A stretch of DNA of 64,000 nt. Origin: a candidate division CPR3 bacterium GWF2_35_18 (GTDB lineage Bacteria; Patescibacteriota; CPR3; GWF2-35-18). The DNA lies in NCBI GenBank assembly GCA_001771135.1, contig MESW01000002.1, positions 5,315 to 69,314 on the forward strand, read 5' to 3'. The notes below the pieces were generated by a model. It ran no database searches, had not been told where the DNA came from, and saw only the letters and a list, made by a program, of their open reading frames with translations. Shown piece by piece: positions 1-64,000 of the stretch (positions within the stretch are counted from its first letter, which is position 1; every line of letters begins with the position of its first letter). The translations under genes and the position numbers were made by a program.

Positions 1-707
1 TACTTATTTGAAATAGAGTAGATGTGTCGTGCCCACTCTAAAGAACTCCAATCGAATTGAAGCGATTGGAGAAGTTGAAATCTTTCTTCCATGGACAGGT
101 TATAATATCCCAGGTCACGAAATTCTGCATACACAATTGTTTCCCAGGCATAAGCCTGCATTTCCGCGCAGAGATCGAAATTATTCTTTGGATCATACCC
201 GTTTAGGGCATTTATGTAATGAACAGTATCATGTGCCCAGACTATAGCAATTTCTACATCGTCTGTTTTGGTTTCTAAGAATTGAAGGCCTACTTCAAGG
301 TTGATGCCATCATCTCCCTGAGTTGTTGCCATGGCTGCACCATTTATTAGTCCTTCCCAGATTCGGATATTCATTGGATTTTGATATATCCAATCACCCG
401 TTGCAACAGTTGCAATTCCACCTGATGATTGTTGCATCTGGTACATGATTCGGTCCATGCGCATTCTTTGGTCTTCGACTGAGGACGCGGGATTCATCCA
501 ATTTCCCTTGTTTTGAATCGATTGATAGTTTGGATAGATAGAGAAAAGGGGATTGTCTATGAGACTAGAACAATCAGGTTTGAAAATGGGTTTTGGTACT
601 AATGACCAGCTTCCAAATCCCAAGATTAAAACGATGAAGAGAAAAAGAAACATTCTCTTGATCATTTTATTTCTATTGCGCTGAGCTTGATATTTTTTCT
701 TACTCAT
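1..707 (-). CDS. Hypothetical secreted or membrane-anchored protein. Partial: the reading frame stays open to the window edge, so the 3' end lies outside the window.
   Basis: ATG at 707-705 preceded by AGGAG (reverse complement of 713-717). I translated it by hand with no stop through position 1. N-terminal hydrophobic segment MIKRMFLFLFIVLILGF. The ORF track omitted it because it runs off the edge. Confidence 0.55.
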   Translation of the reverse strand, partial: MSKKKYQAQRNRNKMIKRMFLFLFIVLILGFGSWSLVPKPIFKPDCSSLIDNPLFSIYPNYQSIQNKGNWMNPASSVEDQRMRMDRIMYQMQQSSGGIATVATGDWIYQNPMNIRIWEGLINGAAMATTQGDDGINLEVGLQFLETKTDDVEIAIVWAHDTVHYINALNGYDPKNNFDLCAEMQAYAWETIVYAEFRDLGYYNLSMEERFQLLQSLQFDWSSLEWARHIYSISNK

Positions 708-952
708 AGTTACTCCTTCGTAATCGGTTAATTTATAGGTTTTGAGAAGTTATACGAGTATAAAATATTTGTGAAGCCTCCTTATTCTTATTCTGTTGTT
801 AAAGTATCTGGGGAAATATGGGGAAGAGTAGATATAACATTTTTATTTTAGAATATCAAATTTAATAGGTATTTCTTATTTTTCCAAATACAACTATATT
901 CTTTAAGTAATTTAATCTACAATATAAATATATTGGGGATATTTTCATTGTT

Positions 953-1828
953 ATGCAAGAACATCATTCAAAACAAGATAATATTAAAATTGCAGTCTTA
1001 TTGAATGTTTCATTTACCATTTTAGAAGTGATTGGAGGTTTGTGGTCCAATAGTCTCACAATTCTCTCTGATGCCCTGCACGATTTTGGAGATAGTGTTA
1101 CTCTCATAAGCTCTTGGATTCTTGAAAAGAAATCCCAGAAGAAACCAGATGCAAAATACACTTTTGGTTATCAAAGACTCTCTCTTTTGTCGGCGTTACT
1201 TTCTTCTATGATTCTAATTGGAGGTTCTGTATTCATACTTCTTCAGACGATTCCACGTCTTCAAAATCCCGAACATGTCAATTCACAAGGAATGATTTTG
1301 ATGGCAGTTGTCGGTATTATTTTTAATGGAGCGGGATTTTTAAAACTGAAAAAAGGTTCTAATATGAACGAGAAAGTACTTTCCTGGCATCTTTTGGAAG
1401 ATGTTTTGGGGTGGGTAGTAGTCTTGCTGGGAGGGACTCTGATATTTTTCTGGGATAACCATGTTATTGATCCGATAATGACAATTGGGTTTACGATTTT
1501 TATTCTGTGGGGAGTAACAAAAAACCTCAAAGAGGTAATCAATATTTTCTTTCAAGCTACCCCATCAAATATCAGTGTCGATCACATCAAAGAAGGTCTT
1601 TTGGCTATCAAAGGAGTGCTCAGGGTGCACGATGTCCATGTTTGGTCTTTAGAAGGAGAGACCAATATTTTTACAGGACATATTGTTATAGAAGAGAATT
1701 TACTTGATAATTCTGATAGAATGAAGAAGGAGATCAAGGAAGAGTTGAAAAAACATCAGATTAAGCATTCAACTATTGAGTTGGAGAGTAAATATTTTTG
1801 CTCTGGAATTGAGTGTAAACAGGTATAA
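953..1828 (+). CDS. Cation diffusion facilitator (CDF) family divalent metal efflux transporter (CzcD/ZitB-like)
   Basis: 291 aa with six TM segments. TM2 carries an HDxxD metal-binding motif (LSDALHDFGDS). It has a cytoplasmic C-terminal domain with His residues (VHDVHVWSL), which is typical of CDF proteins. Confidence 0.88.
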   Translation: MQEHHSKQDNIKIAVLLNVSFTILEVIGGLWSNSLTILSDALHDFGDSVTLISSWILEKKSQKKPDAKYTFGYQRLSLLSALLSSMILIGGSVFILLQTIPRLQNPEHVNSQGMILMAVVGIIFNGAGFLKLKKGSNMNEKVLSWHLLEDVLGWVVVLLGGTLIFFWDNHVIDPIMTIGFTIFILWGVTKNLKEVINIFFQATPSNISVDHIKEGLLAIKGVLRVHDVHVWSLEGETNIFTGHIVIEENLLDNSDRMKKEIKEELKKHQIKHSTIELESKYFCSGIECKQV

Positions 1829-1886
1829 AAGTCAATGAATCCGCATTTACATAGAGCGTAAATCTTAGTTTAAAAAGGAAAGCTAT

Positions 1887-2174
1887 ATGGATATTGGATA
1901 CAAAGAGCTAATTGACGCTATCATTACGAAACAAGTTAGTATTTTAGGAGAAACTATCGCTCTCAAAAAAGCTGGTAAAGTTGAGGGTATAATCCTTAAT
2001 GATTTGGGCAAAGTCGCTTCTATTCATGGCGACGGTAAGATAGTTTTAGAAAAATTGCTCAAAGAATATGCTTCTTTGACTGGAGAAGCCACAATTCTAT
2101 TTTCCAAAGAAGCCATTGCCCCACTTATAAAAGAAAATTCTAGTCTAATTCTACCGGAGGAATTGAAATTATGA
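1887..2174 (+). CDS. Small conserved hypothetical protein (95 aa); paralog of 38526..38819
   Basis: RBS AAAGGAAAG before the ATG. About 40 % identity to the 38526 ORF (shared IAxKKAxKV...KEY..L.G...I.FSKEAI...LP.EL). Its end overlaps the downstream membrane gene in an ATGA arrangement. Confidence 0.6.
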   Translation: MDIGYKELIDAIITKQVSILGETIALKKAGKVEGIILNDLGKVASIHGDGKIVLEKLLKEYASLTGEATILFSKEAIAPLIKENSSLILPEELKL

Positions 2175-2929
2175 AAAAATTTCTATTATATTTTATCCAT
2201 ATTATTCTATTATTGATCGGATTATCAGCTTCTTACTATCGATCTCTCAGTGATACCTCAACCTCAGAATTGATTGTTTATCTGGCAATTATTGTTCTTT
2301 GTGCTTTAGGTTTTGTTTATAGCATGATGTTAATGAAGAAACTAGGGGGAAGAAAATCAATAATGGGCAAAAGTTTTCTGTATTTAGGATTAGCTTTTTT
2401 TTTTCAAGCAATTACAATTGTTTATGATTATCTCTTCTTTTCACTAGCTGATTACTCTCCTGTTTCGACGCTATTGCTGGCAATTATGAATTTATGTTGG
2501 GCAATTTCTATTTATAACTTTTTTTTGATTACCGGAGTTAGTCAAAAAATCCGACAGGCATGGAAAACTATTCTCATAATAGGAATTGTTATCTGTTGCT
2601 CTTTAGCCGCTTACGGGAATCTTCCTGTTTCATATGCCGATGAATTTTTAAGTATGGCTATCTTATTAGTTAATGTTATCTTAATCTTTGAATCGGCTCT
2701 ATTACTCTTATACAGTTCTCGTTTTCGAGGGGGAGCCTTACTTATGCCGGTATTACTCCTCTGTTTTGGGATTGTTTTTCAACTAGTTGGAGATCTTCTA
2801 AATCGAGGAGTTTTTCAGGTAGGGACAATTACATATATTGCTGATGATGCTTTTTACTGTTTTTCATGGTTTCTCTTATCTATGTCACCGACTATTCTTT
2901 TAGCTTCATCGAAAGAGAACCTGGAATAA
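2171..2929 (+). CDS. Polytopic membrane protein (252 aa); paralog of 37748..38506
   Basis: GGAGG RBS. About 7 TM segments. Shared blocks with the 37748 ORF (KKxGGxxSxxGK ; LLLCFGIVFQLVGDLL vs LLFCLGILVQLIGDLVF). No recognisable output domain. Confidence 0.62.
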   Translation: MKKFLLYFIHIILLLIGLSASYYRSLSDTSTSELIVYLAIIVLCALGFVYSMMLMKKLGGRKSIMGKSFLYLGLAFFFQAITIVYDYLFFSLADYSPVSTLLLAIMNLCWAISIYNFFLITGVSQKIRQAWKTILIIGIVICCSLAAYGNLPVSYADEFLSMAILLVNVILIFESALLLLYSSRFRGGALLMPVLLLCFGIVFQLVGDLLNRGVFQVGTITYIADDAFYCFSWFLLSMSPTILLASSKENLE

Positions 2930-3146
2930 AATCCCTTATTAATTGGATAAGTTGTTATGTTTTGACACTCTCTTATAAATCACTGAATTAAAATGTTCGG
3001 AAAATATTTAAAAAGTGCAACAGGTGACATAAGAAGATTTGATAAATAATTCATATTTTACCTTAATTAAAACGTCTTTAAGTGAAAGGGAAATGTAAAG
3101 AGATATTTATGGTTTTATAAATTAATTTTATGGAAAGGAGCTATTA

Positions 3147-3671
3147 ATGAAAATGAAAAAAGCAGCTATTATATTTTTCTCATCTATATTTTTAGGTCTT
3201 ATAATCCTTTTAGTCAGTAACTCATTAAAAAAGGTAAACGCAGAGGCAAATTCGTGGATTAACTCAGGGATAAATATGTATGCTAATATAAGCGGTAATA
3301 TTGGTATTGGTACAGCAAGCCCCCAGTTTCCATTGCATATAGCAAAAGGGACAGGTAAGGCGGCTGGGTTTTTAAATGAAGCCACCGGAACGAATAACGA
3401 TGCTTTTGTGACTTATAAAGCCGCAATAAATACAAGTGGTAGAAAGGCTTTTAATCTTAATACCGGAGCGAGCTCATTAAATAGGTTAGACTTAAGACTT
3501 CTGAATGATGGTTTAACTAGCTCTATTCGAACCATTATGACCTGGAATTACGATGGTAATGTAGGCATAGGAACCACAGCTCCTGCGCAAAAGTTGGAGG
3601 TTAATGGAAACTTTAAATTAAGTGGAAACATTGTTTCCGACGGTGATATTTGTATAGGTAACTGCCAATAA
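3147..3671 (+). CDS. Secreted protein with two copies of a GN[IV]GIGT[AT][AS]P...L.V.G repeat, which resembles a tail-fibre or collar-type repeat
   Basis: GGAAAGGAG RBS. N-terminal signal or TM segment. Internal repeat GNIGIGTASPQFPLHIAKG / GNVGIGTTAPAQKLEVNGN. C-terminal CIGNC. Confidence 0.5.
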   Translation: MKMKKAAIIFFSSIFLGLIILLVSNSLKKVNAEANSWINSGINMYANISGNIGIGTASPQFPLHIAKGTGKAAGFLNEATGTNNDAFVTYKAAINTSGRKAFNLNTGASSLNRLDLRLLNDGLTSSIRTIMTWNYDGNVGIGTTAPAQKLEVNGNFKLSGNIVSDGDICIGNCQ

Positions 3672-3674
3672 AAT

Positions 3675-4916
3675 ATGATAAATATGCCTAAAATATCAGT
3701 TACTAAAATTCTATTCTTTCTTGTTCCGACAGTATTGCTTTTTATATCTCAAAAAACTATTGCCTATTATGCTCCAACATCTTCTTATGATCCATGTAGT
3801 GTTCCTGAAACCGGAGACTGGACGATTTCATCAAGCTGCACTTTAGAAACAAGTGACACTTTAGAAGGTGATCTGACGGTGAATAATGGATGTGTTTTAG
3901 AAATTGAAAATGGTGTGACTTTGACTGTTGATCTAGAGCACAGCTACATCAGAGTAATTAGCGGCGGTGGAATCTTAATTCGGCAGGGTGGAACTATTAC
4001 TCAATCTACTCCTAGACCGACGCAAGAAAATTTCAAAGTCGCTTTTATTGGCGATTCAGACGCGGGGTTTAACTTTGAGAGCGTACTTAATTTAATTAAA
4101 AACGAAAATGCAGATATGGTATTACATCAGGGAGATTTTGATAATACGGATTCTAAGGATCCCGCTGTCTTTGAAACAATCATAAATAATATCCTGGGTG
4201 TTAATTTCCCTTATTTTGGTTCTGTAGGTAATCATGATAATAATGACGCTGGTGAGTGGAATGCATATGCCAACCAATTTCTTACCCGAATGCAGCGCTT
4301 AGGTCTTACACCTGACTTCAACGATCTCACTGACCAAAAATACTCTTTAACCTATAAGGGTTTAAAGATGGTTTTCGTAGGTGAAAACGGAAATAATACC
4401 GAGTTTGCGAATTTTATTAATTCCGAATTTGCCACAGATGATCATATTTGGAAGATTTGCAGTTGGCATCAGATGCAGAATGCTATGCAAGTAGGATCAA
4501 AGGCTGATGATATGGGATGGGATGTGTATGAAAATTGCCGAACGCACGGCGCAATTATCGTTAACGGTCATGAACACAGTTATCATCGCACCAAAACTCT
4601 GACGGATATGTCTGACCAAACAGTTGATGTTGGTTGTTCCGATCCTAATAATTTGTGTGTAGGAAACGGAAAAACTTTTTCTAATGTTTCTGGCTTAGGA
4701 GGGATAGGAATCCGAAATCAAGATCGTTGTCTTCCCATCTCATATCCTTATGGTTGTAACGGTGAATGGGCTTCAATATATACGACCGATCAATCTGCAC
4801 AATATGGAGCATTATTTATCGAATTTCGTGTTGATGGAGATACTGAAAAAGCTTCTGGTTATTTTAAAAACATCGATGGAGTTGTTGTAGACACTTTTAC
4901 GATTATCAAGCAATAA
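3675..4916 (+). CDS. Secreted calcineurin-like metallophosphoesterase with an N-terminal beta-helix-like region
   Basis: Signal peptide. Metallophosphatase motifs GDxD (FIGDSDAG), GDFDN, GNHDN and VNGHEHSYHR are all in the canonical order. Confidence 0.72.
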   Translation: MINMPKISVTKILFFLVPTVLLFISQKTIAYYAPTSSYDPCSVPETGDWTISSSCTLETSDTLEGDLTVNNGCVLEIENGVTLTVDLEHSYIRVISGGGILIRQGGTITQSTPRPTQENFKVAFIGDSDAGFNFESVLNLIKNENADMVLHQGDFDNTDSKDPAVFETIINNILGVNFPYFGSVGNHDNNDAGEWNAYANQFLTRMQRLGLTPDFNDLTDQKYSLTYKGLKMVFVGENGNNTEFANFINSEFATDDHIWKICSWHQMQNAMQVGSKADDMGWDVYENCRTHGAIIVNGHEHSYHRTKTLTDMSDQTVDVGCSDPNNLCVGNGKTFSNVSGLGGIGIRNQDRCLPISYPYGCNGEWASIYTTDQSAQYGALFIEFRVDGDTEKASGYFKNIDGVVVDTFTIIKQ

Positions 4917-5074
4917 TTGGAAGGTGGTTGGATTGCTACTTTTGCCGATCCGGATGGAAATTATTTTCAACTCATGTCTCCCTGGGAAGTAAGACTTGAT
5001 AAACTTTCAAGAGATAGACAATCCAAATTTCTTAAACAAAAACTCTAATTCAATATTTGAGTTTTTGCTATAAT

Positions 5075-5611
5075 ATGAATATGCAAATTCATATTCGATT
5101 AGCAGAAAAGACTGATCTATTCCAATATACAAATCTTCTCCAAAAAACATATGAAAAAGCTTACGTTAATGAGGCTTTGGGTTTAACTAAAGAGTGTTTT
5201 TCCAAGGCAGTTTTTAATTCCGAAAATACCCAAGATTACCTCAAATCTCGATTGAAGATTACTGAAAAACAGAAAACCTGGTTGGTCTTGATCGAAGAGA
5301 AATTAGTCGGATCTATCACTTACATTTCTACGGATAAAAATCAGGGAGAACTGGCTGGATTTTATGTTGATCCCGATTATCAGGGTCAGGGGATTGGGAA
5401 AAAGTTGTATTCATATTTTATGAAACATATTTCAATCGGAAATTTAGTTCTTGACCTTTATTGTCATAATATAAAGGCGATAGAAATATATAAGAGATGG
5501 GGCTGGAAAATTGATATTAGCCGAGGACAAAAAGGTTATTTTTACCGCCATTGGCCTGAGTGGCCAGAGAATCTTCAGGCAAAATGTATGTATATGCGAT
5601 TGGACCGGTAG
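5075..5611 (+). CDS. GNAT family N-acetyltransferase
   Basis: Acetyl-CoA binding motif VDPDYQGQGIGKKLY (Q/R-x-x-G-x-G/A). The track start at 5057 is a TTG. The ATG at 5075 lies just downstream of a TATAAT box. Confidence 0.78.
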   Translation: MNMQIHIRLAEKTDLFQYTNLLQKTYEKAYVNEALGLTKECFSKAVFNSENTQDYLKSRLKITEKQKTWLVLIEEKLVGSITYISTDKNQGELAGFYVDPDYQGQGIGKKLYSYFMKHISIGNLVLDLYCHNIKAIEIYKRWGWKIDISRGQKGYFYRHWPEWPENLQAKCMYMRLDR

Positions 5612-5615
5612 GAAG

Positions 5616-5795
5616 TTATAGCAAAGCTTCCAGAGCATGGTAGACTAAAAATGCTGGCCAAACGATAGCTTTTAAAAATCCCAACACTCCCATCCAAAAC
5701 GAACTAGCATGACCGATAAAATATACCGCCGCGCCGATAAATCCTAAACCATAAACAGCTCCTGATGTTCCAGCTTCTTGAACTCTTTGATTCAT
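5616..5795 (-). CDS. Small membrane protein (59 aa) with a Gly-zipper-like motif
   Basis: ATG preceded by GGAGG (reverse complement of cctcc at 5799-5803). Sequence MNQRVQEAGTSGAVYGLGFIGAAVYFIGHASSFWMGVLGFLKAIVWPAFLVYHALEALL. Not in the ORF track because it is under 60 aa. Confidence 0.4.
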   Translation of the reverse strand: MNQRVQEAGTSGAVYGLGFIGAAVYFIGHASSFWMGVLGFLKAIVWPAFLVYHALEALL

Positions 5796-5903
5796 AATCC
5801 TCCTTCACGAGATTAAATATGCTTAATTTCTAGGATACACTATTAAAATAGTAGAAAGCAACCGGAAATATCTGTTATAATTTTATGTAAAAGGAGAAAA
5901 ATT

Positions 5904-6206
5904 ATGCCCAAAACTCTTTTTGGTAAATTATCAGTTATTTTTATTACTGCCTTTTTTATCTTTATAGTAGTTTTTTCCTTTTTTGCAGCCTTTGGACAAA
6001 AAGGAGGAGAGGAAAGTTTTTTTGACAATTTATATTTAGCAATTCCTATCTTACTGGCCGGAGTTTCAGGTGTTACCTCTTTTATTACTGGTTTAATCTG
6101 TTTAATTAAAAACAGAGAAGATAGAGGTCCTTTGGTCGCCATATCAACAGCCATTGGATTTGTGGTTACTTTTTTTATGTTAGGAGAGATTCTTTTCCCA
6201 CATTAG
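5904..6206 (+). CDS. Hypothetical membrane protein (100 aa, 3 TM segments)
   Basis: AAAAGGAG RBS. Hydrophobic segments. Confidence 0.5.
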   Translation: MPKTLFGKLSVIFITAFFIFIVVFSFFAAFGQKGGEESFFDNLYLAIPILLAGVSGVTSFITGLICLIKNREDRGPLVAISTAIGFVVTFFMLGEILFPH

Positions 6207-6230
6207 TTTTTTATCTAAAAGGATTTAAAG

Positions 6231-6707
6231 GTGAAAACTTTAATTATTTATGATTCAGTTTTTGGAAATACGGAGAAAGTCGCCAAAGCAATTTCCAAAG
6301 CCTTTGCAAAAGAGGTAGAAATTGCAAAAGTGAGTGAAGTAAAAATCGAACAGCTTTGTGGACTTAATTTACTCATTGTTGGTTCTCCAACACGTGCTTT
6401 TCGTCCCACTAAAGAGCTAACAGCTTTTCTTCGAGAAATTCCGGAAAACAGTTTGAAAAAGGTTAGGATAGCAGCTTTTGATACCCGAGTGGATGTAAAA
6501 GAATTAAATAATAAATTACTGACGAATATGGTTAAATTTCTTGGTTATGCCGCCAAACCGATTGCCAATTTGTTATCCCAAAAAGGAGGAAAGCAGGTTA
6601 TTGATCCCGAAGGATTTATTGTTCTTGGTGAAAAAGGCCCTTTAAAGGAAGGGGAGGTAGAAAGAGTGAAAACATGGGTAGAGAATATTAAAAGTAAGTT
6701 ACTTTAA
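6231..6707 (+). CDS. Flavodoxin-like FMN-binding protein
   Basis: GTG start with an AAAGGA RBS. N-terminus MKTLIIYDSVFGNTEKVAKAI is the flavodoxin phosphate-binding loop. LLIVGSPTRAF. Confidence 0.72.
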   Translation: MKTLIIYDSVFGNTEKVAKAISKAFAKEVEIAKVSEVKIEQLCGLNLLIVGSPTRAFRPTKELTAFLREIPENSLKKVRIAAFDTRVDVKELNNKLLTNMVKFLGYAAKPIANLLSQKGGKQVIDPEGFIVLGEKGPLKEGEVERVKTWVENIKSKLL

Positions 6708-7985
6708 TTCCGCTTCACCTTTTACCTTGGGAAGATTCCTTAAAACATCACATTGTGGGAAACAGTAACCATCATCATTCATCCAATTAAAATTCGTCCA
6801 GGCTTTATGGTTAAAGATGAAAGGAATTATGGCTTTTATGCGGTCGTCTGGTCCCCAGATATTTTTAAAAGCATCATCAAAATAGGTTGCTGTGAGTGTT
6901 GAATCTTTATACTGCCATTTTGGAATATTTCCTTCTTTGTGAACCCATCCAGTTTCGGTGATAAATACTGATAATCCGGTAATATTAAAATGTTTCTGCA
7001 ACAGTTCTAGTTCCCATTCATACGATTTGATTTGATCTCGTTTTTCATACCAAGAAGGGGGATTATAATAGTCTCCAGAAAATTCTGGTTGAGGATAAGC
7101 ATGATTTGCCCATCCGTCTATCTTTTCAAAAATACCAGGGACTTTATTATTCATTCTGATCATAAAATCTTCAGCATCAAGATAGTGGGGACCACTGCGA
7201 GCTGAAGTGTTTAATCCACCATTCATCATATAGAAGTTTTTGTTTTCTTTTTTGAAGATATCAATAATCATATTTAAACCTTCAGCGTATCCTTCAGGAT
7301 CAATACCATTGGGATAGTATTCAAGAGCATTCATTTCATTAAAAACTGTAATAAGACGGCAGGAACTTGGCCAGTAAAAGCTATTTAAGAATTTAGCGGT
7401 TTTAGTAATTCGTGGTTCAAGAAAATCTTTTCCAAACTGATTAGTCTGAAGCTGTATAATGGGAATTAGGTGATACTTTTCTGTTAAATCAAAAAATTGC
7501 TGCCAAACATTTTTATTAAAGCTTGTTTCATAGTTAATCCAAAAAGGAATTAAAACATATCCCCAATCACCACCACTACCATTAACGAGATTAGAAATCT
7601 CAGAAAGCTGTTTGTCTAAAGTGAGATTGGTATGGTCTGTAACCATATACATTCCGTATCTGTTATTTAAAATATCTCTTTCGTAGACAGATTTTCCTCC
7701 TATGAAACAAGGAGTAAGAGGTGTTCTGCTTGGGAAATTTGGCCCGGCGGATTGTGAGGCGTTACGAGCTTCACTATCACTAACTACCGCTGAACTACTG
7801 GATTCATTTTGTGTTTTTGTACTTTGGATTTTTTGATAAACAAATAATCCGATAATTACTGTGAGTAAAATTAGAATAGTAATTGAGGCAACAATCACAA
7901 AGGTTTTATTTTTAGTATAAAATCGCAATAATTTCTCCCGAAGATTATTTTCTTTAGGTATTTTTATTGGTTTTATGTGCTTCAT
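6699..7985 (-). CDS. Membrane-anchored clan GH-A (TIM-barrel) glycoside hydrolase
   Basis: N-terminal TM anchor, then VFNEMN (acid/base NE motif) and FITETGW (nucleophile TE motif), the typical GH5/GH39/GH128-like pair. Confidence 0.68.
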   Translation of the reverse strand: MKHIKPIKIPKENNLREKLLRFYTKNKTFVIVASITILILLTVIIGLFVYQKIQSTKTQNESSSSAVVSDSEARNASQSAGPNFPSRTPLTPCFIGGKSVYERDILNNRYGMYMVTDHTNLTLDKQLSEISNLVNGSGGDWGYVLIPFWINYETSFNKNVWQQFFDLTEKYHLIPIIQLQTNQFGKDFLEPRITKTAKFLNSFYWPSSCRLITVFNEMNALEYYPNGIDPEGYAEGLNMIIDIFKKENKNFYMMNGGLNTSARSGPHYLDAEDFMIRMNNKVPGIFEKIDGWANHAYPQPEFSGDYYNPPSWYEKRDQIKSYEWELELLQKHFNITGLSVFITETGWVHKEGNIPKWQYKDSTLTATYFDDAFKNIWGPDDRIKAIIPFIFNHKAWTNFNWMNDDGYCFPQCDVLRNLPKVKGEAELK

Positions 7986-8118
7986 TGTAACTCAAGAAGT
8001 TTAGATTAATATATTAATACAAATTATCACATTTTAAACTAACAATCGAATTTAATACGTTTAGAATCTTTAAAGTTTAAAAGACTAACTGATTTTTGTG
8101 TGTGATATAATCTCATTT

Positions 8119-8883
8119 ATGGAAAATCCAAATATTATTTTACCATTAATCCTTTCTCTTATAGCCGGTTCATCTACGGTAGTTGGGAGCTTAATTTTTT
8201 TCTTCATTAAAGATTTTAAACATTCTATTTTGAGTTTTCTAATGGGTTTATCTGGAGGGGTGATGATTTACCTCTCCTTTATGGAGTTTTTACCTTATTC
8301 TGTCGAAACTGTAGGATTTGTAACAACCAATATCCTTTTTTTCTTCGGATTTTTAGTAATGGGATTACTGGACTTTTTAATCCCTCATGATTATATTCAA
8401 GAAAAGATTAAGGTTGTAAGTGATGATTCTTCAAAATCGCTTTTAAAGACCGGAATTTTTATTATGATTGGTTTAATGTTGCATAATTTTCCGGAAGGGA
8501 TTGCGGTTGCCATGAGCTCATATAGTAATCTCAAATTAGGTTTATTCCTTACTCTTGCAGTTGCGATGCACAACATTCCCGAAGGGATTGCCGTGGCTGT
8601 TCCCATTTATTATGCAACAAAAAATAAATGGCAGGCATTTAAATTTTCATTTCTATCCGGTATTGCAGAACCAATTGGTGCAATACTAGCACTTACTCTT
8701 TTGGGCCCTTTTTTAAACGATACGATCTTATCTTATATTTTTGCTATAGTAGCCGGGGTAATGGTTTTTATTAGCTTTGATGAACTTTTGCCTTGTTGTT
8801 TTAAAAACGGTTTCGGTCATGTTGCGATCTCCGGGATTGCGATTGGGATGGCTCTTATGGCAATTACAATCTGTTTTTTCTAG
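8119..8883 (+). CDS. zupT: ZIP family zinc/iron transporter (ZupT-like)
   Basis: HNFPEGIAVA and HNIPEGIAVAVP signature motifs in TM4/TM5. The track start at 8098 is a GTG. The ATG at 8119 follows a TATAAT box. Confidence 0.88.
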   Translation: MENPNIILPLILSLIAGSSTVVGSLIFFFIKDFKHSILSFLMGLSGGVMIYLSFMEFLPYSVETVGFVTTNILFFFGFLVMGLLDFLIPHDYIQEKIKVVSDDSSKSLLKTGIFIMIGLMLHNFPEGIAVAMSSYSNLKLGLFLTLAVAMHNIPEGIAVAVPIYYATKNKWQAFKFSFLSGIAEPIGAILALTLLGPFLNDTILSYIFAIVAGVMVFISFDELLPCCFKNGFGHVAISGIAIGMALMAITICFF

Positions 8884-8967
8884 TTAACATTCACCCTTTG
8901 ACAAGTAAATGAGTATTTATTATAATGAATACCTATTCATTAATATAATTACGGGGGGTGATAAATA

Positions 8968-9216
8968 ATGCCGAGACAAGATGGAACAGGTCCTTTTGGA
9001 ATGGGGGCCGGAACAGGAAAAGGTTTTGGTCCTTGTGGCCTTGGAATGGGTTGGAGGCGTAAGTTTGGAGGAAAAAGAGGATTAGGTCGTTACTTTAACT
9101 GGAATTGGGGTCAGAGTAAAGAGGAAGAATTAAAAGCCCTTTCCGAATACAAAGAAGCCTTACAAGAGGAGCTTGAAGATCTGAATAAAGAAGAGATGGA
9201 ATTGAAAAAGAAATGA
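8968..9216 (+). CDS. Gly-rich DUF5320-type small protein with a C-terminal coiled coil
   Basis: MPRQDGTGPFGMGAGTGKGFGPCGLGMGWRR... followed by a KE-rich helix. Characteristically paired with DUF134. Confidence 0.6.
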   Translation: MPRQDGTGPFGMGAGTGKGFGPCGLGMGWRRKFGGKRGLGRYFNWNWGQSKEEELKALSEYKEALQEELEDLNKEEMELKKK

Positions 9217-9288
9217 AAGAGGAGAGCCCAAATCCTCTTTAAGGAGGCGGGCTCTCTCGCAAATATATTTTAATACAAGAAGATCAAT

Positions 9289-9564
9289 ATGCCAAGACCA
9301 AAGATAAAAAGACATCTTCGATTTCAACCAAATTGTTATTATTATAAACCAAGAGGGATTCCTTTATCCGAGCTTGAAGAAATCGCAATACAAAAAGATG
9401 AAATAGAAGCGATTAAGCTTTATGAAGTAGATAACTTAGATCAGACTTTAGCTGCAAGTAGGATGAAAATTTCTCAACCGACATTTGCGAGGATACTTAA
9501 TAATGCTCATAAAAAAATTGCCGAAGCGATTATAAAGGGAAAGGCTATTCGTATAGAGAAATAA
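9289..9564 (+). CDS. DUF134 / UPF0251 family putative DNA-binding protein
   Basis: N-terminal MPRPKIKR...F.P....YKPRGIP, then a sigma-70 region-4-like HTH (EAIKLYEVDNLDQTLAASRMKISQPTFARILNNAHKKIAEAI). Confidence 0.7.
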   Translation: MPRPKIKRHLRFQPNCYYYKPRGIPLSELEEIAIQKDEIEAIKLYEVDNLDQTLAASRMKISQPTFARILNNAHKKIAEAIIKGKAIRIEK

Positions 9565-9606
9565 AAAAGAGTCAAAGATGTCAGTTTTTATATTAAAATT
9601 GAAACT

Positions 9607-10842
9607 ATGAAAAAGATTCAAGTCTTTATTAATTTAATTATTATTTTTGTCATTTTTATGCTTTATCCGTTTTTATTTGCACAACAAGTGAGAGCGGAAG
9701 AGTCAAAAAAGGTGAATATCTATTTATTTTGGGGAGAAGGTTGTCCACATTGTGCTTCAGAGAAAGTTTTTTTGGAGGATTTTGCTAAAGAGAATTCAAA
9801 TGTGAAATTTTATGATTATGAAGTTTGGAAGTCTGAAGAGAACCGAAACCTTCTCATAAAAGTGGGAGATAAGTTGGGAGTATCAGTTTCCGGAGTTCCA
9901 TTTTTAGTTGTAGGAGATAAATATTTTGTCGGTTTCTATTCTGAGGAAACAACAGGAAAAGCCATTAAAGAAACCGTATATTATGCTTCTGTTTATGGCT
10001 GTCGAGACATTATAGCTGAAATTTTAAATTCCGTTGATACTCAAAACGAAGATGAGCAATGTCCTTCTGAAAGCACTCAATCCGCCAATATCCCAGAGAA
10101 GATTACACTGCCTTTAATCGGAGATTTTTCCATTAAAAATCTCTCCTTGCCGGTTTTGACAATTATTCTAGGTATTTTAGATGGTTTTAATCCTTGTGCG
10201 ATGTGGGTTTTATTATTTCTAATCAGTTTACTCTTGGGTATGCAGGACAAAAAAAGAAGGTGGATTTTAGGGACAGCTTTTATCATCGCTTCAGCTTCAG
10301 TTTATTTTGTTTTTATGGCTGCCTGGTTGAATTTATTACTTTTTATTGGATTCATTGTTTGGGTGAGAATTATTATTGGGCTTATTGCATTAGCCGGAGG
10401 AGGTTATAATCTTCGGGAATTTGTTGTAAATAAGGATGGAAGTTGTAAGGTAACCGGAAGCGAAAAGCGCAAAAAGGTTTTTGAGCAGTTAAAAGAGATA
10501 ACCCATCAGAAGCAATTTATTTTAGCTTTTTTAGGAATTATTCTTTTAGCTTTTGTGGTGAATTTAGTCGAACTTGTTTGTTCTGCTGGTCTACCAGTTG
10601 TTTTTACACAGATTTTGACCCTGAGTAAAGTTTCCTCTTGGCAATATTATGCATATATGTTTTTATATATCTTTTTCTTTATGATTGATGATCTCTTTGT
10701 TTTTTTCACGGCTATGATTACTATGGAAATGACTGGTATCAGTGGTAAATATAGTCGATTTTCACATCTTATTGGAGGTTTTTTAATGATTATAATTGGT
10801 TTATTACTTATTTTTAAGCCGGAATTATTGATGTTTAGTTAG
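9607..10842 (+). CDS. Thioredoxin-fold domain fused to a CcdA/DsbD-like thiol-disulfide membrane transporter
   Basis: Signal peptide, then a CxxC thioredoxin motif (WGEGCPHCASEK), then a 6-TM domain with conserved Cys in TM segments (FNPCAMWVLL ; ELVCSAGLPVVF). Confidence 0.6.
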   Translation: MKKIQVFINLIIIFVIFMLYPFLFAQQVRAEESKKVNIYLFWGEGCPHCASEKVFLEDFAKENSNVKFYDYEVWKSEENRNLLIKVGDKLGVSVSGVPFLVVGDKYFVGFYSEETTGKAIKETVYYASVYGCRDIIAEILNSVDTQNEDEQCPSESTQSANIPEKITLPLIGDFSIKNLSLPVLTIILGILDGFNPCAMWVLLFLISLLLGMQDKKRRWILGTAFIIASASVYFVFMAAWLNLLLFIGFIVWVRIIIGLIALAGGGYNLREFVVNKDGSCKVTGSEKRKKVFEQLKEITHQKQFILAFLGIILLAFVVNLVELVCSAGLPVVFTQILTLSKVSSWQYYAYMFLYIFFFMIDDLFVFFTAMITMEMTGISGKYSRFSHLIGGFLMIIIGLLLIFKPELLMFS

Positions 10843-10867
10843 TCTAAAAACTTAGAGTTTCAAATCG

Positions 10868-11995
10868 ATGCGAAAAAAAATATTGTTTTTAATTATCATA
10901 CTTTTAACATTAATAGTTTACCCTAATCCTATTTTTGCCCAATCAGAAGTCGAAAGTAGTTCGAGTTTTCAGACCGAAACTTTAGAAGCAAAAGTTATTA
11001 AAATTTTGGAGGAAAAAGATCATTTTCAAAAATTAGAACTTCAGATAAATATAGGCTCTAGAAAAGGAGAAACTGTAATTGTCGAAAATGGCGGTGGTGA
11101 GGTTGAGTCAGTATACATTCCTATGTACAAAGAAGGGGATCAGGTTGTTTTAATGAGACAGTCTAGCGATAATAATCAAGAGATTTTTTATATCACTGAT
11201 TATGTACGCAGAAGTCCTTTATTTTGGTTAGTATTATTCTTTTTGGTAATAGTATTAGTTGTAGGAAAATGGAGAGGTTTAAGCTCTCTTTTTGGTTTAG
11301 GACTAACTTTTTTTGTTATTTTAATGTTCATCGTTCCCCAAATTGCCAGTGGAAGAGACCCGGTTTTTATTACTATTGTTGGCTCTCTTTTGATTCTTCC
11401 CCTGACTTTTTATCTTTCACATGGAATAAATAAAAAGACTCATATTGCTCTTTTGGGAACCTTTATTGCAGTTATTATGACTGGGATTTTGTCAGGATTG
11501 TTTATCTATTTTGGAAAGCTTACTGGATACTTTTCTGAAGAGGTCGGAATCTTAAGTGCGCTTAAAGCTGGTTCTATCAACATGCAAGGTTTACTTCTGT
11601 CAGGAATTATTATCGGAACTTTAGGAGTTCTTGATGACATTACCATTTCTCAGGCGGCAATTGTAATGCAGCTATATGAAATCTCCGTTGGCAAAGTGAG
11701 GTTTCAAGAGATTTTTAAACGAGCTATGGAAGTGGGGAAAGATCATATCGCGTCGATGATAAACACTTTATTCTTGGTTTATACAGGAGCATCCTTACCG
11801 TTATTACTGCTTTTTACAAATAATCCACGTCCTTTTTTAGAACTCATTAATTATGAACCTATTGCCACAGAAATTATTCGAACCCTAGTAGGAAGTATCG
11901 GCTTAATTATGGCGGTACCGATTACGACTTTAATAAGTATTTATTTTATGAAAAGGAATACTTTATATCTTGATAAAACCAAATACCGTAGTTAG
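10868..11995 (+). CDS. YibE/F-like integral membrane protein
   Basis: Signal sequence plus an extracytoplasmic N-domain, then a multi-TM C-domain with a GVLDDITISQAAIV motif that is typical of the YibE/F family. Confidence 0.5.
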   Translation: MRKKILFLIIILLTLIVYPNPIFAQSEVESSSSFQTETLEAKVIKILEEKDHFQKLELQINIGSRKGETVIVENGGGEVESVYIPMYKEGDQVVLMRQSSDNNQEIFYITDYVRRSPLFWLVLFFLVIVLVVGKWRGLSSLFGLGLTFFVILMFIVPQIASGRDPVFITIVGSLLILPLTFYLSHGINKKTHIALLGTFIAVIMTGILSGLFIYFGKLTGYFSEEVGILSALKAGSINMQGLLLSGIIIGTLGVLDDITISQAAIVMQLYEISVGKVRFQEIFKRAMEVGKDHIASMINTLFLVYTGASLPLLLLFTNNPRPFLELINYEPIATEIIRTLVGSIGLIMAVPITTLISIYFMKRNTLYLDKTKYRS

Positions 11996-13188
11996 TATCT
12001 TAGATCTACTTCATCTCCAATACGCCAATAAGTAACGCCTTTAATTCCATAATCGGCTGCCAGTTTTTTGCGCAGATCAATTGACTCCTGATTTTGAAAA
12101 ACCACAATGTGATTTTCATCATTATCGTTTGTATATTTCCCAATCGCTTCACCCCAATAATCATTAAACTCAACTTCAAAATCATAAGCAGCCGTTACTT
12201 TTTTGATTTCATCGTAGTAATAAGCAGAGGCTTCTTTAAGATTTTCACCTGTTCGCATATATAAAACCGGATAGTACTCAATTTTTGGTAAAGCGGGACG
12301 CTCCGTGAAGTCGAAAGCGTAGGTGGGAATACCAATCACTAGTTTTTCGCGTGGGACACCGACGTAAATAGCATAGCGAATGACATCTTCCACCCAAGCG
12401 ATTGGGGAGACTGGTCCATAATAAATACTGGTTCTGTTGGTATAGTCATAGGTCATGATTCTCAGTTCATCAGTAATTTTAGCAAGACGTTTATAGTCAA
12501 AGGTCTTTCGGGTTTGCGGTAAGGTGGTATAGAGAATATCCTCTTCTCCCCATTTGGAAACAGCTGTAAAGACTAGCTTTTTATTATTTTCATGTAGTAT
12601 TAAGGCGAGCGTTTCTAAAAAGTTATAAAAAAGCTCGTCGTCATCCAGATAAACTGATTCATAATCGAGATCGATGCCGTCATAATTATTTCTAGTTACA
12701 ATCTGAATAATTTCGTTAAGATGTTTTTCACGGTATTCTATGCTATTGAGCATGGAACTTAAGGTATCCGCGTTAAAAGTCGTAATCGTAGGAATAAGTT
12801 CAATATTATTATTCTTTACAAATTGGATGAATTCTTCGTTATTGGTGCTTGCATTTGGTTCTAAAGAACCATCTTCATTCAAGTCGTACCAAAAAGGACT
12901 GATACTAGAGAAGGTATCTTTTTGGGTTCGTAAAGAGTTGAAGCCATCCTGAAAGTCCCAATCGGGAATCCAACCCGTTATTTGGATCTCTTCAATCTTT
13001 TTGGCTTGCTTTTCAATATTTCGGATTTTTTCCAATTCCGATTCTGATTCTGATTGGGAAGAATTTAGATAACAAAAGTTGAGAGGACAACTTCCTTTAT
13101 TTGAAAATAACAGATATCCTTCCCCAATGATTATGGAGAAGAGAAAGATAATAAAAAATATCAGTAGTAATTTCGGTAATGTTTTCAT
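11992..13188 (-). CDS. Secreted glycoside hydrolase family 18 (chitinase-like) protein
   Basis: Signal peptide. GH18 catalytic motif DGIDLDYE (DxxDxDxE). Overlaps the upstream gene by 4 nt. Confidence 0.75.
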   Translation of the reverse strand: MKTLPKLLLIFFIIFLFSIIIGEGYLLFSNKGSCPLNFCYLNSSQSESESELEKIRNIEKQAKKIEEIQITGWIPDWDFQDGFNSLRTQKDTFSSISPFWYDLNEDGSLEPNASTNNEEFIQFVKNNNIELIPTITTFNADTLSSMLNSIEYREKHLNEIIQIVTRNNYDGIDLDYESVYLDDDELFYNFLETLALILHENNKKLVFTAVSKWGEEDILYTTLPQTRKTFDYKRLAKITDELRIMTYDYTNRTSIYYGPVSPIAWVEDVIRYAIYVGVPREKLVIGIPTYAFDFTERPALPKIEYYPVLYMRTGENLKEASAYYYDEIKKVTAAYDFEVEFNDYWGEAIGKYTNDNDENHIVVFQNQESIDLRKKLAADYGIKGVTYWRIGDEVDLRY

Positions 13189-13302
13189 TATTGGTTATCT
13201 TAACATATTAATATCTAAAACTGCATTTTTTTGCCAATACAGGAAAGTTAAGTATATAATAGTTTAGACTTATAACTTCATCCTCTCATAAAGGAGACGT
13301 AT

Positions 13303-14094
13303 ATGAAAAAAGTTCTTTTTTTTCTACTTATAATTTTTCTTTTAATTGTATTTGGAATCATATTTGTGCTTGCTTATTTGGGATATATTCCCGGATTATC
13401 AAAACTCCTTGGAGCAGAAACTCCTCGAGATCTGGGAATTACTTATACAGAGGCAGATAAAACTGCAGCGAGAGCAAAAAGTAAAATAAAATATGAAGAA
13501 TTACCAGCGACTACTTCTGTGGAGAAAAGTTATAAATTCAGCGGAACACGAAAGATAAATAATTCCTGGAGTTCCGCCGAAATGACGGCTTTAATGAATA
13601 ACCGTCCCTGGAAATATTGGCCGATAAAAGATGTGCAGATAAAGTTTAATGCTGATGGAACTGCAGAACTCTCTGGTGTTGTCATAAAAGACAAGCTAAT
13701 TGGTTACGCCCAGGCAATCGGAGTCCCTCAGGAAGTGGTGTCAACTGTTGTCAGCTTTCTTCCTCCCACTCCGACTTTCTATTTAAAAGGTAAAGCTTCC
13801 CTAGAAGAGAACAAGGTGAAAGATTTTGAGCCACAAGCAGTATATCTTGGGAAGATGCCTTTACCCGTTGATACTTTGATGGCTATTCTTGATGATAGAG
13901 GTTTTAATCCGACCTATGCGGCTGATCCAATCTCAGAGCTTTCCAAGTACCAGGGAAAGAGAGAAGCGATTATCAGTTTTATCAATGATAAACTAGCAAG
14001 TTTGACTGGATTCTATGCAAAAGAAGCTTACTTTGGAGATGGTAAACTGTATTTTGACGGTAATTTGTCGGAAAAAGAAGCAACGGTTAGATAA
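13303..14094 (+). CDS. Hypothetical membrane-anchored secreted protein
   Basis: AAGGAGA RBS. N-terminal TM helix. No recognisable motif. Confidence 0.5.
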   Translation: MKKVLFFLLIIFLLIVFGIIFVLAYLGYIPGLSKLLGAETPRDLGITYTEADKTAARAKSKIKYEELPATTSVEKSYKFSGTRKINNSWSSAEMTALMNNRPWKYWPIKDVQIKFNADGTAELSGVVIKDKLIGYAQAIGVPQEVVSTVVSFLPPTPTFYLKGKASLEENKVKDFEPQAVYLGKMPLPVDTLMAILDDRGFNPTYAADPISELSKYQGKREAIISFINDKLASLTGFYAKEAYFGDGKLYFDGNLSEKEATVR

Positions 14095-14233
14095 AGATAA
14101 TTATTCTTAATTTATTATTTCTATCTTTTTAAGGGAGAAATACTTGTAGTCCTTCATAATTTAGGCGTGATTATTTGGTTGTGAGGAATGATTACTTTTA
14201 TTTTTACTTTTGTGCTTTACCAACTTAATTAAT

Positions 14234-14947
14234 ATGAGTAGGATAAAAAAAGAGATTCAAGAATTTTATAAATTTTTACGTTTTTCTCATCATGCTTTAC
14301 TCATTTTAGTTGAGATTATCTCCGGAGCTTTGCTGAGTTTATTGATGTTGATGATTTTTGCGGAGATAACCGAAAAAGTATTATACGAACAGGTTTTATT
14401 TATTGATGTTAATTTTGCCGAATTTATTTACTCGCTTCGAACGCCCTTTTTAACGATACTCATGAATGTTATTACTTATTTCGGTTCTTCGGTTGTGATC
14501 TTCATCACAACCGTATTTATCATTTTAGTATCTTTTAGAAAGCATCGGAAGGAAGCGATCTTTTTTATCTTTACCTTATTTATGGGAATTACGATCAACT
14601 TCTTTTTAAAACTTATTTTTCAAATCCCTCGACCAAATATTGCTCCTCTAATAGTCGAAAATACCTATAGCTATCCATCTGGACATGCCATGAATTCCTT
14701 GGTTCTTTATGGGACAGTTTCTTACCTTACTTATCGTTATTTTCATAACAAAAAACTTGAAGCTATTGTAATCACAGTATCAATGGTTCTAGTTTTTTTA
14801 ATCGGATTTAGCCGGATTTATTTAGGAGTACATTATCTAAGTGACGTCGTAGCTGGATATATCGCCGGATTTTTTTGGTTACTGATGTGTATTCTTATTG
14901 AAAGATCAATCCGCTTTCTAAGATTATTTATCAAATTTGAAGAGTGA
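14234..14947 (+). CDS. PAP2 family phosphatase (undecaprenyl-diphosphatase or phosphatidate phosphatase-like)
   Basis: Three PAP2 motifs: KLIFQIPRPN (KxxxxxxRP), PSGH, and SRIYLGVHYLSDV (SRxxxxxHxxxD). The track start at 14210 is a TTG, so I moved it to the ATG at 14234. Confidence 0.85.
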   Translation: MSRIKKEIQEFYKFLRFSHHALLILVEIISGALLSLLMLMIFAEITEKVLYEQVLFIDVNFAEFIYSLRTPFLTILMNVITYFGSSVVIFITTVFIILVSFRKHRKEAIFFIFTLFMGITINFFLKLIFQIPRPNIAPLIVENTYSYPSGHAMNSLVLYGTVSYLTYRYFHNKKLEAIVITVSMVLVFLIGFSRIYLGVHYLSDVVAGYIAGFFWLLMCILIERSIRFLRLFIKFEE

Positions 14948-14954
14948 GGATTTA

Positions 14955-15461
14955 ATGATGACAAATCTGCAAAAGGTCAAAAAAATTATTAAAGAAACTA
15001 AGTACATGACGATTGCAGTTTCTGATTATTCTTATAACAACTGGATTGCTAATCTCTATTTCGCTGTTGACAAAGACTACAATTTTTACTGGTATTCTTC
15101 AAAAGACTCTCAACATTCAAAATACATCTCTGAGAACGGAAAGATATCTATTTCCATTTTCAATTCAGAGGCTATGATTAATGATGTGGATGCGGTTTAT
15201 ATTGAGGCAAAAGCACATGAAATAAAATCAAAAAAAGAACTTCTAGCAGGATGCCTATGTTATGCTAAGAAAATGTGGGAAACAAAGTTTCTCCTAAAAA
15301 GGGGAGGAATCCAAAAATTTGTAAATGCCTATCATGATTTTCAAGGAGATTCGGTCTTACGCATGTACAAAGCTGTTCCTCAGAAGTTTTGGAAGCTGGC
15401 TCCATCAAAAATTATTAATGGAAAATTTATGGATAGTCGTATCAAAGTTAATATTAGGTAA
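14955..15461 (+). CDS. Pyridoxamine-5'-phosphate-oxidase-like FMN-binding split-barrel protein (general stress protein 26-like)
   Basis: The pattern MTIAV...(aromatic)-rich...ISISIF is consistent with the PNPOx-like fold. RBS GAGTGAGGA before the ATG at 14955 (track start 14937 is a TTG). Confidence 0.42.
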   Translation: MMTNLQKVKKIIKETKYMTIAVSDYSYNNWIANLYFAVDKDYNFYWYSSKDSQHSKYISENGKISISIFNSEAMINDVDAVYIEAKAHEIKSKKELLAGCLCYAKKMWETKFLLKRGGIQKFVNAYHDFQGDSVLRMYKAVPQKFWKLAPSKIINGKFMDSRIKVNIR

Positions 15462-15468
15462 AGTTAAT

Positions 15469-15750
15469 TCATATGATTGCTGATTTTAGATTTAATAGAG
15501 TTCGGTAATAAATCATTTTTATTTTTGACTCTTTTTGTTTCATTATGAACGCAATTTCTGAAAATGTTAAATCTTCCCAAATCTTTAAACGTATAATTTC
15601 AGTTCCTTCATTTAGAATTTTTTCTGTTGTTGTTTCTTTCTCAATTTTTTCAAGAAGGTTTTTTGTAAAAGCGGCTTCTGGTTGGTATTTTGGATAGCTT
15701 TTTTCTTTTAGAATAGTTTCTTTAATTGTATGTAGATTTTTATCTTTCAT
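15469..15750 (-). CDS. Small protein carrying only a sigma-70 region-4-like HTH (stand-alone or a remnant of an ECF sigma factor)
   Basis: C-terminal IIRLKIWEDLTFSEIAFIMKQKESKIKMIYYRTLLNLK matches the sigma70_r4_2 pattern. No region 2 is present. Confidence 0.4.
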   Translation of the reverse strand: MKDKNLHTIKETILKEKSYPKYQPEAAFTKNLLEKIEKETTTEKILNEGTEIIRLKIWEDLTFSEIAFIMKQKESKIKMIYYRTLLNLKSAII

Positions 15751-15853
15751 GTTTAATCCTTATTAATATTTTACTCAACTATAATAAATAAGTCGAAAAA
15801 ATCTAAAAAGTCACAAACTTGTTCGGTTTACATGAAAATGCTACCATATTTAT

Positions 15854-16783
15854 ATGGTTACTCAAGCATTAATTGATTATATTCAGAAAATGATAAAATC
15901 TGGATTATGGTCTGAAACAGTTTTACAGCAACTTATGCAAAAAGGTTGGAAGAAAGAGGATATTGAAGTAACTTTGAAAATGATTCAATCTCATAACGAG
16001 TCGGAGGATTCTTTGCAAGGAAAAGAGCCTTTTATTTCGAAAACTTCAAACATTTCTAATGAAAAACACATTCCAATACCTTTATTCAAAAAAATAACGA
16101 TGATTCTTGTTGATCCGATTTCATTTTTTGAGGAGATTAACTTTGAGAAAAAAATATGGAGAAGTCTTGTTTACTTATTGATTTTGTTTTTATTCTCTTA
16201 TATTCTGCGGATAATTATTTGGTTGACATATACTGTTTTAGCAAATTGGGATAAAAATCCGGATCTTTTTAAGAATGATTGGACACTTTCTATCTTTAAG
16301 TCATTACTTTATTCAGTTTTCATATTTCAGACAAAGAGCTTTTTATTCTTTATTGTGACCGTCATATCTCTAATTTTAATTATCTCTCTATTGGCCTTTA
16401 TTTTAAATAAATTATTTAAAGGACAGGGGAGTTTTTTTGATCTATTAAGAATATGCATTTATGGTTTTAGTCCATTAGTCATTATTCAGATTTTTTCGTG
16501 GCTAGATTTTTTTGATAAGTTAATGATAGTGAATGTGAATATTGGGAACGCATTTGAATACCTATTGCGTCAAAATACAATTTATATCAATTTAAATATT
16601 AACTATATTTTAGTATGGAGTTTAATTCTTATCAGTATTGGTTTTCAAAAGATAACTAAGTTAAATAATTGGAAATCGATCTTCTCAATTGTTATACCTT
16701 TTTCCCTTATATTATTTTACTTTATTATTACTTTTAAAATTATTCTTATTTCAGGCTTTGTTAGTCAAGTTATTCAATTTTAA
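15854..16783 (+). CDS. Yip1-like polytopic membrane protein
   Basis: Soluble N-terminal region, then MILVDPISFFEEIN, then 5-6 TM helices. The architecture is reminiscent of Yip1/DUF1282. Confidence 0.42.
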   Translation: MVTQALIDYIQKMIKSGLWSETVLQQLMQKGWKKEDIEVTLKMIQSHNESEDSLQGKEPFISKTSNISNEKHIPIPLFKKITMILVDPISFFEEINFEKKIWRSLVYLLILFLFSYILRIIIWLTYTVLANWDKNPDLFKNDWTLSIFKSLLYSVFIFQTKSFLFFIVTVISLILIISLLAFILNKLFKGQGSFFDLLRICIYGFSPLVIIQIFSWLDFFDKLMIVNVNIGNAFEYLLRQNTIYINLNINYILVWSLILISIGFQKITKLNNWKSIFSIVIPFSLILFYFIITFKIILISGFVSQVIQF

Positions 16784-17004
16784 TCAATTCAAATTATTTT
16801 GCATAATAAAAGAGAGGGCTAGGGGAGTATGTGGGTGCGAGTGAAAAAAACATACTGCCCTAGGGGGCAAAGAGAGAAAGAAGCATATAGATACGGTTTT
16901 AAATTATAGGGTCAGATGTACGTATCTATCTGAGAAGTTTTTGTCTAAACTATTTTTATTTAGGAAACTTCTTATTAAATGCATGAAGGATAAAAGATCC
17001 ACAA

Positions 17005-17062
17005 AAAGGGGTCTGCGACATTGTGTGTCGTAGATGCGTGGTCAACAGACCCCCTTTTGCGT
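17005..17062 (-). terminator. Rho-independent terminator for the minus-strand operon 18221->17069
   Basis: Read on the minus strand: CAAAAGGGGGTCTG ...loop... CAGACCCCTTTTTG, an 11-12 bp stem followed by a T-run, immediately 3' of the stop at 17069. Confidence 0.6.
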
Positions 17063-17068
17063 GTGTGG

Positions 17069-17362
17069 CTACATTTGATCCAGGTTGAGGATCACCACGA
17101 TGATGCTCGAGAGCGTCTCGCGGAGATACTTTTCCCAGGACAAAGGATACCGATTGGTGTAACCCCAGCACTGAGCAACTTCAACTGGACCGATATATTG
17201 GTCAGCTTGAGCTATCAGTTCGCCAAGGTCTTTCCTGGGGATCCTCTTCACAAGTTGTTTAACCACTTCTTCGGGGTTACCGATTCCATGGTCTTGCGTC
17301 TTGTTGACTTCTTTTGCAACCTTCCGAAGAAGTTTGCATAGAGTCATTTTGTTTGTAGCCAT
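17069..17362 (-). CDS. Hypothetical protein (97 aa) in GC-rich island 1
   Basis: Strong RBS GGAGGTG before the ATG. About 50 % GC, versus about 33 % in the surrounding sequence. No recognisable family. Confidence 0.55.
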   Translation of the reverse strand: MATNKMTLCKLLRKVAKEVNKTQDHGIGNPEEVVKQLVKRIPRKDLGELIAQADQYIGPVEVAQCWGYTNRYPLSWEKYLRETLSSIIVVILNLDQM

Positions 17363-17627
17363 GAGCCACCTCCTTTGGAGCCACTGTTTGGCACAGTGCC
17401 AGATGAGTCCCGGGCCACCGGAAAGGACTCAGCCCTACGAAGCGATTAACAAGGTCAAAGAAATTGGTGATATATGACCTTTCGCTGTCCGGTTTAGAGG
17501 TGGTGGAGAAAAAACCTAGCTCTACGTGGTATCATGGCCGACGGAATTTTTCTACCGCCAGGCTGGTGGTCCGTTTGAGCGTACCCATACTTATCCGCAA
17601 CAGAGCTAGGGATTGGAAAAACAGGAT

Positions 17628-18221
17628 CTAGGTGTTTTCGAATGGATTCTGCCAACCAAGACCTTTGGCATTTAATGAATTTAAAATAGTATCGTAAGCC
17701 TTACGTGTAAGTCCTTGCTTTCCGTCAAGACAACCTTCAGCTTCTCCATCGGTAGCGGCCTCGAGCGTGTGGCAAATAGAAATTGCTTGATTTATGGGTA
17801 GGTGAAGAGTGATTATTTGACCGAAGAATTTTTCGATGTCAGCGGGATTTGAGTAATGCTCATCTTTCAGAGCTAGGTACAAAATCGCGGAACCCGTTTC
17901 GTCGCTCCAGAGAACAATCTCCAACCGAAAATCGTTCCGTCCAGATTCGTTTGTGAAAACCGCGATTCTAGTTGTGTATCCAGTTTTGCGAACGACATCA
18001 AATGCTTCACGTACGACTTGATTGAAAACCATCATCGTAAAATCGTGAATTCCGATGTAGTCGTCGGCGGCTGGGGTGCCGCAAAAGAGTTGGAAGACAA
18101 CCTGACCATGCTCAGTATAGACCGGCAAGAAGTTGCCTTTGATTCCACTTGTTCGCAATCCGTGCATGCCCAGAATTTCTTGGGCTTTAGTTAAAAGGAT
18201 GGTTTTAGGTTTTGTGTTCAT
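17628..18221 (-). CDS. Hypothetical protein (197 aa; 212 aa if the upstream ATG at 18266 is used) in GC-rich island 1
   Basis: GGAGGA RBS before the ATG at 18221. GC-rich codon usage. No recognisable motif. Confidence 0.55.
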   Translation of the reverse strand: MNTKPKTILLTKAQEILGMHGLRTSGIKGNFLPVYTEHGQVVFQLFCGTPAADDYIGIHDFTMMVFNQVVREAFDVVRKTGYTTRIAVFTNESGRNDFRLEIVLWSDETGSAILYLALKDEHYSNPADIEKFFGQIITLHLPINQAISICHTLEAATDGEAEGCLDGKQGLTRKAYDTILNSLNAKGLGWQNPFENT

Positions 18222-18623
18222 AGGTCCTCCTCGAACCTGTCCTGCTTCCTCGGCAGGAGTGAACATTTGAATGGTTGGTTGAATTGAATTGGTTGGTGTT
18301 AAACGAACGAATTCTCGAATTTTTCGATAGACCTTCCTTTCTTTTTCTTTGATTTTGGATAGGCGAGCTTGTGAGCTCGAATCTTTTTGGCTTTATGCCA
18401 ATGGGATTAGTGAAGGAAGAAGAGTAATTTCTTTCCTCGCTATTCCCATTGGGAAAAGCCATTTTCAAGGCAATAACCTTGATGCATTATGCTTCAGTTT
18501 TTAAAGAACAATGATGATTTTTACCACTAAAAAATAAATGGAAAAACCACAAATAATGGCGGGAAGTATATCATATATTGATGTGAATATCAAAACTATG
18601 GGATTGAAGTTGGAATTCTGAAA

Positions 18624-19499
18624 TTATTTGATTCCTTCGGTTAAAGAAACGATTTTATAGCCTTTATTCTCAATATAAGTAAAGACCTCGTCAAGGATTT
18701 CTCCGGTAATATTGTCTCCAATATGCATAAGGTAGATAGCTCCATTTTCGAGATTGTCATAAATTCTTTGTTTTACCTCATTTGCGGTTATCCCTTCACT
18801 TTCCTTCCAGTCTAGGGCGTCAACTGTCCAATAAACCGATCGGTAACCTTCAATAGACGCAATATCAAGAATATGGGCATTTCGCTCTCCGTATGGCGGG
18901 CGGAAATATGGTTTTGTAGTTTTTCCAGTTAATTCCTTTAAAATAACTTCGGTTTTGGCAAATTCGTCTTTGATCTCGGCATCAGTCTTTTCCGTTAAAT
19001 GAGGGTGATCGTAGGTATGGTTAAAGATTTCATGGCCGGCAGTATCAATTTGTTTTATTTCATCTTGATTTTGTTCTGCCCACTTTCCGGTAGTAAAAAA
19101 TGTAGCGGTAATGTTGTGTTTATTTAGAGCAGAAAGAATTTCGTCAATCGATTGGTTTCCAGATCCTCCGTCAAAGGTAAAAATAACCTGTTTTTTGTTT
19201 GTATTACCCCAGACAATTTCTTTAGGGGTTTCGGTCAATTCTTCCAGTTCATTTGGATTTTCCTCTTCTTGTAATTGTTCTGAAGGGGTTGTTTCTGGTA
19301 TTTCTATCGGATTATCCTCTTGAAAAGTATCTTCATTACTGCTTTGACTAGACTCTGTTGTTTTATTAGTTTCAAAATATCTGTTTTCAATGGGTTCAGT
19401 ATTAGTGAGAAAAACTATCAGGATTATGCTGATAATTATTGCCAAAGTAAAAAAGGCGGTTACTAAAACCACAATTTTGTGAGCGAATATATCTTTCAT
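18624..19499 (-). CDS. Secreted polysaccharide deacetylase (NodB / CE4 family)
   Basis: N-terminal TM segment, a Glu/Thr-rich linker, and NodB motifs TFDGG, HEIFNHTYDHPHL and LMH. Confidence 0.8.
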   Translation of the reverse strand: MKDIFAHKIVVLVTAFFTLAIIISIILIVFLTNTEPIENRYFETNKTTESSQSSNEDTFQEDNPIEIPETTPSEQLQEEENPNELEELTETPKEIVWGNTNKKQVIFTFDGGSGNQSIDEILSALNKHNITATFFTTGKWAEQNQDEIKQIDTAGHEIFNHTYDHPHLTEKTDAEIKDEFAKTEVILKELTGKTTKPYFRPPYGERNAHILDIASIEGYRSVYWTVDALDWKESEGITANEVKQRIYDNLENGAIYLMHIGDNITGEILDEVFTYIENKGYKIVSLTEGIK

Positions 19500-19608
19500 A
19501 TGTTCTATATTTTATCTTAAAAATAGATTAAAAGGAAATTTTTTTGTCCTATAGCTTAGTTATGTTATGCTGGAATTATCGTCTTTTATCTTTTTCTAAG
19601 GAGAAATT

Positions 19609-20835
19609 ATGGAAGTTCAAGATCCTATTCCTACAACAGAAGAAACTAAATTACCGCAGAAAGTTCACTCAAAAATTCCTTTAATTTTAATTATTGTCGG
19701 AGTCGTTGTCAGTATGATCGGCATATATCTTATTGCAGTAAATAGTAATAAAGATAATGACGATAATGCTAATTTTCAGAATAATGAATCTCAAACGGTT
19801 TCGAATATAGTGGCAATTCCGGAGAAAGTTTTGAATAATAAATTCGGTTTTCTATCAGGGGGAGAAGAAGAAAATCCTTTTGTGAGTAATACTGGAGGTG
19901 CTTGGGTTCGTCCTCATCCAGGTCCATTTCTGTGGGACGATATGCAGACAGGTAAAAACGAAGAAATTTCTTTTGTAAAGACTGATAAAATTGTGAAAGC
20001 GCAACAAAATCAGGCTTACGGAACCTTGGTTACCATTTGGCCTTTTGCGGAATGGGATCAGCTAAATAACTTAGATGCAGATAGATGTCAGGTAAATAGT
20101 GAAGACGAATTTTTACCGCAAAATGATCAAAAAGGCCACAGTGATTATCTGCCTCTTCATCGATGTAATCCACATAACTGGGAGAGCTACGAAACCTGGA
20201 TTGCCGCTGTGGTCGAGCGTTATGATGGGGATGGTAATGATGATATGCCGGGATTAACAATTCCCATTAAATACTGGGAAATTATGAATGAGCCAGATCT
20301 TTCTTATCAGAATGCCGATCCTTTCTTGGTCTTTTATAAAGAGGGTCCAGAAGAATATGCCACTTTGTTAATTAATACCGCGAGAGTAATTCGCGAGACT
20401 GATTCGGAAGCGCAGATATTAATCGCTGGTGCGGCCGGGGGTGATGAGCGTTTCTTAAATTTTTACAGATTGGTTTTTACTAATACTGCAGCTTTACAAT
20501 CTTTTGATATTGGGAATGTTCATTGTATCAGCAACGATCGAGAGACTCATGATTTCAATGTGGGAGAGTATAAGAAAATGTTATTGAGTTTCAGTCTGGA
20601 TAATCCTATTTGGGTCACAGAGGCAGAAGCATTTTATGGTCAGAACGCAGAAGAAAACTATGAATTTACCAAAAGAAGTACAGAAGGCGCTATCGCAGCA
20701 CAAGCAGAGAAGATTTTTTACACTCGGTATGACTTTGACGACTTTCGAAAAGATATGTCAGTAGCAAATGAGGTTCAGGCAGAATCAATAGAAGACAGCA
20801 CGAATAAGTATCGAACAATTATCGGTGATTTTTAG
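19609..20835 (+). CDS. Membrane-anchored putative clan GH-A glycoside hydrolase
   Basis: AAGGAGA RBS. N-terminal TM segment. YWEIMNEPD (the NEP acid/base motif of GH5-like enzymes) and IWVTEAEAF (a candidate nucleophile). Confidence 0.5.
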   Translation: MEVQDPIPTTEETKLPQKVHSKIPLILIIVGVVVSMIGIYLIAVNSNKDNDDNANFQNNESQTVSNIVAIPEKVLNNKFGFLSGGEEENPFVSNTGGAWVRPHPGPFLWDDMQTGKNEEISFVKTDKIVKAQQNQAYGTLVTIWPFAEWDQLNNLDADRCQVNSEDEFLPQNDQKGHSDYLPLHRCNPHNWESYETWIAAVVERYDGDGNDDMPGLTIPIKYWEIMNEPDLSYQNADPFLVFYKEGPEEYATLLINTARVIRETDSEAQILIAGAAGGDERFLNFYRLVFTNTAALQSFDIGNVHCISNDRETHDFNVGEYKKMLLSFSLDNPIWVTEAEAFYGQNAEENYEFTKRSTEGAIAAQAEKIFYTRYDFDDFRKDMSVANEVQAESIEDSTNKYRTIIGDF

Positions 20836-21020
20836 ATTGTAAAGATCAACAATTGTTTTTACAATAGACATTTCTAGTTCAGAGTCTTCAGTTTTTGAAG
20901 AAACAGACTTTTCCTTTTTTTAAGCATAACAAATAGAAAATTAGTAATAAAAATTAAAATTTGAAAGAAAAAAGTATTTACACTTGTAATAAAAATAGAG
21001 AGATTAAAGGAAGGAGGACG

Positions 21021-21104
21021 ATGATGGAAAATAACATCTATACCATCAAGACTCAGCTTTTAAGGAAACAGCTTATACATCACTTTAAGACTAGGCGGAC
21101 CTAA
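21021..21104 (+). CDS. Candidate small ORF (27 aa, MMENNIYTIKTQLLRKQLIHHFKTRRT)
   Basis: Strong RBS AAGGAAGGAGGA 5 nt upstream. A perfect terminator hairpin follows at 21128-21168. Confidence 0.3.
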   Translation: MMENNIYTIKTQLLRKQLIHHFKTRRT

Positions 21105-21127
21105 TAAAATATAAAACGGCTCTTTGA

Positions 21128-21168
21128 AAAAAAGAAGGAGGCTTATAGCCTCCTTCTTTTTTTCTTTG
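21128..21168 (+). terminator. Rho-independent terminator
   Basis: AGAAGGAGGC-TTAT-AGCCTCCTTCT followed by TTTTTTTC. Confidence 0.65.
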
Positions 21169-21232
21169 TTTGCATTTAAATATCAAGAAATATACAATAC
21201 TAGGTAATAGTTTATTTATTTAAGGATGCGTT

Positions 21233-21688
21233 ATGAATGACAACTCGAATCAAATAAGAATTTTAATTATTGAAGACGAAAACTTCTTTTTAAAACCGCT
21301 TTCCAATGCTTTTAAAAAAGAAGGGTTTAAAGTTTCCGAAGCCATGAATGGAGATGCCGGATTAAAGAAAGCAAAGCATGAAAAACCAGATCTGATTTTC
21401 CTGGATATTATTATGCCGGGTATGGATGGATTAGATGTGCTGATTAACATGCGCCAGAATAAAGGTTCTAAGAATACTCCAGTGGTCATTTTAACCAGTG
21501 TTGAACACAGCATGCGAGAATCAGAAATTGATGTCGACAAAGCTTGTATTCGCATTTTAAAGATTAATGCCGAGATTTCTCAATTAGTCGAATTCATGAA
21601 GCTTTTCCGTGATAAATACTCTCAAAATCAAGAAAAGAATGTCAAAAAGTTTTTAGAGGGATTAAAAAAAGAAGTGAGAATCAAGTAA
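21233..21688 (+). CDS. Stand-alone response regulator receiver domain protein (CheY-like) with a short C-terminal extension
   Basis: ILIIEDE... phospho-acceptor D in DLIFLDIIMPGMDG. Conserved T (LTS) and K. Confidence 0.75.
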   Translation: MNDNSNQIRILIIEDENFFLKPLSNAFKKEGFKVSEAMNGDAGLKKAKHEKPDLIFLDIIMPGMDGLDVLINMRQNKGSKNTPVVILTSVEHSMRESEIDVDKACIRILKINAEISQLVEFMKLFRDKYSQNQEKNVKKFLEGLKKEVRIK

Positions 21689-22487
21689 TCGATTTTTGTG
21701 GTAAAGGTATTAAAATACTCGTTGTTTTCTTATATCTTTGATATTCTAGATTATCTTTGTATATATTATTGTATCTTTTTTCTAAAGGCGGAATTCCGCT
21801 TACAAATATTAGTAAGAAAGTAATATATAGAGGACCAATTACTCCTAAATATGTTAAGCCAGATAAAAGGTTTATGGTATAAATAAAAACTCCCCACCAA
21901 ATTATGATTTCCCCAAAATAATTAGGATGTCTTGAGTATTTCCAGAGTCCAGTTTTAATCCATTTTCCTTTGTTCTTTAATTCATTTTTGAAAACATATT
22001 TTTGATAATCAGCTACTGATTCAATTATTATCCCTATCGTAAAGAGCAAGATCCCTAATAGATTATTTATATTAAGATAATAGTTTTCAGATTCCACACT
22101 TAAACTTATAAAGATACTAGTAGGAATCATAATTATCCAAATAGATAATCCTTGTAATATCCAAAATTGGAGGAATTTTTTGAAGTTTTCTCGCACACCA
22201 TCAAAACGGGTATCCTTTTTAATTTTTAAAATTCTAATAAAAAGATAACTTACTAAACGAATACCCCAAATAATAACACAGATAGCGATCAAAATTTGAG
22301 AAAGGGACGGGTTTGGATGTTTTAATAGTAGATAGATAACGAGAATTATGAATGATACTCCATAAGAAAAATCGGTGAGTTTGTCGGTTTTCATTATTGC
22401 TGCAAATATGAAAAAAAGAAATTGCAGGATTAGCGCTAATAATAGGGTAGTCATTAAATTATATGGGTCAGAAATATTTATGTTCAT
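21681..22487 (-). CDS. DUF1295 / steroid-5-alpha-reductase-like (ICMT-like) membrane protein
   Basis: Multi-TM protein with WKYSRHPNYFGEIIIWWG, the RHPNYxGE motif of the DUF1295 / 3-oxo-5-alpha-steroid 4-dehydrogenase family. Confidence 0.72.
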   Translation of the reverse strand: MNINISDPYNLMTTLLLALILQFLFFIFAAIMKTDKLTDFSYGVSFIILVIYLLLKHPNPSLSQILIAICVIIWGIRLVSYLFIRILKIKKDTRFDGVRENFKKFLQFWILQGLSIWIIMIPTSIFISLSVESENYYLNINNLLGILLFTIGIIIESVADYQKYVFKNELKNKGKWIKTGLWKYSRHPNYFGEIIIWWGVFIYTINLLSGLTYLGVIGPLYITFLLIFVSGIPPLEKRYNNIYKDNLEYQRYKKTTSILIPLPQKSIT

Positions 22488-23119
22488 AATAATCCTTTCA
22501 TGTCTTCTGGTATTTCTGATGTATATTCCACCAATTCTTTTGTCATCGGATGTACAAAAGAAATTTTATAAGAGTGTAGTGCTAACCTCCGGAATTTTAG
22601 ACTAAAATCTTTACGGAAAGCATAGACACTTTCTCCAAGAATAGGATGACTAATCTCTTTAAATTGAATTCGAAGCTGATTAGTTCTTCCAGTTATCGGC
22701 TTTGCTTTAACAACCGTAAATCCAGGTCTCCTCGTTACTACTCTATATTGTGTAATCATTAATCTTTTGTAATTGTCATACTTACTTTTGCCATAACTTT
22801 TTAATACCCCATGGTCTTGACGCAATGATCCATGAATAAAGGCAAGGTATGATTTCTTCACTAGTCTCTCTTCAAACTGTTTCATAATTTCCTGTTGATT
22901 CTTTTTCCCTTTGGCAAATATAATTAATCCCGATGTCTCCCGATCGATCCGATGACAAGGGTAAGCATTTACCTCCTCGCCACGACTATTAAGTTCATCA
23001 TTAATTAAATGAGAGAGGGTGTTTGTTTCTCCTTTGGGAGTGGGAATAACCAGCATTCCACTTGGCTTATCGATCACAATTATGGATTTATCTTCAAAAA
23101 TAATGTGGTATTGCGACAT
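22484..23119 (-). CDS. RluA-family pseudouridine synthase
   Basis: Catalytic motif HRIDRETSGLIIFAKG (HRLDxxTSG). Overlaps the downstream gene by 4 nt (ATGA). Confidence 0.85.
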   Translation of the reverse strand: MSQYHIIFEDKSIIVIDKPSGMLVIPTPKGETNTLSHLINDELNSRGEEVNAYPCHRIDRETSGLIIFAKGKKNQQEIMKQFEERLVKKSYLAFIHGSLRQDHGVLKSYGKSKYDNYKRLMITQYRVVTRRPGFTVVKAKPITGRTNQLRIQFKEISHPILGESVYAFRKDFSLKFRRLALHSYKISFVHPMTKELVEYTSEIPEDMKGLL

Positions 23120-23270
23120 TAAAAGCTCACTTTCTTTTGTTATACCAGAATTAATCTTGGTTATACCCCAACTACAGCTATTTTAGGATAGATCAAGTTG
23201 GGTATATTTTGACAGTTTTATAGTTTCTTGGCAAGCGATTCGGACATTAAGATGTGTTAGAATATGATTT

Positions 23271-24266
23271 ATGGAAGATTTACAATTAATTCTCAAAAAG
23301 GAACCAAAATACCGTTTGAAACAGGTAAAAGAAGCTGTTTATCGTGATTTGATTGGTAATTGGGATTTTGCCCTTACTTTACCTTTGTCTCTCCGAAAAC
23401 AGTTAAACGAAAAATTACCGCTAGAAATTAAAGCCGAGATTTTTGATAGTCGAGATCAAAAAACCACCAAAGCTCTAATAGAGCTTCAGGATGGAAATAA
23501 AATTGAAACCGTTTTGATGCGGTATTCCGAAAAAAGAAATACGGTTTGTGTTTCTTCTCAGGTGGGTTGTCCGCTTTCCTGTACTTTTTGTGCTACCGGT
23601 AAAATGGGACTTATCCGAAATCTAACGGCAGATGAAATTGTAAATCAAGTTCTTCTGTTTGGGAGAATTATGAAAAAAGAAGAAGATAAGGTGACAAATA
23701 TCGTTTTTATGGGTATGGGAGAGCCATTTCTAAATTACGATGAAGTAATTAAAGCCATCAAAATTCTGCATGATCCAGAGGGTATGAATCTGGGAATTCG
23801 TCATTTTTCATTGTCGACTTCAGGAATCACCGAAGGTATTGAAAAGTTCGCGTTAGAAAAAATGGAAGTTAATTTGGCTATTTCTTTACATTCGCCGACT
23901 CAAGAACTTCGGGAAAAGCTGATGCCGATTGCAAAGAAATACCATTTAACAGAGCTTTTTAAGGCCATTCAAAGTTACCAAAAAATAACTAGACGCAAGG
24001 TGATGTTTGAATATTTAATGCTTCAAGATCTCAATGATAGTATGGATCAAGCTCTACAGCTGTCAAAATTACTACGAGGTTTGTCTTGTATGGTTAATCT
24101 GATTCCTTATAATGAAACGGGTGTATATAAAGCTTCCTCAACTCAAGCGATTAACAATTTTCGCCGAATTCTAGAAGATAATTATATTGAAGTAGCTCAA
24201 CGTTATCGTTTTGGAGAAGATATTAAGGCTGCCTGTGGACAGTTGGCAATAAGAAAAAAAGGCTAG
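23271..24266 (+). CDS. rlmN: Radical-SAM 23S rRNA (A2503-C2) / tRNA methyltransferase RlmN
   Basis: CPLSCTFCATG (CxxxCxxC) radical-SAM cluster motif. Conserved C-terminal Cys (AACGQL). Length and order typical of RlmN/Cfr. Confidence 0.88.
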   Translation: MEDLQLILKKEPKYRLKQVKEAVYRDLIGNWDFALTLPLSLRKQLNEKLPLEIKAEIFDSRDQKTTKALIELQDGNKIETVLMRYSEKRNTVCVSSQVGCPLSCTFCATGKMGLIRNLTADEIVNQVLLFGRIMKKEEDKVTNIVFMGMGEPFLNYDEVIKAIKILHDPEGMNLGIRHFSLSTSGITEGIEKFALEKMEVNLAISLHSPTQELREKLMPIAKKYHLTELFKAIQSYQKITRRKVMFEYLMLQDLNDSMDQALQLSKLLRGLSCMVNLIPYNETGVYKASSTQAINNFRRILEDNYIEVAQRYRFGEDIKAACGQLAIRKKG

Positions 24267-24946
24267 CTGAGGTTTTTGTAGAAAAAATCTCCTTAGAGGT
24301 ACTATCTAGAAGATTGATTCTATCAATAATTTCGCAAGACTTGAATCCTTGGATATCATACCATTTATATGGTTCTTTGATGTCTTTATATGAAGAAGTA
24401 AAGACGTATTTATATCCTTTTTTTACAAGGTATTTTTCTTCAATGTACATGTGGATTATAAGTGGTTGACACTTCCAAAGAAATCAAACTTTAATACTCC
24501 AATAATCACTTTTTCTAGTTTTGCAACAATTACCTCTTTTTGGAGTATTTGAAATTTAAGAATTTTTGATTGTAGGTTTTTTGAGTCTGTAGTTTTTTGA
24601 TGCTATCGCAGTTTGTTACTCTTGAAAACCGTGTAATTACGCTTTCCATGAGAGTTAATTATACTATTTTTCCTTAAAGTAAAATCGCGGCAATTTAATT
24701 AGAGAAAAAACGAAAATCGATTCGAAAAATAAGCAGAAAATAAATTCTTTTCTAAAGCATAAAAAAACTTTTTCTATCCTCAGCTTTTATGCTAGAATAC
24801 GCTCATATACGCAACTTTTTCAGAATTATACCCAAGTAATTCCAGGTTACAACTCAAGATGTTATTATTTGGGTAATACGCATCTACATTTATTGCAAAT
24901 TAGAGTAAGATGAGTATATAAGTTGACCTTTAGATAGAGGAAAAAC

Positions 24947-26155
24947 ATGTTATTTTTCAGCATGCTTATCAACGCTAAAGTAATTGATAGCACAAATCAT
25001 AAAATTGGTATACTTACTGACGTTATTGTTCCTCTCAATAATCTCTATCCCAAATTATCTGCATTCAAAGTGAAGTTAAAAAATAAAGAGAATTTAATTC
25101 TTGCTATCTCTTCAGTAGAATCAATTGGTCAGGGTGTTATTACTTTGAATGTTCGTCTTCCGAAGGAGTCAAACTATAAAATTAAATCTCAAGAAGGTTT
25201 TCTTAAAGAGCATGTTTTAGATCGGCAGCTTATCGATACAGAAGGAATCAAGATCGTAAGAGCAAATGACATTGCTTTTGGAAAGATTCATAATCAAATG
25301 GTCGTTACTAGTATTGATATTAGTGCTTCAGGAATATTTAGACGTTTAGGTCTAGGAAATATTCCCTTTATCAATAGACAGCAACCTTTACTCATTCCGT
25401 GGACAGAAGTTACTTTGATTGATTCTCCCAGTTTGCAGTTACAGATAAAAAATAATGATATGTTTATTAAGAATCTTCACCCAGCAGATATTGCGAATTT
25501 GATTGAAGATTTGAATATTAAGAGGGGGGCTGATTTTATTTCCCAGTTTGACCCTGATATTGCTGCTTATATTTTTGAAGAGATGAGTGATGAGCGTATA
25601 GAGGCTTTAATTAAACATCTTGGAGTTAAAAAAACCGGTGATATCTTGGAAAAGATGTCTCCTGATCAGGTAGCAGATATTCTGGAAAATCTTTCTAAAG
25701 ATAAAGTAAAGGAGATTATGGCGGAGTTAAAACCAGAAGAAAGTCAGGAAATTATGCATTTAATCAAATATGGAGAGAGGGAAGCCGGAGGGCTTATGAC
25801 TACTGACTTTTTCATTGCTCGACCTGATTGGACTGTAAAAAAAGTAAAGAAGGAGTTACTAAAAGGAAAAGAAGAAATTAAAAGTGTGAGTTACGTTTAC
25901 ATCACTGATGAAAGAGGTTGTTACGTCGGAGTTCTATCCTTAAGAGAATTACTTCTTTCTAAAGACGATACTAAAATTAGGAGTATTATGGTTACTAATG
26001 TATTTTCAATTCCTCCGAAAGCTTCGATTAAAGAAATTGCTCACAATTTAACTAAATACAATCTTTTCTCCATTGCCGTTACGAATAAAAATGACAAACT
26101 GTTGGGAGTAGTTATGATTGATGATATTATGCGTGAACTATTTCCGGAGGCTTAA
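24947..26155 (+). CDS. Cytoplasmic MgtE-N + CBS-pair domain protein (with a PRC-barrel-like N-terminus) that lacks the MgtE membrane domain
   Basis: GAGG RBS. MgtE_N-like helical repeats (ADIANLIEDL...DIAAYIFEEM...DILEKM...ADILENL), then two CBS domains. No TM segments. Separated from the NRAMP gene by only 3 nt. Confidence 0.68.
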   Translation: MLFFSMLINAKVIDSTNHKIGILTDVIVPLNNLYPKLSAFKVKLKNKENLILAISSVESIGQGVITLNVRLPKESNYKIKSQEGFLKEHVLDRQLIDTEGIKIVRANDIAFGKIHNQMVVTSIDISASGIFRRLGLGNIPFINRQQPLLIPWTEVTLIDSPSLQLQIKNNDMFIKNLHPADIANLIEDLNIKRGADFISQFDPDIAAYIFEEMSDERIEALIKHLGVKKTGDILEKMSPDQVADILENLSKDKVKEIMAELKPEESQEIMHLIKYGEREAGGLMTTDFFIARPDWTVKKVKKELLKGKEEIKSVSYVYITDERGCYVGVLSLRELLLSKDDTKIRSIMVTNVFSIPPKASIKEIAHNLTKYNLFSIAVTNKNDKLLGVVMIDDIMRELFPEA

Positions 26156-26158
26156 AGC

Positions 26159-27406
26159 ATGGCATCTTTTCAAAAAAGCTCCTCTAATTCTTGGTTTAAA
26201 AAAATAGCTATTTTTCTCTCGGTTCTTGGACCGGGAATAATCGCTGCTAATGCGGATAATGATGCCGCGGGGATTGCTACTTATACAATTTCCGGAGCTC
26301 GTTATGGTTATGGTTTATTATTTTCTTTATTTATCATAACTTTTGTTTTAGCCGTAACTCAGGAAATGGGAACTAGAATTGGAGTTGTTACCGGTAAAGG
26401 TTTGGGAGGAGTTATTAGGGAACGTTTTGGACTCAAATTGACAATGTTAGCAATGTTTTTTATGGCAATTGCTAATGCGGGAGTCATCATTGCCGATATG
26501 GCTGGAATTGCAGAATCTATGGAATTATTCGGTATTTCTAAATATATTGCGGTGCCGATTATTGTATTTATTTTGTGGCTACTTTTATATAAAGGTTCTT
26601 TCAAAAGAGCTGAAAAAATCTTTTTAGCTCTTTCAGGAATATACATTGTATATATTGTTACTGCTTTTTATACCAAACCCGATTGGGGAGAAGCTTTAAC
26701 TGCCTTAGTAAAGCCTCATTTACAATTTGACAGGCAGTATTTACTTACTCTTATTGCTTTGATTGGAACAACCGTGACCCCTTGGGGACAGTTTTTTATA
26801 CAATCATATGTTGTTGATAAAGGAATTCGCTTAAAGCATTATGCTTATGAGCGTTTAGAGATTTTTATTGGTGCTTTTATAACTGATTTTTTCAGCTTTT
26901 TTGTTATTGTAACGGCCGCAAATACTCTATTTAAAAACAATATCTTTGTAGATACAGCTTCTCAAGCAGCTTTATCTTTAACTCCTCTAGCAGGGCATTA
27001 TGCTTCAATACTTTTTGCGGTTGGATTTTTGAATGCTGGGATTATGGGGGCAAGTATCGTTACTTTAGCGACTGCTTATGCTATCTGTGAAGCTTTTGGA
27101 TTTGAATCTGGACTTGATCGTAATCGCAAAGAAGCTCCGATTTTTTATGGGATAATTATCACTTTACTTATTGGAAGTGGATTGATTGTTTTGATCCCGG
27201 GATTACCATTATTTCGTATAATGCTTTTATCTCAAGGGCTTAATGGGATGCTTTTACCGATTATTTTAATCTATGCTTATAAGATTATCAACGACAAAAA
27301 AGTTATGGGAGAGTATAAAAACAGTAGAATCGCAAACATTATTACTTTAACCGCGCTCGGATTATTGGTTTTCGCCTCAATTCTGGTGCTAATCTCGAGC
27401 TTTTAA
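26159..27406 (+). CDS. mntH: NRAMP family Mn2+/Fe2+ transporter (MntH-like)
   Basis: GPG...ANADNDAAGIATY (the DPGN-type motif), 11 TM segments, and MPH-region equivalents. A terminator hairpin follows at 27493-27522. Confidence 0.85.
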   Translation: MASFQKSSSNSWFKKIAIFLSVLGPGIIAANADNDAAGIATYTISGARYGYGLLFSLFIITFVLAVTQEMGTRIGVVTGKGLGGVIRERFGLKLTMLAMFFMAIANAGVIIADMAGIAESMELFGISKYIAVPIIVFILWLLLYKGSFKRAEKIFLALSGIYIVYIVTAFYTKPDWGEALTALVKPHLQFDRQYLLTLIALIGTTVTPWGQFFIQSYVVDKGIRLKHYAYERLEIFIGAFITDFFSFFVIVTAANTLFKNNIFVDTASQAALSLTPLAGHYASILFAVGFLNAGIMGASIVTLATAYAICEAFGFESGLDRNRKEAPIFYGIIITLLIGSGLIVLIPGLPLFRIMLLSQGLNGMLLPIILIYAYKIINDKKVMGEYKNSRIANIITLTALGLLVFASILVLISSF

Positions 27407-27694
27407 TTTATTTTAGGATAAAAAGTTGGAAAATAGTGACAATTCCAGCGGAAATACAGGCGAAATAGAGAATGATAGAAAGGTCGGAGACTTCTTTAAG
27501 AAGTCTTTTTTCCTGTTTAAGGTGTAGGGTGTGATGATTATGATTTCTTTTTACGGTTTTGTTTTTTACTAAATAAGTCATAGATAATCTTTAAAATAAG
27601 AAAATGAAACGAAGTGAGATATTATATAAAAAATTGATTAATAAAACAAGAGGGAAAGATAGTTAAAAAGTAGAATTTTGAAGTATAAATTTAA

Positions 27695-28423
27695 TCATCT
27701 ATTAGAAGAAAATCGAATAATAAAATCTATGATATCAAGATTGCATCTTATTTTTAAATCAGTTTTGGTTTTTCCTGGAATTTCAGTACAAATACTATAA
27801 GGAGTATGTTCAAGATACATCTTGTGTTCAAAAGATCCGTCTTCATGATCCATGAAAATACCTTGTGAAGCAACTTTACCGTACATTTTTTTCATATGTC
27901 GGATTGGAAAAAACTGAGATACTTTATTCACAATTTTTCGGTAAATTGCTTCATTATTTTTATTATATGCATATAGATAAAAATATTTTTCATCACAATC
28001 ATCATGTAAAGCATGAAAAAAAAATATTTTTTCGTTATACAAACTTTTTAATAAATATTTATTTTCGGTTAGTAATTTTTGGGGATTACAAAAACATCTA
28101 TTTAAATCTTTTTTCTGATAGTTATATCTACTATTGGTGTTAAACCCATACGGATTGGCTACGGGAAAGATAATTATTTTAAGATATAAGGGAAGATCAT
28201 AACGATTCAAATTATTTATAAATTGAAGAATAGTCAAAGGCCCTGATTTTTCATGACCGTGAATTCCAGAGGAGAAACATATTGTTTTTCGTGCATTGTA
28301 TCCGTTAATTACAATTTTATATAACGGGTAATTTTTGTTAACATTGCCAATTTTAAGAAAATCCAAATTTTTTTTACTACAAGCGATTTTTAATTTAGAA
28401 ATATAATGAAGGTATTCATTCAT
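27695..28423 (-). CDS. AstE/AspA (succinylglutamate desuccinylase / aspartoacylase, M14-like) family zinc deacylase or carboxypeptidase
   Basis: Zn-binding HxxE in SSGIHGHEKSGP and a second His in FFHALHDD. Size about 240 aa. Last gene of a 4-gene minus-strand operon. Confidence 0.62.
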   Translation of the reverse strand: MNEYLHYISKLKIACSKKNLDFLKIGNVNKNYPLYKIVINGYNARKTICFSSGIHGHEKSGPLTILQFINNLNRYDLPLYLKIIIFPVANPYGFNTNSRYNYQKKDLNRCFCNPQKLLTENKYLLKSLYNEKIFFFHALHDDCDEKYFYLYAYNKNNEAIYRKIVNKVSQFFPIRHMKKMYGKVASQGIFMDHEDGSFEHKMYLEHTPYSICTEIPGKTKTDLKIRCNLDIIDFIIRFSSNR

Positions 28424-29765
28424 GAGGGTCGGTTAATACAGAGAATAATTCTTTTTCTATCATTTCAAGACGATTTAAATCTTTTGCTAAAATCATGTAT
28501 CCAATTGTACCAATTGCTAAGAAACTTACAATGCTGGGTATAACTCCTTCACCTTTTTCTTTTGAAAATAGAAGATGTGATATTTTTTCTTTAAATACTG
28601 AGTAGTTATTAATTTCTTTTTTTACTGGAAGATTATCACGTGAGAATACTGAAATTTTATTTTGAAAATTTTTCCCAAAAAGATGAGTCGCCGTTTCAAA
28701 AATATGAGTTCCCCCAGTTCTCCGTAGATTTGATTCGACCGCGTAAACATTGTGTTTTTTGTCAATTATAAGGTCAATGTCGAAATTCCCCCTATATCCC
28801 TGTTCTATAAGTGCTTCTCCAAATCTTTTACAGCTATCAACAACACGATTAATATCAAAATTAAAATAATTTTCAATTTTTTTTGAGATAATTATTCCTT
28901 CAAAATAATTATCTTCTCTCAGTCTTTGAAGGCAATTATATTGATGTTTGAGATCTCCGTTAATTTTAAATTCAATTGAAGGGCTTCTATCATAAACTGA
29001 AGTGTTAGTTTCAATAAATTCTTCAACGACAAAATTTTCTTCAAACCACATCTTATCATTATGTTTTTCTGTTAGGTATTTTTTGAATTCAATTTCATTG
29101 TTAGGAAGGTTAGAGATATTATAAGGAACTATTCCAAATCCACTTGTTCCGCGATTATATTTAAATACAAAATTAGTATTTTTTTGATAAAACCACCAGG
29201 CAGCATCCAGTGCTTCTTTAAGGTCGTTAACAATAAATCCAGGGGGAATTTTTACAAAACTATCTTTATCAGTAGCTCTTTCCCAAAGTTCTCGAAATCC
29301 TACTTTACAGTTATAGTGGTCACGAATAAAACGATTTTTTGGAGAGATGGTTTCGGGTGTAGTAAACTGTAATTTATTTTGTTTTAATATTGTCAGGAGT
29401 TCAAAAAACTCTGAAGTGGCATAGTAGGGAATGATTTCAATATCTGGATTTTCCCTAATTATCTTTTGTATTTGATTTAATAAGGTTTTGTCATCCAGAA
29501 TATCTTTACATATAGATTCTGAATATTTATGGGGATAGAGGTTTATTATTTCATAACTTAAAATTCTACGAACATCTTCTAGAAATTCATGATTTAAAGG
29601 TAGAGAGGTGATTAAAATTTTAGAATTATTAGCATAAAAAACAGCGCGATCAGATTCTAAAATATCTGATTGTATGAGTTTTTCGGCTTCTGTCGGATCT
29701 GACTTACGGTATGTTTGGTAATATGTTTCAGCTAAGTTGGAGATAATTAATGATTTATATTGCAT
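28416..29765 (-). CDS. ATP-grasp fold ligase with an N-terminal pre-ATP-grasp-like domain
   Basis: ATP-grasp elements: K...GTSGFGIV (the Gly-rich flexible loop), VVEEFIE and AVESNLRRTGG (the E-x-N Mg-binding pattern). Confidence 0.55.
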   Translation of the reverse strand: MQYKSLIISNLAETYYQTYRKSDPTEAEKLIQSDILESDRAVFYANNSKILITSLPLNHEFLEDVRRILSYEIINLYPHKYSESICKDILDDKTLLNQIQKIIRENPDIEIIPYYATSEFFELLTILKQNKLQFTTPETISPKNRFIRDHYNCKVGFRELWERATDKDSFVKIPPGFIVNDLKEALDAAWWFYQKNTNFVFKYNRGTSGFGIVPYNISNLPNNEIEFKKYLTEKHNDKMWFEENFVVEEFIETNTSVYDRSPSIEFKINGDLKHQYNCLQRLREDNYFEGIIISKKIENYFNFDINRVVDSCKRFGEALIEQGYRGNFDIDLIIDKKHNVYAVESNLRRTGGTHIFETATHLFGKNFQNKISVFSRDNLPVKKEINNYSVFKEKISHLLFSKEKGEGVIPSIVSFLAIGTIGYMILAKDLNRLEMIEKELFSVLTDPHE

Positions 29766-29775
29766 GAGAAAATAG

Positions 29776-30957
29776 TTATTTTAGTTCTAACTTTCGGAAG
29801 AGATTTTTATATTTAGAAATAAAAAACTTTACCTTATCAAGGGGAATTGCCGGTACATAATGATTATTAATTCCGGTCATATCAGTTGCCATGCATAAAG
29901 CATTCAAAATAGCTTCTTCAGTGGAATCGACAACAGCCTCATAAAGAGGATCAAGTCGTGGATCGTCTAAAGACTGAAAGGTGTTGACCATATTCCGGCT
30001 ACGGCGAGATAATTTATTAGCATTGGAAAACGCAATAATAATTTCTCCGGATCCATTTGCCGCGTATGATCCTACTCTTCCAATTCCTAAAGCAGAGCGT
30101 GTTGCCAGTTTTGAAAGTTGTCCCGGAGTTAAGGGAGCATCAGTTGAGACTACGGAGATAATACTTCCATACAATTCTTGACGTTTTTCAAGAGATTGGT
30201 ATCTTTTTTCTAAAAGTTCTCCTATGGGAATTCCTCCAAAACGAAGATCTCGAATATTTCCAAAATTACTCATCACAAGAACTCCGATTGTGTATCCACC
30301 CATTTTTTGGGGGAGTTTTCGTGAAGAAGTTCCAATTCCACCGGCAAAATCACAGGTAATCATTCCAGTCCCACCACCGACGCAGCCTTCTTCGACTATT
30401 CCACTAGATGCTTTTTCAAGTGCTTCGTAAACATGTTGACTTTTAACGTGACGGCCAGAGATATCATTCAGCCAAGAATCATCACATTCTCCAACTAAAG
30501 GAATAATAACTTCATCTTCGATTCCGATTCGGGGATATTTTCGGACGTAAGACTTGACCATAGCTTCAGAACATGTTCCGACTGAAAAAGTATTTGTGAG
30601 AAGAATTGGAGTTTCAATCGTACCCCATTCCATGACTTGAGTGAGTCCCGAGAATTCTCCAGCTCCATTTAAAATAAATCCACCTCCAAAAATTTGGTTT
30701 TGGTATACATCATCTTTAGAGGGAATAATTGCCGTTACTCCAGTACGTACTGGTCCCATTCCTGGTTTAAGTTCTCCAGATCCTTGAATTAAAGTTACAT
30801 GTCCCACTTTTACGCCTCTAACATCTGTAATCGCATTCAAATCACCAGTACGAAACCTTCCTATTGAAAGGCCAATATCTCGGACACGCATTCTTTTGGT
30901 AGGTTGTTTGGGTTTAAAAAATTCCATAGATATAGATTTAGAAACTACATTTACCAT
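29776..30957 (-). CDS. DmpA / S58 family (L-aminopeptidase D-Ala-esterase/amidase, OAT-fold) peptidase
   Basis: RDIGLSIGRFRTGDLNAITDVRGVKVGH, a self-processing Gly-Ser/Thr-type site region (GGGTGMITCDFAGGIGTSSR), and a family-typical length of about 390 aa. Confidence 0.78.
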   Translation of the reverse strand: MVNVVSKSISMEFFKPKQPTKRMRVRDIGLSIGRFRTGDLNAITDVRGVKVGHVTLIQGSGELKPGMGPVRTGVTAIIPSKDDVYQNQIFGGGFILNGAGEFSGLTQVMEWGTIETPILLTNTFSVGTCSEAMVKSYVRKYPRIGIEDEVIIPLVGECDDSWLNDISGRHVKSQHVYEALEKASSGIVEEGCVGGGTGMITCDFAGGIGTSSRKLPQKMGGYTIGVLVMSNFGNIRDLRFGGIPIGELLEKRYQSLEKRQELYGSIISVVSTDAPLTPGQLSKLATRSALGIGRVGSYAANGSGEIIIAFSNANKLSRRSRNMVNTFQSLDDPRLDPLYEAVVDSTEEAILNALCMATDMTGINNHYVPAIPLDKVKFFISKYKNLFRKLELK

Positions 30958-31003
30958 ATTTTATCATATTTTCAGAAAAACCCCTGTTTATTATGGTAAA
31001 AAC

Positions 31004-31987
31004 CTATATTCCATATCTTTTTTGCGCACTTTCTAGGATTTTCTGAATAACATCTTTAACACTCAGGCCATAAGAAGATGCAGAGATATAAATGGAAGCT
31101 CCTTCCTGAAGACAGGGGAGAGCGTTAATCTCAATGAAATAAAGCTTTCCGTCTTTTGAAAGTCGATAATCAATTCGTCCAATATCCTTGACATTCAATA
31201 TCTCGTAAGTTTTTAATGATGTTTTTTGAATTTCTTTGATAATTTCTGGAGAAAGATCTTCGGCAATATTTACTATTACCTGAGAAGAGAGGTATTGTTT
31301 GAGCTTAAAATCGTATATTTTGTAATTACCTTGTTCGTGTTGTTCAAAGGTATATAGACAAGCTGGTAAGACTCCATGTGTTTCTGGAAATGCAGCTTGT
31401 AAGTAAGGAACAGTTAAATCAACCCCATCAACGAATTCTTCAATGATTATCCCTTCTGGAAACTGTTGGAGAAATTTTTCAAGATGGTCTTTCATCTCTG
31501 TAAGATTTTCATGAATATTTTTCAGAGATATTCCACGAGAGCTCCCTTCAAAATTCGGTTTAATAATGACGGGAAATCTTAGAGGAAATTTCTCAATGTC
31601 CTTCATTTTTTGGACAAAGATCCAGTTTGGAGTTCGAATGCCATTTTTGTGAAGCATCAATTTGGTGACACTTTTATCTAGAGTGACCGTACAGGTGTAC
31701 GCATCTGATCCGGCAAAAGGAATTTCTAAATTATCAAATAATGCGGGACAGAAAGCTTCTCGGAATCTTCCATTTTGCCCTTCCGCGGTATTGAAAATAA
31801 TATCTGGAGAAAATTCTTTTAAATCTCGAATAATCTCTGTAACGTCTTTTTTAACGTCAATCAATTTGACCGTATGACCAAGACCTTGAAGCTCTTTATT
31901 AACTAATTCTATAGTTTCCGGAGTATCAAATTCGGCTTCTTCCGGAATATCATTTTTTTGAATATTATAAGTAAAAGCGACTTTCAT
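31004..31987 (-). CDS. D-alanine--D-alanine ligase-like ATP-grasp enzyme
   Basis: AGGAG RBS. Ddl-like N-domain (MKVAFTY...), PFAGSDAYTCTVTLDKSVTK, an ATP-grasp core (IIKPNFEGSSRGIS ; IIEEFVDG ; FIEINALP). Confidence 0.7.
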   Translation of the reverse strand: MKVAFTYNIQKNDIPEEAEFDTPETIELVNKELQGLGHTVKLIDVKKDVTEIIRDLKEFSPDIIFNTAEGQNGRFREAFCPALFDNLEIPFAGSDAYTCTVTLDKSVTKLMLHKNGIRTPNWIFVQKMKDIEKFPLRFPVIIKPNFEGSSRGISLKNIHENLTEMKDHLEKFLQQFPEGIIIEEFVDGVDLTVPYLQAAFPETHGVLPACLYTFEQHEQGNYKIYDFKLKQYLSSQVIVNIAEDLSPEIIKEIQKTSLKTYEILNVKDIGRIDYRLSKDGKLYFIEINALPCLQEGASIYISASSYGLSVKDVIQKILESAQKRYGI

Positions 31988-32285
31988 TTTAGCTCCTAAA
32001 TAATTTAAATATTCCCATATTTTTGGGTTTTAAAATTAAATATTTTATTTTCATTAAAGGGAGAGAGAGAATATAATCATCGCCACAAGACGATGGAGGC
32101 TTGTCTTCATTATTTTCCATGTATGTGGTATTTAGTTTGACTTTTAAACCAAATACCCCTTTGTCTGTTTATCAAAAAATGATAAAAATAATATCCCAAA
32201 TTATGCCTTTTTTTATAAAAATGTCAATAGAGTTTTCATTATGATAAAATGAAATTCTAAATAAAATATCAAAGAGAATAATTTT

Positions 32286-33506
32286 ATGTTCAAAAAGAAA
32301 CTTTCAATCTCAGAGAGGGGAGAAAAAGCTCCCGCCTCTCCGATTCGCAAACTGGTTCCTTTCTCTGATCAGGCAAAACAAAAAGGAATTAAAGTTTATC
32401 ATCTTAATATTGGTCAACCTGATTTTCATATCCCTCCAGAGATTCAAAAAGAATTATTAGGTCAAAGTGCTAACCTAAAAATTCTTTCGTATGCACATTC
32501 TCAAGGAGAAAAGACGTTAATTGAAGCTTTTGTAAAATATTATGCCGATTGTGAGATAGATATTAAAAGTGAAGATGTTCTCATTGCTTCTGGAGGAAGT
32601 GAAGCAATTATTTTGGCGATGGCGGTAGTTTTAGATCCAAAAGATAATATGATTGTTTTTGAACCTTTTTATGCCAACTATTTGGGTTTCGGATCAATGT
32701 TGGAAACCGAGATTATTCCAGTGAAGTTAGATCCAAATAAAGGTTATCATCTACCTTCAGAATCAGAGATTGCGGCGAAGATAAATAAGAGAACCAAAGC
32801 GATCTTTTTTACAAATCCCAATAATCCTACTGGAACTGTTTTTACGAAAAAAGAGATGGAGATTATTTTGAAGATTGCCCGTGAACATAATCTGTTTATT
32901 ATTTCTGACGAAACATATCGTGGTATCTGTTTTGATGGAGTAAAAAGCTATAGTATGTTAGAGATAGCACAAGAGATAGACAGAGAAAGAATTATTGTTG
33001 TGGACAGCCTTTCTAAAAGAATGAATATTACCGGAGCTAGAATTGGAGTCGTTATTTCAAAAAACAAAGAAGTTATGAGTGGGGTTTTGAAGTACGCACA
33101 GGCGAGGCTTTCTGTTGCCACTCTAGAACAACTGATGGTCGTTCCGATGTTAAAAAATTGTATACCGTATGTTGAAGATTTAGCTAAACATTACAAAAAT
33201 AGAAGAGATGTGTTTTTAAAGGAATTGGAAAAGGGTTTGGAAATAAAAATCCATTATCCGGAAGGAGCTTTTTATACGATGTTAAAGCTTCCGGTTAAAA
33301 GTTCTGAAGACTTTTGTAAATGGTTACTGACCGATTTTTCTTATAAAAATTCTACGGTAATGCTTGCTCCCGGTTCGGGGTTTTATGCTACTAAAGGAGA
33401 AGGTAGTAATGAGGCTCGAGTAGCTTTTGTTTTGAATGAAGAGGAGCTTAAGAAAGCTGCAGAGGTTTTGATTCACGGAATAAAAGAGTATCAAAAATTG
33501 GGTTAG
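32286..33506 (+). CDS. PLP-dependent class I/II aminotransferase
   Basis: SLSKRMNITGARIG (the SxSK...G.R.G lysine motif), NPNNPTG and DETY motifs. Confidence 0.85.
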   Translation: MFKKKLSISERGEKAPASPIRKLVPFSDQAKQKGIKVYHLNIGQPDFHIPPEIQKELLGQSANLKILSYAHSQGEKTLIEAFVKYYADCEIDIKSEDVLIASGGSEAIILAMAVVLDPKDNMIVFEPFYANYLGFGSMLETEIIPVKLDPNKGYHLPSESEIAAKINKRTKAIFFTNPNNPTGTVFTKKEMEIILKIAREHNLFIISDETYRGICFDGVKSYSMLEIAQEIDRERIIVVDSLSKRMNITGARIGVVISKNKEVMSGVLKYAQARLSVATLEQLMVVPMLKNCIPYVEDLAKHYKNRRDVFLKELEKGLEIKIHYPEGAFYTMLKLPVKSSEDFCKWLLTDFSYKNSTVMLAPGSGFYATKGEGSNEARVAFVLNEEELKKAAEVLIHGIKEYQKLG

Positions 33507-33509
33507 CAA

Positions 33510-34034
33510 TTATTCCCAGGTCAAGTGAAAGATTCTTTTAACCCCGATCTGTTCGATTTTAATTTGAGGTATTTTTTGAAAAGAGCGGACGCCTTCTTCT
33601 ATTAGTCCTTGAAAATAAGTTTCCGGATAAGGATCATTTCCAAAAACAAAATCAGCTTTATTTCCCTGCATATTTTCAATATCACAATTTAGTCCGGTGT
33701 AAAAAGTTTCCATGAGTTTCTTAAAGTTTTCAATAGTTTTTTCTAGGGTGGATGAAAAAAGTTTAAAGATTACTTTTCCAATTTGGGTGTCCTGCATCAG
33801 TTTATAGTCCCAGATTCCTAATTTTCTGTACGCTTCGGCGTCAGTTTTGCCATAAATAATTTCGGCTGCAGTTTTTTGGCGGATTAAAGATTCTTCTATC
33901 GGATATAGTTTTGTGGGGAAGTAATGTTTTTTCTCAATTCTTTTATCAAACTCAGCAAGTCCGACTTTTCCTTTAACCTTAGCAACTTTTTCACGGTCAT
34001 TATCAATCATGAAACCTCGTAGAAATACGGACAT
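33510..34034 (-). CDS. Hypothetical protein (174 aa)
   Basis: AAAGGAG RBS before the internal ATG at 34034 (the track ORF started at an upstream ATG at 34070). No motif recognised. Confidence 0.45.
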   Translation of the reverse strand: MSVFLRGFMIDNDREKVAKVKGKVGLAEFDKRIEKKHYFPTKLYPIEESLIRQKTAAEIIYGKTDAEAYRKLGIWDYKLMQDTQIGKVIFKLFSSTLEKTIENFKKLMETFYTGLNCDIENMQGNKADFVFGNDPYPETYFQGLIEEGVRSFQKIPQIKIEQIGVKRIFHLTWE

Positions 34035-34323
34035 GAAATCTCCTTTGGTAAAAAGTCTTAGACAAGACAAATTAATTTTCGCATGAAAAATATAAAATTA
34101 CAATTTTCTATAAAAAGTTTAATTATTTGTATTTAAGATAAAACAATGTTAAAATCACTGTGTTCTCAAGTATTGCGCATGTAAGAGTGAAAGGCTTTAC
34201 TTGGGAGATAACAATTTACGGAAGCTTTTTGAATGATTCCTACTCTTTTGGCGCATCTTTTTTGCTCCCCAAACGGTTTCTTCACAAAGAAGCTCCTTTC
34301 CCTTTAAGGAGGTGAAATAAATA

Positions 34324-34599
34324 GTGAGTACTAAACTTTATGTCGGTAATCTCGATTACGGGATGAATGACGAAGCTTTAAATACGCTTTTCGCACAAGC
34401 AGGAACCGTTACAAGTGCTATGGTTATCATGGATCGATATTCTGGTCGTTCCAAGGGTTTTGGATTTGTAGAAATGGGAACTGAAGATGAAGCGCAAAAA
34501 GCCATTGAAATGTTCAATGGTAAGGAACAAAATGGACGAGCTTTAGTTGTTAACGAAGCGAGACCAAAAAAACCACGTACCAATGATTTCCAACGCTAA
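34324..34599 (+). CDS. RRM-type RNA-binding protein
   Basis: GTG start with a GGAGGTG RBS. RNP-2 LYVGNL and RNP-1 KGFGFVEM. C-terminal basic tail. Confidence 0.85.
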   Translation: MSTKLYVGNLDYGMNDEALNTLFAQAGTVTSAMVIMDRYSGRSKGFGFVEMGTEDEAQKAIEMFNGKEQNGRALVVNEARPKKPRTNDFQR

Positions 34600-34623
34600 A
34601 TAAAATAGCTTTGGATAACAAGA

Positions 34624-34662
34624 AGCCGCCCTCTCAATTTATTGAGCGGGCGGCTTTCTTTG
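34624..34662 (+). terminator. Rho-independent terminator
   Basis: AGCCGCCCTCTCAA-TTTA-TTGAGCGGGCGGCT followed by TTCTTTG. Confidence 0.7.
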
Positions 34663-34732
34663 TGATATCTAGCAAAATTTTCTTTTTAGATTTATTATGA
34701 TAATAATAGTTTTAGATTTAAAAAGGATTTCT

Positions 34733-35167
34733 ATGAAAACAAAAATAGGTAGATACTTAATTGCTGGGATATGGTTATTAGTTGGTTTCGGGAAATTTTT
34801 TATCGTGATTGCAGAGGTAATCTCTCAAAAAGCTTTGATTAGTCCAGTGATGGGAAAATTAGCCGAAGAAACAAACTTGTCTTTTTATCGTCAAATCTGT
34901 AATAACTATTATATTCCATATGCCTTATTTTTTATTTTTATGGCAACAACAATCGAAATTATCTCCGGTTTTCTGATTCTTAAAGGAAAAGTTTTTGCGA
35001 GATTTGGGTTTCTTGGTGTTTCCTTTATATTATTAACCTATTTGCCTTTCCATCATGGGGGAGCCTTAATTGGAAATTCAATTTTGCTTCTATTGCAAAT
35101 AACTCTTGCTTTCCAAAAAAGTGAAGAAGATCTCTTGCAGGGGATTATCAAGAAATTCAAAAAATAA
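34733..35167 (+). CDS. Small 4-TM membrane protein (DoxX-like?)
   Basis: RBS AAAAAGGA before the ATG at 34733 (the track ORF started upstream). Four hydrophobic helices. Confidence 0.42.
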   Translation: MKTKIGRYLIAGIWLLVGFGKFFIVIAEVISQKALISPVMGKLAEETNLSFYRQICNNYYIPYALFFIFMATTIEIISGFLILKGKVFARFGFLGVSFILLTYLPFHHGGALIGNSILLLLQITLAFQKSEEDLLQGIIKKFKK

Positions 35168-35169
35168 TC

Positions 35170-36099
35170 CTAATGAGTGCTGTGTTTTCGTTTATTTATC
35201 ATTGCATTCATGGCTTCCATACGTTCTGATTCTGTTAGTTGCCTGTAGGCTTCTTCAATTATGGTTTTAATACTTTCATTAACGTTTCCAGTTATTATAA
35301 ACTTTTCGGCATCGATATTTCCGTTGGATAGAACATAACATGCGGCCATATTGTCTCGAGTGATATTGATGAGAACCTGTTGTTGTTCGTCTTCACTCAA
35401 ATTTAATTCTGCGGCCATTTCTTTGATTTTCAGATTAAGTAACCCCAAATCCAAAGAGAAGAAAGAATTTTGTGCATTTCCTTCAGGATTTAAAACGCTG
35501 TTAGAATTGACATTAATTAATAATCCACCGTTTTGAGCTACATGTTCACCGTTAAGAGTAATAACTCTAACTCCCAAATCTTGTTCCATTTTTTGGATGT
35601 AACCAGAAACTTTGTTGTCAGAGGATTTTAAGGAAAATCCAAAGACATCTTCCGCTTCATCCATAGCAAGTAGACCTAAATATCCGCAGCCTACTGGGTT
35701 TTCAGTGCTACCATGAACATTATCACGATGGTTAAGAAGATGTAAATTATATTGTTCCGCTGTGTTTAAAATTTTCTGTCGATAGGCAAGATTGATTTCG
35801 CCTTTCACAGCTTCTATAGCATGGATAAGTCCTGCCGCTCCGCCAGGCAAGCGGAAATATTTATCATTTTCAGTTCTTTCAACAATATCTCTTTCGTCAG
35901 TGCAGGTTCCTTTAAGTTGATCAGCAAAATTAATTTCAATAAAAAGTTCTTGATAATTCGATACCGGATCTTCAGTTCCGCGGACTTGATGTTTCCATTT
36001 ATTAACTGTTTTTAAAGTTTGTTCGGGGGTTTGATAGTTTTCCTTTGGAAAAATTACCGGAAATTTTGCTTGTTGTTCGTCGTGTATAGTTTCAGTCAT
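35170..36099 (-). CDS. Hypothetical cytoplasmic protein (309 aa)
   Basis: AAAGGA RBS. No recognisable motif. Confidence 0.5.
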   Translation of the reverse strand: MTETIHDEQQAKFPVIFPKENYQTPEQTLKTVNKWKHQVRGTEDPVSNYQELFIEINFADQLKGTCTDERDIVERTENDKYFRLPGGAAGLIHAIEAVKGEINLAYRQKILNTAEQYNLHLLNHRDNVHGSTENPVGCGYLGLLAMDEAEDVFGFSLKSSDNKVSGYIQKMEQDLGVRVITLNGEHVAQNGGLLINVNSNSVLNPEGNAQNSFFSLDLGLLNLKIKEMAAELNLSEDEQQQVLINITRDNMAACYVLSNGNIDAEKFIITGNVNESIKTIIEEAYRQLTESERMEAMNAMINKRKHSTH

Positions 36100-36322
36100 T
36101 TTTTATCCTTTCATTTAATTGAAACCAAAATATATCATAAAACAGGGGAAACAGTAAACTGTTCCTGACTGCTTGCCTTTTGGGTCGATTTTTAGTACAA
36201 TCGCGTGGTAATAGCCCCCCTTTTGAGGGGTCTTTTTGTATAGATCGCACTTTTAAATCATGAAATTATAATTTCTTCCAAAAAAGTGAATGATTGATTA
36301 GAAAAAACGGAGAAGCTCTTGC

Positions 36323-36366
36323 GGGAGCAAGATGAAAACAATTTTTATTGTTTTCATCTTGCTCCC
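36323..36366. repeat. Perfect 19-bp stem hairpin (GGGAGCAAGATGAAAACAA / TTGTTTTCATCTTGCTCCC) at the left edge of GC-rich island 2
   Basis: Read directly. A 6-nt loop. Lies between divergent genes and is followed by GC-rich sequence. Confidence 0.7.
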
Positions 36367-36522
36367 CCTCAGAGCAGCGCAAAAGCGCATTTTACCCATC
36401 CGTTTTAGTTCCGTTTTGCTAAAGCAAATTCGGAGAAGGAGTTGATCTATCAGAAAATTGAATAAACTGTTTTCAACCATCAATCAATTTAACCAATCCA
36501 ACCAATTTTATGGGAGAAAATT

Positions 36523-37086
36523 ATGAAACCTCAATCGTATCGATTTACTCAACCACGTCAAACCGTGGGTTATGCCGCATGTCAGGACGACCGCGTGCAG
36601 GCCGATGTTCAAGTGATTTTAGCTGAAATGGGCTTAGCCCTTGGACATTACTGTGCGATTAACCTGGCTGGTGGCGCTGGTGTTCCGGATCTTATTGATC
36701 GTTTGCTTCCCGAACTGGAAGTTGATCACGAGCACCACAATCCCCAGGGTTGGTTACTGATCGGCCACGAGGAATGCGCCGCCGGTGCCAATCTAGATAC
36801 TCTGTTTACCAATCTGGGACAGATTAAGCAACTCTTTCCGGATATGGTGGGTAAGCTTGTGATTGTTTGGCAGTTCAAGGTCGTTGGTTACCAGGAGAAG
36901 GAGTTTTGGGGTCATGTGTACCTCAATGTAGACGCCGAAACCTCGGTCACCTGGTACATTGTAGTTGGCGATGCGAAGGAGAGCGCGAAAGCGTTCGTAC
37001 TTACAATGACTGGAAAAGATCTTCCCGGTCCTCATATTCTCTCCCGTGACTATACTGATCATGATGTGACGGTGATCGTCGCCTAA
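36523..37086 (+). CDS. Hypothetical Cys/His-rich protein (187 aa) in GC-rich island 2
   Basis: About 52 % GC with GC-rich third positions. RBS GGGAGA. No family recognised. Confidence 0.55.
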   Translation: MKPQSYRFTQPRQTVGYAACQDDRVQADVQVILAEMGLALGHYCAINLAGGAGVPDLIDRLLPELEVDHEHHNPQGWLLIGHEECAAGANLDTLFTNLGQIKQLFPDMVGKLVIVWQFKVVGYQEKEFWGHVYLNVDAETSVTWYIVVGDAKESAKAFVLTMTGKDLPGPHILSRDYTDHDVTVIVA

Positions 37087-37174
37087 AACAATTTCTCAAT
37101 CATGTGGCGACCGTCTGTCGCAAGACCTGTCCTTCTGGACGGTCGCCACATCAATTTGTATTTTGGAGGAACCT

Positions 37175-37417
37175 ATGGAAACTGAAGTTGTTACCCTTGC
37201 CGGGTATCGGATAACCGTTACGGACAATGGTGAGAAAACCAATCGACTAACCCGCTATACTTGGAAAGTTTACGATCCAAGTGGTGAACCTATTGGTAGA
37301 TTCACTGCAAACTTACAGAGCAATAAATTGCATGAGTTCAAAGAAGTACTTTCTACACGTTTTGAAGATCAACCATCTTTGTTACAGCAGTACGTTTCAC
37401 TGGCGGCCGCTCTGTAA
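37175..37417 (+). CDS. Hypothetical protein (80 aa) in GC-rich island 2
   Basis: RBS TTGGAGGAA before the ATG at 37175 (track start 37163 is a TTG). Confidence 0.5.
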   Translation: METEVVTLAGYRITVTDNGEKTNRLTRYTWKVYDPSGEPIGRFTANLQSNKLHEFKEVLSTRFEDQPSLLQQYVSLAAAL

Positions 37418-37432
37418 ACAGGAAGGAGGATT

Positions 37433-37549
37433 ATGAACGTCGGTTGGGCAATTGGTGTCGGAGCACTAATTTGGGCTATTGCTAGTCAGATGACACAGGT
37501 TTGTTGGGCAATTGCTCAAATTCAAAAGAACAAGAACAATCGTTCGTAA
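37433..37549 (+). CDS. Candidate small hydrophobic peptide (38 aa, MNVGWAIGVGALIWAIASQMTQVCWAIAQIQKNKNNRS)
   Basis: Strong RBS AGGAAGGAGGA 4 nt upstream. Three WAI(G/A) repeats spaced 9-11 residues apart. Third gene of island 2. Confidence 0.4.
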   Translation: MNVGWAIGVGALIWAIASQMTQVCWAIAQIQKNKNNRS

Positions 37550-37747
37550 GACAACAGAAGAAAGGGAGAGAGATTCCAAGGAAGTGAAACATTGATCGTG
37601 CGCCTCTGGTGCATAACATCGCTGCTTCCCTTCCTTTCTTCTTCCTCGGAATAAAATAATTTTTTCCCGAGAAAGAAGAATTTTTTGCAGCGTTTTATAT
37701 AAGCAAGATATTTGAGCTTTGAGTTTTTTTATCATATACTAATCTAT

Positions 37748-38506
37748 ATGTTTAAAAACAAAAAAGCCTTAATCCTTTCTGTATATTTTATCGGTGTTGT
37801 TATCTTCTGGCTTTATGTTTATTTCCTCGACCGTAAAAATCTCAATTTAAATAAGATTTTTTATTTTCTAATGGAGCTGCTTTCTTTTTTTGGTGTTTTT
37901 TACGCCGGGTTAATTGTAAAAAAATGGGGTGGCCTAAACTCTCGTTTAGGAAAAGCGCTATTTTTATTAGCAATAAGTTTTGTCCTAAATTTTATAAGCT
38001 CCATGGTTCTTTTTGTTTTTCCTGAATTTTATAACTCTTATCCGATTGCCACAATCATACTTTTCTTTTTTATGTATATATCCTGGACGTTTTCTGGTTT
38101 AGAATTGCTCTATTTTAGTGGGGTGAAACCAACTTCTTTAAAAAGGTGGAGATATCTGATTATCTCTTTTACCGTTGTGGGAATTATCGCCACTTTTATC
38201 TCCTTTTTTCAGGATGCTGAGATGAGTATGATAATTCTACAATTCGTAACAATTCTTTCGGATGTGATTTTACTAGCTGAATTTTTGACTTTGATGGTTA
38301 ACTTTAGCCGAATTAAACAGGGAACATTATTTAAAGCGATTTTATTATTTTGCTTAGGGATATTAGTACAGCTTATTGGAGATTTGGTTTTTGCTATCCG
38401 CGGTTCATTTAACTTACTCTATTTTGGTGACATTTCATATCTTGTTTACGGTTTATCTTGGTTTATTTTAGGTTTGTGTCCGGCTTTTTTCCCTCACGAG
38501 AAATAG
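37748..38506 (+). CDS. Polytopic membrane protein; paralog of 2171..2929
   Basis: Shared motif blocks with 2171..2929. The track start at 37712 is a TTG, so I used the ATG at 37748. Confidence 0.6.
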   Translation: MFKNKKALILSVYFIGVVIFWLYVYFLDRKNLNLNKIFYFLMELLSFFGVFYAGLIVKKWGGLNSRLGKALFLLAISFVLNFISSMVLFVFPEFYNSYPIATIILFFFMYISWTFSGLELLYFSGVKPTSLKRWRYLIISFTVVGIIATFISFFQDAEMSMIILQFVTILSDVILLAEFLTLMVNFSRIKQGTLFKAILLFCLGILVQLIGDLVFAIRGSFNLLYFGDISYLVYGLSWFILGLCPAFFPHEK

Positions 38507-38525
38507 AAATAAACTATAAAAAATT

Positions 38526-38819
38526 ATGTCGAATCAAAAGGAAATATACAATAAAATTGCGACCGCGATCATTCAAAAACAAGCCGAAATTATCGGGAGT
38601 AAAATTGCGATCAAAAAAGCCGAAAAAGTTCCGCAACTTGTTCTGGATGATCAAGGTGAGGTTTTTAATTTGGGTCTAGATCCTATTGTTACATTGGGGA
38701 ATTTAGTTAAGGAGTATATGCAGTTATCAGGAAGTGTGGCGATAAATTTTTCCAAAGAGGCGATTTCGAATATATTGCTTAACAATCCGGGAATTGAATT
38801 ACCCACGGAATTACAGTAG
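38526..38819 (+). CDS. Small conserved hypothetical protein (97 aa); paralog of 1887..2174
   Basis: About 40 % identity to 1887..2174. Confidence 0.6.
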   Translation: MSNQKEIYNKIATAIIQKQAEIIGSKIAIKKAEKVPQLVLDDQGEVFNLGLDPIVTLGNLVKEYMQLSGSVAINFSKEAISNILLNNPGIELPTELQ

Positions 38820-38847
38820 TGGAGTTTCATAACAAGGTAATAAATGA

Positions 38848-38882
38848 AGAGAGCTCCGACAAAAGTCGGAGCTCTCTTTTTT
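38848..38882. terminator. Bidirectional rho-independent terminator
   Basis: AGAGAGCTCCGAC-AAAA-GTCGGAGCTCTCT followed by TTTTTT. Lies between convergent genes. Confidence 0.7.
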
Positions 38883-38909
38883 AAGATCCTAATAGCTTTT
38901 ATTTTTAAT

Positions 38910-40664
38910 TTACAGGGTTACCTGAATCTGATTGCTATAAGTCCCACATTTTCCAAGCAAATATTCACAAACTCGGACATAATACTTTCCATTCCCGGAA
39001 AAAGCTTCTAAAACATCTGTTGAAGTTTCAGGGTTATTGTAGTAGTGATATTTATCCCCTTGACGGTTTGGATATACTGGATTGGTATTCTTTGACCACA
39101 CGACCTTGAATCCGTATTGTGCTTCACCTGTTGCCACCCAGGAAACATTTTTCCCGGTTCCACTTAAGACAATTGAGGTTACTTGAGAAACTGGTTCCTC
39201 TTTCTCTTCTTCAACCTCTTTGATAGTTGTGATGGTAATCATATTACTATAAACCCCACAGGCGCCATTACCATCGTATTGACAGACTCTGACATTATAA
39301 GTTTTTCCGTCTTTGACACTCCAAGTATAGGTGTAGGGATTTGTTTTAGATTCTCCGGAAAGATATGAATAATCACTTCCAGGGTAGGTTGGTGTTCCGG
39401 TTTCAGACTTTACCACCTTGAATCCTTTAGTAACATCTAAATTCGTAACGGTCCAGCTTAGGTTCATTCCATATTGATTAGCCTTACCGTTTAGACTAAT
39501 TGATCCATTTTGATTCTGATTTTCATTCTCTTCCTGATTTTGTGTTTCTCCATTATTTTCTTCCTGTTCTTGTTCTTGAGCGTTGCGAATGATTTTTAAT
39601 TCTTTAGTTGCAGTATTATAGGCTTGATCTTTTACCATGATCGTAATGATATTTTCTCCTAAGGTCAGAGCAACTTCTTCTTCAAAATTACCTTCCTTAT
39701 TTTCAGTTATTTCACCATTAACTTTTATTAATGCTTCTTTCTCAGTAGTTCCTTTTATGGTGATTGTTTCTTCAGTCGTAGTATTTTCAGTAGGGGAGGT
39801 AATGATAATTTCTGGAGCGGTAATATCATCTAGAATTCCGGTGTCTTCACCATTCTCCTCATCTTTTTCTTTGTTCCAGACCAGGAAATCATCATTTTTA
39901 AGAGAATCTTTGGAGATCTCTTCAATGGCTAATTTTTCAGATTCAATCTCGAAAGTCGCTTTTTCACCTTCACTGATTTCGGTATTATTCTTGTTTAATT
40001 TAACTTTACTTTCAATAACATTAACGGTGATATTTTTTTCCTCTTTTGAAACCGTATAAGCTGTTCCTTGTGCGGTAGCTTCGAGATCTCCCGCTTTGAC
40101 AGTGTATTCGCGGCTTTCTGATTTTGCCACACGATGATACGATTCTCCCGATTCTTCGGTAATGAGTACTTCGTTGGCAGTCATTGAAGTGAGGGTAATT
40201 TCCGTTTCTTCTTGAAGTCTGATAGCTCCACCATCGTCAAGCTCGAGAATTGTTCGTGATGCAGCAGAGGTTTTGACACTATCTCCTTCAGAAAGAACGT
40301 CATCAACTTTAAGTTCTATCCACCGATCGGTTCCGGATGTCTTATAAAGAACATCACCATCAGCCAAAAGCACATTTGCTTTTAACTTGTGTGAAAAGCT
40401 ACTTTTATTTGCGGTTAGATTATAGATAGATAATCCGGCAACAAATAGGACCATAATAAGAGAAGTTGCTAAAGCAGCTGAAAACGGAGCAATTCCGATT
40501 TTTTCTTTTAAGTTCATAAAAAAACCTCCTTTAGGTTTGAGATAAACTTTGATTAATTGATCTTTAAGATCATCTTGAAATTGATCACTAAGCTGATTTT
40601 CTTTGAGATCTGAAAGTTTTGATTTTGCAAATAACCCATGGAGGGTTAAATCTTCTTTATTCAT
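38910..40664 (-). CDS. Membrane-anchored anti-sigma factor-like protein (FecR-like domain plus C-terminal Ig/FN3-like beta domains)
   Basis: Overlaps the ECF sigma gene by 4 nt. One TM helix, then a FecR-like segment (ANVLLADGDVLYKTSG...). An acidic linker and beta-rich C-terminal repeats. Confidence 0.58.
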   Translation of the reverse strand: MNKEDLTLHGLFAKSKLSDLKENQLSDQFQDDLKDQLIKVYLKPKGGFFMNLKEKIGIAPFSAALATSLIMVLFVAGLSIYNLTANKSSFSHKLKANVLLADGDVLYKTSGTDRWIELKVDDVLSEGDSVKTSAASRTILELDDGGAIRLQEETEITLTSMTANEVLITEESGESYHRVAKSESREYTVKAGDLEATAQGTAYTVSKEEKNITVNVIESKVKLNKNNTEISEGEKATFEIESEKLAIEEISKDSLKNDDFLVWNKEKDEENGEDTGILDDITAPEIIITSPTENTTTEETITIKGTTEKEALIKVNGEITENKEGNFEEEVALTLGENIITIMVKDQAYNTATKELKIIRNAQEQEQEENNGETQNQEENENQNQNGSISLNGKANQYGMNLSWTVTNLDVTKGFKVVKSETGTPTYPGSDYSYLSGESKTNPYTYTWSVKDGKTYNVRVCQYDGNGACGVYSNMITITTIKEVEEEKEEPVSQVTSIVLSGTGKNVSWVATGEAQYGFKVVWSKNTNPVYPNRQGDKYHYYNNPETSTDVLEAFSGNGKYYVRVCEYLLGKCGTYSNQIQVTL

Positions 40665-41230
40665 GATAGAATAACCTCCTTTTCTTTTGGGAAAAGGTTA
40701 ACATAGTGTTTTCTAAAAGCTTCAATACTGCGGTGTAGTTTTACATTCAAAGAATTTACGGTGATTCCTAGAATCTCGGCAATTTCGGGATTGCTAAGAT
40801 TTTCAAAAAATTTTAAAGCGAGTATCTGTTGGTAGTCTTCTTTAAGGTATTGTAATACTTGTCGTATTTGGTGATTATTATCAATTTTTTCTAAAATATC
40901 CGGATTTTTTGTTTCGGGAACATTTTTTATCTCGTCTAACGAAATTATCGCTTTATTTTTTTTGTAGTAATCACATAGTGAGTTGTGAGCAATTTTATAT
41001 AACCAGCTTCCAAAAGTGAAACCCTGGTATTTAAATTTATCTATTTTTTTCATGGCTTTCAAAAAAGTTTCCGAAGTGATATCTTCGGCTGTTTTTTTAT
41101 CTCCGACCCGGTTTAAAAGATAGCTGTAGATCTTGGGTAGGTAGTATTCGTACAGTTTAGAAAAAGCACTTAACGACTCTTTTGCCTTTTCTACCAGTAT
41201 TTTTTCTTCTGCGAGGGTAATTTTTTGCAT
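40661..41230 (-). CDS. ECF-type RNA polymerase sigma-70 factor
   Basis: Region 2 (YEYYLPKIYSYLLNRVGDKKTAEDITSETFLKAMKKIDKF) and region 4 (LSNPEIAEILGITVNSLNVKLHRSIEAF). The track start is a TTG, so I used the ATG at 41230. Confidence 0.85.
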   Translation of the reverse strand: MQKITLAEEKILVEKAKESLSAFSKLYEYYLPKIYSYLLNRVGDKKTAEDITSETFLKAMKKIDKFKYQGFTFGSWLYKIAHNSLCDYYKKNKAIISLDEIKNVPETKNPDILEKIDNNHQIRQVLQYLKEDYQQILALKFFENLSNPEIAEILGITVNSLNVKLHRSIEAFRKHYVNLFPKEKEVILS

Positions 41231-41366
41231 ATGTAAAATAATTACTATAAGTAACAACGATATCCTGGGATCTAAATTACAGTGTTTAAAGCTTAAAGTC
41301 AAAAATATAAAAATATATTTAGATACCTATCTTTACGAATGATATTTCATTTGTTAAACTGATATT

Positions 41367-43091
41367 ATGTCAAAAATTGATTTTACCTGGAAAATTGGCG
41401 GAGAAGCAGGTTTTGGAATCGCTTCCGCCGGTTTGATTTTTGCCAAAACTTTAAACCGATTAAACTATTATGTTTACGGTTACTTAGAATATCCTTCTTT
41501 AATTCGCGGTGGACATAATGTTTACGAGGTTCATGTTTCTGGTGAACCCGTTTATTCTCAAGAAAGACAGGTAGATCTTCTTGTCTGTTTAAATACCGAA
41601 ACCTTTAATCTGCATAAAAATGAGCTTAAAAAAGATGCGATTATTATATACGATCCTCTGAAAACTCAGGTAGAAGAGAGTGCTAACTACAAATTATATG
41701 CTGTAGAGGTCTCCAAAATTGTTAAAGAATTAGGCGGTCTCCCGGTTATGGAAAATAATCTTTTTGTCGGGATCTCCTTGGCTTTATTGCAAGCAGATAA
41801 AGAGGCTATTTTTGCAGTTGTTTCTGATATCTTCACTGATAAGGGAGAAGCGGTAATCTCTTTAAATGAAAAAATTATTGAAGCTGGTTACGATTTTGTT
41901 ACCGCTCATCCCTTTTCCTTTTCCCAAAAAATTGAAAAACTTGGAGAAAAGAACTCTTATGTTATGACTGGAAATGAAGCGATTTCTTTGGGAGCAATTG
42001 CTGCCGATTGCCGTTTATATGCTTCTTATCCGATGACTCCGGCTTCTTCAATTTTGCATATTCTAGCCGGTTACTCAAATACATCAAAGATGGTGGTGAA
42101 GCACGTAGGGGATGAAATAGAAGCTATCAATTTACTTGTAGGAGCTTCTTTTTCTGGAGTACGTTGTATGACTGGGACTTCCGGGGGAGGATTCGCACTT
42201 ATGAACGAAGGATTCGGACTAGCTGGAGTGACTGAAAGCGCTATGGTTTTAGTAATTTCACAACGACCTGGTCCAGCAACCGGTCTTCCTACTTGGACAG
42301 GGCAAGCCGACTTACAATTTGTGATTCATGCGGCACAAGACGAATTTCCACGTATCGTTTTAGCTCCAGGAGATGCTGAGGAAGCGTATAATCTGACTCA
42401 AGAAGCTTTTAATCTGGCAGATAAATATCAAACACCGGTTTTTGTACTTTCTGATAAATATTTGAGCGAAGGATTGTATTACTTGCAGAAGGAAAATTTA
42501 CAAAAGTTTCCGATTAATAGAGGGAAGTTGATCCCTAATGAAGAAATTAAGAACCAAACGAACTTCCTTCGTTATGCGGTTACAAAAGATGGTATTTCCC
42601 CTCGGTCTGTAGCCGGACAAGAGAATGGTGAATACCTTGCGAATTCTTATGAACATGATGAAAGAGGTTTTGCCACTGAAGATGCTATTGTTGTCAAAAA
42701 TCAAAAAGACAAACGTCAACAAAAATCTTTAAATTATTTAGATAATGATTTTGTCGGCCCATCTTTTTATGGGAATAAAGAAGCAGAATTAACCATAATT
42801 TCTTGGGGTTCAACCAAAGCTCCAGTTTTGGAGGCGATGAAAAATTTAGGCGATAAAGTTAACTTTATGCATTTTCATCATGTTTATCCTCTCAATTCAC
42901 AGCTTTTGAGTAAAATATTATCTCAAACGAAAAAATCACTGCTTCTGGAGGGAAATGGAACAGGACAATTTGGATTACTACTTCGTGAGCAAACCGGATG
43001 GCAATCCACTCATTTAATGTTGAAATATGATGGCCGACCGTTTTATCCGGAAGAAATTCAAGCTAAAATTAAAGAGATATTGGGAAATTAA
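41367..43091 (+). CDS. korA: 2-oxoacid:ferredoxin oxidoreductase alpha subunit (KorA/VorA-like)
   Basis: 574 aa. Pyruvate-flavodoxin/ferredoxin oxidoreductase domain order, with GEAGFG and conserved core blocks. Immediately followed by a TPP-binding beta subunit. Confidence 0.82.
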   Translation: MSKIDFTWKIGGEAGFGIASAGLIFAKTLNRLNYYVYGYLEYPSLIRGGHNVYEVHVSGEPVYSQERQVDLLVCLNTETFNLHKNELKKDAIIIYDPLKTQVEESANYKLYAVEVSKIVKELGGLPVMENNLFVGISLALLQADKEAIFAVVSDIFTDKGEAVISLNEKIIEAGYDFVTAHPFSFSQKIEKLGEKNSYVMTGNEAISLGAIAADCRLYASYPMTPASSILHILAGYSNTSKMVVKHVGDEIEAINLLVGASFSGVRCMTGTSGGGFALMNEGFGLAGVTESAMVLVISQRPGPATGLPTWTGQADLQFVIHAAQDEFPRIVLAPGDAEEAYNLTQEAFNLADKYQTPVFVLSDKYLSEGLYYLQKENLQKFPINRGKLIPNEEIKNQTNFLRYAVTKDGISPRSVAGQENGEYLANSYEHDERGFATEDAIVVKNQKDKRQQKSLNYLDNDFVGPSFYGNKEAELTIISWGSTKAPVLEAMKNLGDKVNFMHFHHVYPLNSQLLSKILSQTKKSLLLEGNGTGQFGLLLREQTGWQSTHLMLKYDGRPFYPEEIQAKIKEILGN

Positions 43092-43095
43092 TTTT

Positions 43096-43953
43096 ATGGT
43101 CAAACAAGCTAACGATTACAATACAACTATTCGTCCTACCTGGTGTCCAGGATGTGGTAATTTTGGCATCTGGGCGGCAATTAAAAATGTTCTTGCCTCC
43201 AAAAATTGGGAAGGACATAATTACGTGATCGTGTATGGAGTAGGTTGTTCTGGTAACATGGCTGATTTTATCGGTGGATATGGTTTACACTCATTACATG
43301 GACGTTCTCTTCCCAATGCAGAAGGAATTAAGTTGGGAAATCATAATCTCCCGGTTATTTGTGTTGCCGGAGATGGTGACACCTATGGAGAGGCTGGGAA
43401 TCATCTTATTCATGCTGCTCGTGCAAATCATGATATTACTTTAATTGTGCATGATAATCGGATTTATGGACTGACAACCGGACAGGCTTCACCTACATCC
43501 GAACATGGATTCAAAGCAAAATCAACTCCCAATGGTTTGATTGAATATCCCGTAAATGGTTTAGCGCTGGCAATCTCTGAGGGAGCTACTTTTGTGGCTC
43601 AAGGTTTTGCCGGAGAGTTACAACATTTGACCGAAGTTATCAAAAAAGCAGTTGATCATAAAGGGTTTTCGATTGTAAATGTTTTTCAGCCTTGTGTGAC
43701 CTGGAATAAATTAGATACCTTTGCATACTTCAAGGAACATACTTATAAACTTGAAGAGGATAAGCATGATCGTCATAGTAAGATTAAAGCGATTGAGTTA
43801 ACTCTAGATAGAGAGAGATTACCTCTGGGAGTTTTGTATGAAGAAGAAAGGCCTGCTTATCACGAGCAGGAAGCTTCTTTACAGGAAGGAACTCTCATTT
43901 CAAGAAAAGATTATTCAGATTCGGTTACTGAGCTTTTTAAGGATTTCCGATAA
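43096..43953 (+). CDS. korB: 2-oxoacid:ferredoxin oxidoreductase beta subunit (TPP-binding, KorB-like)
   Basis: WCPGCGNFG and a TPP-binding GDG...N motif (VAGDGDTYGEAGNHLIHAARANHDITLIVHDN). I used the ATG at 43096; the track ORF started upstream. Confidence 0.82.
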   Translation: MVKQANDYNTTIRPTWCPGCGNFGIWAAIKNVLASKNWEGHNYVIVYGVGCSGNMADFIGGYGLHSLHGRSLPNAEGIKLGNHNLPVICVAGDGDTYGEAGNHLIHAARANHDITLIVHDNRIYGLTTGQASPTSEHGFKAKSTPNGLIEYPVNGLALAISEGATFVAQGFAGELQHLTEVIKKAVDHKGFSIVNVFQPCVTWNKLDTFAYFKEHTYKLEEDKHDRHSKIKAIELTLDRERLPLGVLYEEERPAYHEQEASLQEGTLISRKDYSDSVTELFKDFR

Positions 43954-44075
43954 CATCTTTTCTTTCATTACCTGCTTTTCAATTCGATAATCAAAGCTGG
44001 ATATCCTGATTCTTCTATATATTTTGTAAGAAAATCTCCAAAAACTATTTTCGAAAGTAATGATTTGAATTTGGG

Positions 44076-45827
44076 CTATTCAAGTTTTAATTCCTTTCCT
44101 TGCTCCATGATAGTAAGAATATTTTTGACCTGTGTATCTGGATATAATTGATAAGTGATTCGGATATATTTTAAGCCTTCTGTAATCTTTCCGGTTTGAT
44201 ATAAAGAAATCGCCAAAGTATAGTTAAGTTTTAAGTTATATGGTCGATATTTGATTTGTTCTTCACAAAAGGTGATTACCTCAGAGTATTTTTTCTGACG
44301 GAAATAGAGGGAAGCAAGATTTTCAACCGCCAGATAGTAATCACCATTTTCAAGGGTCTTTTTATAGAGTTTTTCGGCTTCTTCTTCATCTCCTAATCTT
44401 TCGTAAATCACTCCGAGATTGCTATAGTTTGTAGTCCAGTTTGGAGCCAAAGCAATCGAATTTTCAAAATGGATCTTGGCTTCATCTTTTTTTCCACTAC
44501 GAAAAAGCTCTACTCCGTAGTTGTTTTGAAGATCAAAAGCCTCGGGGTTTAACTGAATATCATTAGTATATAAGGTTAAGCCGTTTTTCCAATTCTGATT
44601 TCTGATAATAGTTCGACCGGTAAGAAGAATGAGGATCGCTCCTAATATAAACGTGAGGAATAGTTTTCCGGATTCCTTTTTAACCTTCATCTTTGTAAAT
44701 ATTGTTGCTATCATTCCGAAGATTCCGATGATTGGGAAATAGAACCATCTTTCTGCTACTGTCATGTCCAGAGGAAACAGATTGAGAACTAAGGATAAAG
44801 AAAAACAGGTCCAGAGTAAAAAGAAAAGAAAAAGCTTGTCTTTTTGCAGTAATTTTATCCAGGTGTAGAGGATAACAATTGTAACGACAACTAGGATTGT
44901 TAGTATTCCCCAAAAATGCGGTTCAGTAATTTGTTTGACGACAAAATGTTGGGAAATAAATAAGTCTTTCGGAAAGAAAAAAAGACGTAGGTATGAAAAT
45001 AGTTCATAAGGTATTGTAATAATTCGTTCAAATAAAGAAGCTTGGGCAATCGGGACCACATGAGAACTTCCTAAGGACACCTTCGCGACAATAAAGCGTA
45101 AAAACAGATAAAAAAGTACGCTCGGAAAAGCCGAGAGAATCGGAAAAAGAATTTTTGGCCGAGCGAAAAGAAAGAAATAAAGAACAATAATCGGAATAAC
45201 GGTAATGGCTGACTCTTTCCCTATTAATCCCAGGAATAGAAAGAGAGAAAAGAGTAACCAATTAGATAGTTTATTATTTTCAAGATATTTTAGGGCAAAA
45301 ATAAAGGTAAGGAGACTAAAAAAAGTATAAATAACCTCTTGCGTGCTAGAAAGATAAGACACCGCTTCAGAGATTCCCGGATGTACGGTAAAAAATAGGG
45401 CAATTATAAAAGCCAGCATTTTACTATTTACTATTCTCTGAGATTCAAAAATCTTTATTAGAAGTTTAAAAAGTAGAATTGCATTAAGAAAGTGGAGGGT
45501 AATTTGAAAAAGATGGAAACCAAAGGCGTTATCACCCCAAATTGCAAAGTTGATCATAAAAGATAAGGGCATTAAAGGTTTGTAGTAGAGGCCAGATAGT
45601 GAGTCAGATCCAGCGGTATTGAACGTACTTCCACCAAAAAGATAGGGGAGATTTTCAATGTTTTGAATCAAAGTGTTATTTACAATTTGTTCTTCATCAT
45701 CCCAAACAAATCCATTTACTAGCGTATTTCCATAAGTAAGAAAACCGATGATAAAGATAATGAGAGAAAGTTTGAAAAAACTTAAGGTTTTTATTTTTGT
45801 AATGACAATTTGCAGGAATCTCGTCAT
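44076..45827 (-). CDS. TMTC/PMT-like membrane glycosyltransferase (DUF1736-type) with C-terminal TPR repeats
   Basis: N-terminal YGNTLVNGFVWDDEEQIVNN (the GNxxxNxFVxDD hallmark). More than 10 TM segments. C-terminal TPR repeats. Confidence 0.68.
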   Translation of the reverse strand: MTRFLQIVITKIKTLSFFKLSLIIFIIGFLTYGNTLVNGFVWDDEEQIVNNTLIQNIENLPYLFGGSTFNTAGSDSLSGLYYKPLMPLSFMINFAIWGDNAFGFHLFQITLHFLNAILLFKLLIKIFESQRIVNSKMLAFIIALFFTVHPGISEAVSYLSSTQEVIYTFFSLLTFIFALKYLENNKLSNWLLFSLFLFLGLIGKESAITVIPIIVLYFFLFARPKILFPILSAFPSVLFYLFLRFIVAKVSLGSSHVVPIAQASLFERIITIPYELFSYLRLFFFPKDLFISQHFVVKQITEPHFWGILTILVVVTIVILYTWIKLLQKDKLFLFFLLWTCFSLSLVLNLFPLDMTVAERWFYFPIIGIFGMIATIFTKMKVKKESGKLFLTFILGAILILLTGRTIIRNQNWKNGLTLYTNDIQLNPEAFDLQNNYGVELFRSGKKDEAKIHFENSIALAPNWTTNYSNLGVIYERLGDEEEAEKLYKKTLENGDYYLAVENLASLYFRQKKYSEVITFCEEQIKYRPYNLKLNYTLAISLYQTGKITEGLKYIRITYQLYPDTQVKNILTIMEQGKELKLE

Positions 45828-45984
45828 GTAAGTTATTATATCCGAACTACTTTGATTTGTAACTGAAGATATTGTTATTTTGGAAAACAGTTATATATAC
45901 GTTATTTATTGACTTCTGAAAAAATAGTTGATACTTTTAATATGGTTTGAAATTTAATATTCTTTTTTCAAAAGGAGCCCCATT

Positions 45985-48900
45985 ATGAAGCTGCCTTCTT
46001 TTTCCAGAATCTCTCTTCGGAGATTATTTTCAGTTATCAGTATTTCATCATTAATAATTGGGACTCTATATTTTGGTAGTGGTCAAAGTAAAGCAGCTTC
46101 CACAATTTCTATTGTTTCTTCTTCAGCGACTAAAGGGGCAACAGTTAATTATGAAATTACGTTAACCTCATCGGTTACTATTCCACAGTTCTCGTATTTG
46201 AATATCTCACTGCGTGGTAATGGTCCTATGGAAGAAGGTTACGCCGCAGATTTCAGCTCTGCAATAATGACCTCTTTTTCTCCAAACGGAAAAGGTGAAT
46301 TTGATGATCAAAATTCACAAAGTGGAAATGTTGGAATAATTATTACTCAAGAGATTACTGCAAACACCGAAATTACCATTAATCTTTCTAATGTGAAAAA
46401 TCCAACTCAATCAGGACTCTATACTCCGGTTTTTGATGTGAACAATCAAGAGAATAAACTTCTTGAAGTTATGGGGCAACCACTTGTAATCGGTAATCTA
46501 AAAGTCCAAGGAAAAATCGAAGATCCTCTTGGTAATCCGGCTGCATATACAGGTTTAGGGTTAACAAATGAAACAAGTAATTACCAGGGAAATACAGGAG
46601 AAGATGGTTCTTTTGGATTTTTTGATATTCCAGCGGGAAATTATCAGCTACAGATTTATCTAGGGCCAGGAAGTCAATATATCTCTCCAGATCCTCAAGA
46701 AATTACGGTGGGTAACGGAGTAACTAATGTCGGAATTATTGCACTTGTTTCTCCTAGTAAACTTGTAACAGGTAAAGTTACTTATCCAGATGGTTCTCCA
46801 GTGACAACTGCTTCTGTAAATGCAAACCGACGTGGTGCTCCAGGGTGGTATGGATCAAATACTAATGCACAAGGTAATTTTAGCCTAGGTCTTCCTGGAG
46901 GCGAATTTGAAATAATGCTTAATCCTCAGTGGGGTCCAGAAGGACAACTTTCTGTTGATTGGGCTTATATGGGTAGACCAGTTACAATAGCTTTTGCCAA
47001 TGATACTATTTCTGAAACAAAATCAGGGGTAAATTTTCAAGTAGTAAATGCTTCTTCGGTTGTAAAGGGAAAAGTGGTTGATCCTGATGGAGTAGCTGTA
47101 TCTCAAGGTGGGGTAGATGTTCGTAATAAAGAAGGTCAAGGTAGCTCCGGTGGCTTTAACAATCAAGGTGTTTTTAGTATCAACGTTCCTGCAGGTAAAT
47201 ATAATATAAATGTTTTTGCAAATGATCAAAGCTTAGCTGTGCCTCCGATGGAATCATTTACAGTTGCTGAAGATCAAACCAAAGATTTAGGAACAATTAC
47301 TCTGGTTAGAAAAACTGCACATATAAAAGGAAAAGTCGTAGATGAAGATAATCAGGGAATTGCTGAAGTACAAATTAATGCTTGGCAATCGAGCACTGGT
47401 GGTGGATGGGGAAATACTCAGACAAATGGACAAGGAACATTTGATCTTTTAGTCTCGAGTGGTACGTGGGAAATAAATGCCATGCCTACTCCTGATCAGG
47501 ATTATGCTATGGCAGGTGGTCCTCCTACTAGAATAACTTTAGGAACAACAGATACCGTTACCGGTGTCAACTTCCATTTAATAACGGCTGACGCTACCAT
47601 TATTGGACAAGTTGTCGATAGTAATAATCAATTATTGGGGAATATCTATGGTTACGCTGAAGCAAGAAGTGCCTCTAAAGAAGAGATGCCAATGCCTGGG
47701 ATGGGAAGTTCTATTCAAAATGGTCAATTTACTCTCAAAGTTCCGGCTGGTACATATGAAGTGAGTGCGATGTTTGAACCGGGATCTCCATATACTTCCT
47801 TAAGTAGTGAAATGGTTACTGTTGCTTCCCAAGAAACTGAAAACGTTTTAGTCGTAGTACGAGAAGACGATGCTACTATTTCCGGATTTGTTTATGACGA
47901 AGAAGGAAATAAAATCACTGGTCAAAGAATAGATGTTTTTGGTTTTAATGATGAGAACTCTCAAAAGATGACGATGGTTGATGAAGAAACAGGGGGATAC
48001 ACTTTGGGTGTTCTTGGTGGATCAACTTGGTTTTTAGGTGTATATATTGATTCACAATCTGGATATGTAATGGTTCCACCAGATAATAATAAAATTACGC
48101 TTGAAGTTGGTGATACCGCAACTAAAGATTTTACTTTACTCACTGCCAATGCAACTCTTTCTGGAACTGTTTTGGATCCTGACGGAAATCCACTTCCAAA
48201 TGTATATGTTTTTATTGATTCAAAAGCAATTGATGATGGGACTGTATTAGGAGCGAGTAGTGTTCGGAGTGGAGAACCAGTTGGCGGTCCAGGTGATGTT
48301 TTAGGAGTTAATGACCATGTTGGAGGACCTGGAGATAATGGTGATGAGGGACCGGGAGTTCATTTTGGAGATCTTACTCGTTCAGACGGGACTTTTATAA
48401 TCTCTATTCCAGCGGGTACTTATGGTCTTGGATCTGGTGCTCCTTCCTCACTAGGATTTATCTCTCCAGGAATTCAAAAAGTCACAATTGAAAAAGATGA
48501 GGAAATTACTGATTTGGTTTTACAATACAAGGAATCGGATGCTCAAATTACAGGTTCAGTTTATTTAAATGGAGAAAAATCTTCCGCTTTTGTTTGGGCC
48601 TGGTCAGAATCAGGTGGTTTCTCTGGTAACTTTACATCAAGCGGGGATTTTACTTTAAATGTTACTCAAGGTGATATATGGCATATTGGTGCTGATTTTG
48701 ATACCAGCGAGCATTTTTACCGTTCAGATGAATATATTGTAGAGGTTGACTCAGAAATAGAAACTCAGGATCTTGTGTTACAAGAAGCTTCGTATACTAT
48801 GCCAGCATCAATTTCTCAGACCTTTGATGCTTCTACTCCCAAGGTTCTTACTTTGGATAATGGAATGACGATCACTATTCCAGCAGGAGCGTTGGCAACT

Positions 48901-49638
48901 GAAGGAAATGTAACTGTAACTGTAACTCCAACAGCAAGATTAGCAAAACAAAAATCTGCTAAACCCCTTGCCTTTGGATATGAACTTAAAGCTTATAATT
49001 CTTCCGGTCAAGAAATAACAACTGCTTTTAACTCAAGCGTTAATATTGTGATGCCTTATACTGAAGAGATGTTGGCAGAGATGGGTATTACCGAAGATGA
49101 TCTATCCGGTGCTTATTGGGATGATACTTCAACCTTATGGCAAGGAATTGAAAGCTATGTTGTTGATCAAGATAATAACAGAATTACTTTAACTGTTGAT
49201 CACTTCACAAGTTTTGCTTTGGTGACTGGAGCCTCTGATACTATCCCAGCAGCAGCGCCAACATCTGTTACAGTAACTGATCCTGAAACTGGTGGAGTGT
49301 TAAACATCGCTTGGGTTAATCCCATAGACACTGACTTTGAGGATATTAGAGTTTATCGCTCTACGGTTTTAGGAACGATTGGTGATTTGGTTACCAACAT
49401 TACCGATAGCAATACAAGTTATTCTGATACAAGTTTAACCAACGGAACAACATACTATTACACTGTTCGTTCTGTTGATGCTGCAGGAAACGAATCGTAT
49501 AACACGGATCAGTATTCAGGTGTTCCAACTCAAGCGCTAACAGAACTTCCAGAAACTGGATTAAGTATGCTAGTTCTAAAAGATTTGATCACAAAGTTAG
49601 TAAATATTATCTGGAATTTAGTTGGATTTGTCTTTTAA
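45985..49638 (+). CDS. Giant (1217 aa) cell-surface protein with repeated CarboxypepD_reg-like beta-sandwich domains, an FN3-like domain and a C-terminal LPXTG sortase sorting signal
   Basis: AAAGGAG RBS. Signal peptide. Repeats of GKV.DPDG...VPAG.Y.. motifs. The C-terminus is LPETG followed by a hydrophobic tail. Confidence 0.75.
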   Translation: MKLPSFSRISLRRLFSVISISSLIIGTLYFGSGQSKAASTISIVSSSATKGATVNYEITLTSSVTIPQFSYLNISLRGNGPMEEGYAADFSSAIMTSFSPNGKGEFDDQNSQSGNVGIIITQEITANTEITINLSNVKNPTQSGLYTPVFDVNNQENKLLEVMGQPLVIGNLKVQGKIEDPLGNPAAYTGLGLTNETSNYQGNTGEDGSFGFFDIPAGNYQLQIYLGPGSQYISPDPQEITVGNGVTNVGIIALVSPSKLVTGKVTYPDGSPVTTASVNANRRGAPGWYGSNTNAQGNFSLGLPGGEFEIMLNPQWGPEGQLSVDWAYMGRPVTIAFANDTISETKSGVNFQVVNASSVVKGKVVDPDGVAVSQGGVDVRNKEGQGSSGGFNNQGVFSINVPAGKYNINVFANDQSLAVPPMESFTVAEDQTKDLGTITLVRKTAHIKGKVVDEDNQGIAEVQINAWQSSTGGGWGNTQTNGQGTFDLLVSSGTWEINAMPTPDQDYAMAGGPPTRITLGTTDTVTGVNFHLITADATIIGQVVDSNNQLLGNIYGYAEARSASKEEMPMPGMGSSIQNGQFTLKVPAGTYEVSAMFEPGSPYTSLSSEMVTVASQETENVLVVVREDDATISGFVYDEEGNKITGQRIDVFGFNDENSQKMTMVDEETGGYTLGVLGGSTWFLGVYIDSQSGYVMVPPDNNKITLEVGDTATKDFTLLTANATLSGTVLDPDGNPLPNVYVFIDSKAIDDGTVLGASSVRSGEPVGGPGDVLGVNDHVGGPGDNGDEGPGVHFGDLTRSDGTFIISIPAGTYGLGSGAPSSLGFISPGIQKVTIEKDEEITDLVLQYKESDAQITGSVYLNGEKSSAFVWAWSESGGFSGNFTSSGDFTLNVTQGDIWHIGADFDTSEHFYRSDEYIVEVDSEIETQDLVLQEASYTMPASISQTFDASTPKVLTLDNGMTITIPAGALATEGNVTVTVTPTARLAKQKSAKPLAFGYELKAYNSSGQEITTAFNSSVNIVMPYTEEMLAEMGITEDDLSGAYWDDTSTLWQGIESYVVDQDNNRITLTVDHFTSFALVTGASDTIPAAAPTSVTVTDPETGGVLNIAWVNPIDTDFEDIRVYRSTVLGTIGDLVTNITDSNTSYSDTSLTNGTTYYYTVRSVDAAGNESYNTDQYSGVPTQALTELPETGLSMLVLKDLITKLVNIIWNLVGFVF

Positions 49639-49670
49639 TTATAAGGGTTAAGAAAATGTTTTTAATTAAA

Positions 49671-49698
49671 GTTCAGACCCCTAAAAAGGGGTCTGAAC
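49671..49698 (+). terminator. Terminator hairpin
   Basis: GTTCAGACCCC-TAAAAA-GGGGTCTGAAC, a perfect 11-bp stem, 30 nt after the stop. The T-run is weak. Confidence 0.5.
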
Positions 49699-49720
49699 TT
49701 GTTCTACCATATAAATCATA

Positions 49721-50362
49721 ATGAAAAGATTGTTTTTTAAGAAGAAAATCATTATTTTAGTATTTCTTATAGCAGTAATCTTGATTACTATCTTTATTGT
49801 TGGAGTTAGTTATCTTTTTATTAAAAATCCTGCTAAATACTACAGCATAAAATCACAGATTTTCCCAATAGAAGATAAAATTCCTGAAAATGTAGACCCG
49901 GTTTCCAAAGATTTTGGTCTGGTAATTCCGAAGATTGGGGTAAATGTTCCAATTATTGCTGATGTAAATGGTTTGAATCCCAATGAATTTTTATGGAAGG
50001 TGACCGAAGGAGTTGCGCATTTTAAACACGTAGAGGCGTATGACGTAATTGTTGATGGAGCTTTTCCAGGGCAAGCGGGAAATATTTTCCTTTTTGGTCA
50101 CAGTCAAATTCCTGGAGGAGATACTTCCAAATATCAAGCGGTTTTTAATGAACTTCCAGTTTTGACCTACGAAGATAAGCTTATCGTATATTATAAAGGA
50201 GAAAAGTATGAATATCGTGTTATTGAGGGAAAAGTGATTGAAAAAACTGAAGTTTACTATTTAGAAAGAACTCCGGAGGAGACTTTACATTTAATGACCT
50301 GTTGGCCTTTAGGTTTTAATAATCAGCGTTATCTAGTTACAGCTTTAAAATCACAGCTTTAA
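49721..50362 (+). CDS. Sortase family transpeptidase
   Basis: N-terminal TM anchor. Catalytic His (LFGHS), the TLxTC-type Cys motif (LHLMTCWP) and a downstream Arg. Sits directly downstream of the LPETG protein. Confidence 0.8.
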   Translation: MKRLFFKKKIIILVFLIAVILITIFIVGVSYLFIKNPAKYYSIKSQIFPIEDKIPENVDPVSKDFGLVIPKIGVNVPIIADVNGLNPNEFLWKVTEGVAHFKHVEAYDVIVDGAFPGQAGNIFLFGHSQIPGGDTSKYQAVFNELPVLTYEDKLIVYYKGEKYEYRVIEGKVIEKTEVYYLERTPEETLHLMTCWPLGFNNQRYLVTALKSQL

Positions 50363-50513
50363 TTCCTTTTTTCTCTTACTATACTCAACCTCCCTTGAAT
50401 TTGAAACAAATATAGTTGAATATAACCCGTATAACAACATATTAATCATTTACAAATTGAAGTTATATGGATATAGTACAATAGGTTTTCAATATAAATT
50501 AAAAAGGATATAT

Positions 50514-50747
50514 ATGAATAATAAAACTGACGAACAAAAATTGAAAGAGATTATCGACTCCGTTCGCACTGGATTACAAATGGATGGAGGAGATATGGAG
50601 CTCATATCTTTCTCAGAGGGAATTGTAAAACTAAAATTTGCTGGCGCTTGTGTTGGTTGTCCTATGTCGATAATAACTTTTCAAGAATATATCGAAAAAG
50701 AAATTAAAACCCACCTTCCTAATGTAAAAAAGGTCGAAATATCATAA
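50514..50747 (+). CDS. NifU-like (Nfu-type) Fe-S cluster scaffold domain protein
   Basis: GACVGCPMS (CxxC) in a roughly 75-aa Nfu domain. AAGGA RBS before the ATG at 50514 (track start is a TTG). Confidence 0.72.
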   Translation: MNNKTDEQKLKEIIDSVRTGLQMDGGDMELISFSEGIVKLKFAGACVGCPMSIITFQEYIEKEIKTHLPNVKKVEIS

Positions 50748-50821
50748 TTTGTTGTTGAATTAATGTTTTTACGTTAATAGGGTAATATTGTTATTCAATA
50801 ATCTTATTTTCTAGGAGAAAT

Positions 50822-52234
50822 ATGAAGAAAACCAAAATAGTTGCAACTTTGGGGCCTGCATCTGAAAGCGCAACTAAGATAAAATCTCTAATAAAAGCCG
50901 GTGTTAACGTTTTTCGATTTAATCTTAAACACAATGATAAACAGTGGCACAGTGACAAGATTGAATTAGTGCAAAAATGTGCTAATGAAATGGGGAAGCC
51001 TATTGCTATTTTACTTGATTTAGTTGGACGTGATTTACGTTTGGGCAAAATTCCGAATAAAGGGATGCTTCTTAAAAGAGGACAAGAAGTTATTTTTGCT
51101 GATGAGAATAATTTTAAAGAAGGCGAGATTCCAGTTCGTAACTTTATTGCCTACAAAAATTTAAAAGAAGGTGTTCGTTTCTCGGCGGACTCGGGATCTT
51201 TATTTTTTAAGGTTTTTGAGGTAAAAGAACGTTTTTTCAAAGCTAATGCTTTGAAGGGAGGGTTTTTAAAAGAGAATAAAGGAGTAAATATTCCTCATTT
51301 AAAAGTAAACCTTCCGGCTTTAGTTGAGAGTGATCTAGATCGGTTATCACTAGCTGCAAAGCATGATGTTGATTATGTAGCTCTTTCCTTTGTGCAAACA
51401 AGAGATGATATTAGGATTTTGAAGCGCGAAATGGAAAAATTAAAAGTCAAAGCAAAAACGATGGCAAAAATTGAAGATACATTAGGAATTCAGAACTTTG
51501 ATGAAATATTGGAAGAGGTTGATAGTATTATGGTAGCCCGGGGAGATTTGGGGATAGAAGTTCCAATCGAAAAGGTTCCCATTTTACAGAAAGAGATGAT
51601 TGAAAAGTGTCGTTTAGCGGGAAAACCAGTAATTACGGCGACTCAGATGATGGAATCAATGTTAGATAATCCAATACCTTCAAGAGCTGATGTATCAGAT
51701 GTGGCTAATTCTGTTTATGATTATACTGATGCCGTAATGCTTTCTGGAGAAAGTGCTGCGGGTAATTATCCGGTAGAGACTGTGAGACAGATGAGTAAAA
51801 TACTTTTTCAAGCAGAGCGAAAATACTTACCGCCAAGCTCTCCACATGCTTCGATTAATACTACTGATGCTATGGTGCAATCAGCGCTGGAGCTTACTTA
51901 CTTTAAACCAAAAGAAGGTGCAAAACCTTCTGCAATAGTAGTTTTGACCGAAACAGGAAGATCGGTAAGGTTATTATCACGTTTACGACCGATTTTGCCT
52001 ATTATTGCATTAACCCAAAGTGAAAAAGTTCGTGATGAACTTTGTCTTACTTGGGGAGTAACTCCTTATTATTTAAACTTAGGACACGAAAGGCTTGAAT
52101 TATCAAAGGTTTTTAGGTTTTTAAAAGAGAATCAAATTGTAGGAAAAGGGCAATTACTTATTATTCTTTCTGGAGAAATTACCGGAGAGCCGGGTCGTAC
52201 CAATATGGTAACGCTTAAAGAAGTTTGGGAATAG
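50822..52234 (+). CDS. pyk: Pyruvate kinase
   Basis: IVATLGPAS N-terminal signature and MVARGDLGIEVP. 470 aa. AGGAG RBS. Confidence 0.9.
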   Translation: MKKTKIVATLGPASESATKIKSLIKAGVNVFRFNLKHNDKQWHSDKIELVQKCANEMGKPIAILLDLVGRDLRLGKIPNKGMLLKRGQEVIFADENNFKEGEIPVRNFIAYKNLKEGVRFSADSGSLFFKVFEVKERFFKANALKGGFLKENKGVNIPHLKVNLPALVESDLDRLSLAAKHDVDYVALSFVQTRDDIRILKREMEKLKVKAKTMAKIEDTLGIQNFDEILEEVDSIMVARGDLGIEVPIEKVPILQKEMIEKCRLAGKPVITATQMMESMLDNPIPSRADVSDVANSVYDYTDAVMLSGESAAGNYPVETVRQMSKILFQAERKYLPPSSPHASINTTDAMVQSALELTYFKPKEGAKPSAIVVLTETGRSVRLLSRLRPILPIIALTQSEKVRDELCLTWGVTPYYLNLGHERLELSKVFRFLKENQIVGKGQLLIILSGEITGEPGRTNMVTLKEVWE

Positions 52235-52246
52235 TTTCTCGAAGTA

Positions 52247-52963
52247 TTATTCATTGACTAGATTTTGATTATTTTTCCATCGTTTTTCAAACTCTTCTAA
52301 GATTAAGGCTTTTTCAAGTTGATAATTCCCAATTTTTGTTCGCGTGAGCTTGGAAACATAAGCTCCGCAATTCAGTTTTTGGCCGAGATCATGAATCAAG
52401 GATCGGATGTAAGTTCCCTTTGAACAAAAAACTCGAATTTTAGCTTTTGGTTCGTTTTTCTGTGTTTTTTCTCTAAATTCCAGTAATTCTATCTCAAATA
52501 TATTTATTGTACGTTTTGGAAGGGTTTTGAGGTCTATTTTTTCTTCCCGAGCTTTTTTGTATAATCTTTGTCCATTTACTTTGATAGCGGAAAATGGGGG
52601 AACTGTTTGTTCTTGTTGACCGACAAAATCGACAAGTACTTTTAGGAGTTTGGTCTTATTTAGGGTTTCTATTTTTTCTTGTTCACATCTATGAACAGTC
52701 TTTCCTTCTTTGTCGTACGTATCTGTTTCGGTTCCAAATGTTGCTTCAACAATGTATTCCTTGTTTAGTCCCATGAATTCATCTTGTTTTTTGCATGCTT
52801 TTCCGATTAGAACGATAAGTAATCCTTCTGCAATAGGGTCTAGTGTCCCAGTGTGACCTATCTTTTTTATTCCCGTGATTTTTCTTAATTCCGCAACAAT
52901 ACGGAATGAAGTTGGTCCTACGGGTTTGTGTATAAGTATAGGAGGATATTCTTCTTGATTCAT
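52247..52963 (-). CDS. truB: tRNA pseudouridine(55) synthase TruB
   Basis: GHTGTLDPIAEGLL (the GHxGTLDPxAxGxL catalytic Asp motif). Confidence 0.88.
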   Translation of the reverse strand: MNQEEYPPILIHKPVGPTSFRIVAELRKITGIKKIGHTGTLDPIAEGLLIVLIGKACKKQDEFMGLNKEYIVEATFGTETDTYDKEGKTVHRCEQEKIETLNKTKLLKVLVDFVGQQEQTVPPFSAIKVNGQRLYKKAREEKIDLKTLPKRTINIFEIELLEFREKTQKNEPKAKIRVFCSKGTYIRSLIHDLGQKLNCGAYVSKLTRTKIGNYQLEKALILEEFEKRWKNNQNLVNE

Positions 52964-53548
52964 GTTCGAATTGTAGGAGATTAGATCATAAAAGTCAAAA
53001 AAGTGGAGACAATTTGATTTTTGGGTGATATCAAACTATGGGTTACTATGTGGTTATTGTCACAGCAGTAACATTAATATGTTTAATATAGGACATAAAT
53101 ATAATAAAAATATGGATATTGATTGTTATATAAGGGTAAAACTGTATTTATTGGTAATTATTGCACTTCGTTTGTACTATTATGGGTCTTGACAAATATA
53201 TTTGAATGTGGTAAGGTAATATTGTCCTTTCTAAAAAGGCAATCGTTCATCTCCTAAATTGGGGGGCTGACAAGGTTAATTGGGACGCCGTATGTAGCAA
53301 CAAATGGTGCCGCGATTAGCCCTGATAGCCCCTCAATTGCGTTTCTATAGTAATTTTTCAAAAACTAGAATCCCCCGGAATAGAATATTCTAGAAGTATC
53401 TATCAGCTTTATAGTGTAATTAGTAGGCCTATAAATATTCTGTGTAATTAATTAGGGTATTTTATATTTCCCTTATATATAAATGTATGATTTAAATATA
53501 CTAAAATTTATAGTAAAGTTATGGTATTAAATGTATATCCTATAGTGC

Positions 53549-53577
53549 TTGACAAATACTTAAAAACATGATATACT
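53549..53577 (+). promoter_or_regulatory. Consensus sigma70 promoter P2 (TTGACA-17 nt-TATACT)
   Basis: -35 at 53549-53554, a 17-nt spacer, -10 at 53572-53577. Confidence 0.65.
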
Positions 53578-53583
53578 ATTTTT

Positions 53584-53660
53584 GTTAAGTTGGAGAGAGA
53601 AGAATATATTCCATTTTTTTAAAAGCTCTCTGAATCGATAAGAAGAAGGAGTTTTTTTTG
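53584..53660 (+). ncRNA. Candidate small RNA 1 (about 77 nt): the 5' end reads GUUAAGUUGGAGAGAG, followed by a hairpin and a terminator
   Basis: Starts about 7 nt after the -10 of P2 and ends at the T8 run at 53652-53659. No ATG or RBS-coupled ORF. Paralogous to candidate sRNA 2. Confidence 0.45.
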
Positions 53661-53779
53661 CACTTAAAATATTAGAAAAAATACATTTAAAGATTAGTAG
53701 GTAATCCGAAGTGGAGGAGAGACTCTCCAACAAACAAACTATTTCTCCTCTGCTTCATATTATCTATTAACCCATAGTA

Positions 53780-53808
53780 TTGACATTTATTAAAAATTAT
53801 GCTATACT
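53780..53808 (+). promoter_or_regulatory. Consensus sigma70 promoter P3 (TTGACA-17 nt-TATACT)
   Basis: -35 at 53780-53785 and -10 at 53803-53808. Confidence 0.65.
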
Positions 53809-53814
53809 ATTTAT

Positions 53815-53890
53815 AGTTTGTTGGAGAGAGCAGTAAAAGCAGGAATCTTACTGTATAAAAGAGAGCTCGCCAACGCGCGAGCTTTTTTTG
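53815..53890 (+). ncRNA. Candidate small RNA 2 (about 76 nt): 5' GUUUGUUGGAGAGAG, an internal CAGUAA/UUACUG hairpin, and a terminator GAGCUCGC-CAAC-GCGCGAGCU + U7
   Basis: Promoter-to-terminator unit. No ORF. Shares its 5' motif with sRNA 1. The reverse complement of that motif also occurs at about 53712-53726. Confidence 0.45.
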
Positions 53891-53950
53891 TCGCACCTTA
53901 TAACAAATTACTGAAGTCATGGTTAAAGAATTTATGAGAGGCTTATAACT

Positions 53951-53979
53951 TTGACAAATTATATTATTTGGAGTATATA
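53951..53979 (+). promoter_or_regulatory. Consensus sigma70 promoter P4 (TTGACA-17 nt-TATATA)
   Basis: -35 at 53951-53956 and -10 at 53974-53979. A structured region follows (TTGGGGCT...AGCCCCAA hairpin). Confidence 0.55.
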
Positions 53980-54113
53980 GAAATGTATTTCCCCAAAATA
54001 CTGGAAATATATATGTTGGGGCTTAAAAATTATATAGCCCCAAGCAATGAGAGAGGTGGAATAGCTATCTAAGTAGCTTATTTATAGCTTCTCATATCCA
54101 AAAGCGGTTTTTT

Positions 54114-54171
54114 GTTATTCTGAGCGGTATGTGAAAGATCATTAGAAATTTCTCACTGCGTTCAGAATGAC
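54114..54171. repeat. Palindromic repeat family, copy A (GTTATTCTGAGCG ... CGTTCAGAATGAC)
   Basis: Arms pair with G-U wobbles if transcribed from the + strand. Sits just upstream of the GC-rich block that starts at about 54.4 kb. Confidence 0.6.
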
Positions 54172-54958
54172 AGAAAATAAAAGAATCGGAACTACGAAAA
54201 AGAATTGAAACGACAGAAATAGATGTGGAAGAAGAGGTACGTGTTTAGAACTTTAAAAAAAGAATATTTCGTTAATCTCCGGAAATAATCCGGAAAATTT
54301 TAAATTCTTCTTAATGAAGGAAGATTGCAGTTACTGCAAGGAAGTAAACTGGAAGCTATTGATTTAGTATCTAGTTCGCTTTCTTGCAGGAAGTTGAGGT
54401 CTGTTAGGAAAATCTTTCCGCTTTCATAAGTCGCAAGCGCAGAAAGGATCTGCAGATTTTCAAACCAGAATACTCAGACGGTTGGGTAATAGTCAGGTTG
54501 ACCCTGTGAATCCAAACGAAGTACTGCAAAAAGTGTCGTTCCCGGTTTTTCGGGCCTGAAGGGTTGTACCCCGTAGGCGCCTGGGTAGGACCCAATTATA
54601 GGTCCGCCTAACCGGAAAAAGACCTCTTCCTTTGGAAGGGGCATATCGTGCCTGTCAGGTAATAGGCCTTGCAGTTTTTGTAGAATTTATCCGAAGCTGC
54701 TTTCAGAGCAGTCTTAGATAAGCGGATAGAGGAAGCAAAAATAAAGAGGCTGAAAAACTTGAAGGGCGAAATTGGACAATTTCTTTCAACTCCCCAAACC
54801 GAAAGGGTTAGTAACTTGAGAGGGAACGGTCTCCATTTGTTTTTCTGGTTCCAGTCCAGCTGCCGAATACAGTAGGCAAAAGATGAAAGGACTCAGACTG
54901 AACTTTCAAGAGTGAAACACTCTCTTAGGCAAGGGGTAGTATTCAAGGAGAATGATAT

Positions 54959-56341
54959 ATGGAGACTAAAACCTCCACCCAGAGCCGCAAGGGGCTCTAT
55001 AATATCTTTGCGTCCGTTATCGTAGCCCTGATGCTCGTTGCCGTTTTCTTCGGCTTCGTTGGCACTGCGGCCGCTCAGGAGTCCGTTCCTGACTACCAGC
55101 CCGTGGTTGACCCTTATCCGGTCACCGTGGGCGTTACCACCGCGATCAGCCTCAGCCCGGCACCGACCGCGACGGCCGACATCCACTGGACGATCAACGC
55201 CTCTGATGGTAGTCTCGTGCTGGATACCACCGAGTTCACGGTGACGCATGTGTTCACCAATGCCGGCGATTACACCGTTGGTGTGACGATCAGCGACACG
55301 AATGGCGTGTATGTGAATGCCTGGTTGCTGAACGTGGAAGAGCCGGTTTTGACACCTGCTGCTGCCTTGACCAACCTGTTGACCGCTGTGATGGCGCCTG
55401 CAAGCCCTGATAAAGCCGCTGATGTAGCTGAAGCTGTTGCCGATGTTCAGCGCGCTCTGGGCGTGGTTGTTCGCGGCGCCGTCCAGTCCAATGAAGGCGG
55501 TTCGATCGAACTTCGCCCTGTCCAGCCGATTGCGGCAATGAGTGAAGAAGCTCGCGCTTTGGCTATGGACACTGCTGCTGGCACCGATCTGCACTTCGCA
55601 TGGGGTGCTGGATGGCACAATCATCAGGCCGATTTGGGCGCTGGGACTCAACTGTTGAGCGGCGTCTTCTTCGACTCTGACGATCCGGCCTATTTCGGCA
55701 CCACCGAACCGATCTCTGGCGGCCTCTGGGTGTCTTCGATGTACACCCCCAACGTTAGCCTGGAAACGGCCGAATATACCACGACCTTCACTTCTACCCA
55801 GTGGGTAGACAGCGATGGCAACGGTATGTTTGACCTTCTGGCGGTTGGTAGCCCCTGGGATGGTTCTGTCGTCACCATGAGCCTCGATTACGAAGGCGTA
55901 TACACCGAGACCTGGAGCGTCCAGATCGGTATGGAACCGAAACTGATTAGCACCGAAGGCACCAGCCCTGCACCGGCGACCGCCGATGCTTTCCGCACCA
56001 GCGCTGCTGCTGATACATACCCATTCGTACCCGGTCAGGGTTGGGATGTAGCTGCCAATACGGCTTACACGGACACCGTCTTCTACGGCGCTTACTTCGG
56101 TGGCGCTGATTTTGGCGGCGTCTGCAATGACCACTGCGTGGTTAGCTATGCTGGGCGGAGCTATGAATCGACCGATGCTGATGGCAACGGGACGTACGAT
56201 TTCTTCCTGCCCGGCGCTGGTTCTGCCGAAATCGAAGGCCCTGGGGCTTGGGAATTCACCGTCACCGATGACGATGGCAATACCGAGACCTGGATCTTCA
56301 TCCTGGGCGCCACTCCTCAGATCGTCCCCGCTGGCGAGTAA
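54959..56341 (+). CDS. GC-rich (about 58 % GC) secreted protein with Ig/PKD-like and DxDGNG calcium-binding-like repeats
   Basis: AAGGAGA RBS. Signal anchor with an AAAQE cleavage-like site. DSDGNGMFD and DADGNGTYD motifs. Third codon positions are GC-rich, unlike neighbouring genes. Confidence 0.65.
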   Translation: METKTSTQSRKGLYNIFASVIVALMLVAVFFGFVGTAAAQESVPDYQPVVDPYPVTVGVTTAISLSPAPTATADIHWTINASDGSLVLDTTEFTVTHVFTNAGDYTVGVTISDTNGVYVNAWLLNVEEPVLTPAAALTNLLTAVMAPASPDKAADVAEAVADVQRALGVVVRGAVQSNEGGSIELRPVQPIAAMSEEARALAMDTAAGTDLHFAWGAGWHNHQADLGAGTQLLSGVFFDSDDPAYFGTTEPISGGLWVSSMYTPNVSLETAEYTTTFTSTQWVDSDGNGMFDLLAVGSPWDGSVVTMSLDYEGVYTETWSVQIGMEPKLISTEGTSPAPATADAFRTSAAADTYPFVPGQGWDVAANTAYTDTVFYGAYFGGADFGGVCNDHCVVSYAGRSYESTDADGNGTYDFFLPGAGSAEIEGPGAWEFTVTDDDGNTETWIFILGATPQIVPAGE

Positions 56342-56407
56342 CAATCAAAACTATGCTTCAACCCTGAGGCTGTCTGCAGAAATGCGGATAATAAATAACT
56401 AATGGGT

Positions 56408-56480
56408 GGAAACCTGCCGGCCTCCTGGCCTGCGCGTTTGTACGTCCTGATCTGCGCTCTTTGTGCGCCGGCAGGTTTCC
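56408..56480 (+). terminator. Long GC-rich hairpin downstream of the 460-aa gene (putative terminator)
   Basis: GGAAACCTGCCGGC ... GCCGGCAGGTTTCC, a perfect 14-bp inverted repeat with a 45-nt loop, followed by TTGTCTTTTC. Confidence 0.5.
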
Positions 56481-56890
56481 TTGTCTTTTCATCTTAGTCT
56501 GGTTTTATCTTGACCAGTCCCAAAGCCTATCATTAAGTTGATAGATCCTCAGGAAAACAAGATAAGTGAAGGATTTTTCCTTCCTGGAGTTATAGAGAAA
56601 ATAAAGAATCTATAGCAAGACTCCAAGATGAGGCAATTCCTCATCGAGCTAGTTTGCATGAAAATGCAGTTAAAATTGGTTTGGTCATTGTGAAGGTCTG
56701 TTGTTTTTGTATTGAAGATACATTTATTGTCACCCTAAAAGTGACCTGTCCTTATCATCTTCAAAACACCAACCAACAAAACAACACAATCATCAACCCA
56801 ATCTAGCTTCCCTCTTGTGCTTAGCACCTGATGAAGGCTTGGGAAGATCAAGCCGAAAGAGGAAAGTTAAATTATATATATTAAATCAAA

Positions 56891-56918
56891 AGCCACCCTG
56901 AAAATGGGTGGTTTTTTT
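56891..56918 (+). terminator. Rho-independent terminator that ends an ORF-less transcribed region (about 56540-56918)
   Basis: GCCACCC-TGAAAAT-GGGTGGT followed by TTTTTTT. Confidence 0.65.
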
Positions 56919-56934
56919 GTGCCTTTTTGTATTT

Positions 56935-57038
56935 TGTCATGCTGAACGAAGTGAAGCATCTAGGTCTAAAGACCGCAGTATTGGTAACTGTGCGTTCTGC
57001 CTTTGGCAGAACTAGATCCTTCGTTAAACTCAGGATGA
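56935..57038. repeat. Palindromic repeat family, copy B (GTCATGCTGAACGAAG ... CTTCGTTAAACTCAGGATGAC) with two internal small hairpins
   Basis: Read directly. Sits just downstream of the GC-rich block. Its right arm abuts or overlaps the 3' end of the GIY-YIG gene. Confidence 0.6.
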
Positions 57039-57341
57039 CATAAATAAATTATTAAAATTAGGATTGATAGTCTTTATAAGGCTAATCTTTTTCTCCCTTT
57101 TCCAACCTTTGATTTTCTTTTCTACTTCTATTGCTTCTGTAGGAGAATTAAATTCTTCCATCCAAATTAATTTATATAGTTTGTATTTCTTAGAGAAGGA
57201 ACTTTTTATTATACCTTTTGTATGTTCTTCAATTCTTCTTTCTAAATCATTGGTTATTCCGGTATATAACACAGAATTTGTATGATTAGTAATAATATAA
57301 ACATACCAACTGAAGTTATTCATATTATTTAAGAATATCAT
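57030..57341 (-). CDS. Stand-alone GIY-YIG nuclease domain protein
   Basis: WYVYIITNHTNSVLYTGITNDLERRIEEH (GIY...YIG...R...E motifs). The true start may be the internal ATG at 57323 (MNNFSWYVYII). Confidence 0.72.
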   Translation of the reverse strand: MIFLNNMNNFSWYVYIITNHTNSVLYTGITNDLERRIEEHTKGIIKSSFSKKYKLYKLIWMEEFNSPTEAIEVEKKIKGWKREKKISLIKTINPNFNNLFMSS

Positions 57342-57385
57342 ATATATCGAACAGAAGAATATGATCGTGATATACTTAAAAAAGT

Positions 57386-58867
57386 ATGAAAGTCCTACAG
57401 ATTTGGGGAGCGATTTCCCTGATTATTATTTTTGCTTTCTTATTATCATGGCAACCAATTTTTGCTCTGGCTTTTCTGCTTGGAGTTATTTTTGTAGCTA
57501 TTTCATTTATTAATCCATATTTAGCTACTTACTTGATTGCTATTTTGATTCCTTTTGTTGATCTTATGTCTTCCAAGTGGATGCCTGAAGAATATACAGC
57601 GATAATAAAGTTTGCTTCAGAAATTTCGGTGGGAATTTTACTCCTTACCATTTTTATCAGAAAAGCAGTTCAGAAGGAGAAGTTTTTATTTAACCATGCT
57701 TATCTATATTTTTCTCTCTTTCTTTTATTGTCGGTTTTATCAATTATTGCGAATCAGGTAGACATAGAACACTTTACTTTTGGATTGACTGTGATTATTC
57801 GTTATATCTTTCTTTTTTTTACTGTTTCTCAATTAAAATGGGATAAGAAAAAGTTAAAAACATTCTACGGAGTGATGATTGGAATTGGACTCTTTCAAAT
57901 ACTGATTTCCTTGGGACAGGTAATAATAGGGGATTCCTTCAAGAGTATCTTTGCGGTTGAGGTAAAGAGAGCTATATCTTCAACTACGGTTTATTCGATA
58001 GAAAGACAATCTCTTGATTTGGCTTGGGTTTTTGGAACTTTCTCAAGATATAACTTATTGGGTGGGTTCTTAATGCTTTGGCTAGATTTAGTCTTTGCAG
58101 GACTTTTTATTGTAAGAAGTAAATTCCATAAATTTGGACTTTCTGTTGCTTTGATTTCAGGAATTGTTGTTTTAATTCTTTCCAATTCTCGTAATTCTTG
58201 GATTGGAACATTCTTCGGTTTTATGTCGATTCTGATTCTTCTTAATAAACGTAAAGTGGTAGCTATCGCATCTATTGTCGTTGTTTCTTTGGCTATGCTT
58301 TTGGTTTCTGTGTATGAGCCTGTTTCTTTGTCAATCACGGAAAGCTCTGGGGCTACTCCTGTAGAGCGTTTTTTGGGAGTATTTTCCGGCGAATACATCC
58401 AAAAATCATTACAAAACGATCGGTTATTTCTGATCAGCAAAGCTTCTCAGCAGGTGATTGCATATAAGCCACTACTTGGAGTAGGAATGGGATCAGCTTG
58501 GTCATCTCAAGAAGCAGCCTTTGGAGATTTTAAATATGGAGTCCTTTTAGGTTTGCCTGTTGATGCTTGGTATTACTTAGGAGATGTGGGATGGATTGCC
58601 ATTATGACACAGGTAGGACTTTTGGGTTTAGTGGCATTCTTGGGATTTATCATTAGTCTCTATTCTCAAGCCTCAAAATTGTTAAAAAGATATTTCGGAA
58701 TTGAAAAAGTATTAATCGTGAGTTTCTTGGCCATGATTGTAGCGATGATTATTACCAATATTTGGTCTTTTAACTTTACCTATCGTTCAGTTAGTTTCTA
58801 TTTCTGGCTTGTTGGAGGAGTGGTTTTTAGCTTTTTTGGGAGGTCGAAAAAGGAGCAAATATCATGA
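57386..58867 (+). CDS. O-antigen ligase / Wzy_C domain family polytopic membrane protein
   Basis: About 12 TM segments. Periplasmic loop with LSNSRNSWIG (similar to the O-antigen ligase SRxxxxG motif). Confidence 0.6.
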   Translation: MKVLQIWGAISLIIIFAFLLSWQPIFALAFLLGVIFVAISFINPYLATYLIAILIPFVDLMSSKWMPEEYTAIIKFASEISVGILLLTIFIRKAVQKEKFLFNHAYLYFSLFLLLSVLSIIANQVDIEHFTFGLTVIIRYIFLFFTVSQLKWDKKKLKTFYGVMIGIGLFQILISLGQVIIGDSFKSIFAVEVKRAISSTTVYSIERQSLDLAWVFGTFSRYNLLGGFLMLWLDLVFAGLFIVRSKFHKFGLSVALISGIVVLILSNSRNSWIGTFFGFMSILILLNKRKVVAIASIVVVSLAMLLVSVYEPVSLSITESSGATPVERFLGVFSGEYIQKSLQNDRLFLISKASQQVIAYKPLLGVGMGSAWSSQEAAFGDFKYGVLLGLPVDAWYYLGDVGWIAIMTQVGLLGLVAFLGFIISLYSQASKLLKRYFGIEKVLIVSFLAMIVAMIITNIWSFNFTYRSVSFYFWLVGGVVFSFFGRSKKEQIS

Positions 58868-59919
58868 AAATCTTGATGCTCGTAAATTGGAAAATAAACT
58901 ACTTAGATTCTGAGGATGAACTTATCCAGTCTCCAGACAAAGTAGTGAAAGGGGAACCATACTGGTTTTTTAAATACTTCAAAGAAAAACATGAAGTGGA
59001 TGTCGTGGGAATAAAAACTACTCCCGACTGGATTTATGATTTTGAGAAAAACAAGCTTCATTTTTATCTTCGTCAACCTTTTTCGATGTGGGGAAAAAGC
59101 GAAAAATACGATTTAATTATTTCGCATGGATCACAGTCAAGTCTCTTTCTGTCAATATTAAGAAGAATAAAGAGTAATAAAAATACTCGACATTTACTTA
59201 TCGATGTAGGTTGTATGAATGGAGGAAGAGAAAGTGGTTTAAGTTTAAAACTAGTCAAACTTGCAGGTCATAAACTGGATGGAATTATCTATCATGCTTC
59301 TATTCAAAAAGGATATTACGAAAGATATTTATCTTGGTTAAAGGAGAAATCTTTTTTCATCCCGTTTGGAACGGAAACAGGGTATTATTTTCCTAACTCA
59401 AAAATTAAAGAAGAACCTTTTGTTCTCGCTTATGGAGCTATAAAAAGAGATTATGAGACCTTAATAAAAGCGGCAAAAAGTTTACCACAGATTCAATTTA
59501 AAATTATAGGACTAATTGATTTACCTTTTGAAGTACCGCCCAATGTGGAGTTGATACCTTTTATGGCGGTTGATAAACTGCGTGATTATATTTGGCGTTC
59601 CAGACTGGTAGTGATTCCTTTGCCGGTATTTAATTACGCCTATGGGCAAATGACACTTTTGCAGTCGATGGCCTGTAAAAAGGCGGTTGTGGTGACAAAA
59701 ACACCGAGTACGATTGATTATATTGAAGATAATAAAACCGGGATTTTTGTGAAACCTTATGATGTATCTGATATGAAAGAAAAGATTGAAAGGGTTTGGA
59801 ACGATGAAAAGTTAAGGAAGATGTTAGCGTTGAGTGGAAGTGAATCAGTAAAAGCTCAATTTAATGAAGAATTGATGGGATTGAAAGTAGAAGAGGTGAT
59901 AGAAAAGATTATGAAATAG
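58864..59919 (+). CDS. Glycosyltransferase family 1 (GT4-like, retaining GT-B)
   Basis: C-terminal GT-B nucleotide-sugar binding region (FMAVDKLRDYIWRSRLVVIPL...YGQMTLLQSMACKKAVVVT...). Overlaps the upstream gene by 4 nt (ATGA). Confidence 0.72.
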   Translation: MKILMLVNWKINYLDSEDELIQSPDKVVKGEPYWFFKYFKEKHEVDVVGIKTTPDWIYDFEKNKLHFYLRQPFSMWGKSEKYDLIISHGSQSSLFLSILRRIKSNKNTRHLLIDVGCMNGGRESGLSLKLVKLAGHKLDGIIYHASIQKGYYERYLSWLKEKSFFIPFGTETGYYFPNSKIKEEPFVLAYGAIKRDYETLIKAAKSLPQIQFKIIGLIDLPFEVPPNVELIPFMAVDKLRDYIWRSRLVVIPLPVFNYAYGQMTLLQSMACKKAVVVTKTPSTIDYIEDNKTGIFVKPYDVSDMKEKIERVWNDEKLRKMLALSGSESVKAQFNEELMGLKVEEVIEKIMK

Positions 59920-59948
59920 AGAACTAGATAATAAGTAGATAACAAAAA

Positions 59949-59985
59949 AGCCCCTGGTTTTGATATCAAAACCAGGGGCTTTTTC
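59949..59985. terminator. Bidirectional rho-independent terminator
   Basis: AGCCCCTGGTTTT-GATATC-AAAACCAGGGGCT, flanked by an A-run and a T-run. Confidence 0.75.
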
Positions 59986-60373
59986 TATTTATATTCCTTA
60001 TTCGGCTTGAACTTCCCAAGCCAGCGGTTCAATTACTTGAACGACTTTGTTTAGATGAGTCTAAACAATCTTCAGGTGCTACTTTGCCCCGCCAAAGGCG
60101 GGGGCACATAAGGAAAGGTAGGGAGAGGAGATAGAGTTTGTGAGGTTGGTGTGTGAAGATGTGAAGAAAAGACCAAGATTTGGTCTCACAAATTGTTCTA
60201 TCTCTCTCCCTAGCGGGTTCTTTAATCGCCAAAAGGCGACTTTCGGTGCCCACGGGGTTTATTCCGTGTTACATTGTTCGGGTTTAGACCCGTGGGCACT
60301 TTTTAGCGGGGAACCAAGTCATGCGGTTCAAGGCATGTCTTTTTTAACACTATGCCCGCTTTCGAGCGACTTT

Positions 60374-61687
60374 TTATGGCGCGAGATTAACGTGCCAGCG
60401 CTCGATGATATTTCCGACTTTGATCTCTACCGTCCAGGGGGCGGTGCTTGAGCAACCGGCATCAAAGATGCCGTTGCCATCATCGTCGGTTGCCGTAAGG
60501 CTTTCATCATTGCAAGTGATTTGCATATCGGCGTTATCCACGCTGATTGACAGAAATTCGACATTCAGCGCGAACAAGCCAAAGAGGAAGTCTTCCTGTT
60601 CTGGATTGCTCCAGCCCTGACCGGTGGTGAGAGTGATCGTCCCGCGATCGATGACCGTGGGAGGAGTGTAGTCTTTGTATGCCAGGGGGATAAATATCTG
60701 GTACGTTGTGGGCGCTGGTGAGATGACCGTGACGGTCATGGTGTCACTGACAACATTTCCTGCGACGTTGGTGGCAGCAACCTCAATAACTTTTTCACCC
60801 GGAGTTTCCCAGACGAGGGCTTGTTGTACGCCTAACGACAGTCCGTAAAACTCAATCTCTCCGAGGTCAGTGGCCGTGAAGTGGTAGGTGACGTTGTTAG
60901 TTGCGGTGACGTTCGTCATCGCTGTTAACGTGATTTCTTCACCAATATATCCATTGAGAGGGCCTGCAATTTGCACCCATGTGACGGGCACTATCTGGTC
61001 TGAAATGATTATTTGATTGTAATCCTGGAGACGATACTCAGCCCAAGCAATCATTCCGACGATTTCGGTTTGGCCAGTTTCAGTGAGCACCATAGTGTCT
61101 GTCAGAGTGAAAACTTCATTCGGGATCAGAATTCGATCTCCGCATTGTCCCCACGGAGCCCGTAAGGATACTGTTGCCGTCATGTTGCCGATGTTAGTGA
61201 TGCTGAACTCAACATCGAAGGGTTGATTCACCTGGACTTCTGCAGGGGAATTCACGTACACAGTGAAGAAGGCGTCGTTGCGAACGATTTTAGCCGGAGT
61301 TTCGTTAGTGACGGTGAATGTCCATGTTTCGGTGATGATTCCGTCAGTAATGATGTAGAGATCGTTGATAGGACTCAAGAAAGCCTGGTCGTTATCCATG
61401 CTGAGTGTCCAGGTATAGCCATCAGAGCGGGTTACGATTCCTTCACCATAGGCGTGGATTCCGTCTTGATTGTCCGCATAGAGATGGTTAATTGGGCTGC
61501 CGGCTTCAAAACCTTCGTTTAAAAGATCCATCTCAGGGTTCAGGATGGCTTCTACGGTGATAGTATTTACAGTTTGTGCAGCAGTCGCATTCTGCGTATC
61601 GGCAAAGCTCAATAGAGCAATGACAGCTACGAGCGCGATAAGGATAGAAATTGCCGGGGTTAAGCGGCGGATAGCATAAGCGTTCAC
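60374..61687 (-). CDS. GC-rich secreted protein (437 aa) with a C-terminal DDDGNG Ca-binding-like module; paralogous in part to 54959..56341
   Basis: GTG start with an AAGGAGA RBS 7 nt upstream. Signal peptide ending ATAAQT. The C-terminus (TATDDDGNGIFD...WTVEIKVG...ERWHVNL) resembles TDADGNGTYDFF...WEFTVTDDDGNTETWIFIL of the 460-aa protein. Confidence 0.62.
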   Translation of the reverse strand: MNAYAIRRLTPAISILIALVAVIALLSFADTQNATAAQTVNTITVEAILNPEMDLLNEGFEAGSPINHLYADNQDGIHAYGEGIVTRSDGYTWTLSMDNDQAFLSPINDLYIITDGIITETWTFTVTNETPAKIVRNDAFFTVYVNSPAEVQVNQPFDVEFSITNIGNMTATVSLRAPWGQCGDRILIPNEVFTLTDTMVLTETGQTEIVGMIAWAEYRLQDYNQIIISDQIVPVTWVQIAGPLNGYIGEEITLTAMTNVTATNNVTYHFTATDLGEIEFYGLSLGVQQALVWETPGEKVIEVAATNVAGNVVSDTMTVTVISPAPTTYQIFIPLAYKDYTPPTVIDRGTITLTTGQGWSNPEQEDFLFGLFALNVEFLSISVDNADMQITCNDESLTATDDDGNGIFDAGCSSTAPWTVEIKVGNIIERWHVNLAP

Positions 61688-61999
61688 AGTTTTTCTCCTT
61701 CAGAAAAATTGTATCGGAATTTTTCCGCGAACCAATGGTTGGCGGATTGACTAATAGAGGAAAATAGTTGATTTTTAGCCTGAAGAGAAATAGTTCCTCT
61801 TACTTTACAAGGCTTTTTAGGTTGACTGCTTTTAAGCAGATTGATATTTGAACGCTTCGTGCAATACTCCACTAGGGCTTTCTTTGCGCTAGTGTTGCTC
61901 TTTGATTTAATTCCTAAATCCCAGGTTTCCAATCTGAGAGAGGATCAAAGAGGATTATTTCTTGCAGGAAGAAGTCTTGGGGACAAGGCATTTTCATAT

Positions 62000-62097
62000 G
62001 TCATCCTGAACGAATATTAAGGATCTAGAAACTATTAGTTTCGTAAGAATTCGCTTTGCTAGATTCTTCATTAACATTCAGAATGACAAAAGGGAAA
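62000..62097. repeat. Palindromic repeat family, copy C (GTCATCCTGAACGAATATTAAGGATCTAG ... CTAGATTCTTCATTAACATTCAGAATGAC)
   Basis: Read directly. Has a central AAACTATTAGTTT mini-hairpin. Lies 300 bp beyond the 5' end of the GC-rich minus-strand gene. Confidence 0.6.
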
Positions 62098-62976
62098 ACT
62101 ATTTATTCCCATGATTTCTCCCTGCAAGTATTTGTCTCAATCCTTTTTAAAGTACAAAATCTAAATGTCTTCTTCCGTTTCTTTATTTTCTTACTTTGTT
62201 TTTCTGTAGTTTCGATGGTTTTTAGCTAGAAGAAGGGGAGAGATTTTGTCTGGAGAGATTTTGATCTCTCCACTTCTTTTTAACCAAAAAACCGCCTCTG
62301 GATGGGAGACGGTCAGTGTACCAAAATACTACTTTAAAGCAGTATTTTAAGTCAATTGTCTCTCTCCAGACATATTCAGTTTGTTATTATGTATAATAGC
62401 ACAAATTAAGGGAAAAGTCAATACTATAGGATTAAATATGTGTTTTCTTTAAATTTGGAGAAAGATTAAGAAAAGGGGAAGAGGAGAGGGAAGAGCGAAA
62501 GAAATAAAAGTGGAAACAAGGATAGTTTCAAAAGAGCCAAGGCTCTCCTTTCTATGCCGGACCGTGGTGGTCTTTTGGCTTTTGAAAGTAGCTCCTTGAG
62601 TCTACACTTTTTATCTTTCAGTCTTCCCGTCCACCAAATTGGTGAACTACCGTTTGTATATATTTTAGTTGGATACGGTGGTCCAACCTCCAGAGGGGGG
62701 AGGGAATGGCAAGCTGATCAGGCACACATGGATTTTGTCCACGTTCGCGCGACTGTCATTCTCCTCCCCACTTGGAGTCAAAAATTGTGAGGTGTTTGTG
62801 CCACCAGAATTATCTACAGTCTCCTCAGGCTGTAAAGTTCAAAAGTGACACGAATCCCTATTCGTCCAACAATTTCTTAGACGAATTCGTCTTTCTCTTT
62901 TATCTTCTTTTTCTACCGAGCGGTCCGAGCAGGGTAAATCAATCAGAGAGAAAGGTCTCCCAATCACCTCAAAGCT

Positions 62977-63390
62977 TTACGGCCTTGGCCCGATAGTGGG
63001 CAGAGCAGGTGTTTGGGTGGGGGTGGGGGTCGGTGCGCCAATCAGGGTGTTGCCTGCAGCAGCAACTGTAGCTTTAGCGTTTGTGACGCCATTTGCTGCT
63101 TGTGTTGCCGTCGCCTGAGCGTTGACCAGATTATTGGCCGCTTGTGTAGCAGCATTCTGCTTGTTCTGCAGATTCTGGATAGCGCTTGCCTGATTAGCTT
63201 CAGCGTCTTTGAGTGCGTCAACTGCACCATAAACGCCAGCCGAATCATCTGTCGCGGGGGTCGCGGTCTCTTTGACGGTTATTTCTACTGGAATCCAGTC
63301 CCATGTTTCTGTGGGAAGGTAGTAGTATAACGCCGTCACGAGGACGACTAACCCGAGCAATGCCAATGCATAAAGCCCAAGTTTCTTCAC
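62977..63390 (-). CDS. GC-rich small membrane-anchored Ala/Thr/Gln/Asn-rich protein (137 aa)
   Basis: GTG start with an AAAGGAGA RBS. N-terminal TM helix. Low-complexity AANNLVNAQATATQAANG repeats. Pro/Thr-rich C-terminus. Confidence 0.5.
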   Translation of the reverse strand: MKKLGLYALALLGLVVLVTALYYYLPTETWDWIPVEITVKETATPATDDSAGVYGAVDALKDAEANQASAIQNLQNKQNAATQAANNLVNAQATATQAANGVTNAKATVAAAGNTLIGAPTPTPTQTPALPTIGPRP

Positions 63391-63825
63391 GTTATTCTCC
63401 TTTCTCCATTGTGACGCCTTTAATGCGCGTCAGAATTTGAATTTACTTCCTCTCGGACCAGAGGAAGACGGGGGTTTTCCCCTTGATTTTCCGGTAAGGG
63501 AGAAAGGTTGTAAAAGCAACCCTTTTTCCTTACCAGAAAGAGAAAGGAGGAGGAATTTTTCCATCTTTTGATGGTAAATAATAAGGAACTTCTCCATAAA
63601 GTCGAAGTATAGTGTTGTTATTCTTCGAGCGAAGTCGAGAAGTACCATGATAATAGGTGCTAGATTGTTTTTCCTTTTCAGGCTTAAAGGAGAGGAGAAT
63701 CTGTGATTCGTTGGAGTGAATTTTAAACTCTCCTCACCTTGAGTCAAAAAAGGAATATTTTACTATTATAAATATGGGGAAAAGACTTTAAGACAAGCTT
63801 ATTATCTCTCTCCATATACAAAAAA

Positions 63826-63860
63826 AGCTCTCATTCGTCAGAGAGCTCCATCAAGCTTTT
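63826..63860 (-). terminator. Rho-independent terminator on the minus strand
   Basis: Reverse complement reads AGCTCTC-TGACGAAT-GAGAGCT followed by TTTTTTTTG. Confidence 0.55.
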
Positions 63861-64000
63861 ATATATATTTCTCCAACGAACAGGGCAGTATAGCATAAAA
63901 TGAAAGGAATGTCAATACTATAGGGTAAATGATTATCCCACTCTTGTGGTGACAAAAGAATCAGTTAAAATTGACACTAAATTACGTCATCAAGGAATTC

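What the first reader, a model, noticed from the sequence alone, without database searches (positions are those of the whole stretch)
17005..18480. GC-rich island 1: a two-gene minus-strand operon with a long structured intergenic spacer
A 197-aa ORF and a 97-aa ORF, both with strong RBS, are separated by a 265-nt GC-rich spacer full of hairpins (GAGTCC...GGACTC, CCGG-TGGC-CCGG, AAGGTCA...TGACCTT). A strong terminator closes the unit. Neither protein has a recognisable motif. The overall layout (a roughly 190-aa protein followed by a roughly 90-aa protein) mirrors island 2.
Basis: seen in the sequence. Interest (0 to 1): 0.6.

Follow-up and report, generated by a model that had tools for sequence, protein, structure and literature searches.

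The report
Orphan-gene islet with conserved RNA hairpins
This GC-rich patch in an AT-rich CPR3 bacterial genome is built around one rare protein gene of unknown function flanked by conserved RNA hairpins, and the second gene and most of the "spacer" are a later, species-specific addition, so it is not a conserved two-gene cassette.

Summary
A 45-50% GC islet sits in a ~33% GC genome of a candidate division CPR3 bacterium. It carries two minus-strand ORFs with strong ribosome-binding sites, a 265-nt spacer and a strong terminator.

ORF A (197 aa) belongs to a tiny uncharacterised protein family, with about 6 relatives among 1.8 billion representative proteins. In four of the five other lineages found, the gene stands alone, with its own terminator straight after the stop codon.

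ORF B (97 aa) has no relative anywhere. It and the 3' 150 nt of the spacer are missing from the closest related locus.

The 5' ~100 nt of the spacer is a conserved branched hairpin followed by U6, which I read as ORF A's own leaky terminator.

The clearest new feature lies upstream. Two tandem stem-loops display an invariant GAGGA, and the second one is the ribosome-binding site. Their stems covary across 4-6 lineages.

Non-coding blocks 3' of the islet are 85-96% identical to the relative, although the proteins share only 53%. This is unexplained.

Island 2 is not homologous. No Pfam, Rfam, defence, phage or plasmid match was found, and the protein functions remain unknown.

The parts
18565..18593 (-). 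Promoter-like site: TTGATA, 17 nt, TGnTATACT (extended -10). Uncertain.
   Evidence: 10 of 12 matches, TG present. A strain variant, L001, lacks 56 nt that include the -10 element. The real start of transcription is not established.
18393..18457 (-). Long imperfect hairpin in the 5' leader (29-nt arms, 79% complementary). A small hairpin CGAGCT/AGCTCG follows at 18364-18379.
   Evidence: Not seen conserved in other loci.
18265..18303 (-). 39-nt G-free, CA-rich tract (CACCAACCAATTCAATTCAACCAACC...) just upstream of the twin hairpins.
   Evidence: Similar tracts precede the hairpins in L009 and L012. Such tracts are not rare in the window, so their significance is unproven.
18241..18257 (-). Leader hairpin 1: stem CCTGC/GCAGG, loop CGAGGAA.
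   Evidence: Folds alone. In 4 distinct lineages 83% of cells pair, 5 of 6 pairs change on both sides, and 0 of 500 shuffles reach the covariation score.
18222..18238 (-). Leader hairpin 2: stem AGGT(TC)/(GG)ACCT with GAGGA(GG) in the loop. This is the Shine-Dalgarno sequence of ORF A, and the stem abuts the ATG.
   Evidence: In 6 lineages 93% of cells pair, 5 of 5 pairs change on both sides, and 0 of 500 shuffles reach the score.
17628..18221 (-). ORF A, 197 aa. Member of a rare uncharacterised alpha/beta protein family, with conserved core at residues ~1-130.
   Evidence: relatives at E = 8e-49, 5e-22, 3e-6, 6e-5, 1e-3. Alignment. The start at 18221 is supported by the homologues and by the leader hairpins. 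The database version of 212 aa (P0001) is probably over-extended.
17509..17610 (-). Element 1: branched hairpin closed by CCTAGCTCTG/(C)AGAGCTAGG, then U6. This is the first part of the 'spacer' and is read as ORF A's terminator-like hairpin.
   Evidence: 78.6% identical to L008 1295-1405. The same architecture is predicted independently for both copies. Two compensatory pairs. Every other homologue has a terminator at this position.
17363..17508 (-). Lineage-specific 3' part of the spacer. It has three hairpins (17481-17451, 17431-17406, ~17400-17381) enclosed by pairing of 17506-17496 with the ORF B Shine-Dalgarno sequence (17375-17367).
   Evidence: z = -2.11. Absent from L008. Pairing of the ribosome-binding site is no better than with a shuffled upstream sequence.
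17069..17362 (-). ORF B, 97 aa, an orphan ORF. Its stop codon lies in the conserved block GTAGCCACA.
   Evidence: A GGAGG-N6-ATG context is rare in the window, and elsewhere, outside known ORFs, it precedes only 2-59 codons. Length alone is not significant.
16978..17072 (-). Element 2: strong terminator hairpin (AAAAGGGGGTCTG...CAGACCCCTTTTT), conserved.
   Evidence: z = -4.25. 85% identical to L008 1412-1509.
16888..16977 (-). AT-rich ~90-nt segment present in the window but not in L008. It separates Element 2 from block 3.
16808..16887 (-). Block 3: 80-nt non-coding block with the hairpin CUAGGGCAGUAUGU/ACAUACUCCCCUAG (or the alternative TGCCC/GGGCA plus a U-run), flanked by CU-rich runs.
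   Evidence: 96% identical to L008 1509-1589. z = -3.74. No Rfam match.

Best explanation
Island 1 is a compositionally foreign islet built around one self-contained gene, ORF A.

Shown:
- ORF A belongs to a very small uncharacterised protein family. Its members sit as GC-rich single-gene islets in several AT-rich genomes, each in a different neighbourhood.
- The family carries its own cis-elements. The leader ends in two tandem stem-loops, each displaying GAGGA. The second is the ribosome-binding site in the window, L008, L009 and L012.
- A terminator-type hairpin follows straight after the stop codon. In the window this hairpin is the branched Element 1 plus U6, which forms the first ~100 nt of the 'spacer'.

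Inferred:
- The twin GAGGA loops control ribosome loading on ORF A. They may act as exposed or standby Shine-Dalgarno sites in an otherwise structured GC-rich leader. Or they may be the paired binding site of a dimeric GGA-loop-binding repressor, either CsrA-like or ORF A itself.
- ORF B and the 3' 150 nt of the spacer are a lineage-specific insertion between ORF A's terminator hairpin and a second, strong terminator.
- ORF B is probably a young orphan gene expressed at a lower level, by read-through of the weak branched terminator.

The biochemical role of either protein is not known. ORF A looks cytoplasmic (no signal peptide or membrane segment) and has few conserved polar residues. I favour a binding or regulatory role over an enzyme.
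For: Family and context:
- HMMER against 1.84 billion representatives gave 5 relatives, with one more found.
- The relatives stand alone next to unrelated genes: lysS and NUDIX, a copper-resistance operon, typA. Each has a hairpin plus U-run straight after the stop, z = -3.1 to -5.4.
- The homologue's position-3 GC is 0.44-0.50, against 0.23-0.32 for its neighbours, in three AT-rich genomes.

Twin hairpins:
- The GAGGA loops are invariant and the stems differ in every lineage. 83% and 93% of cells pair. 5 of 6 and 5 of 5 pairs change on both sides. 0 of 500 shuffles reach the score, and slid controls collapse.
- Each RNA predicts the hairpins when folded alone.
- In L010 and L011 a third GGAGGAG serves as the ribosome-binding site, yet both loops are kept.
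- The tandem arrangement occurs once in 64 kb.

Element 1: 78.6% identity with L008, the same fold in both copies and 2 compensatory pairs.

ORF B segment: in L008, Element 1 abuts Element 2 with only 6 nt between them.
Against: - No transcript data exist. The promoter, read-through at Element 1 and translation of ORF B are all untested.
- Element 1 rests on only two sequences. Its 78-nt branched interior is atypical for an intrinsic terminator, and L008 lacks the U-run.
- With two taxa, loss of ORF B in L008 cannot be told from gain in the window. The polarity rests on the more distant single-gene loci.
- A 5-nt GAGGA loop is a poor geometry for full pairing with the anti-Shine-Dalgarno sequence, which weakens the 'exposed ribosome-binding site' reading.
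- No csrA gene was seen in the 64 kb or in the fetched loci.
- The ORF A model is weak (pLDDT 63) and has no fold match.
- 'Foreign origin' rests on composition only. No integrase, flanking repeats or empty site were found.
Confidence: 0.55

Rival explanations
1. A conserved two-gene functional cassette, such as toxin-antitoxin, a defence pair, or an enzyme with its partner. The spacer would be a dedicated regulatory RNA coupling the two genes.
For: Same strand, strong ribosome-binding sites on both ORFs, and one strong terminator after ORF B. No convincing promoter lies in the spacer.
Against: ORF B has no homologue and is missing from the closest locus. ORF A is monocistronic in 4 other loci and has different partners in L008. 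There are no PADLOC hits. The conserved part of the spacer lies next to ORF A, not next to ORF B.
Confidence: 0.07
2. ORF B is not a gene. The 440-nt segment between Element 1 and Element 2 would be non-coding inserted DNA or RNA, and the open frame would be an accident of GC-rich sequence.
For: An open frame of at least 97 codons occurs in 82% of composition-matched random islets. An antisense ORF of 106 aa overlaps it. There is no homologue anywhere. Its stop codon is supplied by the conserved flanking block. The only variant seen differs by one residue.
Against: AAGGAGGT, 6 nt, ATG is a near-perfect initiation site. Only 28 GGAGG-plus-start sites exist in 64 kb, and those outside known ORFs are followed by 2-59 codons. 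The codon-position GC pattern looks coding: 0.55, 0.32, 0.54.
Confidence: 0.25
3. The islet is a non-autonomous mobile cassette. The conserved non-coding elements (Element 1, Element 2, block 3) would be DNA-level recombination or recognition sites, integron-attC-like or MITE-like, at which variable genes are swapped in and out. They would not be RNA elements.
For: Variable genes sit on either side of Element 1: two membrane ORFs before it in L008, ORF B after it in the window. The non-coding blocks are 85-96% identical while the protein is only 53% identical. The flanking host genes differ. Position-3 GC is foreign. A tRNA-like remnant lies next to the L009 copy (ARAGORN calls no tRNA there).
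Against: No integrase, transposase or recombinase lies within +/-6 kb (Pfam labels). No flanking direct repeats were found. Element 1 has no GTTRRRY-type core sites. Exact 20- and 21-mers of the blocks are absent from the viral contigs, and the block 3 20-mer is absent from the JGI metagenome contigs. Only one copy exists in the 64 kb.
Confidence: 0.15
4. The GC-rich islet is chiefly a large structured non-coding RNA gene, and the ORFs are incidental.
For: GC-rich islets in AT-rich genomes are a classic signature of structured RNA. The 311-nt 3' region of L008 folds with z = -4.68.
Against: ORF A has protein-level homologues at E = 8e-49 down to 1e-3, and the DNA of the ORF is far less conserved (72% identical over only 67 nt) than the non-coding blocks. 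The codon-position pattern is coding. There is no Rfam match.
Confidence: 0.03

Closest known systems
CsrA/RsmA-type translational operators (GGA motifs in hairpin loops, one overlapping the Shine-Dalgarno sequence)
   Same: There are two stem-loops with an invariant (A)GGA-containing loop. They lie 19-23 nt apart, and the 3' one overlaps the ribosome-binding site. By my recollection of the CsrA literature, this is the geometry bridged by a CsrA dimer. csrA is reported as expressed in groundwater Patescibacteria (PMC9938205).
   Different: The loops read GAGGA, not the CANGGANG-type consensus. The motif travels with one gene family and is not spread over many genes: a single tandem in 64 kb. 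No csrA was seen in the sequence available. Binding was not tested.
Standby or exposed Shine-Dalgarno sites, and SD-like 5' mRNA stabilisers (STAB-SD of Bacillus cryIIIA; from memory)
   Same: An SD-like sequence lies upstream of the real ribosome-binding site and is not used for initiation. It sits in a structured leader and could recruit 30S subunits or protect the mRNA.
   Different: Here the SD-like sequences sit in tight 5-7-nt loops of covarying hairpins, immediately before the start codon rather than near the 5' end. No stability or toeprint data exist.
Intrinsic (Rho-independent) terminators and leaky intercistronic terminators
   Same: Element 2 is a textbook example: a long G+C stem followed by a U-run. 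Element 1 has a 9-10-bp closing stem followed by U6. It occupies the position where every homologue has a terminator.
   Different: Element 1 encloses a 78-nt branched interior with two conserved inner hairpins, and its L008 copy has no U-run. It may do more than terminate, or something else, such as 3' protection or protein binding.
Integron gene cassettes with attC sites
   Same: Short, compositionally odd gene units are followed by an imperfect palindromic element, with gene content varying next to it.
   Different: No integrase is nearby and there are no R'/R'' core sites. ORF A has its own promoter-like site and leader. Only a single copy was found.
Island 2 of the same window (36300-37600)
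   Same: It is a GC-rich islet with GGAGG ribosome-binding sites, a long leader with a long hairpin and a CA-rich tract, and a ~190-aa ORF followed by a ~80-aa ORF.
   Different: The proteins share no detectable similarity. Island 2 has three ORFs with short spacers, no twin GAGGA hairpins and no Element 1-like sequence.

Membership tests
Any Rfam RNA family (spacer, leader, 3' blocks) | Covariance-model score at or above the gathering threshold | tested here: not met
   There are no matches at gathering thresholds. In E-value mode only chance-level hits appear (miRNA and lncRNA models, bit scores far below the cut-offs).
Any Pfam / NCBIfam / PHROG / PADLOC protein family (ORF A, ORF B) | Profile-HMM match above the curated cut-off | tested here: not met
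   plus on all 6 family members. The best E-values are 0.09-0.2, far below the cut-offs.
CsrA/RsmA-regulated leader | At least two GGA motifs in hairpin loops, one overlapping the Shine-Dalgarno sequence, at 10-60 nt spacing | tested here: met
   The GAGGA loops are 19-23 nt apart, and the second is the ribosome-binding site in the window, L008, L009 and L012.
CsrA/RsmA-regulated leader | A csrA gene in the same genome and binding of CsrA to the leader | not testable with these tools
   tblastn found no csrA in the 64-kb window or the fetched loci. The rest of the genome was not available, and binding needs an experiment.
Intrinsic terminator (Element 2, 17059-17002) | G+C-rich stem-loop immediately followed by a U-run | tested here: met
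   Stem of ~16 pairs, then UUUUU, z = -4.25.
Intrinsic terminator (Element 1, 17610-17509) | Compact G+C-rich stem-loop immediately followed by a U-run | tested here: inconclusive
   A 9-10-bp closing stem plus U6 is present in the window. The interior is 78 nt and branched, the consensus scan did not call it, and L008 lacks the U-run.
Integron cassette / attC | Integron integrase nearby; attC with inverse core RYYYAAC and core GTTRRRY at its ends | tested here: not met
   No integrase or recombinase Pfam label on any gene within +/-6 kb. Read directly from the sequence, the ends of Element 1 are CCCTAGCTCTG/CAGAGCTAGG, with no GTTRRRY.
Toxin-antitoxin or two-gene defence cassette | Two tightly linked genes that co-occur across genomes | tested here: not met
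   The genes are 265 nt apart. ORF B is absent from every other ORF A locus. No PADLOC match.
Same family as island 2 | Detectable protein or DNA similarity | tested here: not met
   BLASTP E = 4.9 for the large ORFs and no alignment for the small ones. No DNA match elsewhere in the window.

The most novel reading that the evidence does not exclude
ORF A could be a sequence-specific RNA-binding protein that represses its own translation. It would bridge the twin GAGGA loops of its leader. The whole unit (leader operator, gene, branched 3' hairpin and the near-invariant 3' blocks, which could be a 3'-derived small RNA with CU-rich anti-Shine-Dalgarno stretches) would then be a self-contained module that moves between CPR genomes and picks up small accessory genes such as ORF B.
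Probability: 0.12. Interest if true: 0.6.

Novelty: new variant of a known kind. Interest (0 to 1): 0.35.

Why it matters
CPR/Patescibacteria genomes are full of unannotated genes, and very little is known about how they regulate expression.

This locus offers a small, well-defined test case. It holds a protein family absent from Pfam. It has a leader motif supported by covariation (twin GAGGA-loop hairpins) that is absent from Rfam. It has 3' non-coding blocks conserved far better than the adjacent protein.

If the hairpins prove to be an operator for a CsrA-like protein or for ORF A itself, that would be one of the first cis-regulatory RNA motifs defined in CPR bacteria.

If they are not, the finding is an ordinary orphan-gene islet. 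The practical lesson is that the apparent 'operon with a structured spacer' is a gene, its terminator, and a later insertion.

Tried and rejected
1. Known families. Pfam, PHROGs, PADLOC and NCBIfam gave nothing for either protein or for the whole family. Rfam gave nothing at gathering or E-value thresholds, and no tRNA or tmRNA was called.

2. Homology with island 2: none.

4. Phage or plasmid origin. tblastn against phages (both ORFs) and plasmids (ORF A), and a viral-contig scan with the family profile, were all negative.

5. More copies of the non-coding elements. Exact-pattern scans of viral contigs and of JGI metagenome contigs found none. A protein-pattern scan of the metagenome contigs found none. 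The genome scan with the neighbouring deacetylase found only a non-syntenic Saccharibacteria locus, so no 'empty site' could be examined.

6. Sequestration of the ORF B ribosome-binding site by an upstream anti-SD stretch. It is predicted with pairing probability 0.77, but shuffled upstream sequences give 0.73 +/- 0.16, so it is not significant.

7. A shared CA-rich leader motif (CACCAACCAA) linking the islets. Three matches were found against 3.3 expected, and G-free CA-rich tracts are common in this genome.

8. GAGGA-loop hairpins as a genome-wide regulon signal. There are 16 in the window against 10.9 +/- 3.4 expected, so no enrichment. Only the tandem pair stands out.

9. Flanking direct repeats: only chance-level 10-12-mers.

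10. Population variation as a test of coding constraint. All contigs are 100% identical, so the test is uninformative.

11. A covariance model of the twin hairpins. It was abandoned because MAFFT put the linker gap inside loop 1. The hairpins were scored separately instead.
Full report
**Source and observation**

The window comes from a candidate division CPR3 bacterium. These are the Rifle groundwater genomes GWF2_35_18 and GWE2_35_7, identified from exact protein matches. Background GC is about 33%.

Between about 17000 and 18300 the GC content rises to 43-51%. The two minus-strand ORFs are as described:
- ORF A runs 18221..17628 (197 aa), with GAGGAGG upstream.
- ORF B runs 17362..17069 (97 aa), with AAGGAGGT upstream.
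- A 265-nt spacer (17627..17363) separates them.
- A long terminator hairpin at 17059-17002 closes the unit.

All of them lie in the 3' half of the spacer. Folding energy alone is unimpressive: z = -1.66 for the spacer, -1.15 for its 5' half and -2.11 for its 3' half.

The islet is not an assembly artefact. Contigs from NCBI, ENA, Logan and JGI assemblies carry it with 100% identical sequence and junctions.

**Are the ORFs genes?**

A stop-free run of at least 197 codons arises in only 1.6% of composition-matched random islets. A run of at least 97 codons arises in 82%. ORF A is therefore supported by its length, and ORF B is not.

Both ORFs show a coding-like GC pattern by codon position. Both have a position-3 GC (0.44 and 0.54) far above host genes (0.21-0.31).

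A full GGAGG followed by a start codon occurs only 28 times in the 64 kb. It begins only one clearly host gene (26159). Several other sites fall inside longer ORFs. All the island 1 and island 2 ORFs use it. Elsewhere, outside known ORFs, it is followed by 2-59 codons. This is the best argument that ORF B is translated.

No family library recognises either protein.

**Homologues of ORF A**

The word-indexed search found only the protein itself. An exhaustive HMMER pass over 1.84 billion representatives found five relatives:
- P0009: 53% identity, E = 8e-49.
- P0010: 41% identity, E = 5e-22.
- P0011, P0012 and P0013: E = 3e-6 to 1e-3.

A profile search added P0014. The alignment shows a conserved N-terminal core of about 130 residues, with motifs such as FQLF.G.PAA, RIAVFRNE.GRNDY.LE[VI]VL and L.LKL.D.HYDR. 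The C-termini vary. ORF A is therefore a real but very rare protein family.

Homologues and the leader structure support the 197-aa start. The database entry of 212 aa is probably too long.

AlphaFold2 with the shallow alignment gave pLDDT 63, and 70-84 over the core, which is a helix followed by a mostly antiparallel sheet. Foldseek against PDB and BFVD returned nothing significant.

**Genomic context of the family**

- L009: the homologue stands alone between lysS (with a tRNA-like remnant) and a NUDIX gene.
- L012 and L013: it stands alone beside a copper-resistance operon.
- L010 and L011: it stands alone upstream of typA.
- L008, the closest relative: it is followed by two small membrane-protein ORFs unrelated to ORF B.

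Each stand-alone homologue has a hairpin plus U-run immediately after its stop codon, z = -3.1 to -5.4.

In three AT-rich genomes (the window, L008 and L012) the gene is a GC-rich islet, with position-3 GC 0.44-0.50 against 0.23-0.32 for its neighbours. The ancestral unit is therefore a single gene with its own signals. It looks either horizontally mobile or compositionally constrained.

No hit was found in phage, plasmid or viral collections. No recombinase lies nearby, and there are no flanking repeats.

**What the spacer is**

BLASTN of the islet against L008 shows three non-coding blocks that are better conserved than the coding DNA:
- Window 17624-17515 matches L008 1295-1405 at 78.6%.
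- Window 17072-16978 matches L008 1412-1509 at 85%.
- Window 16887-16808 matches L008 1509-1589 at 96%.
- ORF A DNA matches only at 72% over 67 nt.

The first block (Element 1, 17610-17515) is a 9-10-bp stem, CCTAGCTCTG/(C)AGAGCTAGG. It encloses two inner hairpins and an AUG/CAU helix. Both copies predict the same architecture when folded separately. The first inner hairpin carries two compensatory changes, GG..CC to AA..UU.

In the window a U6 run follows the element. It sits exactly where the other homologues have their terminators. In L008 it follows the last ORF of the operon.

In L008, Element 1 is separated from Element 2 by only 6 nt. In the window, 440 nt intervene. These are the 3' 150 nt of the 'spacer' plus ORF B, and ORF B's stop codon falls in the conserved GTAGCCACA block.

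The spacer is therefore composite. It consists of ORF A's terminator-like hairpin plus the private leader of a lineage-specific ORF.

The predicted pairing of ORF B's ribosome-binding site with 17506-17496 is no stronger than with shuffled upstream sequence.

**The leader**

Every ORF A homologue with upstream sequence carries two stem-loops just before the start codon.

In the window, hairpin 1 is 18257-18241, with stem CCTGC/GCAGG and loop CGAGGAA. Hairpin 2 is 18238-18222, with GAGGA(GG) in the loop and its 3' arm touching the ATG.

The loops are invariant, and the stems differ in every lineage:
- Hairpin 1: 83% of cells pair, 5 of 6 pairs change on both sides, and 0 of 500 shuffles reach the covariation score.
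- Hairpin 2: 93% of cells pair, 5 of 5 pairs change on both sides, and 0 of 500 shuffles reach the score. Slid controls drop to 17-47% paired.

RNAalifold found hairpin 2 on its own. Single-sequence folds predict both hairpins in the window, L009, L012 and L010.

In L010 and L011 both loops are retained even though a third GGAGGAG acts as the ribosome-binding site. The loops are therefore conserved for more than being that site.

Single GAGGA-loop hairpins are not enriched in the window (16 against 10.9 +/- 3.4). The tandem is unique there.

The arrangement resembles CsrA/RsmA operators: (A)GGA in loops, 19-23 nt apart, the 3' one on the ribosome-binding site. csrA is reported as expressed in groundwater Patescibacteria (PMC9938205), but none is present in the sequence I could reach.

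Three readings remain open: exposed or standby ribosome-binding sites, a CsrA-like repressor, or autoregulation by ORF A. The first is the most conservative. The tight 5-nt loops and the L010/L011 arrangement lean towards a trans-acting factor.

**Unexplained**

Element 2 and block 3 are 85-96% identical between two organisms whose ORF A proteins share 53%. Their flanking genes also differ: Yip1 in the window, GIY-YIG and msrA in L008.

The contiguous 311-nt non-coding tail of L008 is strongly structured, z = -4.68. Block 3 alone gives z = -3.74. Block 3 is flanked by CU-rich runs that are complementary to Shine-Dalgarno sequences.

It could be a 3'-derived small RNA, a recognition site for recombination, or the trace of a recent exchange. 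Exact 20- and 21-mers of these elements are absent from the viral contigs, and the block 3 20-mer is absent from the JGI metagenome contigs, so I could not enlarge the sample.

**Verdict**

What is there is a compositionally foreign islet. It holds a self-contained gene of a rare unknown family with conserved RNA elements at both ends: twin GAGGA hairpins upstream and a branched terminator-like hairpin downstream. A species-specific orphan ORF is inserted before a second terminator.

It is not a conserved two-gene system, not related to island 2, and not a member of any curated protein or RNA family. The protein functions remain unknown.

Interest is moderate to low. The twin-hairpin motif and the hyper-conserved 3' blocks are the parts worth following up.

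Noticed in passing
window 36300-37600; 54300-56900; 60000-61800; 62700-63600: There are four further GC-rich islets (41-58% GC) in the same 64 kb. Islets 3-5 encode secreted or membrane-anchored proteins: a 460-aa protein with a PKD domain, a 437-aa protein and a 137-aa protein. They have very long structured untranslated regions, for example ~650 nt upstream of 54959. None shares DNA with island 1. Together with the GGAGG usage, this suggests that a sizeable fraction of this CPR3 genome consists of foreign or specially expressed islets.
   Followed up: partly
window 56935-57045 and 62010-62090; L008 1720-1808 and 2112-2199: The small GIY-YIG gene (57030-57341, minus strand) next to islet 3 is adjacent to a palindromic repeat (tgtcatgctgaacgaag...cttcgttaaactcaggatgaca). 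A similar palindrome lies upstream of islet 4. In L008 the GIY-YIG gene next to the ORF A islet is bracketed by ~88-nt direct repeats (GTAATGCTTCGA...GAGTCGAAGGGTTTCC). This may be a mobile GIY-YIG-associated repeat element at islet borders.
   Followed up: no
window 18528-18583 versus L001 5736-5740: The strain variant in GCA_000991025.1 lacks 56 nt of the intergenic region upstream of island 1. The missing stretch includes the -10 element of the best promoter-like site. Either the promoter lies elsewhere or expression of the islet differs between strains.
   Followed up: partly
L010 340-508 and L011 100-266: The ~130-nt leaders of two diverged ORF A homologues (P0013 and P0014) are almost identical from the TATAAT box onward. 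They contain further conserved structure (GCCATTCGAGATGGTACAGCTCGCAAGGGC...) upstream of the twin hairpins.
   Followed up: no
L009 405-482: A tRNA-like sequence lies directly upstream of the ORF A homologue P0012. It has D, anticodon (CAC, Val) and T arms but a non-pairing acceptor stem, and ARAGORN does not call it. It could be the remnant of integration at a tRNA gene.
   Followed up: partly
window 18221 versus 18266: Public annotations give ORF A as 212 aa (P0001). Homologues and the conserved leader hairpins, which would fall inside that N-terminal extension, indicate the 197-aa start.
   Followed up: yes
window 37104-37152 and 37433-37549: Island 2 has a 13-bp perfect inverted repeat (TGTGGCGACCGTC...GACGGTCGCCACA) between its first two ORFs. 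It also has a third ORF of 38 aa, hydrophobic, with a GGAGG ribosome-binding site. It is therefore a three-gene unit. Its 187-aa protein has a sub-threshold hit to Pro_CA_2 (E = 0.007).
   Followed up: partly
window 17868-17877 and 17601-17610: The 10-mer forming the 5' arm of Element 1 (CCTAGCTCTG on the minus strand) is repeated inside ORF A. The 3' arm could therefore pair with either copy. About two such 10-mer repeats are expected by chance in 2 kb, so this is probably coincidence.
   Followed up: partly

Follow-up and report, generated by a model that had tools for sequence, protein, structure and literature searches.

The G-free, C/A-rich tract in the leader of island 1 is, judging by the homologous sequences, part of a conserved leader that is specific to one rare gene family and absent from Rfam. 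We read the tract, with moderate confidence, as a probably single-stranded segment of this conserved translation-initiation leader, where it would have a role at the RNA level. The leader is a small, previously undescribed cis-element of a general kind that is already known. To our knowledge, cis-regulatory RNAs have hardly been characterised in the CPR bacteria (Patescibacteria), which also lack genetics. The CPR3 island 1 leader, being conserved, with covarying hairpins and a defined start, provides a testable example of translational control for the Patescibacteria.

The island 1 gene family and its leader

The 64-kb stretch of DNA analysed here, referred to as the window, belongs to a genome of about 34% GC and contains several blocks of 43 to 58% GC. 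The ORFs of these GC-rich blocks show a coding-type codon-position composition, with GC3 values of 0.36 to 0.65 versus 0.21 to 0.31 in the ordinary genes of the window. Island 1 forms a minus-strand operon (18221-16850), and the features of its leader and coding region are as follows.

18565-18602, minus strand: promoter-like site TTGATA-17-TATACT with an upstream TG and a CCCATAGT box, identified by consensus, one of six such sites in the window
18222-18557, minus strand: inferred 5' leader of the island 1 operon, roughly 335 nt, strongly structured (folding z-score -7.2)
18265-18303, minus strand: G-free C/A-rich tract of the island 1 leader (UUUAACACCAACCAAUUCAAUUCAACCAACCAUUCAAAU), the feature originally flagged, read from the sequence
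18277-18287, minus strand: conserved core UCAAUUCAACC inside the tract, matching UCAA(N)UCAACC of the L100 and L102 leaders, found by regular expression
18240-18258, minus strand: hairpin P1, with the loop CGAGGAA showing GGA, from covariation and RNAalifold
18222-18238, minus strand: hairpin P2, whose loop and 3' stem carry the Shine-Dalgarno sequence GAGGAGG (18226-18232), from covariation
17628-18221, minus strand: first ORF of island 1, 197 aa from ATG 18221, start placed by homologue starts and Shine-Dalgarno sequence; the codon-position GC fits coding
16808-17624, minus strand: 3' part of island 1, which also holds a 97-aa ORF (17069-17362), from blastn against L099

The transcription start of the operon is placed from the match to the promoter-like consensus only. 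All sequences quoted in the original prediction are present where it placed them, whereas the claim that the island 1 tract ends directly at an ATG has to be corrected. The ATG at 18266 lacks a Shine-Dalgarno sequence, and the real start is found 45 nt downstream, at the in-frame ATG 18221 behind GAGGAGG (duplex energy -11.6 kcal/mol). Relative to the query, the homologues P0011 (197 aa) and P0012 start at residues 16 to 17. The homologue N-termini and the Shine-Dalgarno sequence before ATG 18221 suggest that the 212-aa call from ATG 18266 is too long and that the product is probably a protein of 197 aa, which revises the annotated gene start from 212 aa to 197 aa. In all the public assemblies, the gene callers annotate a 212-aa product at 17628-18266 on the minus strand.

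A word-indexed search had labelled the island 1 protein an ORFan, before an exhaustive HMMER search of 1.84 billion representative proteins yielded four relatives. The loci of three relatives (L099, L100/L101, and L102) were compared, two of which (L100 and L102) provide usable upstream DNA. Their proteins share 53% (L099), 38% (L100), and 32% (L102) identity with the island 1 protein, and the family genes at all three loci are GC-rich (0.46 to 0.52) in a background of 0.32 to 0.36 GC. The island 1 gene is a member of a rare GC-rich orphan family of CPR3 and similar bacteria. In L102, a tRNA gene (405-478) precedes the family member by about 140 nt; this tRNA gene has a 54-bit Rfam match and no ARAGORN call, and tRNA genes are a classic integration hot spot. 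The AlphaFold models for the proteins of both islands have mean pLDDT values of 51 and 40, too low for a fold search. All metagenomic copies of the genome are 99.5 to 100% identical and therefore carry no signal of within-population variation. A phage or defence origin was considered and rejected, the PHROGs, NCBIfam, PADLOC, and viral-contig scans being negative or giving chance matches only.

Both hairpins next to the start codon are supported by covariation. In P1, all aligned cells of the window, L100, and L102 sequences are paired (100%), and 2 of 4 pairs are compensatory. In P2, 92.9% of the cells are paired across four sequences, with three pairs changed on both sides, and sliding the 3' partners by one to three columns lets the pairing drop to 29 to 61%. 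RNAalifold independently predicts P1 as well as P2. Each hairpin presents a GGA in its loop (CGAGGAA in P1; GAGGA, within GAGGAGG, in P2) with a predicted unpaired probability of 0.98 to 0.99 (0.99 for the P1 loop). The two GGA triplets lie 19 to 23 nt apart, the second overlapping the Shine-Dalgarno sequence, and the AUG of island 1 is partly paired in the predicted fold.

The covariance model R1, built on P1 and P2, scores 53.7 bits at 18216-18262 and at most 12.5 bits in the rest of the window. On 0.9 Mb of other DNA, mostly from Patescibacteria, it matched only loci of the island 1 family. The leaders of the window, L100, and L102 have a common layout, in which the C/A tract with UCAA(N)UCAACC is followed by P1 (loop YGAGGAA), P2 (GAGGAGG), and the start codon. 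Across the sequences compared, the conserved elements, the covarying stems, and this layout are specific to the island 1 gene family. A search of the window and homologue leaders against Rfam, with gathering and E-value thresholds, found no family, the only match being the tRNA in L102.

The C/A-rich tract and the island 2 leader

Over its 39 nt, the island 1 tract has 12 C, 17 A, and not a single G; 32 nt separate its 3' end from the Shine-Dalgarno sequence downstream. Its predicted unpaired probability is 0.71, compared with 0.38 in the remaining leader sequence. The conservation of the tract is that of its 11-nt core, the comparison covering three leaders plus one 23-nt fragment. A regular expression built from the core of L100 and L102 has one match in the window, which falls inside the flagged tract at 18277-18287, making the UCAA(N)UCAACC core a single occurrence in 128 kb (the window on both strands). 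The distance from the core to the Shine-Dalgarno sequence is 44 nt in the window and 59 nt in both L100 and L102. The core is predicted to be unpaired with a probability of 0.81 in the window, 0.71 in L102, and 0.49 in L100, where it is no more unpaired than its surroundings (0.49 versus 0.48). In the L100 and L102 leaders, a small hairpin can form between the C-run of the tract and a G-run further downstream; the window lacks this hairpin. An HMM built from the L100 and L102 tract alone, a short and noisy model, did not rank the window tract highly. The recurrence of the core at a comparable position in the L100 and L102 leaders indicates that the island 1 tract is more than chance, and a regulatory role is probable.

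The original prediction described one leader common to islands 1 and 2. Part of this claim stands: across the whole window, the two leaders (18272-18297, minus strand, and 36475-36504, plus strand) are the only places with at least three AACCA in a span of 45 nt, compared with 0.21 +/- 0.46 clusters, and a maximum of two, in 200 shuffles. The two leaders also have the exact 10-mer CCAACCAATT in common, which occurs three times in the window versus 0.35 expected, and in C-minus-G skew the upstream regions of the two islands rank 1st and 5th of 60 genes. The patterns behind the AACCA cluster, 10-mer, and skew statistics were picked after seeing the data; the statistics being post hoc, we estimate a p value of roughly 0.01 to 0.05 for the association between the two leaders. 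The pattern GAGGAAGC-N6-24-GAGGAGG was observed once in the window, with zero expected.

The remaining statistics give little support to the proposed motif. The CAACCAA heptamer is not enriched in the window (14 matches versus 10.1 +/- 3.2 expected). The AAATTCG(G)AGAA box, proposed as a common feature of the leaders, occurs 8 times versus 8.3 expected, and its distance from the tract differs between the leaders (9 nt versus 33 nt). The proposed tandem repeats are not recovered either, as Tandem Repeats Finder reports none at either tract with a minimum score of 30. G-free runs of at least 33 nt are frequent in the window, with 83 observed versus about 49 in simulations, and the local alignment of the two 100-nt island upstream regions reaches a score of 26, ranking 10th of 1770 pairs.

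36470-36511, plus strand: G-free C/A-rich tract of the island 2 leader, similar to the island 1 tract only in its base composition; the leader lacks P1/P2

The island 2 operon (36523-37690) comprises three genes. Here too, the tract had been described as ending directly at an ATG, but the ATG at 36510 is out of frame, and the ORF starts 13 nt downstream, at 36523, after GGGAG. The island 2 tract is not clearly unpaired, with a probability of 0.45 versus 0.38 elsewhere in the leader; in the predicted fold, some of the tract pairs with 36288-36301 and the Shine-Dalgarno sequence pairs with 36266-36280. The rest of the common-leader claim is not supported: the island 2 leader lacks P1 and P2, and the covariance model finds only island 1 in the window. 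Paralogy of the islands was rejected, their proteins being unrelated. The likeness of the two leaders is best read as convergent composition, namely a C/A-rich, G-poor spacer before the Shine-Dalgarno sequence, and not as common descent.

The island 2 leader has several features of its own. A predicted long-range helix (36266-36280 with 36510-36526) sequesters the Shine-Dalgarno sequence and the AUG, a perfect 20-bp inverted repeat is located at 36323-36366, and a 38-codon out-of-frame upstream ORF beginning at 36510 overlaps the true island 2 start. A gene for a 91-aa RNA-binding protein of the RRM type lies 2 kb before island 2 (34324-34599, plus strand), and an RRM-like gene also adjoins the deacetylase homologue in L091.

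Other GC-rich blocks and the cassette question

Two further copies of the motif and a related palindrome had been proposed downstream in the window, where the following features are found.

56640-56925, plus strand: 3' module d56, following the PKD-domain ORF and ending in a terminator, structured (folding z-score -5.9)
59945-60235, minus strand: 3' module d60, following a 437-aa ORF, homologous to d56 and ending in a terminator, structured (folding z-score -10.7)
62632-62644, no strand assigned: CACCAAATTGGTG palindrome, a local hairpin stem in a structured spacer, from the predicted fold
53539-53602 and 53771-53833, plus strand, and 62396-62439, 63887-63936, 53010-53050, and 18565-18602, minus strand: family of promoter-like sites, identified by consensus

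The supposed third copy (56749-56805) is the 3' arm of a long hairpin in d56, and the fourth (60108-60172) falls within the loop and 3' arm of a long d60 hairpin. Both thus turn out to be parts of a separate repeated 3' RNA module and not leaders. The modules share CATCTTCA.ACACCAACC..ACAAA (z about 5) and the 29-mer GGCTTGGGAAGWTCAAGCCGAA.AGGAA (z about 10), which is conserved at 56836-56864 in d56 and at 59994-60022 in d60. The hairpin of this 29-mer, GGCUUGGGAAGWUCAAGCC, is almost identical in both modules. The ORFs before d56 and d60 are GC-rich and unrelated to each other, and neither module has an Rfam family or matches in viral contigs. A hammerhead ribozyme was considered for CUGAUGA...GAAA in d56 and rejected, as the second copy, which has a long insert, shows U for the conserved A15.1, and Rfam gives no match. 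The palindrome is an ordinary local hairpin stem, unrelated to the tract.

The starts of three other GC-rich ORFs (54959, 61687, and 63390), read directly, do not have the tract; the ORF at 63430-63747 (40% GC) was covered only by the upstream-region rankings. With the leader covariance model matching island 1 only, the idea of one motif marking the GC-rich islands is not supported. All non-coding flanks of the GC-rich ORFs fold much more stably than shuffled sequences, with z-scores of -5.2 to -10.7, compared with -2.5 for two ordinary spacers.

Around these ORFs, the window contains further elements. The leader of about 800 nt before the PKD-domain ORF (54959-56341) has a folding z-score of -7.4. 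The 2-kb stretch at 52964-54958, without an ORF of at least 80 aa, holds this leader, two sRNA-like units, and one MITE-like element. The six promoter-like sites are near-identical and strong (CCYATAGT-TTGAYA-N17-(TG)nTATACT), and four of them lead into units of about 60 to 110 nt with intrinsic terminators and GUUGGAGA(GAG) near the 5' end. These terminator-ending units, found upstream of GC-rich ORFs, look like small-RNA genes or leader attenuators. MITE-like palindromic elements (GTCATYCTGARCG...TTCAGRATGAC) are found at 54110-54175, 56940-57040, and 62000-62090, one of which abuts a small GIY-YIG gene (57030-57341, minus strand). In L099, a GIY-YIG gene with a similar MITE-like element adjoins the island-1-like cassette.

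The 3' part of island 1 is similar to L099, which comes from another organism. Three non-coding blocks (17515-17624, 16978-17072, and 16808-16887) match L099 (1295-1589) with 79%, 85%, and 96% identity in blastn. The proteins, by contrast, share 53% identity, none of the coding DNA aligns, and the two loci differ in their accessory ORFs and neighbours. With 79 to 96% identity in the 3' blocks versus 53% in the protein, the non-coding parts are better conserved than the cargo, and on this comparison the island 1 gene and its non-coding flanks appear to behave like a cassette. The genes flanking the islands were also followed for synteny. Relatives of the flanking Nramp gene in genome contigs share at most 69% identity and those of the 309-aa neighbour 43 to 48%, in both cases without synteny, and the 53% relatives of the flanking deacetylase in metagenome contigs lack the island.

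A broader version of the cassette reading takes the GC-rich orphan genes as the cargo of exchangeable expression cassettes. The leader (tract plus P1/P2) and the structured 3' blocks or modules would be conserved and selected, with the cargo being swapped or diverging fast, in an integron-like or antigen-variation-like arrangement without a recognisable recombinase. It is suggested by the 3' blocks that outconserve the L099 protein, by d56 and d60 following unrelated ORFs, and by the unusually structured flanks. We regard this version as improbable. Flanks that are better conserved than their GC-rich cargo may inform how tiny genomes acquire and express foreign genes.

The original prediction saw a cassette-associated regulatory or recombination motif. 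The regulatory half of this holds for the island 1 tract, which is probably regulatory. For the recombination half, neither an integrase nor a transposase or recombinase domain was found in any ORF of the 64-kb window, leaving the search for a cognate recombinase empty there, and no matching direct or inverted repeat is present at the far end of either island. The flagged motif is very unlikely to be the recombination signal of the cassette.

Readings of the tract and comparison with known systems

The tract could also be read as a DNA-level motif, that is, a recombination or attachment site or an operator marking GC-rich insertions, as originally envisaged. Consistent with this, the tracts are located exactly at the junction of the AT-rich leader and the GC-rich ORF, island 1 is cassette-like with non-coding blocks kept in the different neighbourhood of L099, and the L102 member adjoins a tRNA gene. 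However, the window encodes no recombinase, integrase, or transposase domain, the opposite ends of the islands have neither a motif copy nor a direct repeat, and the three other GC-rich ORF starts lack the tract. The conserved features are covarying RNA hairpins, which argue for a strand-specific RNA function, so that a DNA-level motif appears very improbable. A chance resemblance of low-complexity sequence deserves more weight. The tracts would then be an ordinary G-poor, AT-rich spacer, with only P1 and P2 being of importance, as suggested by the 83 long G-free runs, the unenriched heptamer and box, the missing tandem repeats, the modest rank of the leader 1/leader 2 alignment, and the failure of the L100 and L102 HMM to single out the window tract. 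We nevertheless consider chance rather unlikely, as the core recurs 44 to 59 nt before the Shine-Dalgarno sequence in three leaders from loci with protein identities of only 32 to 38%, it is found only once in the 128 kb of the window searched on both strands, and the AACCA clusters are confined to the two leaders versus 0.21 expected.

Two further readings place the tract in the RNA. As a Rho utilisation (rut) site, it would load Rho, and premature termination in the leader would silence the GC-rich genes unless masked by translation or a factor. Its 12 C and no G in 39 nt, with seven YC dinucleotides (counted from the quoted sequence), and its predicted single-stranded state agree with this, and leader-embedded rut sites of similar composition are known (PMC5314796, PMC6407284). 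The tracts are 39 to 42 nt long, though, compared with about 70 to 80 nt for typical rut regions, and ribosomes loading at the hairpins of the ribosome-binding site, only about 25 nt away, would be in competition with Rho. We regard a rut site as improbable. A GU-rich, GcvB-like small RNA acting in trans and co-regulating islands 1 and 2 would explain why CCAACCAAUU is common to both leaders. Several terminator-ending sRNA-like units are present in the window, a GU-rich arm of d56 (AAAUUGGUUUGGU) is nearly complementary to the shared 10-mer, and GcvB acts on C/A-rich enhancers likewise (PMC3879156). Against such a small RNA, when the 60 gene starts are ranked by duplex energy with the four sRNA-like units, the two leaders reach only places 8 to 56. 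The GU-rich arm of d56 is also predicted to be engaged within its own hairpin, and the pairing partner lacks conservation support. We judge a trans-acting small RNA to be highly improbable.

The reading as a single-stranded segment of the translation-initiation leader, which we prefer, suggests the following mechanism. From 5' to 3', a strong promoter would be followed by about 250 nt of stable hairpins, the C/A tract, P1, P2, and the AUG, and the leader would act on the mRNA. The unstructured C/A segment could serve as a landing or standby site for the 30S subunit, probably through ribosomal protein S1, and such a site beside a folded ribosome-binding site would raise initiation. A CsrA-like repressor could clamp both exposed GGA loops, including the one that overlaps the Shine-Dalgarno sequence. 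We infer both the enhancer or standby role of the tract and any role of a binding protein from the leader layout and from known systems. In enterobacteria, C/A-rich stretches before the Shine-Dalgarno sequence have been proven to enhance translation (PMC3879156), and unstructured flanks can override a structured ribosome-binding site through ribosome standby (PMC5934652).

Among the known systems, integron attC and related cassette sites resemble the tract in its position at the boundary of a foreign-looking gene cassette. The tract differs from attC in having no imperfect-palindrome structure, with no integrase found in the window, and from cassette recombination sites in that the motif is present at one cassette end only and the conservation follows RNA structure. 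The rut sites in the mgtA and corA leaders are likewise C-rich, G-poor, and unstructured leader RNA, whereas the tract has about half the usual length. The dual sites of CsrA/RsmA are similar to P1 and P2, with two adjacent hairpins that have A-GGA in their loops, the second over the Shine-Dalgarno sequence (PMC13443453, PMC7652899). The GGA loop pair fits the formal definition of a dual CsrA-type site, which we take only as a lead; a GGA loop over the Shine-Dalgarno sequence is a trivial outcome, since GGAGG includes a GGA, and the domain search of the ORFs in the 64-kb window found no CsrA.

Standby sites, as described for the MS2 coat cistron and tisB, have a single-stranded flank right upstream of a folded initiation region (PMC5934652). 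In island 1, such a flank is found beside the structured ribosome-binding site (0.71 versus 0.38), with a weaker signal in island 2. The difference is that the Shine-Dalgarno sequence is shown in a hairpin loop here and not buried, making the need for standby less obvious.

The C/A enhancers of the GcvB targets gltI, dppA, oppA, and yifK differ from the tract in some respects. ACA triplets are an active determinant of C/A-rich enhancers, as shown in Salmonella (PMC3879156), and by this feature both tracts fall short of GcvB-type enhancers, with a single ACA in the tract of island 1 and zero in that of island 2, by direct count on the sequences. The unit here is CAA/ACC (AACCA), the host is a CPR bacterium, and no GU-rich partner was found among the sRNA-like units of the window. 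The tract nevertheless has the form of such an enhancer, being rich in C and A, poor in G, and located within or shortly before the ribosome-binding site. Like the GcvB-target enhancers, it is G-poor, C/A-rich, and unstructured, up to about 45 nt upstream of the start region, and has a flexible distance to the Shine-Dalgarno sequence (PMC3879156).

Follow-up and report, generated by a model that had tools for sequence, protein, structure and literature searches.

What does a four-gene operon that pairs two ATP-grasp ligases with two hydrolases do in the candidate division CPR3 bacterium GWF2_35_18? The host is a groundwater bacterium with a tiny genome. An earlier note on this DNA had read the minus-strand genes as a peptide-synthesis or peptide-tagging neighbourhood, distinct from a standard peptidoglycan set, and had named a divergently oriented aminotransferase as a possible supplier of a precursor. 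An ORF check of the whole 64-kb stretch of DNA analysed here (the window) recovered the four minus-strand ORFs and the aminotransferase ORF exactly where that note had placed them (Table 1), and Pfam, NCBIfam and PDB matches upheld the domain calls for all four operon proteins, whose ATP-grasp and hydrolase motifs have intact catalytic residues. Reading along the operon, the genes are spaced by 46 nt and 10 nt, and the last two overlap by 8 nt. Because the identical operon is present on at least six independent metagenome or MAG contigs, GCA_001772215.1 among them, the arrangement is real sequence and no assembly artefact. Neither the four proteins nor the leader peptide described below matched an anti-phage defence family of PADLOC at E<=0.01.

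Table 1. Positions of the operon genes and neighbouring features in the window
Feature	Positions	Strand	Length	Remarks
Promoter-like site, TTGACA-16 nt-CATAAT	32200..32227	-		about 75 nt upstream of leader ORF
Leader ORF, MENNEDKPPSSCGDDYILSLPLMKIKYLILKPKNMGIFKLFRS	31989..32120	-	43 codons	stop codon 1 nt before Ddl-like ATG
Noncanonical Ddl-family ATP-grasp ligase, 'module 1' type	31004..31987	-	327 aa	FNTAEG signature; Pfam Dala_Dala_lig_C
S58 (DmpA/BapA-type) self-processing N-terminal-nucleophile aminopeptidase	29776..30957	-	393 aa	Pfam PF03576
PGM1-type ATP-grasp amide/peptide ligase with pre-ATP-grasp domain (PreAG)	28416..29765	-	449 aa	family profile and fold
Short AstE/AspA / M14-like zinc hydrolase (deacylase or carboxypeptidase)	27695..28423	-	242 aa	overlaps PreAG stop by 8 nt
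Aminotransferase	32286..33506		406 aa	divergent from operon

The first ligase shares family and fold with DdlB/VanA-type enzymes, matching its Pfam domain at E = 1.3e-27, and is 28% identical to E. coli DdlB over residues 48-321. The NCBIfam Ddl models nevertheless score it far under their cut-offs (152.3 bits against 243 for PRK01372 and 135.1 against 245.65 for TIGR01205), as do all equivalog models, and Van-type ligase models reach 60-88 bits against cut-offs of 495-775. Comparison with a DdlB reference sequence checked to be identical to 1iov/2dln revealed that the catalytic ATP/Mg residues are all kept (K105, K143, E183, K230, R271, D273, E286 and N288, for DdlB K97, K144, E180, K215, R255, D257, E270 and N272). 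Of the D-Ala-binding set (the E15-S150-Y216 triad, H63, S281 and L282), the multiple alignment retains S150 alone: E15 becomes P, H63 becomes E69, Y216 becomes Q231, and S281 and L282 become A297 and S298, with the alignment around 281/282 possibly off by one; a further substrate position, E68, becomes R76. A canonical D-Ala-D-Ala ligase (EC 6.3.2.4) was therefore rejected, being under every Ddl cut-off and having the D-Ala site replaced while its catalytic residues are kept. The protein thus stands outside canonical Ddl, and the earlier view that this is no standard peptidoglycan set is supported. Unlike DdlB, it lacks the N-terminal GGxSxE motif and falls in an 'NxAEG' clade, in which tandem fusion with an S58 gene next in line is usual; within the fused double Ddl-like proteins, module 1 is the one with which it groups. 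The 64-kb window contains no mur gene, leaving the ligase without mur/dcw context, and no second Ddl homolog was found in it.

The second ligase, PreAG, had been described as a divergent ATP-grasp protein with a pre-ATP-grasp domain, and this assignment was confirmed by family profile and model fold, the Pfam PreAtp-grasp model (PF18604) itself being sub-threshold at 21.6 against 27.5 bits. The family profile matches 8ynd (3e-17, positions 35-382), PGM1 (2e-15), BesA (2e-11) and LdmS (3e-5), and the window PreAG as a single sequence matches BesA at 1e-5. An AlphaFold model of a family member 34% identical to it (P0047, pLDDT 92.5) aligns with PGM1 (TM 0.74/0.80), 8ynd (0.71/0.81) and BesA (0.70/0.72), the next fold scoring 0.55; the likeness extends over the whole fold, including the pre-ATP-grasp domain, with TM values of 0.70-0.82 for these three and about 0.53-0.66 for LdmS. 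PreAG has kept its ATP-grasp catalytic residues, and equivalog scores are far below threshold (BesA 38.8 against 750, LdmS 27.1 against 475). By profile and model, PreAG belongs to the PGM1/BesA/LdmS peptide-ligase fold, and it is orthologous to no characterised enzyme. These four relatives, the pheganomycin peptide ligase (PGM1), a Streptomyces ATP-grasp peptide ligase (8ynd), the L-propargylglycine-L-glutamate ligase (BesA) and the L-Asp-L-Met ligase (LdmS), link amino acids or peptides through amide bonds and need neither ribosome nor NRPS to do so. PreAG differs from them in several respects: identity is only 13-16%; the family is small (1.84 billion proteins yielded 340 representative clusters at E<=1e-30) and occurs mostly in MAGs titled as CPR/Patescibacteria rather than in Actinobacteria or Firmicutes; its partners, the Ddl-like and S58 genes, are not theirs; and one sub-clade has an N-terminal EDKPPS tail or leader, of which we know no description for known PGM1-type enzymes.

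The peptidase encoded between the ligases is an unambiguous S58 protein (371.7 bits, cut-off 23.9, E = 4e-111), homologous to DmpA and BapA over its full length, with PDB matches to 2drh (8e-100), DmpA 1b65 (6e-69) and BapA 3n2w (2e-67). Its Gly/Ser cleavage and nucleophile site, YG/SIISVVSTDAPL, lies within 'YGSIISVVSTDAPL' and aligns with the 'GSIIVVLATDLPL' segment of DmpA, which holds G249/S250, and with 2drh. DmpA/BapA enzymes were discovered through activity screens on synthetic substrates, and to our knowledge no physiological pathway has been established for them. In contrast to those enzymes, the gene here lies between two ligase genes, and a systematic link to double Ddl-like genes marks its orthologs; the S58 genes found behind double Ddl-like genes in metagenomes are 54-65% identical to it, and the copy in locus L040 is 78% identical. 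Peptides with beta-Ala are among the substrates of DmpA-type enzymes (PMC9235088); what aminopeptidases do in bacteria is for the most part unexplored beyond a few model strains (PMC13344977).

The short hydrolase at the end of the operon matches AstE_AspA_cat (PF24827; 48.5 bits, cut-off 25, E = 1e-12) and Peptidase_M14 (PF00246; 29.8 bits, cut-off 21.6, E = 6e-7), as well as PDB entries 2qvp, 3ieh and 3b2y with HxxE, second His and TE motifs aligned; 'IHGHE', the second His of 'FHALHDD' and 'CTEIPG' align with the motifs of 2qvp and 3ieh. The model for Shewanella-type N-acetylornithine deacetylase (NF052223) matches over its full length, but an identity as that enzyme was rejected, the score being 76.9 bits against an equivalog cut-off of 400. 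The family is tiny (17 clusters among 5.8 billion proteins), and its gene stands beside the ligases neither in L040 nor in any of 111 other loci. The divergent class I/II aminotransferase is of the generic PRK07568 type (509 bits, cut-off 389) and accompanies the ligases in no other locus examined, so the proposal that it supplies a precursor found no support.

Ligase-ligase and ligase-S58 linkages, on the other hand, recur in many unrelated genomes. The Ddl-like gene adjoins PreAG in 14 of 31 genome loci, some with two or three tandem PreAG paralogs. A second Ddl-like module is present in 29 of the 31 metagenome loci whose flanks are long enough, and in 26 the fused double protein is directly followed by S58; in none of the 31 does S58 occur without module 2. 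These counts are not independent events, and the loci with both modules and S58, high in GC and Myxococcota-type, are possibly phylogenetically clustered. L040, a relative about 60% identical, keeps the order Ddl-like-S58-PreAG at 58-78% identity. In a sister clade the Ddl-like/PreAG pair lies inside clusters encoding a KamA-family aminomutase, SbnA, SbnB, a C39-like protein and a Dab-type transaminase (model scores: SbnA 403 against 350, SbnB 330 against 327, TIGR00709 457 against 402). PreAG is not strictly dependent on the other three genes, because its closest homologs (59-65% identity) are stand-alone genes. Functional linkage within the proposed neighbourhood is supported for the ligases and the S58 gene and is not supported for the M14-like gene and the aminotransferase; given their absence elsewhere, the four genes are a lineage-specific mosaic and not a single conserved unit. 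We know of no characterisation of the core gene pairing.

From this evidence we lean, if only slightly, towards a cytoplasmic, ribosome-independent operon that assembles and trims a short peptide. As far as their residues tell, the two ATP-grasp amide ligases are catalytically intact and come from different families, which supports this reading. We postulate that the Ddl-like enzyme would convert the carboxylate of a small amino acid to an acyl-phosphate and couple it to a second amino acid, and that the PGM1-type ligase would add a further residue or join the dipeptide to another amine, PreAG here standing in for the second, fused Ddl-like module of the widespread version (M1-M2-S58). The product would be hydrolysed, for its maturation, turnover or recycling, by S58 acting from the N-terminus and by the M14-like enzyme acting from the C-terminus or on an N-acyl group. 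Ordinary L-alpha-amino acids are probably not what the peptide is built from, because S58 enzymes characterised so far favour D-, beta- or small N-terminal residues, because the M14-like protein has an N-acetylornithine deacetylase as its nearest named relative, and because the sister clusters carry SbnA/SbnB, which yield 2,3-diaminopropionate, a KamA-family aminomutase, a source of beta-amino acids, and a Dab-type transaminase. Against the peptide reading, the M14-like gene joins the ligases in this species only. The pairing of synthetase and hydrolase also fits pro-drug activation, proofreading or cell-wall remodelling. Amide ligases encoded beside a hydrolase for an unusual product recall cyanophycin synthetase and cyanophycinase, and SbnAB-type Dap supply with an ATP-grasp ligase recalls the dapdiamide cluster, as in our SbnA/SbnB-bearing sister clusters. 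The resemblance is one of logic only: none of the enzymes of those systems has an ortholog here, and the operon has no Mur-ligase-like domain, S51 peptidase or fumaramoyl chemistry genes.

The enzymes might instead act on peptidoglycan, building, remodelling or recycling its stem peptides or cross-bridges, which we consider unlikely. The Ddl-like ligase would then make an alternative D-aminoacyl dipeptide, the PGM1-type ligase would add a side-chain or bridge residue like the ATP-grasp D-Asp ligase of enterococci, the S58 enzyme would serve as a D-aminopeptidase or D-Ala-D-Ala dipeptidase analogue (VanX/DppA-like) and the M14-like enzyme as a stem-peptide carboxypeptidase or amidase (VanY/MpaA-like). 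Membership of the first ligase in the Ddl family, the D-aminopeptidase annotation of the closest solved relative of S58 and the lack of another Ddl in the 64-kb window are consistent with such a role, but the unconserved D-Ala-site residues, the low Van-model scores and the absence of mur, VanH/X/Y or racemase genes nearby argue against it. Gene context divides similarly. Genes for two CPR homologs of the M14-like protein (46-50% identity) directly follow mreB-mreC-PBP2, in two loci (L011 and L018) a GNAT/FemAB-like gene immediately precedes PreAG, a 51%-identical Ddl-like gene is found near a Mur ligase and an Amidase_3 gene (L041), and the sister clusters carry genes for the synthesis of diamino acids, a class of residue that sits at position 3 of stem peptides. 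However, the characterised structural relatives of PreAG all make free dipeptides or natural products, the sporadic PreAG family fits an accessory and not a core wall function, and the M1-M2-S58 module is found in high-GC contigs, with close Ddl-like homologs bearing names of Myxococcota, which possess canonical ddl. VanH-A-X-Y-type remodelling in particular was rejected on the Van-model scores; no M15 peptidase, dehydrogenase, racemase or two-component gene lies in or beside the operon.

The earlier note had also suggested a search for a small ORF, and one is indeed present upstream of the Ddl-like gene, with a conserved N-terminus. It begins MENNEDKPPSS, a motif that also forms the N-terminal tail of many PreAG-family proteins. 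In L040 an ORF of 45 codons (MEINEEDKPPSS...) occupies the equivalent place and overlaps the ATG of the Ddl-like gene, and the first 11-12 residues are kept through eight synonymous changes, including Ser TCG to AGT, and one replacement (N3 to I). Ligase units carry the motif at their 5' ends more often than expected (eight units and L040, against 0.003 expected per region). This acidic EDKPPS element, as a free leader or as the enzyme's N-terminal tail, might be an acceptor for the ligases, with residues appended to the Lys epsilon-amine or to an Asp/Glu carboxylate and released or trimmed by the S58 and M14-like enzymes, in parallel to LysW amino-group carriers, pearlin scaffold peptides, RimK-type tagging and the action of PGM1, which ligates onto ribosomal peptides (PMC8939145). 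Such a carrier or primer peptide seems improbable to us, for all that the free ORFs preserve the motif as a protein sequence, that it recurs as free ORF or in-frame tail across the sub-clade, and that the operon encodes exopeptidases of both N-terminal and C-terminal type. The tail is predicted to be disordered in the P0047 model, hence accessible, yet it shows no docking there. Moreover, conservation of the free ORFs does not reach their C-termini, and at least one ORF resembles a PreAG 5' end that was duplicated and truncated; a tail is missing from the window PreAG and from many family members; none of 150 distant representatives has the strict motif; and the free ORFs all stop within 8 nt of the next start codon, which translational coupling or regulation fits at least as well. 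The sequence of the leader would suit a precursor peptide, a regulatory element or the remnant of a PreAG 5' end equally well. Within the peptide-assembly operon that we favour, this KPP-containing ORF would be translationally coupled to the first ligase and probably tunes expression.

That the Ddl-like protein is a divergent housekeeping D-Ala-D-Ala ligase and the other three are independent genes packed into a streamlined genome is very hard to credit: CPR genomes are compact and short intergenic distances common in them, the window holds no other Ddl homolog, the M14-like gene and aminotransferase are not conserved partners and the closest PreAG homologs are solitary, but the Ddl-like/S58 linkage (26 of 31 informative loci, and L040), the Ddl-like/PreAG adjacency (14 of 31), the sub-threshold Ddl scores with replaced D-Ala-site residues, and an 8-nt overlap and 10-nt gap that suggest coupled translation all speak against it. 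With its tight spacing and single promoter-like site, the operon looks like one transcription unit. By consensus match alone, that site is the top-scoring one in the region, with 11 of 12 consensus positions, and both its hexamers align with TTGACT-16-GATAAT upstream of the homologous L040 operon.

An earlier note had proposed a four-gene minus-strand operon running from 31987 down to 27695, and an ORF listing recovers all four reading frames at exactly those coordinates, with 46 nt and 10 nt between the first three and the last two overlapping by 8 nt. Profile searches uphold the domain calls for the four genes and for the divergent aminotransferase. By sequence, two predicted ligases and two predicted hydrolases with intact key residues lie in one tight block, and the ligase-ligase and ligase-S58 linkages recur across genomes. 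The operon is a three-part mosaic: a single module-1 ligase with an S58 peptidase, of the widespread M1-M2-S58 type (M1 and M2 being the two halves of a fused double Ddl-like protein); a PGM1-type ligase with a pre-ATP-grasp domain (PreAG), found mainly in CPR-titled MAGs and occupying the place of module 2; and a species-specific M14-like hydrolase. Codon composition lends mild support to a mosaic origin, as GC3 is unusually low in the PreAG and M14-like genes (0.19-0.20; window 10th percentile 0.24) and typical for the window in the Ddl-like and S58 genes (0.24-0.27). The closest relative, locus L040, keeps the order Ddl-like, S58, PreAG (proteins 58%, 78% and 61% identical, respectively) and has no M14-like gene. 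At least six independent groundwater contigs, GCA_001772215.1 among them, carry the operon in identical form; the source organism is recorded as candidate division CPR3 bacterium GWF2_35_18. Searches of the four operon proteins against the PADLOC defence models were negative, as was an Rfam scan of the whole window at gathering thresholds. A hairpin at 27490-27508, considered as operon terminator, suits the convergent Nramp gene better and has a folding z-score of only -1.08.

Coordinates of the operon, its leader region and the comparison features (L numbers are homologous loci)
Feature	Sequence	Position	Strand	Size	Remark
Ddl-like ligase	window	31004-31987	minus	327 aa	ORF listing
S58 peptidase	window	29776-30957	minus	393 aa	ORF listing
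PreAG ligase	window	28416-29765	minus	449 aa	ORF listing
M14/AstE-like hydrolase	window	27695-28423	minus	242 aa	ORF listing
Aminotransferase	window	32286-33506	divergent	406 aa	
Promoter-like site	window	32227-32200	minus		TTGACA-16-CATAAT; 11/12 consensus positions
Leader ORF	window	32120-31989	minus	43 codons	start ~75 nt downstream of promoter-like site
Free motif ORF	L017	5657-5743			
Free motif ORF	L019	7889-7999			
Double-Ddl-like + S58 module	L049	5995-8055 + 8055-9188			example (among L047-L123)
Double-Ddl-like + S58 module	L093	6001-8115 + 8115-9404			example (among L047-L123)
GNAT protein upstream of PreAG	L011	6929-7990			also in L018
Sister cluster	L025	3829-11237			example
Long ORF, first GC island	window	54896-56344		483 aa	no Pfam match
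Long ORF, second GC island	window	60377-61687		437 aa	no Pfam match

The Ddl-like protein carries the Pfam Dala_Dala_lig_C domain (E = 1.3e-27), scores 152 and 135 bits on general Ddl models with cut-offs of 243 and 246, and scores far lower still on every equivalog and Van model. When aligned to E. coli DdlB (a reference checked to be identical to 1iov/2dln), it retains all ATP, Mg and catalytic residues (K105, K143, E183, K230, R271, D273, E286, N288), and residues of the DdlB substrate site are changed (E15 to P, H63 to E69, E68 to R76, Y216 to Q231, S281 to A297, L282 to S298). Its nearest subfamily is large (43-58% identity), with named members mostly from Myxococcota and some from Bdellovibrionota and Patescibacteria. 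The earlier note had suggested placing both ATP-grasp proteins phylogenetically; in a neighbour-joining tree the Ddl-like enzyme falls with the module-1 halves of the fused proteins, far from DdlB, and a long branch separates DdlB from the fused modules and the Ddl-like proteins encoded beside PreAG in CPR genomes. An NxAE(G/A) signature is common to the window ligase, the fused modules and the PreAG-adjacent Ddl-like proteins, in place of the LHGxxGEDG of DdlB.

The S58 protein (Pfam Peptidase_S58, E = 4e-111) has as its closest structure the Pyrococcus 'D-aminopeptidase' 2drh (8e-100), followed by DmpA and BapA, and its self-cleavage site between Gly and Ser is aligned and intact. The partnership of S58 with Ddl-like ligases emerged from 80 metagenome loci fetched for the Ddl-like subfamily, 31 of which extend 2.6 kb or more downstream. 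In 29 of these 31 the first Ddl-like module is followed directly by a second one, fused to it in a protein of ~700 aa, and an S58 gene 54-65% identical to that of the window comes next in 26; neither PreAG nor an M14-like gene occurs in any of the 80. The fused modules are of FNTAEG and FNIAEG types, with the S58/DmpA-type gene immediately after, and NCBIfam naming of the fusion as 'D-alanine--D-alanine ligase' would come only from added module scores. Among neighbour clusters in the metagenome loci, D2, D11 and D1 were rejected as antisense or high-GC ORF-calling artefacts, and D4 (HemB-like by eye) and the C-terminal half of D6 (DUF1343/NamZ-like by eye) were not counted as evidence. The M1-M2-S58 module sits in high-GC contigs, and close Ddl-like homologs bear Myxococcota names. 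A DUF2378/TIGR02265 protein, of a family named for Myxococcus xanthus, adjoins the aminotransferase (33510-34070, minus strand); this neighbour and the largely Myxococcota-type nearest relatives of the Ddl-like and S58 proteins may reflect gene exchange of CPR3 with Myxococcota-like bacteria.

For PreAG, the PreAtp-grasp match is sub-threshold in the profile search, and the single sequence matches BesA weakly. A profile of its family matches 8ynd, a Streptomyces ATP-grasp peptide ligase, at 3e-17 (positions 35-382), PGM1 at 2e-15, BesA at 2e-11 and LdmS at 3e-5. The AlphaFold model of one family member (pLDDT 92.5, pTM 0.89) resembles PGM1, 8ynd and BesA (TM 0.70-0.82); biotin carboxylase, the fold class that comes next, reaches only 0.55. 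Fold and profile thus place the second ATP-grasp on the PGM1 side and not with microviridin-type ligases, and a graspetide or RimK-type assignment was rejected; the CPR graspetide ligases reported previously are a different family (PMC8939145). The PreAG family is small, with 57 clusters in an indexed search and 340 representative clusters (E<=1e-30) among 1.84 billion proteins in an exhaustive profile search. Scanning one genome per species returned 31 loci, mostly Patescibacteria/CPR by record title (WWE3, Roizman-, Wirth-, Davies-, Woese-, Moranii- and Saccharibacteria); eight carry the title 'uncultured Gammaproteobacteria' or 'uncultured Pseudomonadales', labels that are record titles only. 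Of the 31, 14 have a Ddl-family gene immediately next to PreAG and several have PreAG paralogs in tandem twos or threes; the S58, M14-like and aminotransferase genes are found in none. The nearest homologs of PreAG (59-65% identity) stand alone. Loci L017 (1788-7122) and L019 (4020-9353) each have one Ddl-like gene followed by three tandem divergent PGM1-type paralogs, an arrangement suggestive of an assembly line with as many as four ligation steps; the opposite-strand gene just upstream is M17 leucyl aminopeptidase-like by eye (NTDAEGRL motif). In two CPR MAGs a GNAT protein of ~350 aa (Acetyltransf_6; weak FemAB_like) is encoded directly upstream of a stand-alone PGM1-type ligase.

The fourth operon protein matches AstE_AspA_cat/Peptidase_M14 in Pfam, as a short M14/AstE-type zinc hydrolase whose HxxE motif, second His and catalytic Glu line up with those of the Shewanella structures 2qvp, 3ieh and 3b2y. 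The nearest named family, Shewanella-type N-acetylornithine deacetylase, scores 77 bits against a cut-off of 400, and the enzyme family comprises only 17 clusters in 5.8 billion proteins. We discarded it as a conserved partner because it is missing from all other ligase loci and its relatives occur in unrelated contexts. The closest relatives outside the species (46-50% identity; L126 6001-6726 and L128 6001-6666, one named Magasanikbacteria) lie directly downstream of mreB-mreC-(mreD)-PBP2, a placement hinting that this small family acts on a peptidoglycan peptide. The aminotransferase, of class I/II and above the PRK07568 cut-off, was suggested by the earlier note as a possible precursor supplier; since it accompanies the ligases at no other locus and is of the generic PRK07568 type, we do not count it as a pathway member.

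In one clade (L023, L025-L031, L034, L035, L037) the Ddl-like/PreAG pair belongs to a conserved CPR cluster with a KamA-family radical-SAM aminomutase (244 bits, cut-off 199), SbnA (403, cut-off 350), SbnB (330, cut-off 327), a diaminobutyrate-transaminase-family enzyme (457, cut-off 402) and a C39/BtrH-like peptidase of 168 aa. On these family assignments the cluster is predicted to provide non-proteinogenic diamino and beta-amino acids beside two amide ligases, and it seems fully equipped for making a diamino/beta-amino-acid peptide.

We lean towards a general mechanism in which sequential ligases would build, and two hydrolases would process, a short peptide with unusual residues. The Ddl-like enzyme would act first, making a dipeptide via an acyl-phosphate, and the PGM1-type enzyme would extend this dipeptide or couple it to another amine. 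Acting from the N-terminus (S58) and from the C-terminus or on an N-acyl group (M14-like), the hydrolases would mature, recycle or degrade a product beyond the reach of ordinary peptidases. DmpA and BapA prefer D- or small N-terminal residues, which hints at unusual residues in the product. The same is hinted at by the Dap, Dab and beta-amino acids that the sister clusters would supply, by the likeness of the M14-like protein to N-acetylornithine deacetylase, and by the activity of DmpA-type enzymes on beta-Ala peptides (PMC9235088). A cell-wall role would suit the mreB-mreC-PBP2 genes upstream of the M14-like relatives, the FemAB-like GNAT genes upstream of PreAG in L011 and L018, the Mur ligase and amidase genes near the Ddl-like gene of L041, and the finding of no second Ddl in the window; we nevertheless judge it unlikely, given that the D-Ala site of the Ddl-like enzyme is altered, that this enzyme fails the Van-model cut-offs, that mur and van partner genes are missing from the surroundings, and that the PreAG family is sporadic.

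Searching for a small precursor-peptide ORF, as the earlier note had advised, revealed a 43-codon leader ORF with a conserved N-terminus, its stop codon 1 nt from the ATG of the Ddl-like gene. This architecture is shared by L040, where the promoter hexamers align and a 45-codon ORF (584-721) overlaps the Ddl-like ATG. The two leader peptides are alike in their N-termini only (MENNEDKPPSS in the window, MEINEEDKPPSS in L040), where eight synonymous changes, Ser TCG to AGT included, accompany one replacement (N3 to I), which points to selection on the amino-acid sequence. Many PreAG-family proteins carry the motif as an N-terminal tail, 8-12 residues ahead of the first conserved strand (P0009, P0021, P0038, P0039, P0042, P0044 and P0047 among them); in L017 and L019 it opens free-standing ORFs of 28 and 36 codons, each immediately upstream of a PreAG paralog, and in L009 it is carried by the Ddl-like protein, the first cistron there. 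Eight ligase units, and L040 too, have the strict motif at the 5' end (0.003 expected per region); it is absent from all 150 more distant representatives, which marks it as a sub-clade feature. The free ORFs start with an acidic ...(E/D)DKPPS, and KPPP and DKPGG variants exist too. All four (window, L040, L017, L019) stop within 8 nt of the next start codon, and that of L017 resembles a truncated duplicate of the PreAG 5' end. AlphaFold predicts the EDKPPS tail to be disordered (pLDDT below 50 for residues 1-12) and leaves it undocked. Searching the 420-nt leader against Rfam at E<=1 gave no match of any kind: there is no known riboswitch, T-box or attenuator. A terminator-like hairpin inside the leader ORF (32078-32095, minus strand; 7 pairs, then a T-rich run) begins at the second Pro codon of KPPSS, has no L040 counterpart by eye, and is probably due to chance.

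We prefer to read the leader as a translationally coupled, proline-pair-containing ORF that would have arisen by duplication of the PreAG 5' end and been kept for expression control. Alternatively, and to our minds quite improbably, the EDKPPS element could be a genetically encoded acceptor or primer, either as the tail of a PGM1-type ligase or, here, as the free 43-residue leader peptide, with the ligases assembling on this element a short non-proteinogenic peptide that the S58 and M14-like enzymes would then release. If true, this would be a carrier-peptide-templated small-molecule pathway in ultra-small CPR bacteria, following LysW- or pearlin-like logic with enzymes unrelated to those systems, and the double-Ddl-like + S58 module would be its carrier-free cousin. 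That the genes are unrelated neighbours of a housekeeping Ddl is hardly credible, being contradicted by the recurrent linkages.

Clusters of ATP-grasp amino-acid or peptide ligases are already known (PGM1, BesA, LdmS, dipeptide-antibiotic ligases). Full-text literature searches found no description of the non-canonical Ddl-like + S58 pairing, of the CPR PGM1-like family (mostly from CPR/Patescibacteria-titled MAGs and often paired with a Ddl-like gene), of the conserved KPP-containing EDKPPS leader/tail at the 5' end of ligase units, or of the SbnAB/KamA-family/Dab-transaminase sister clusters. The double-Ddl-like + S58 module would give the S58 'beta/D-aminopeptidases' a physiological context. 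With their minimal genomes, CPR/Patescibacteria are believed to obtain most building blocks from hosts; a dedicated, ATP-costly peptide pathway kept in such a genome would probably be important for lifestyle. Its product could belong to the cell envelope, act as a compatible solute, store nitrogen or be directed at the host.

Elsewhere in the window, islands of 47-59% GC stand out from a background of ~34% at 54500-56500, 60000-61700 and 62500-63500; these segments and their long ORFs may be foreign DNA or encode unusual low-complexity proteins. The stretch 52963-54896 has no Rfam match at the gathering threshold and is ~1.9 kb without an ORF of at least 70 aa, the rest of the window being densely coding.
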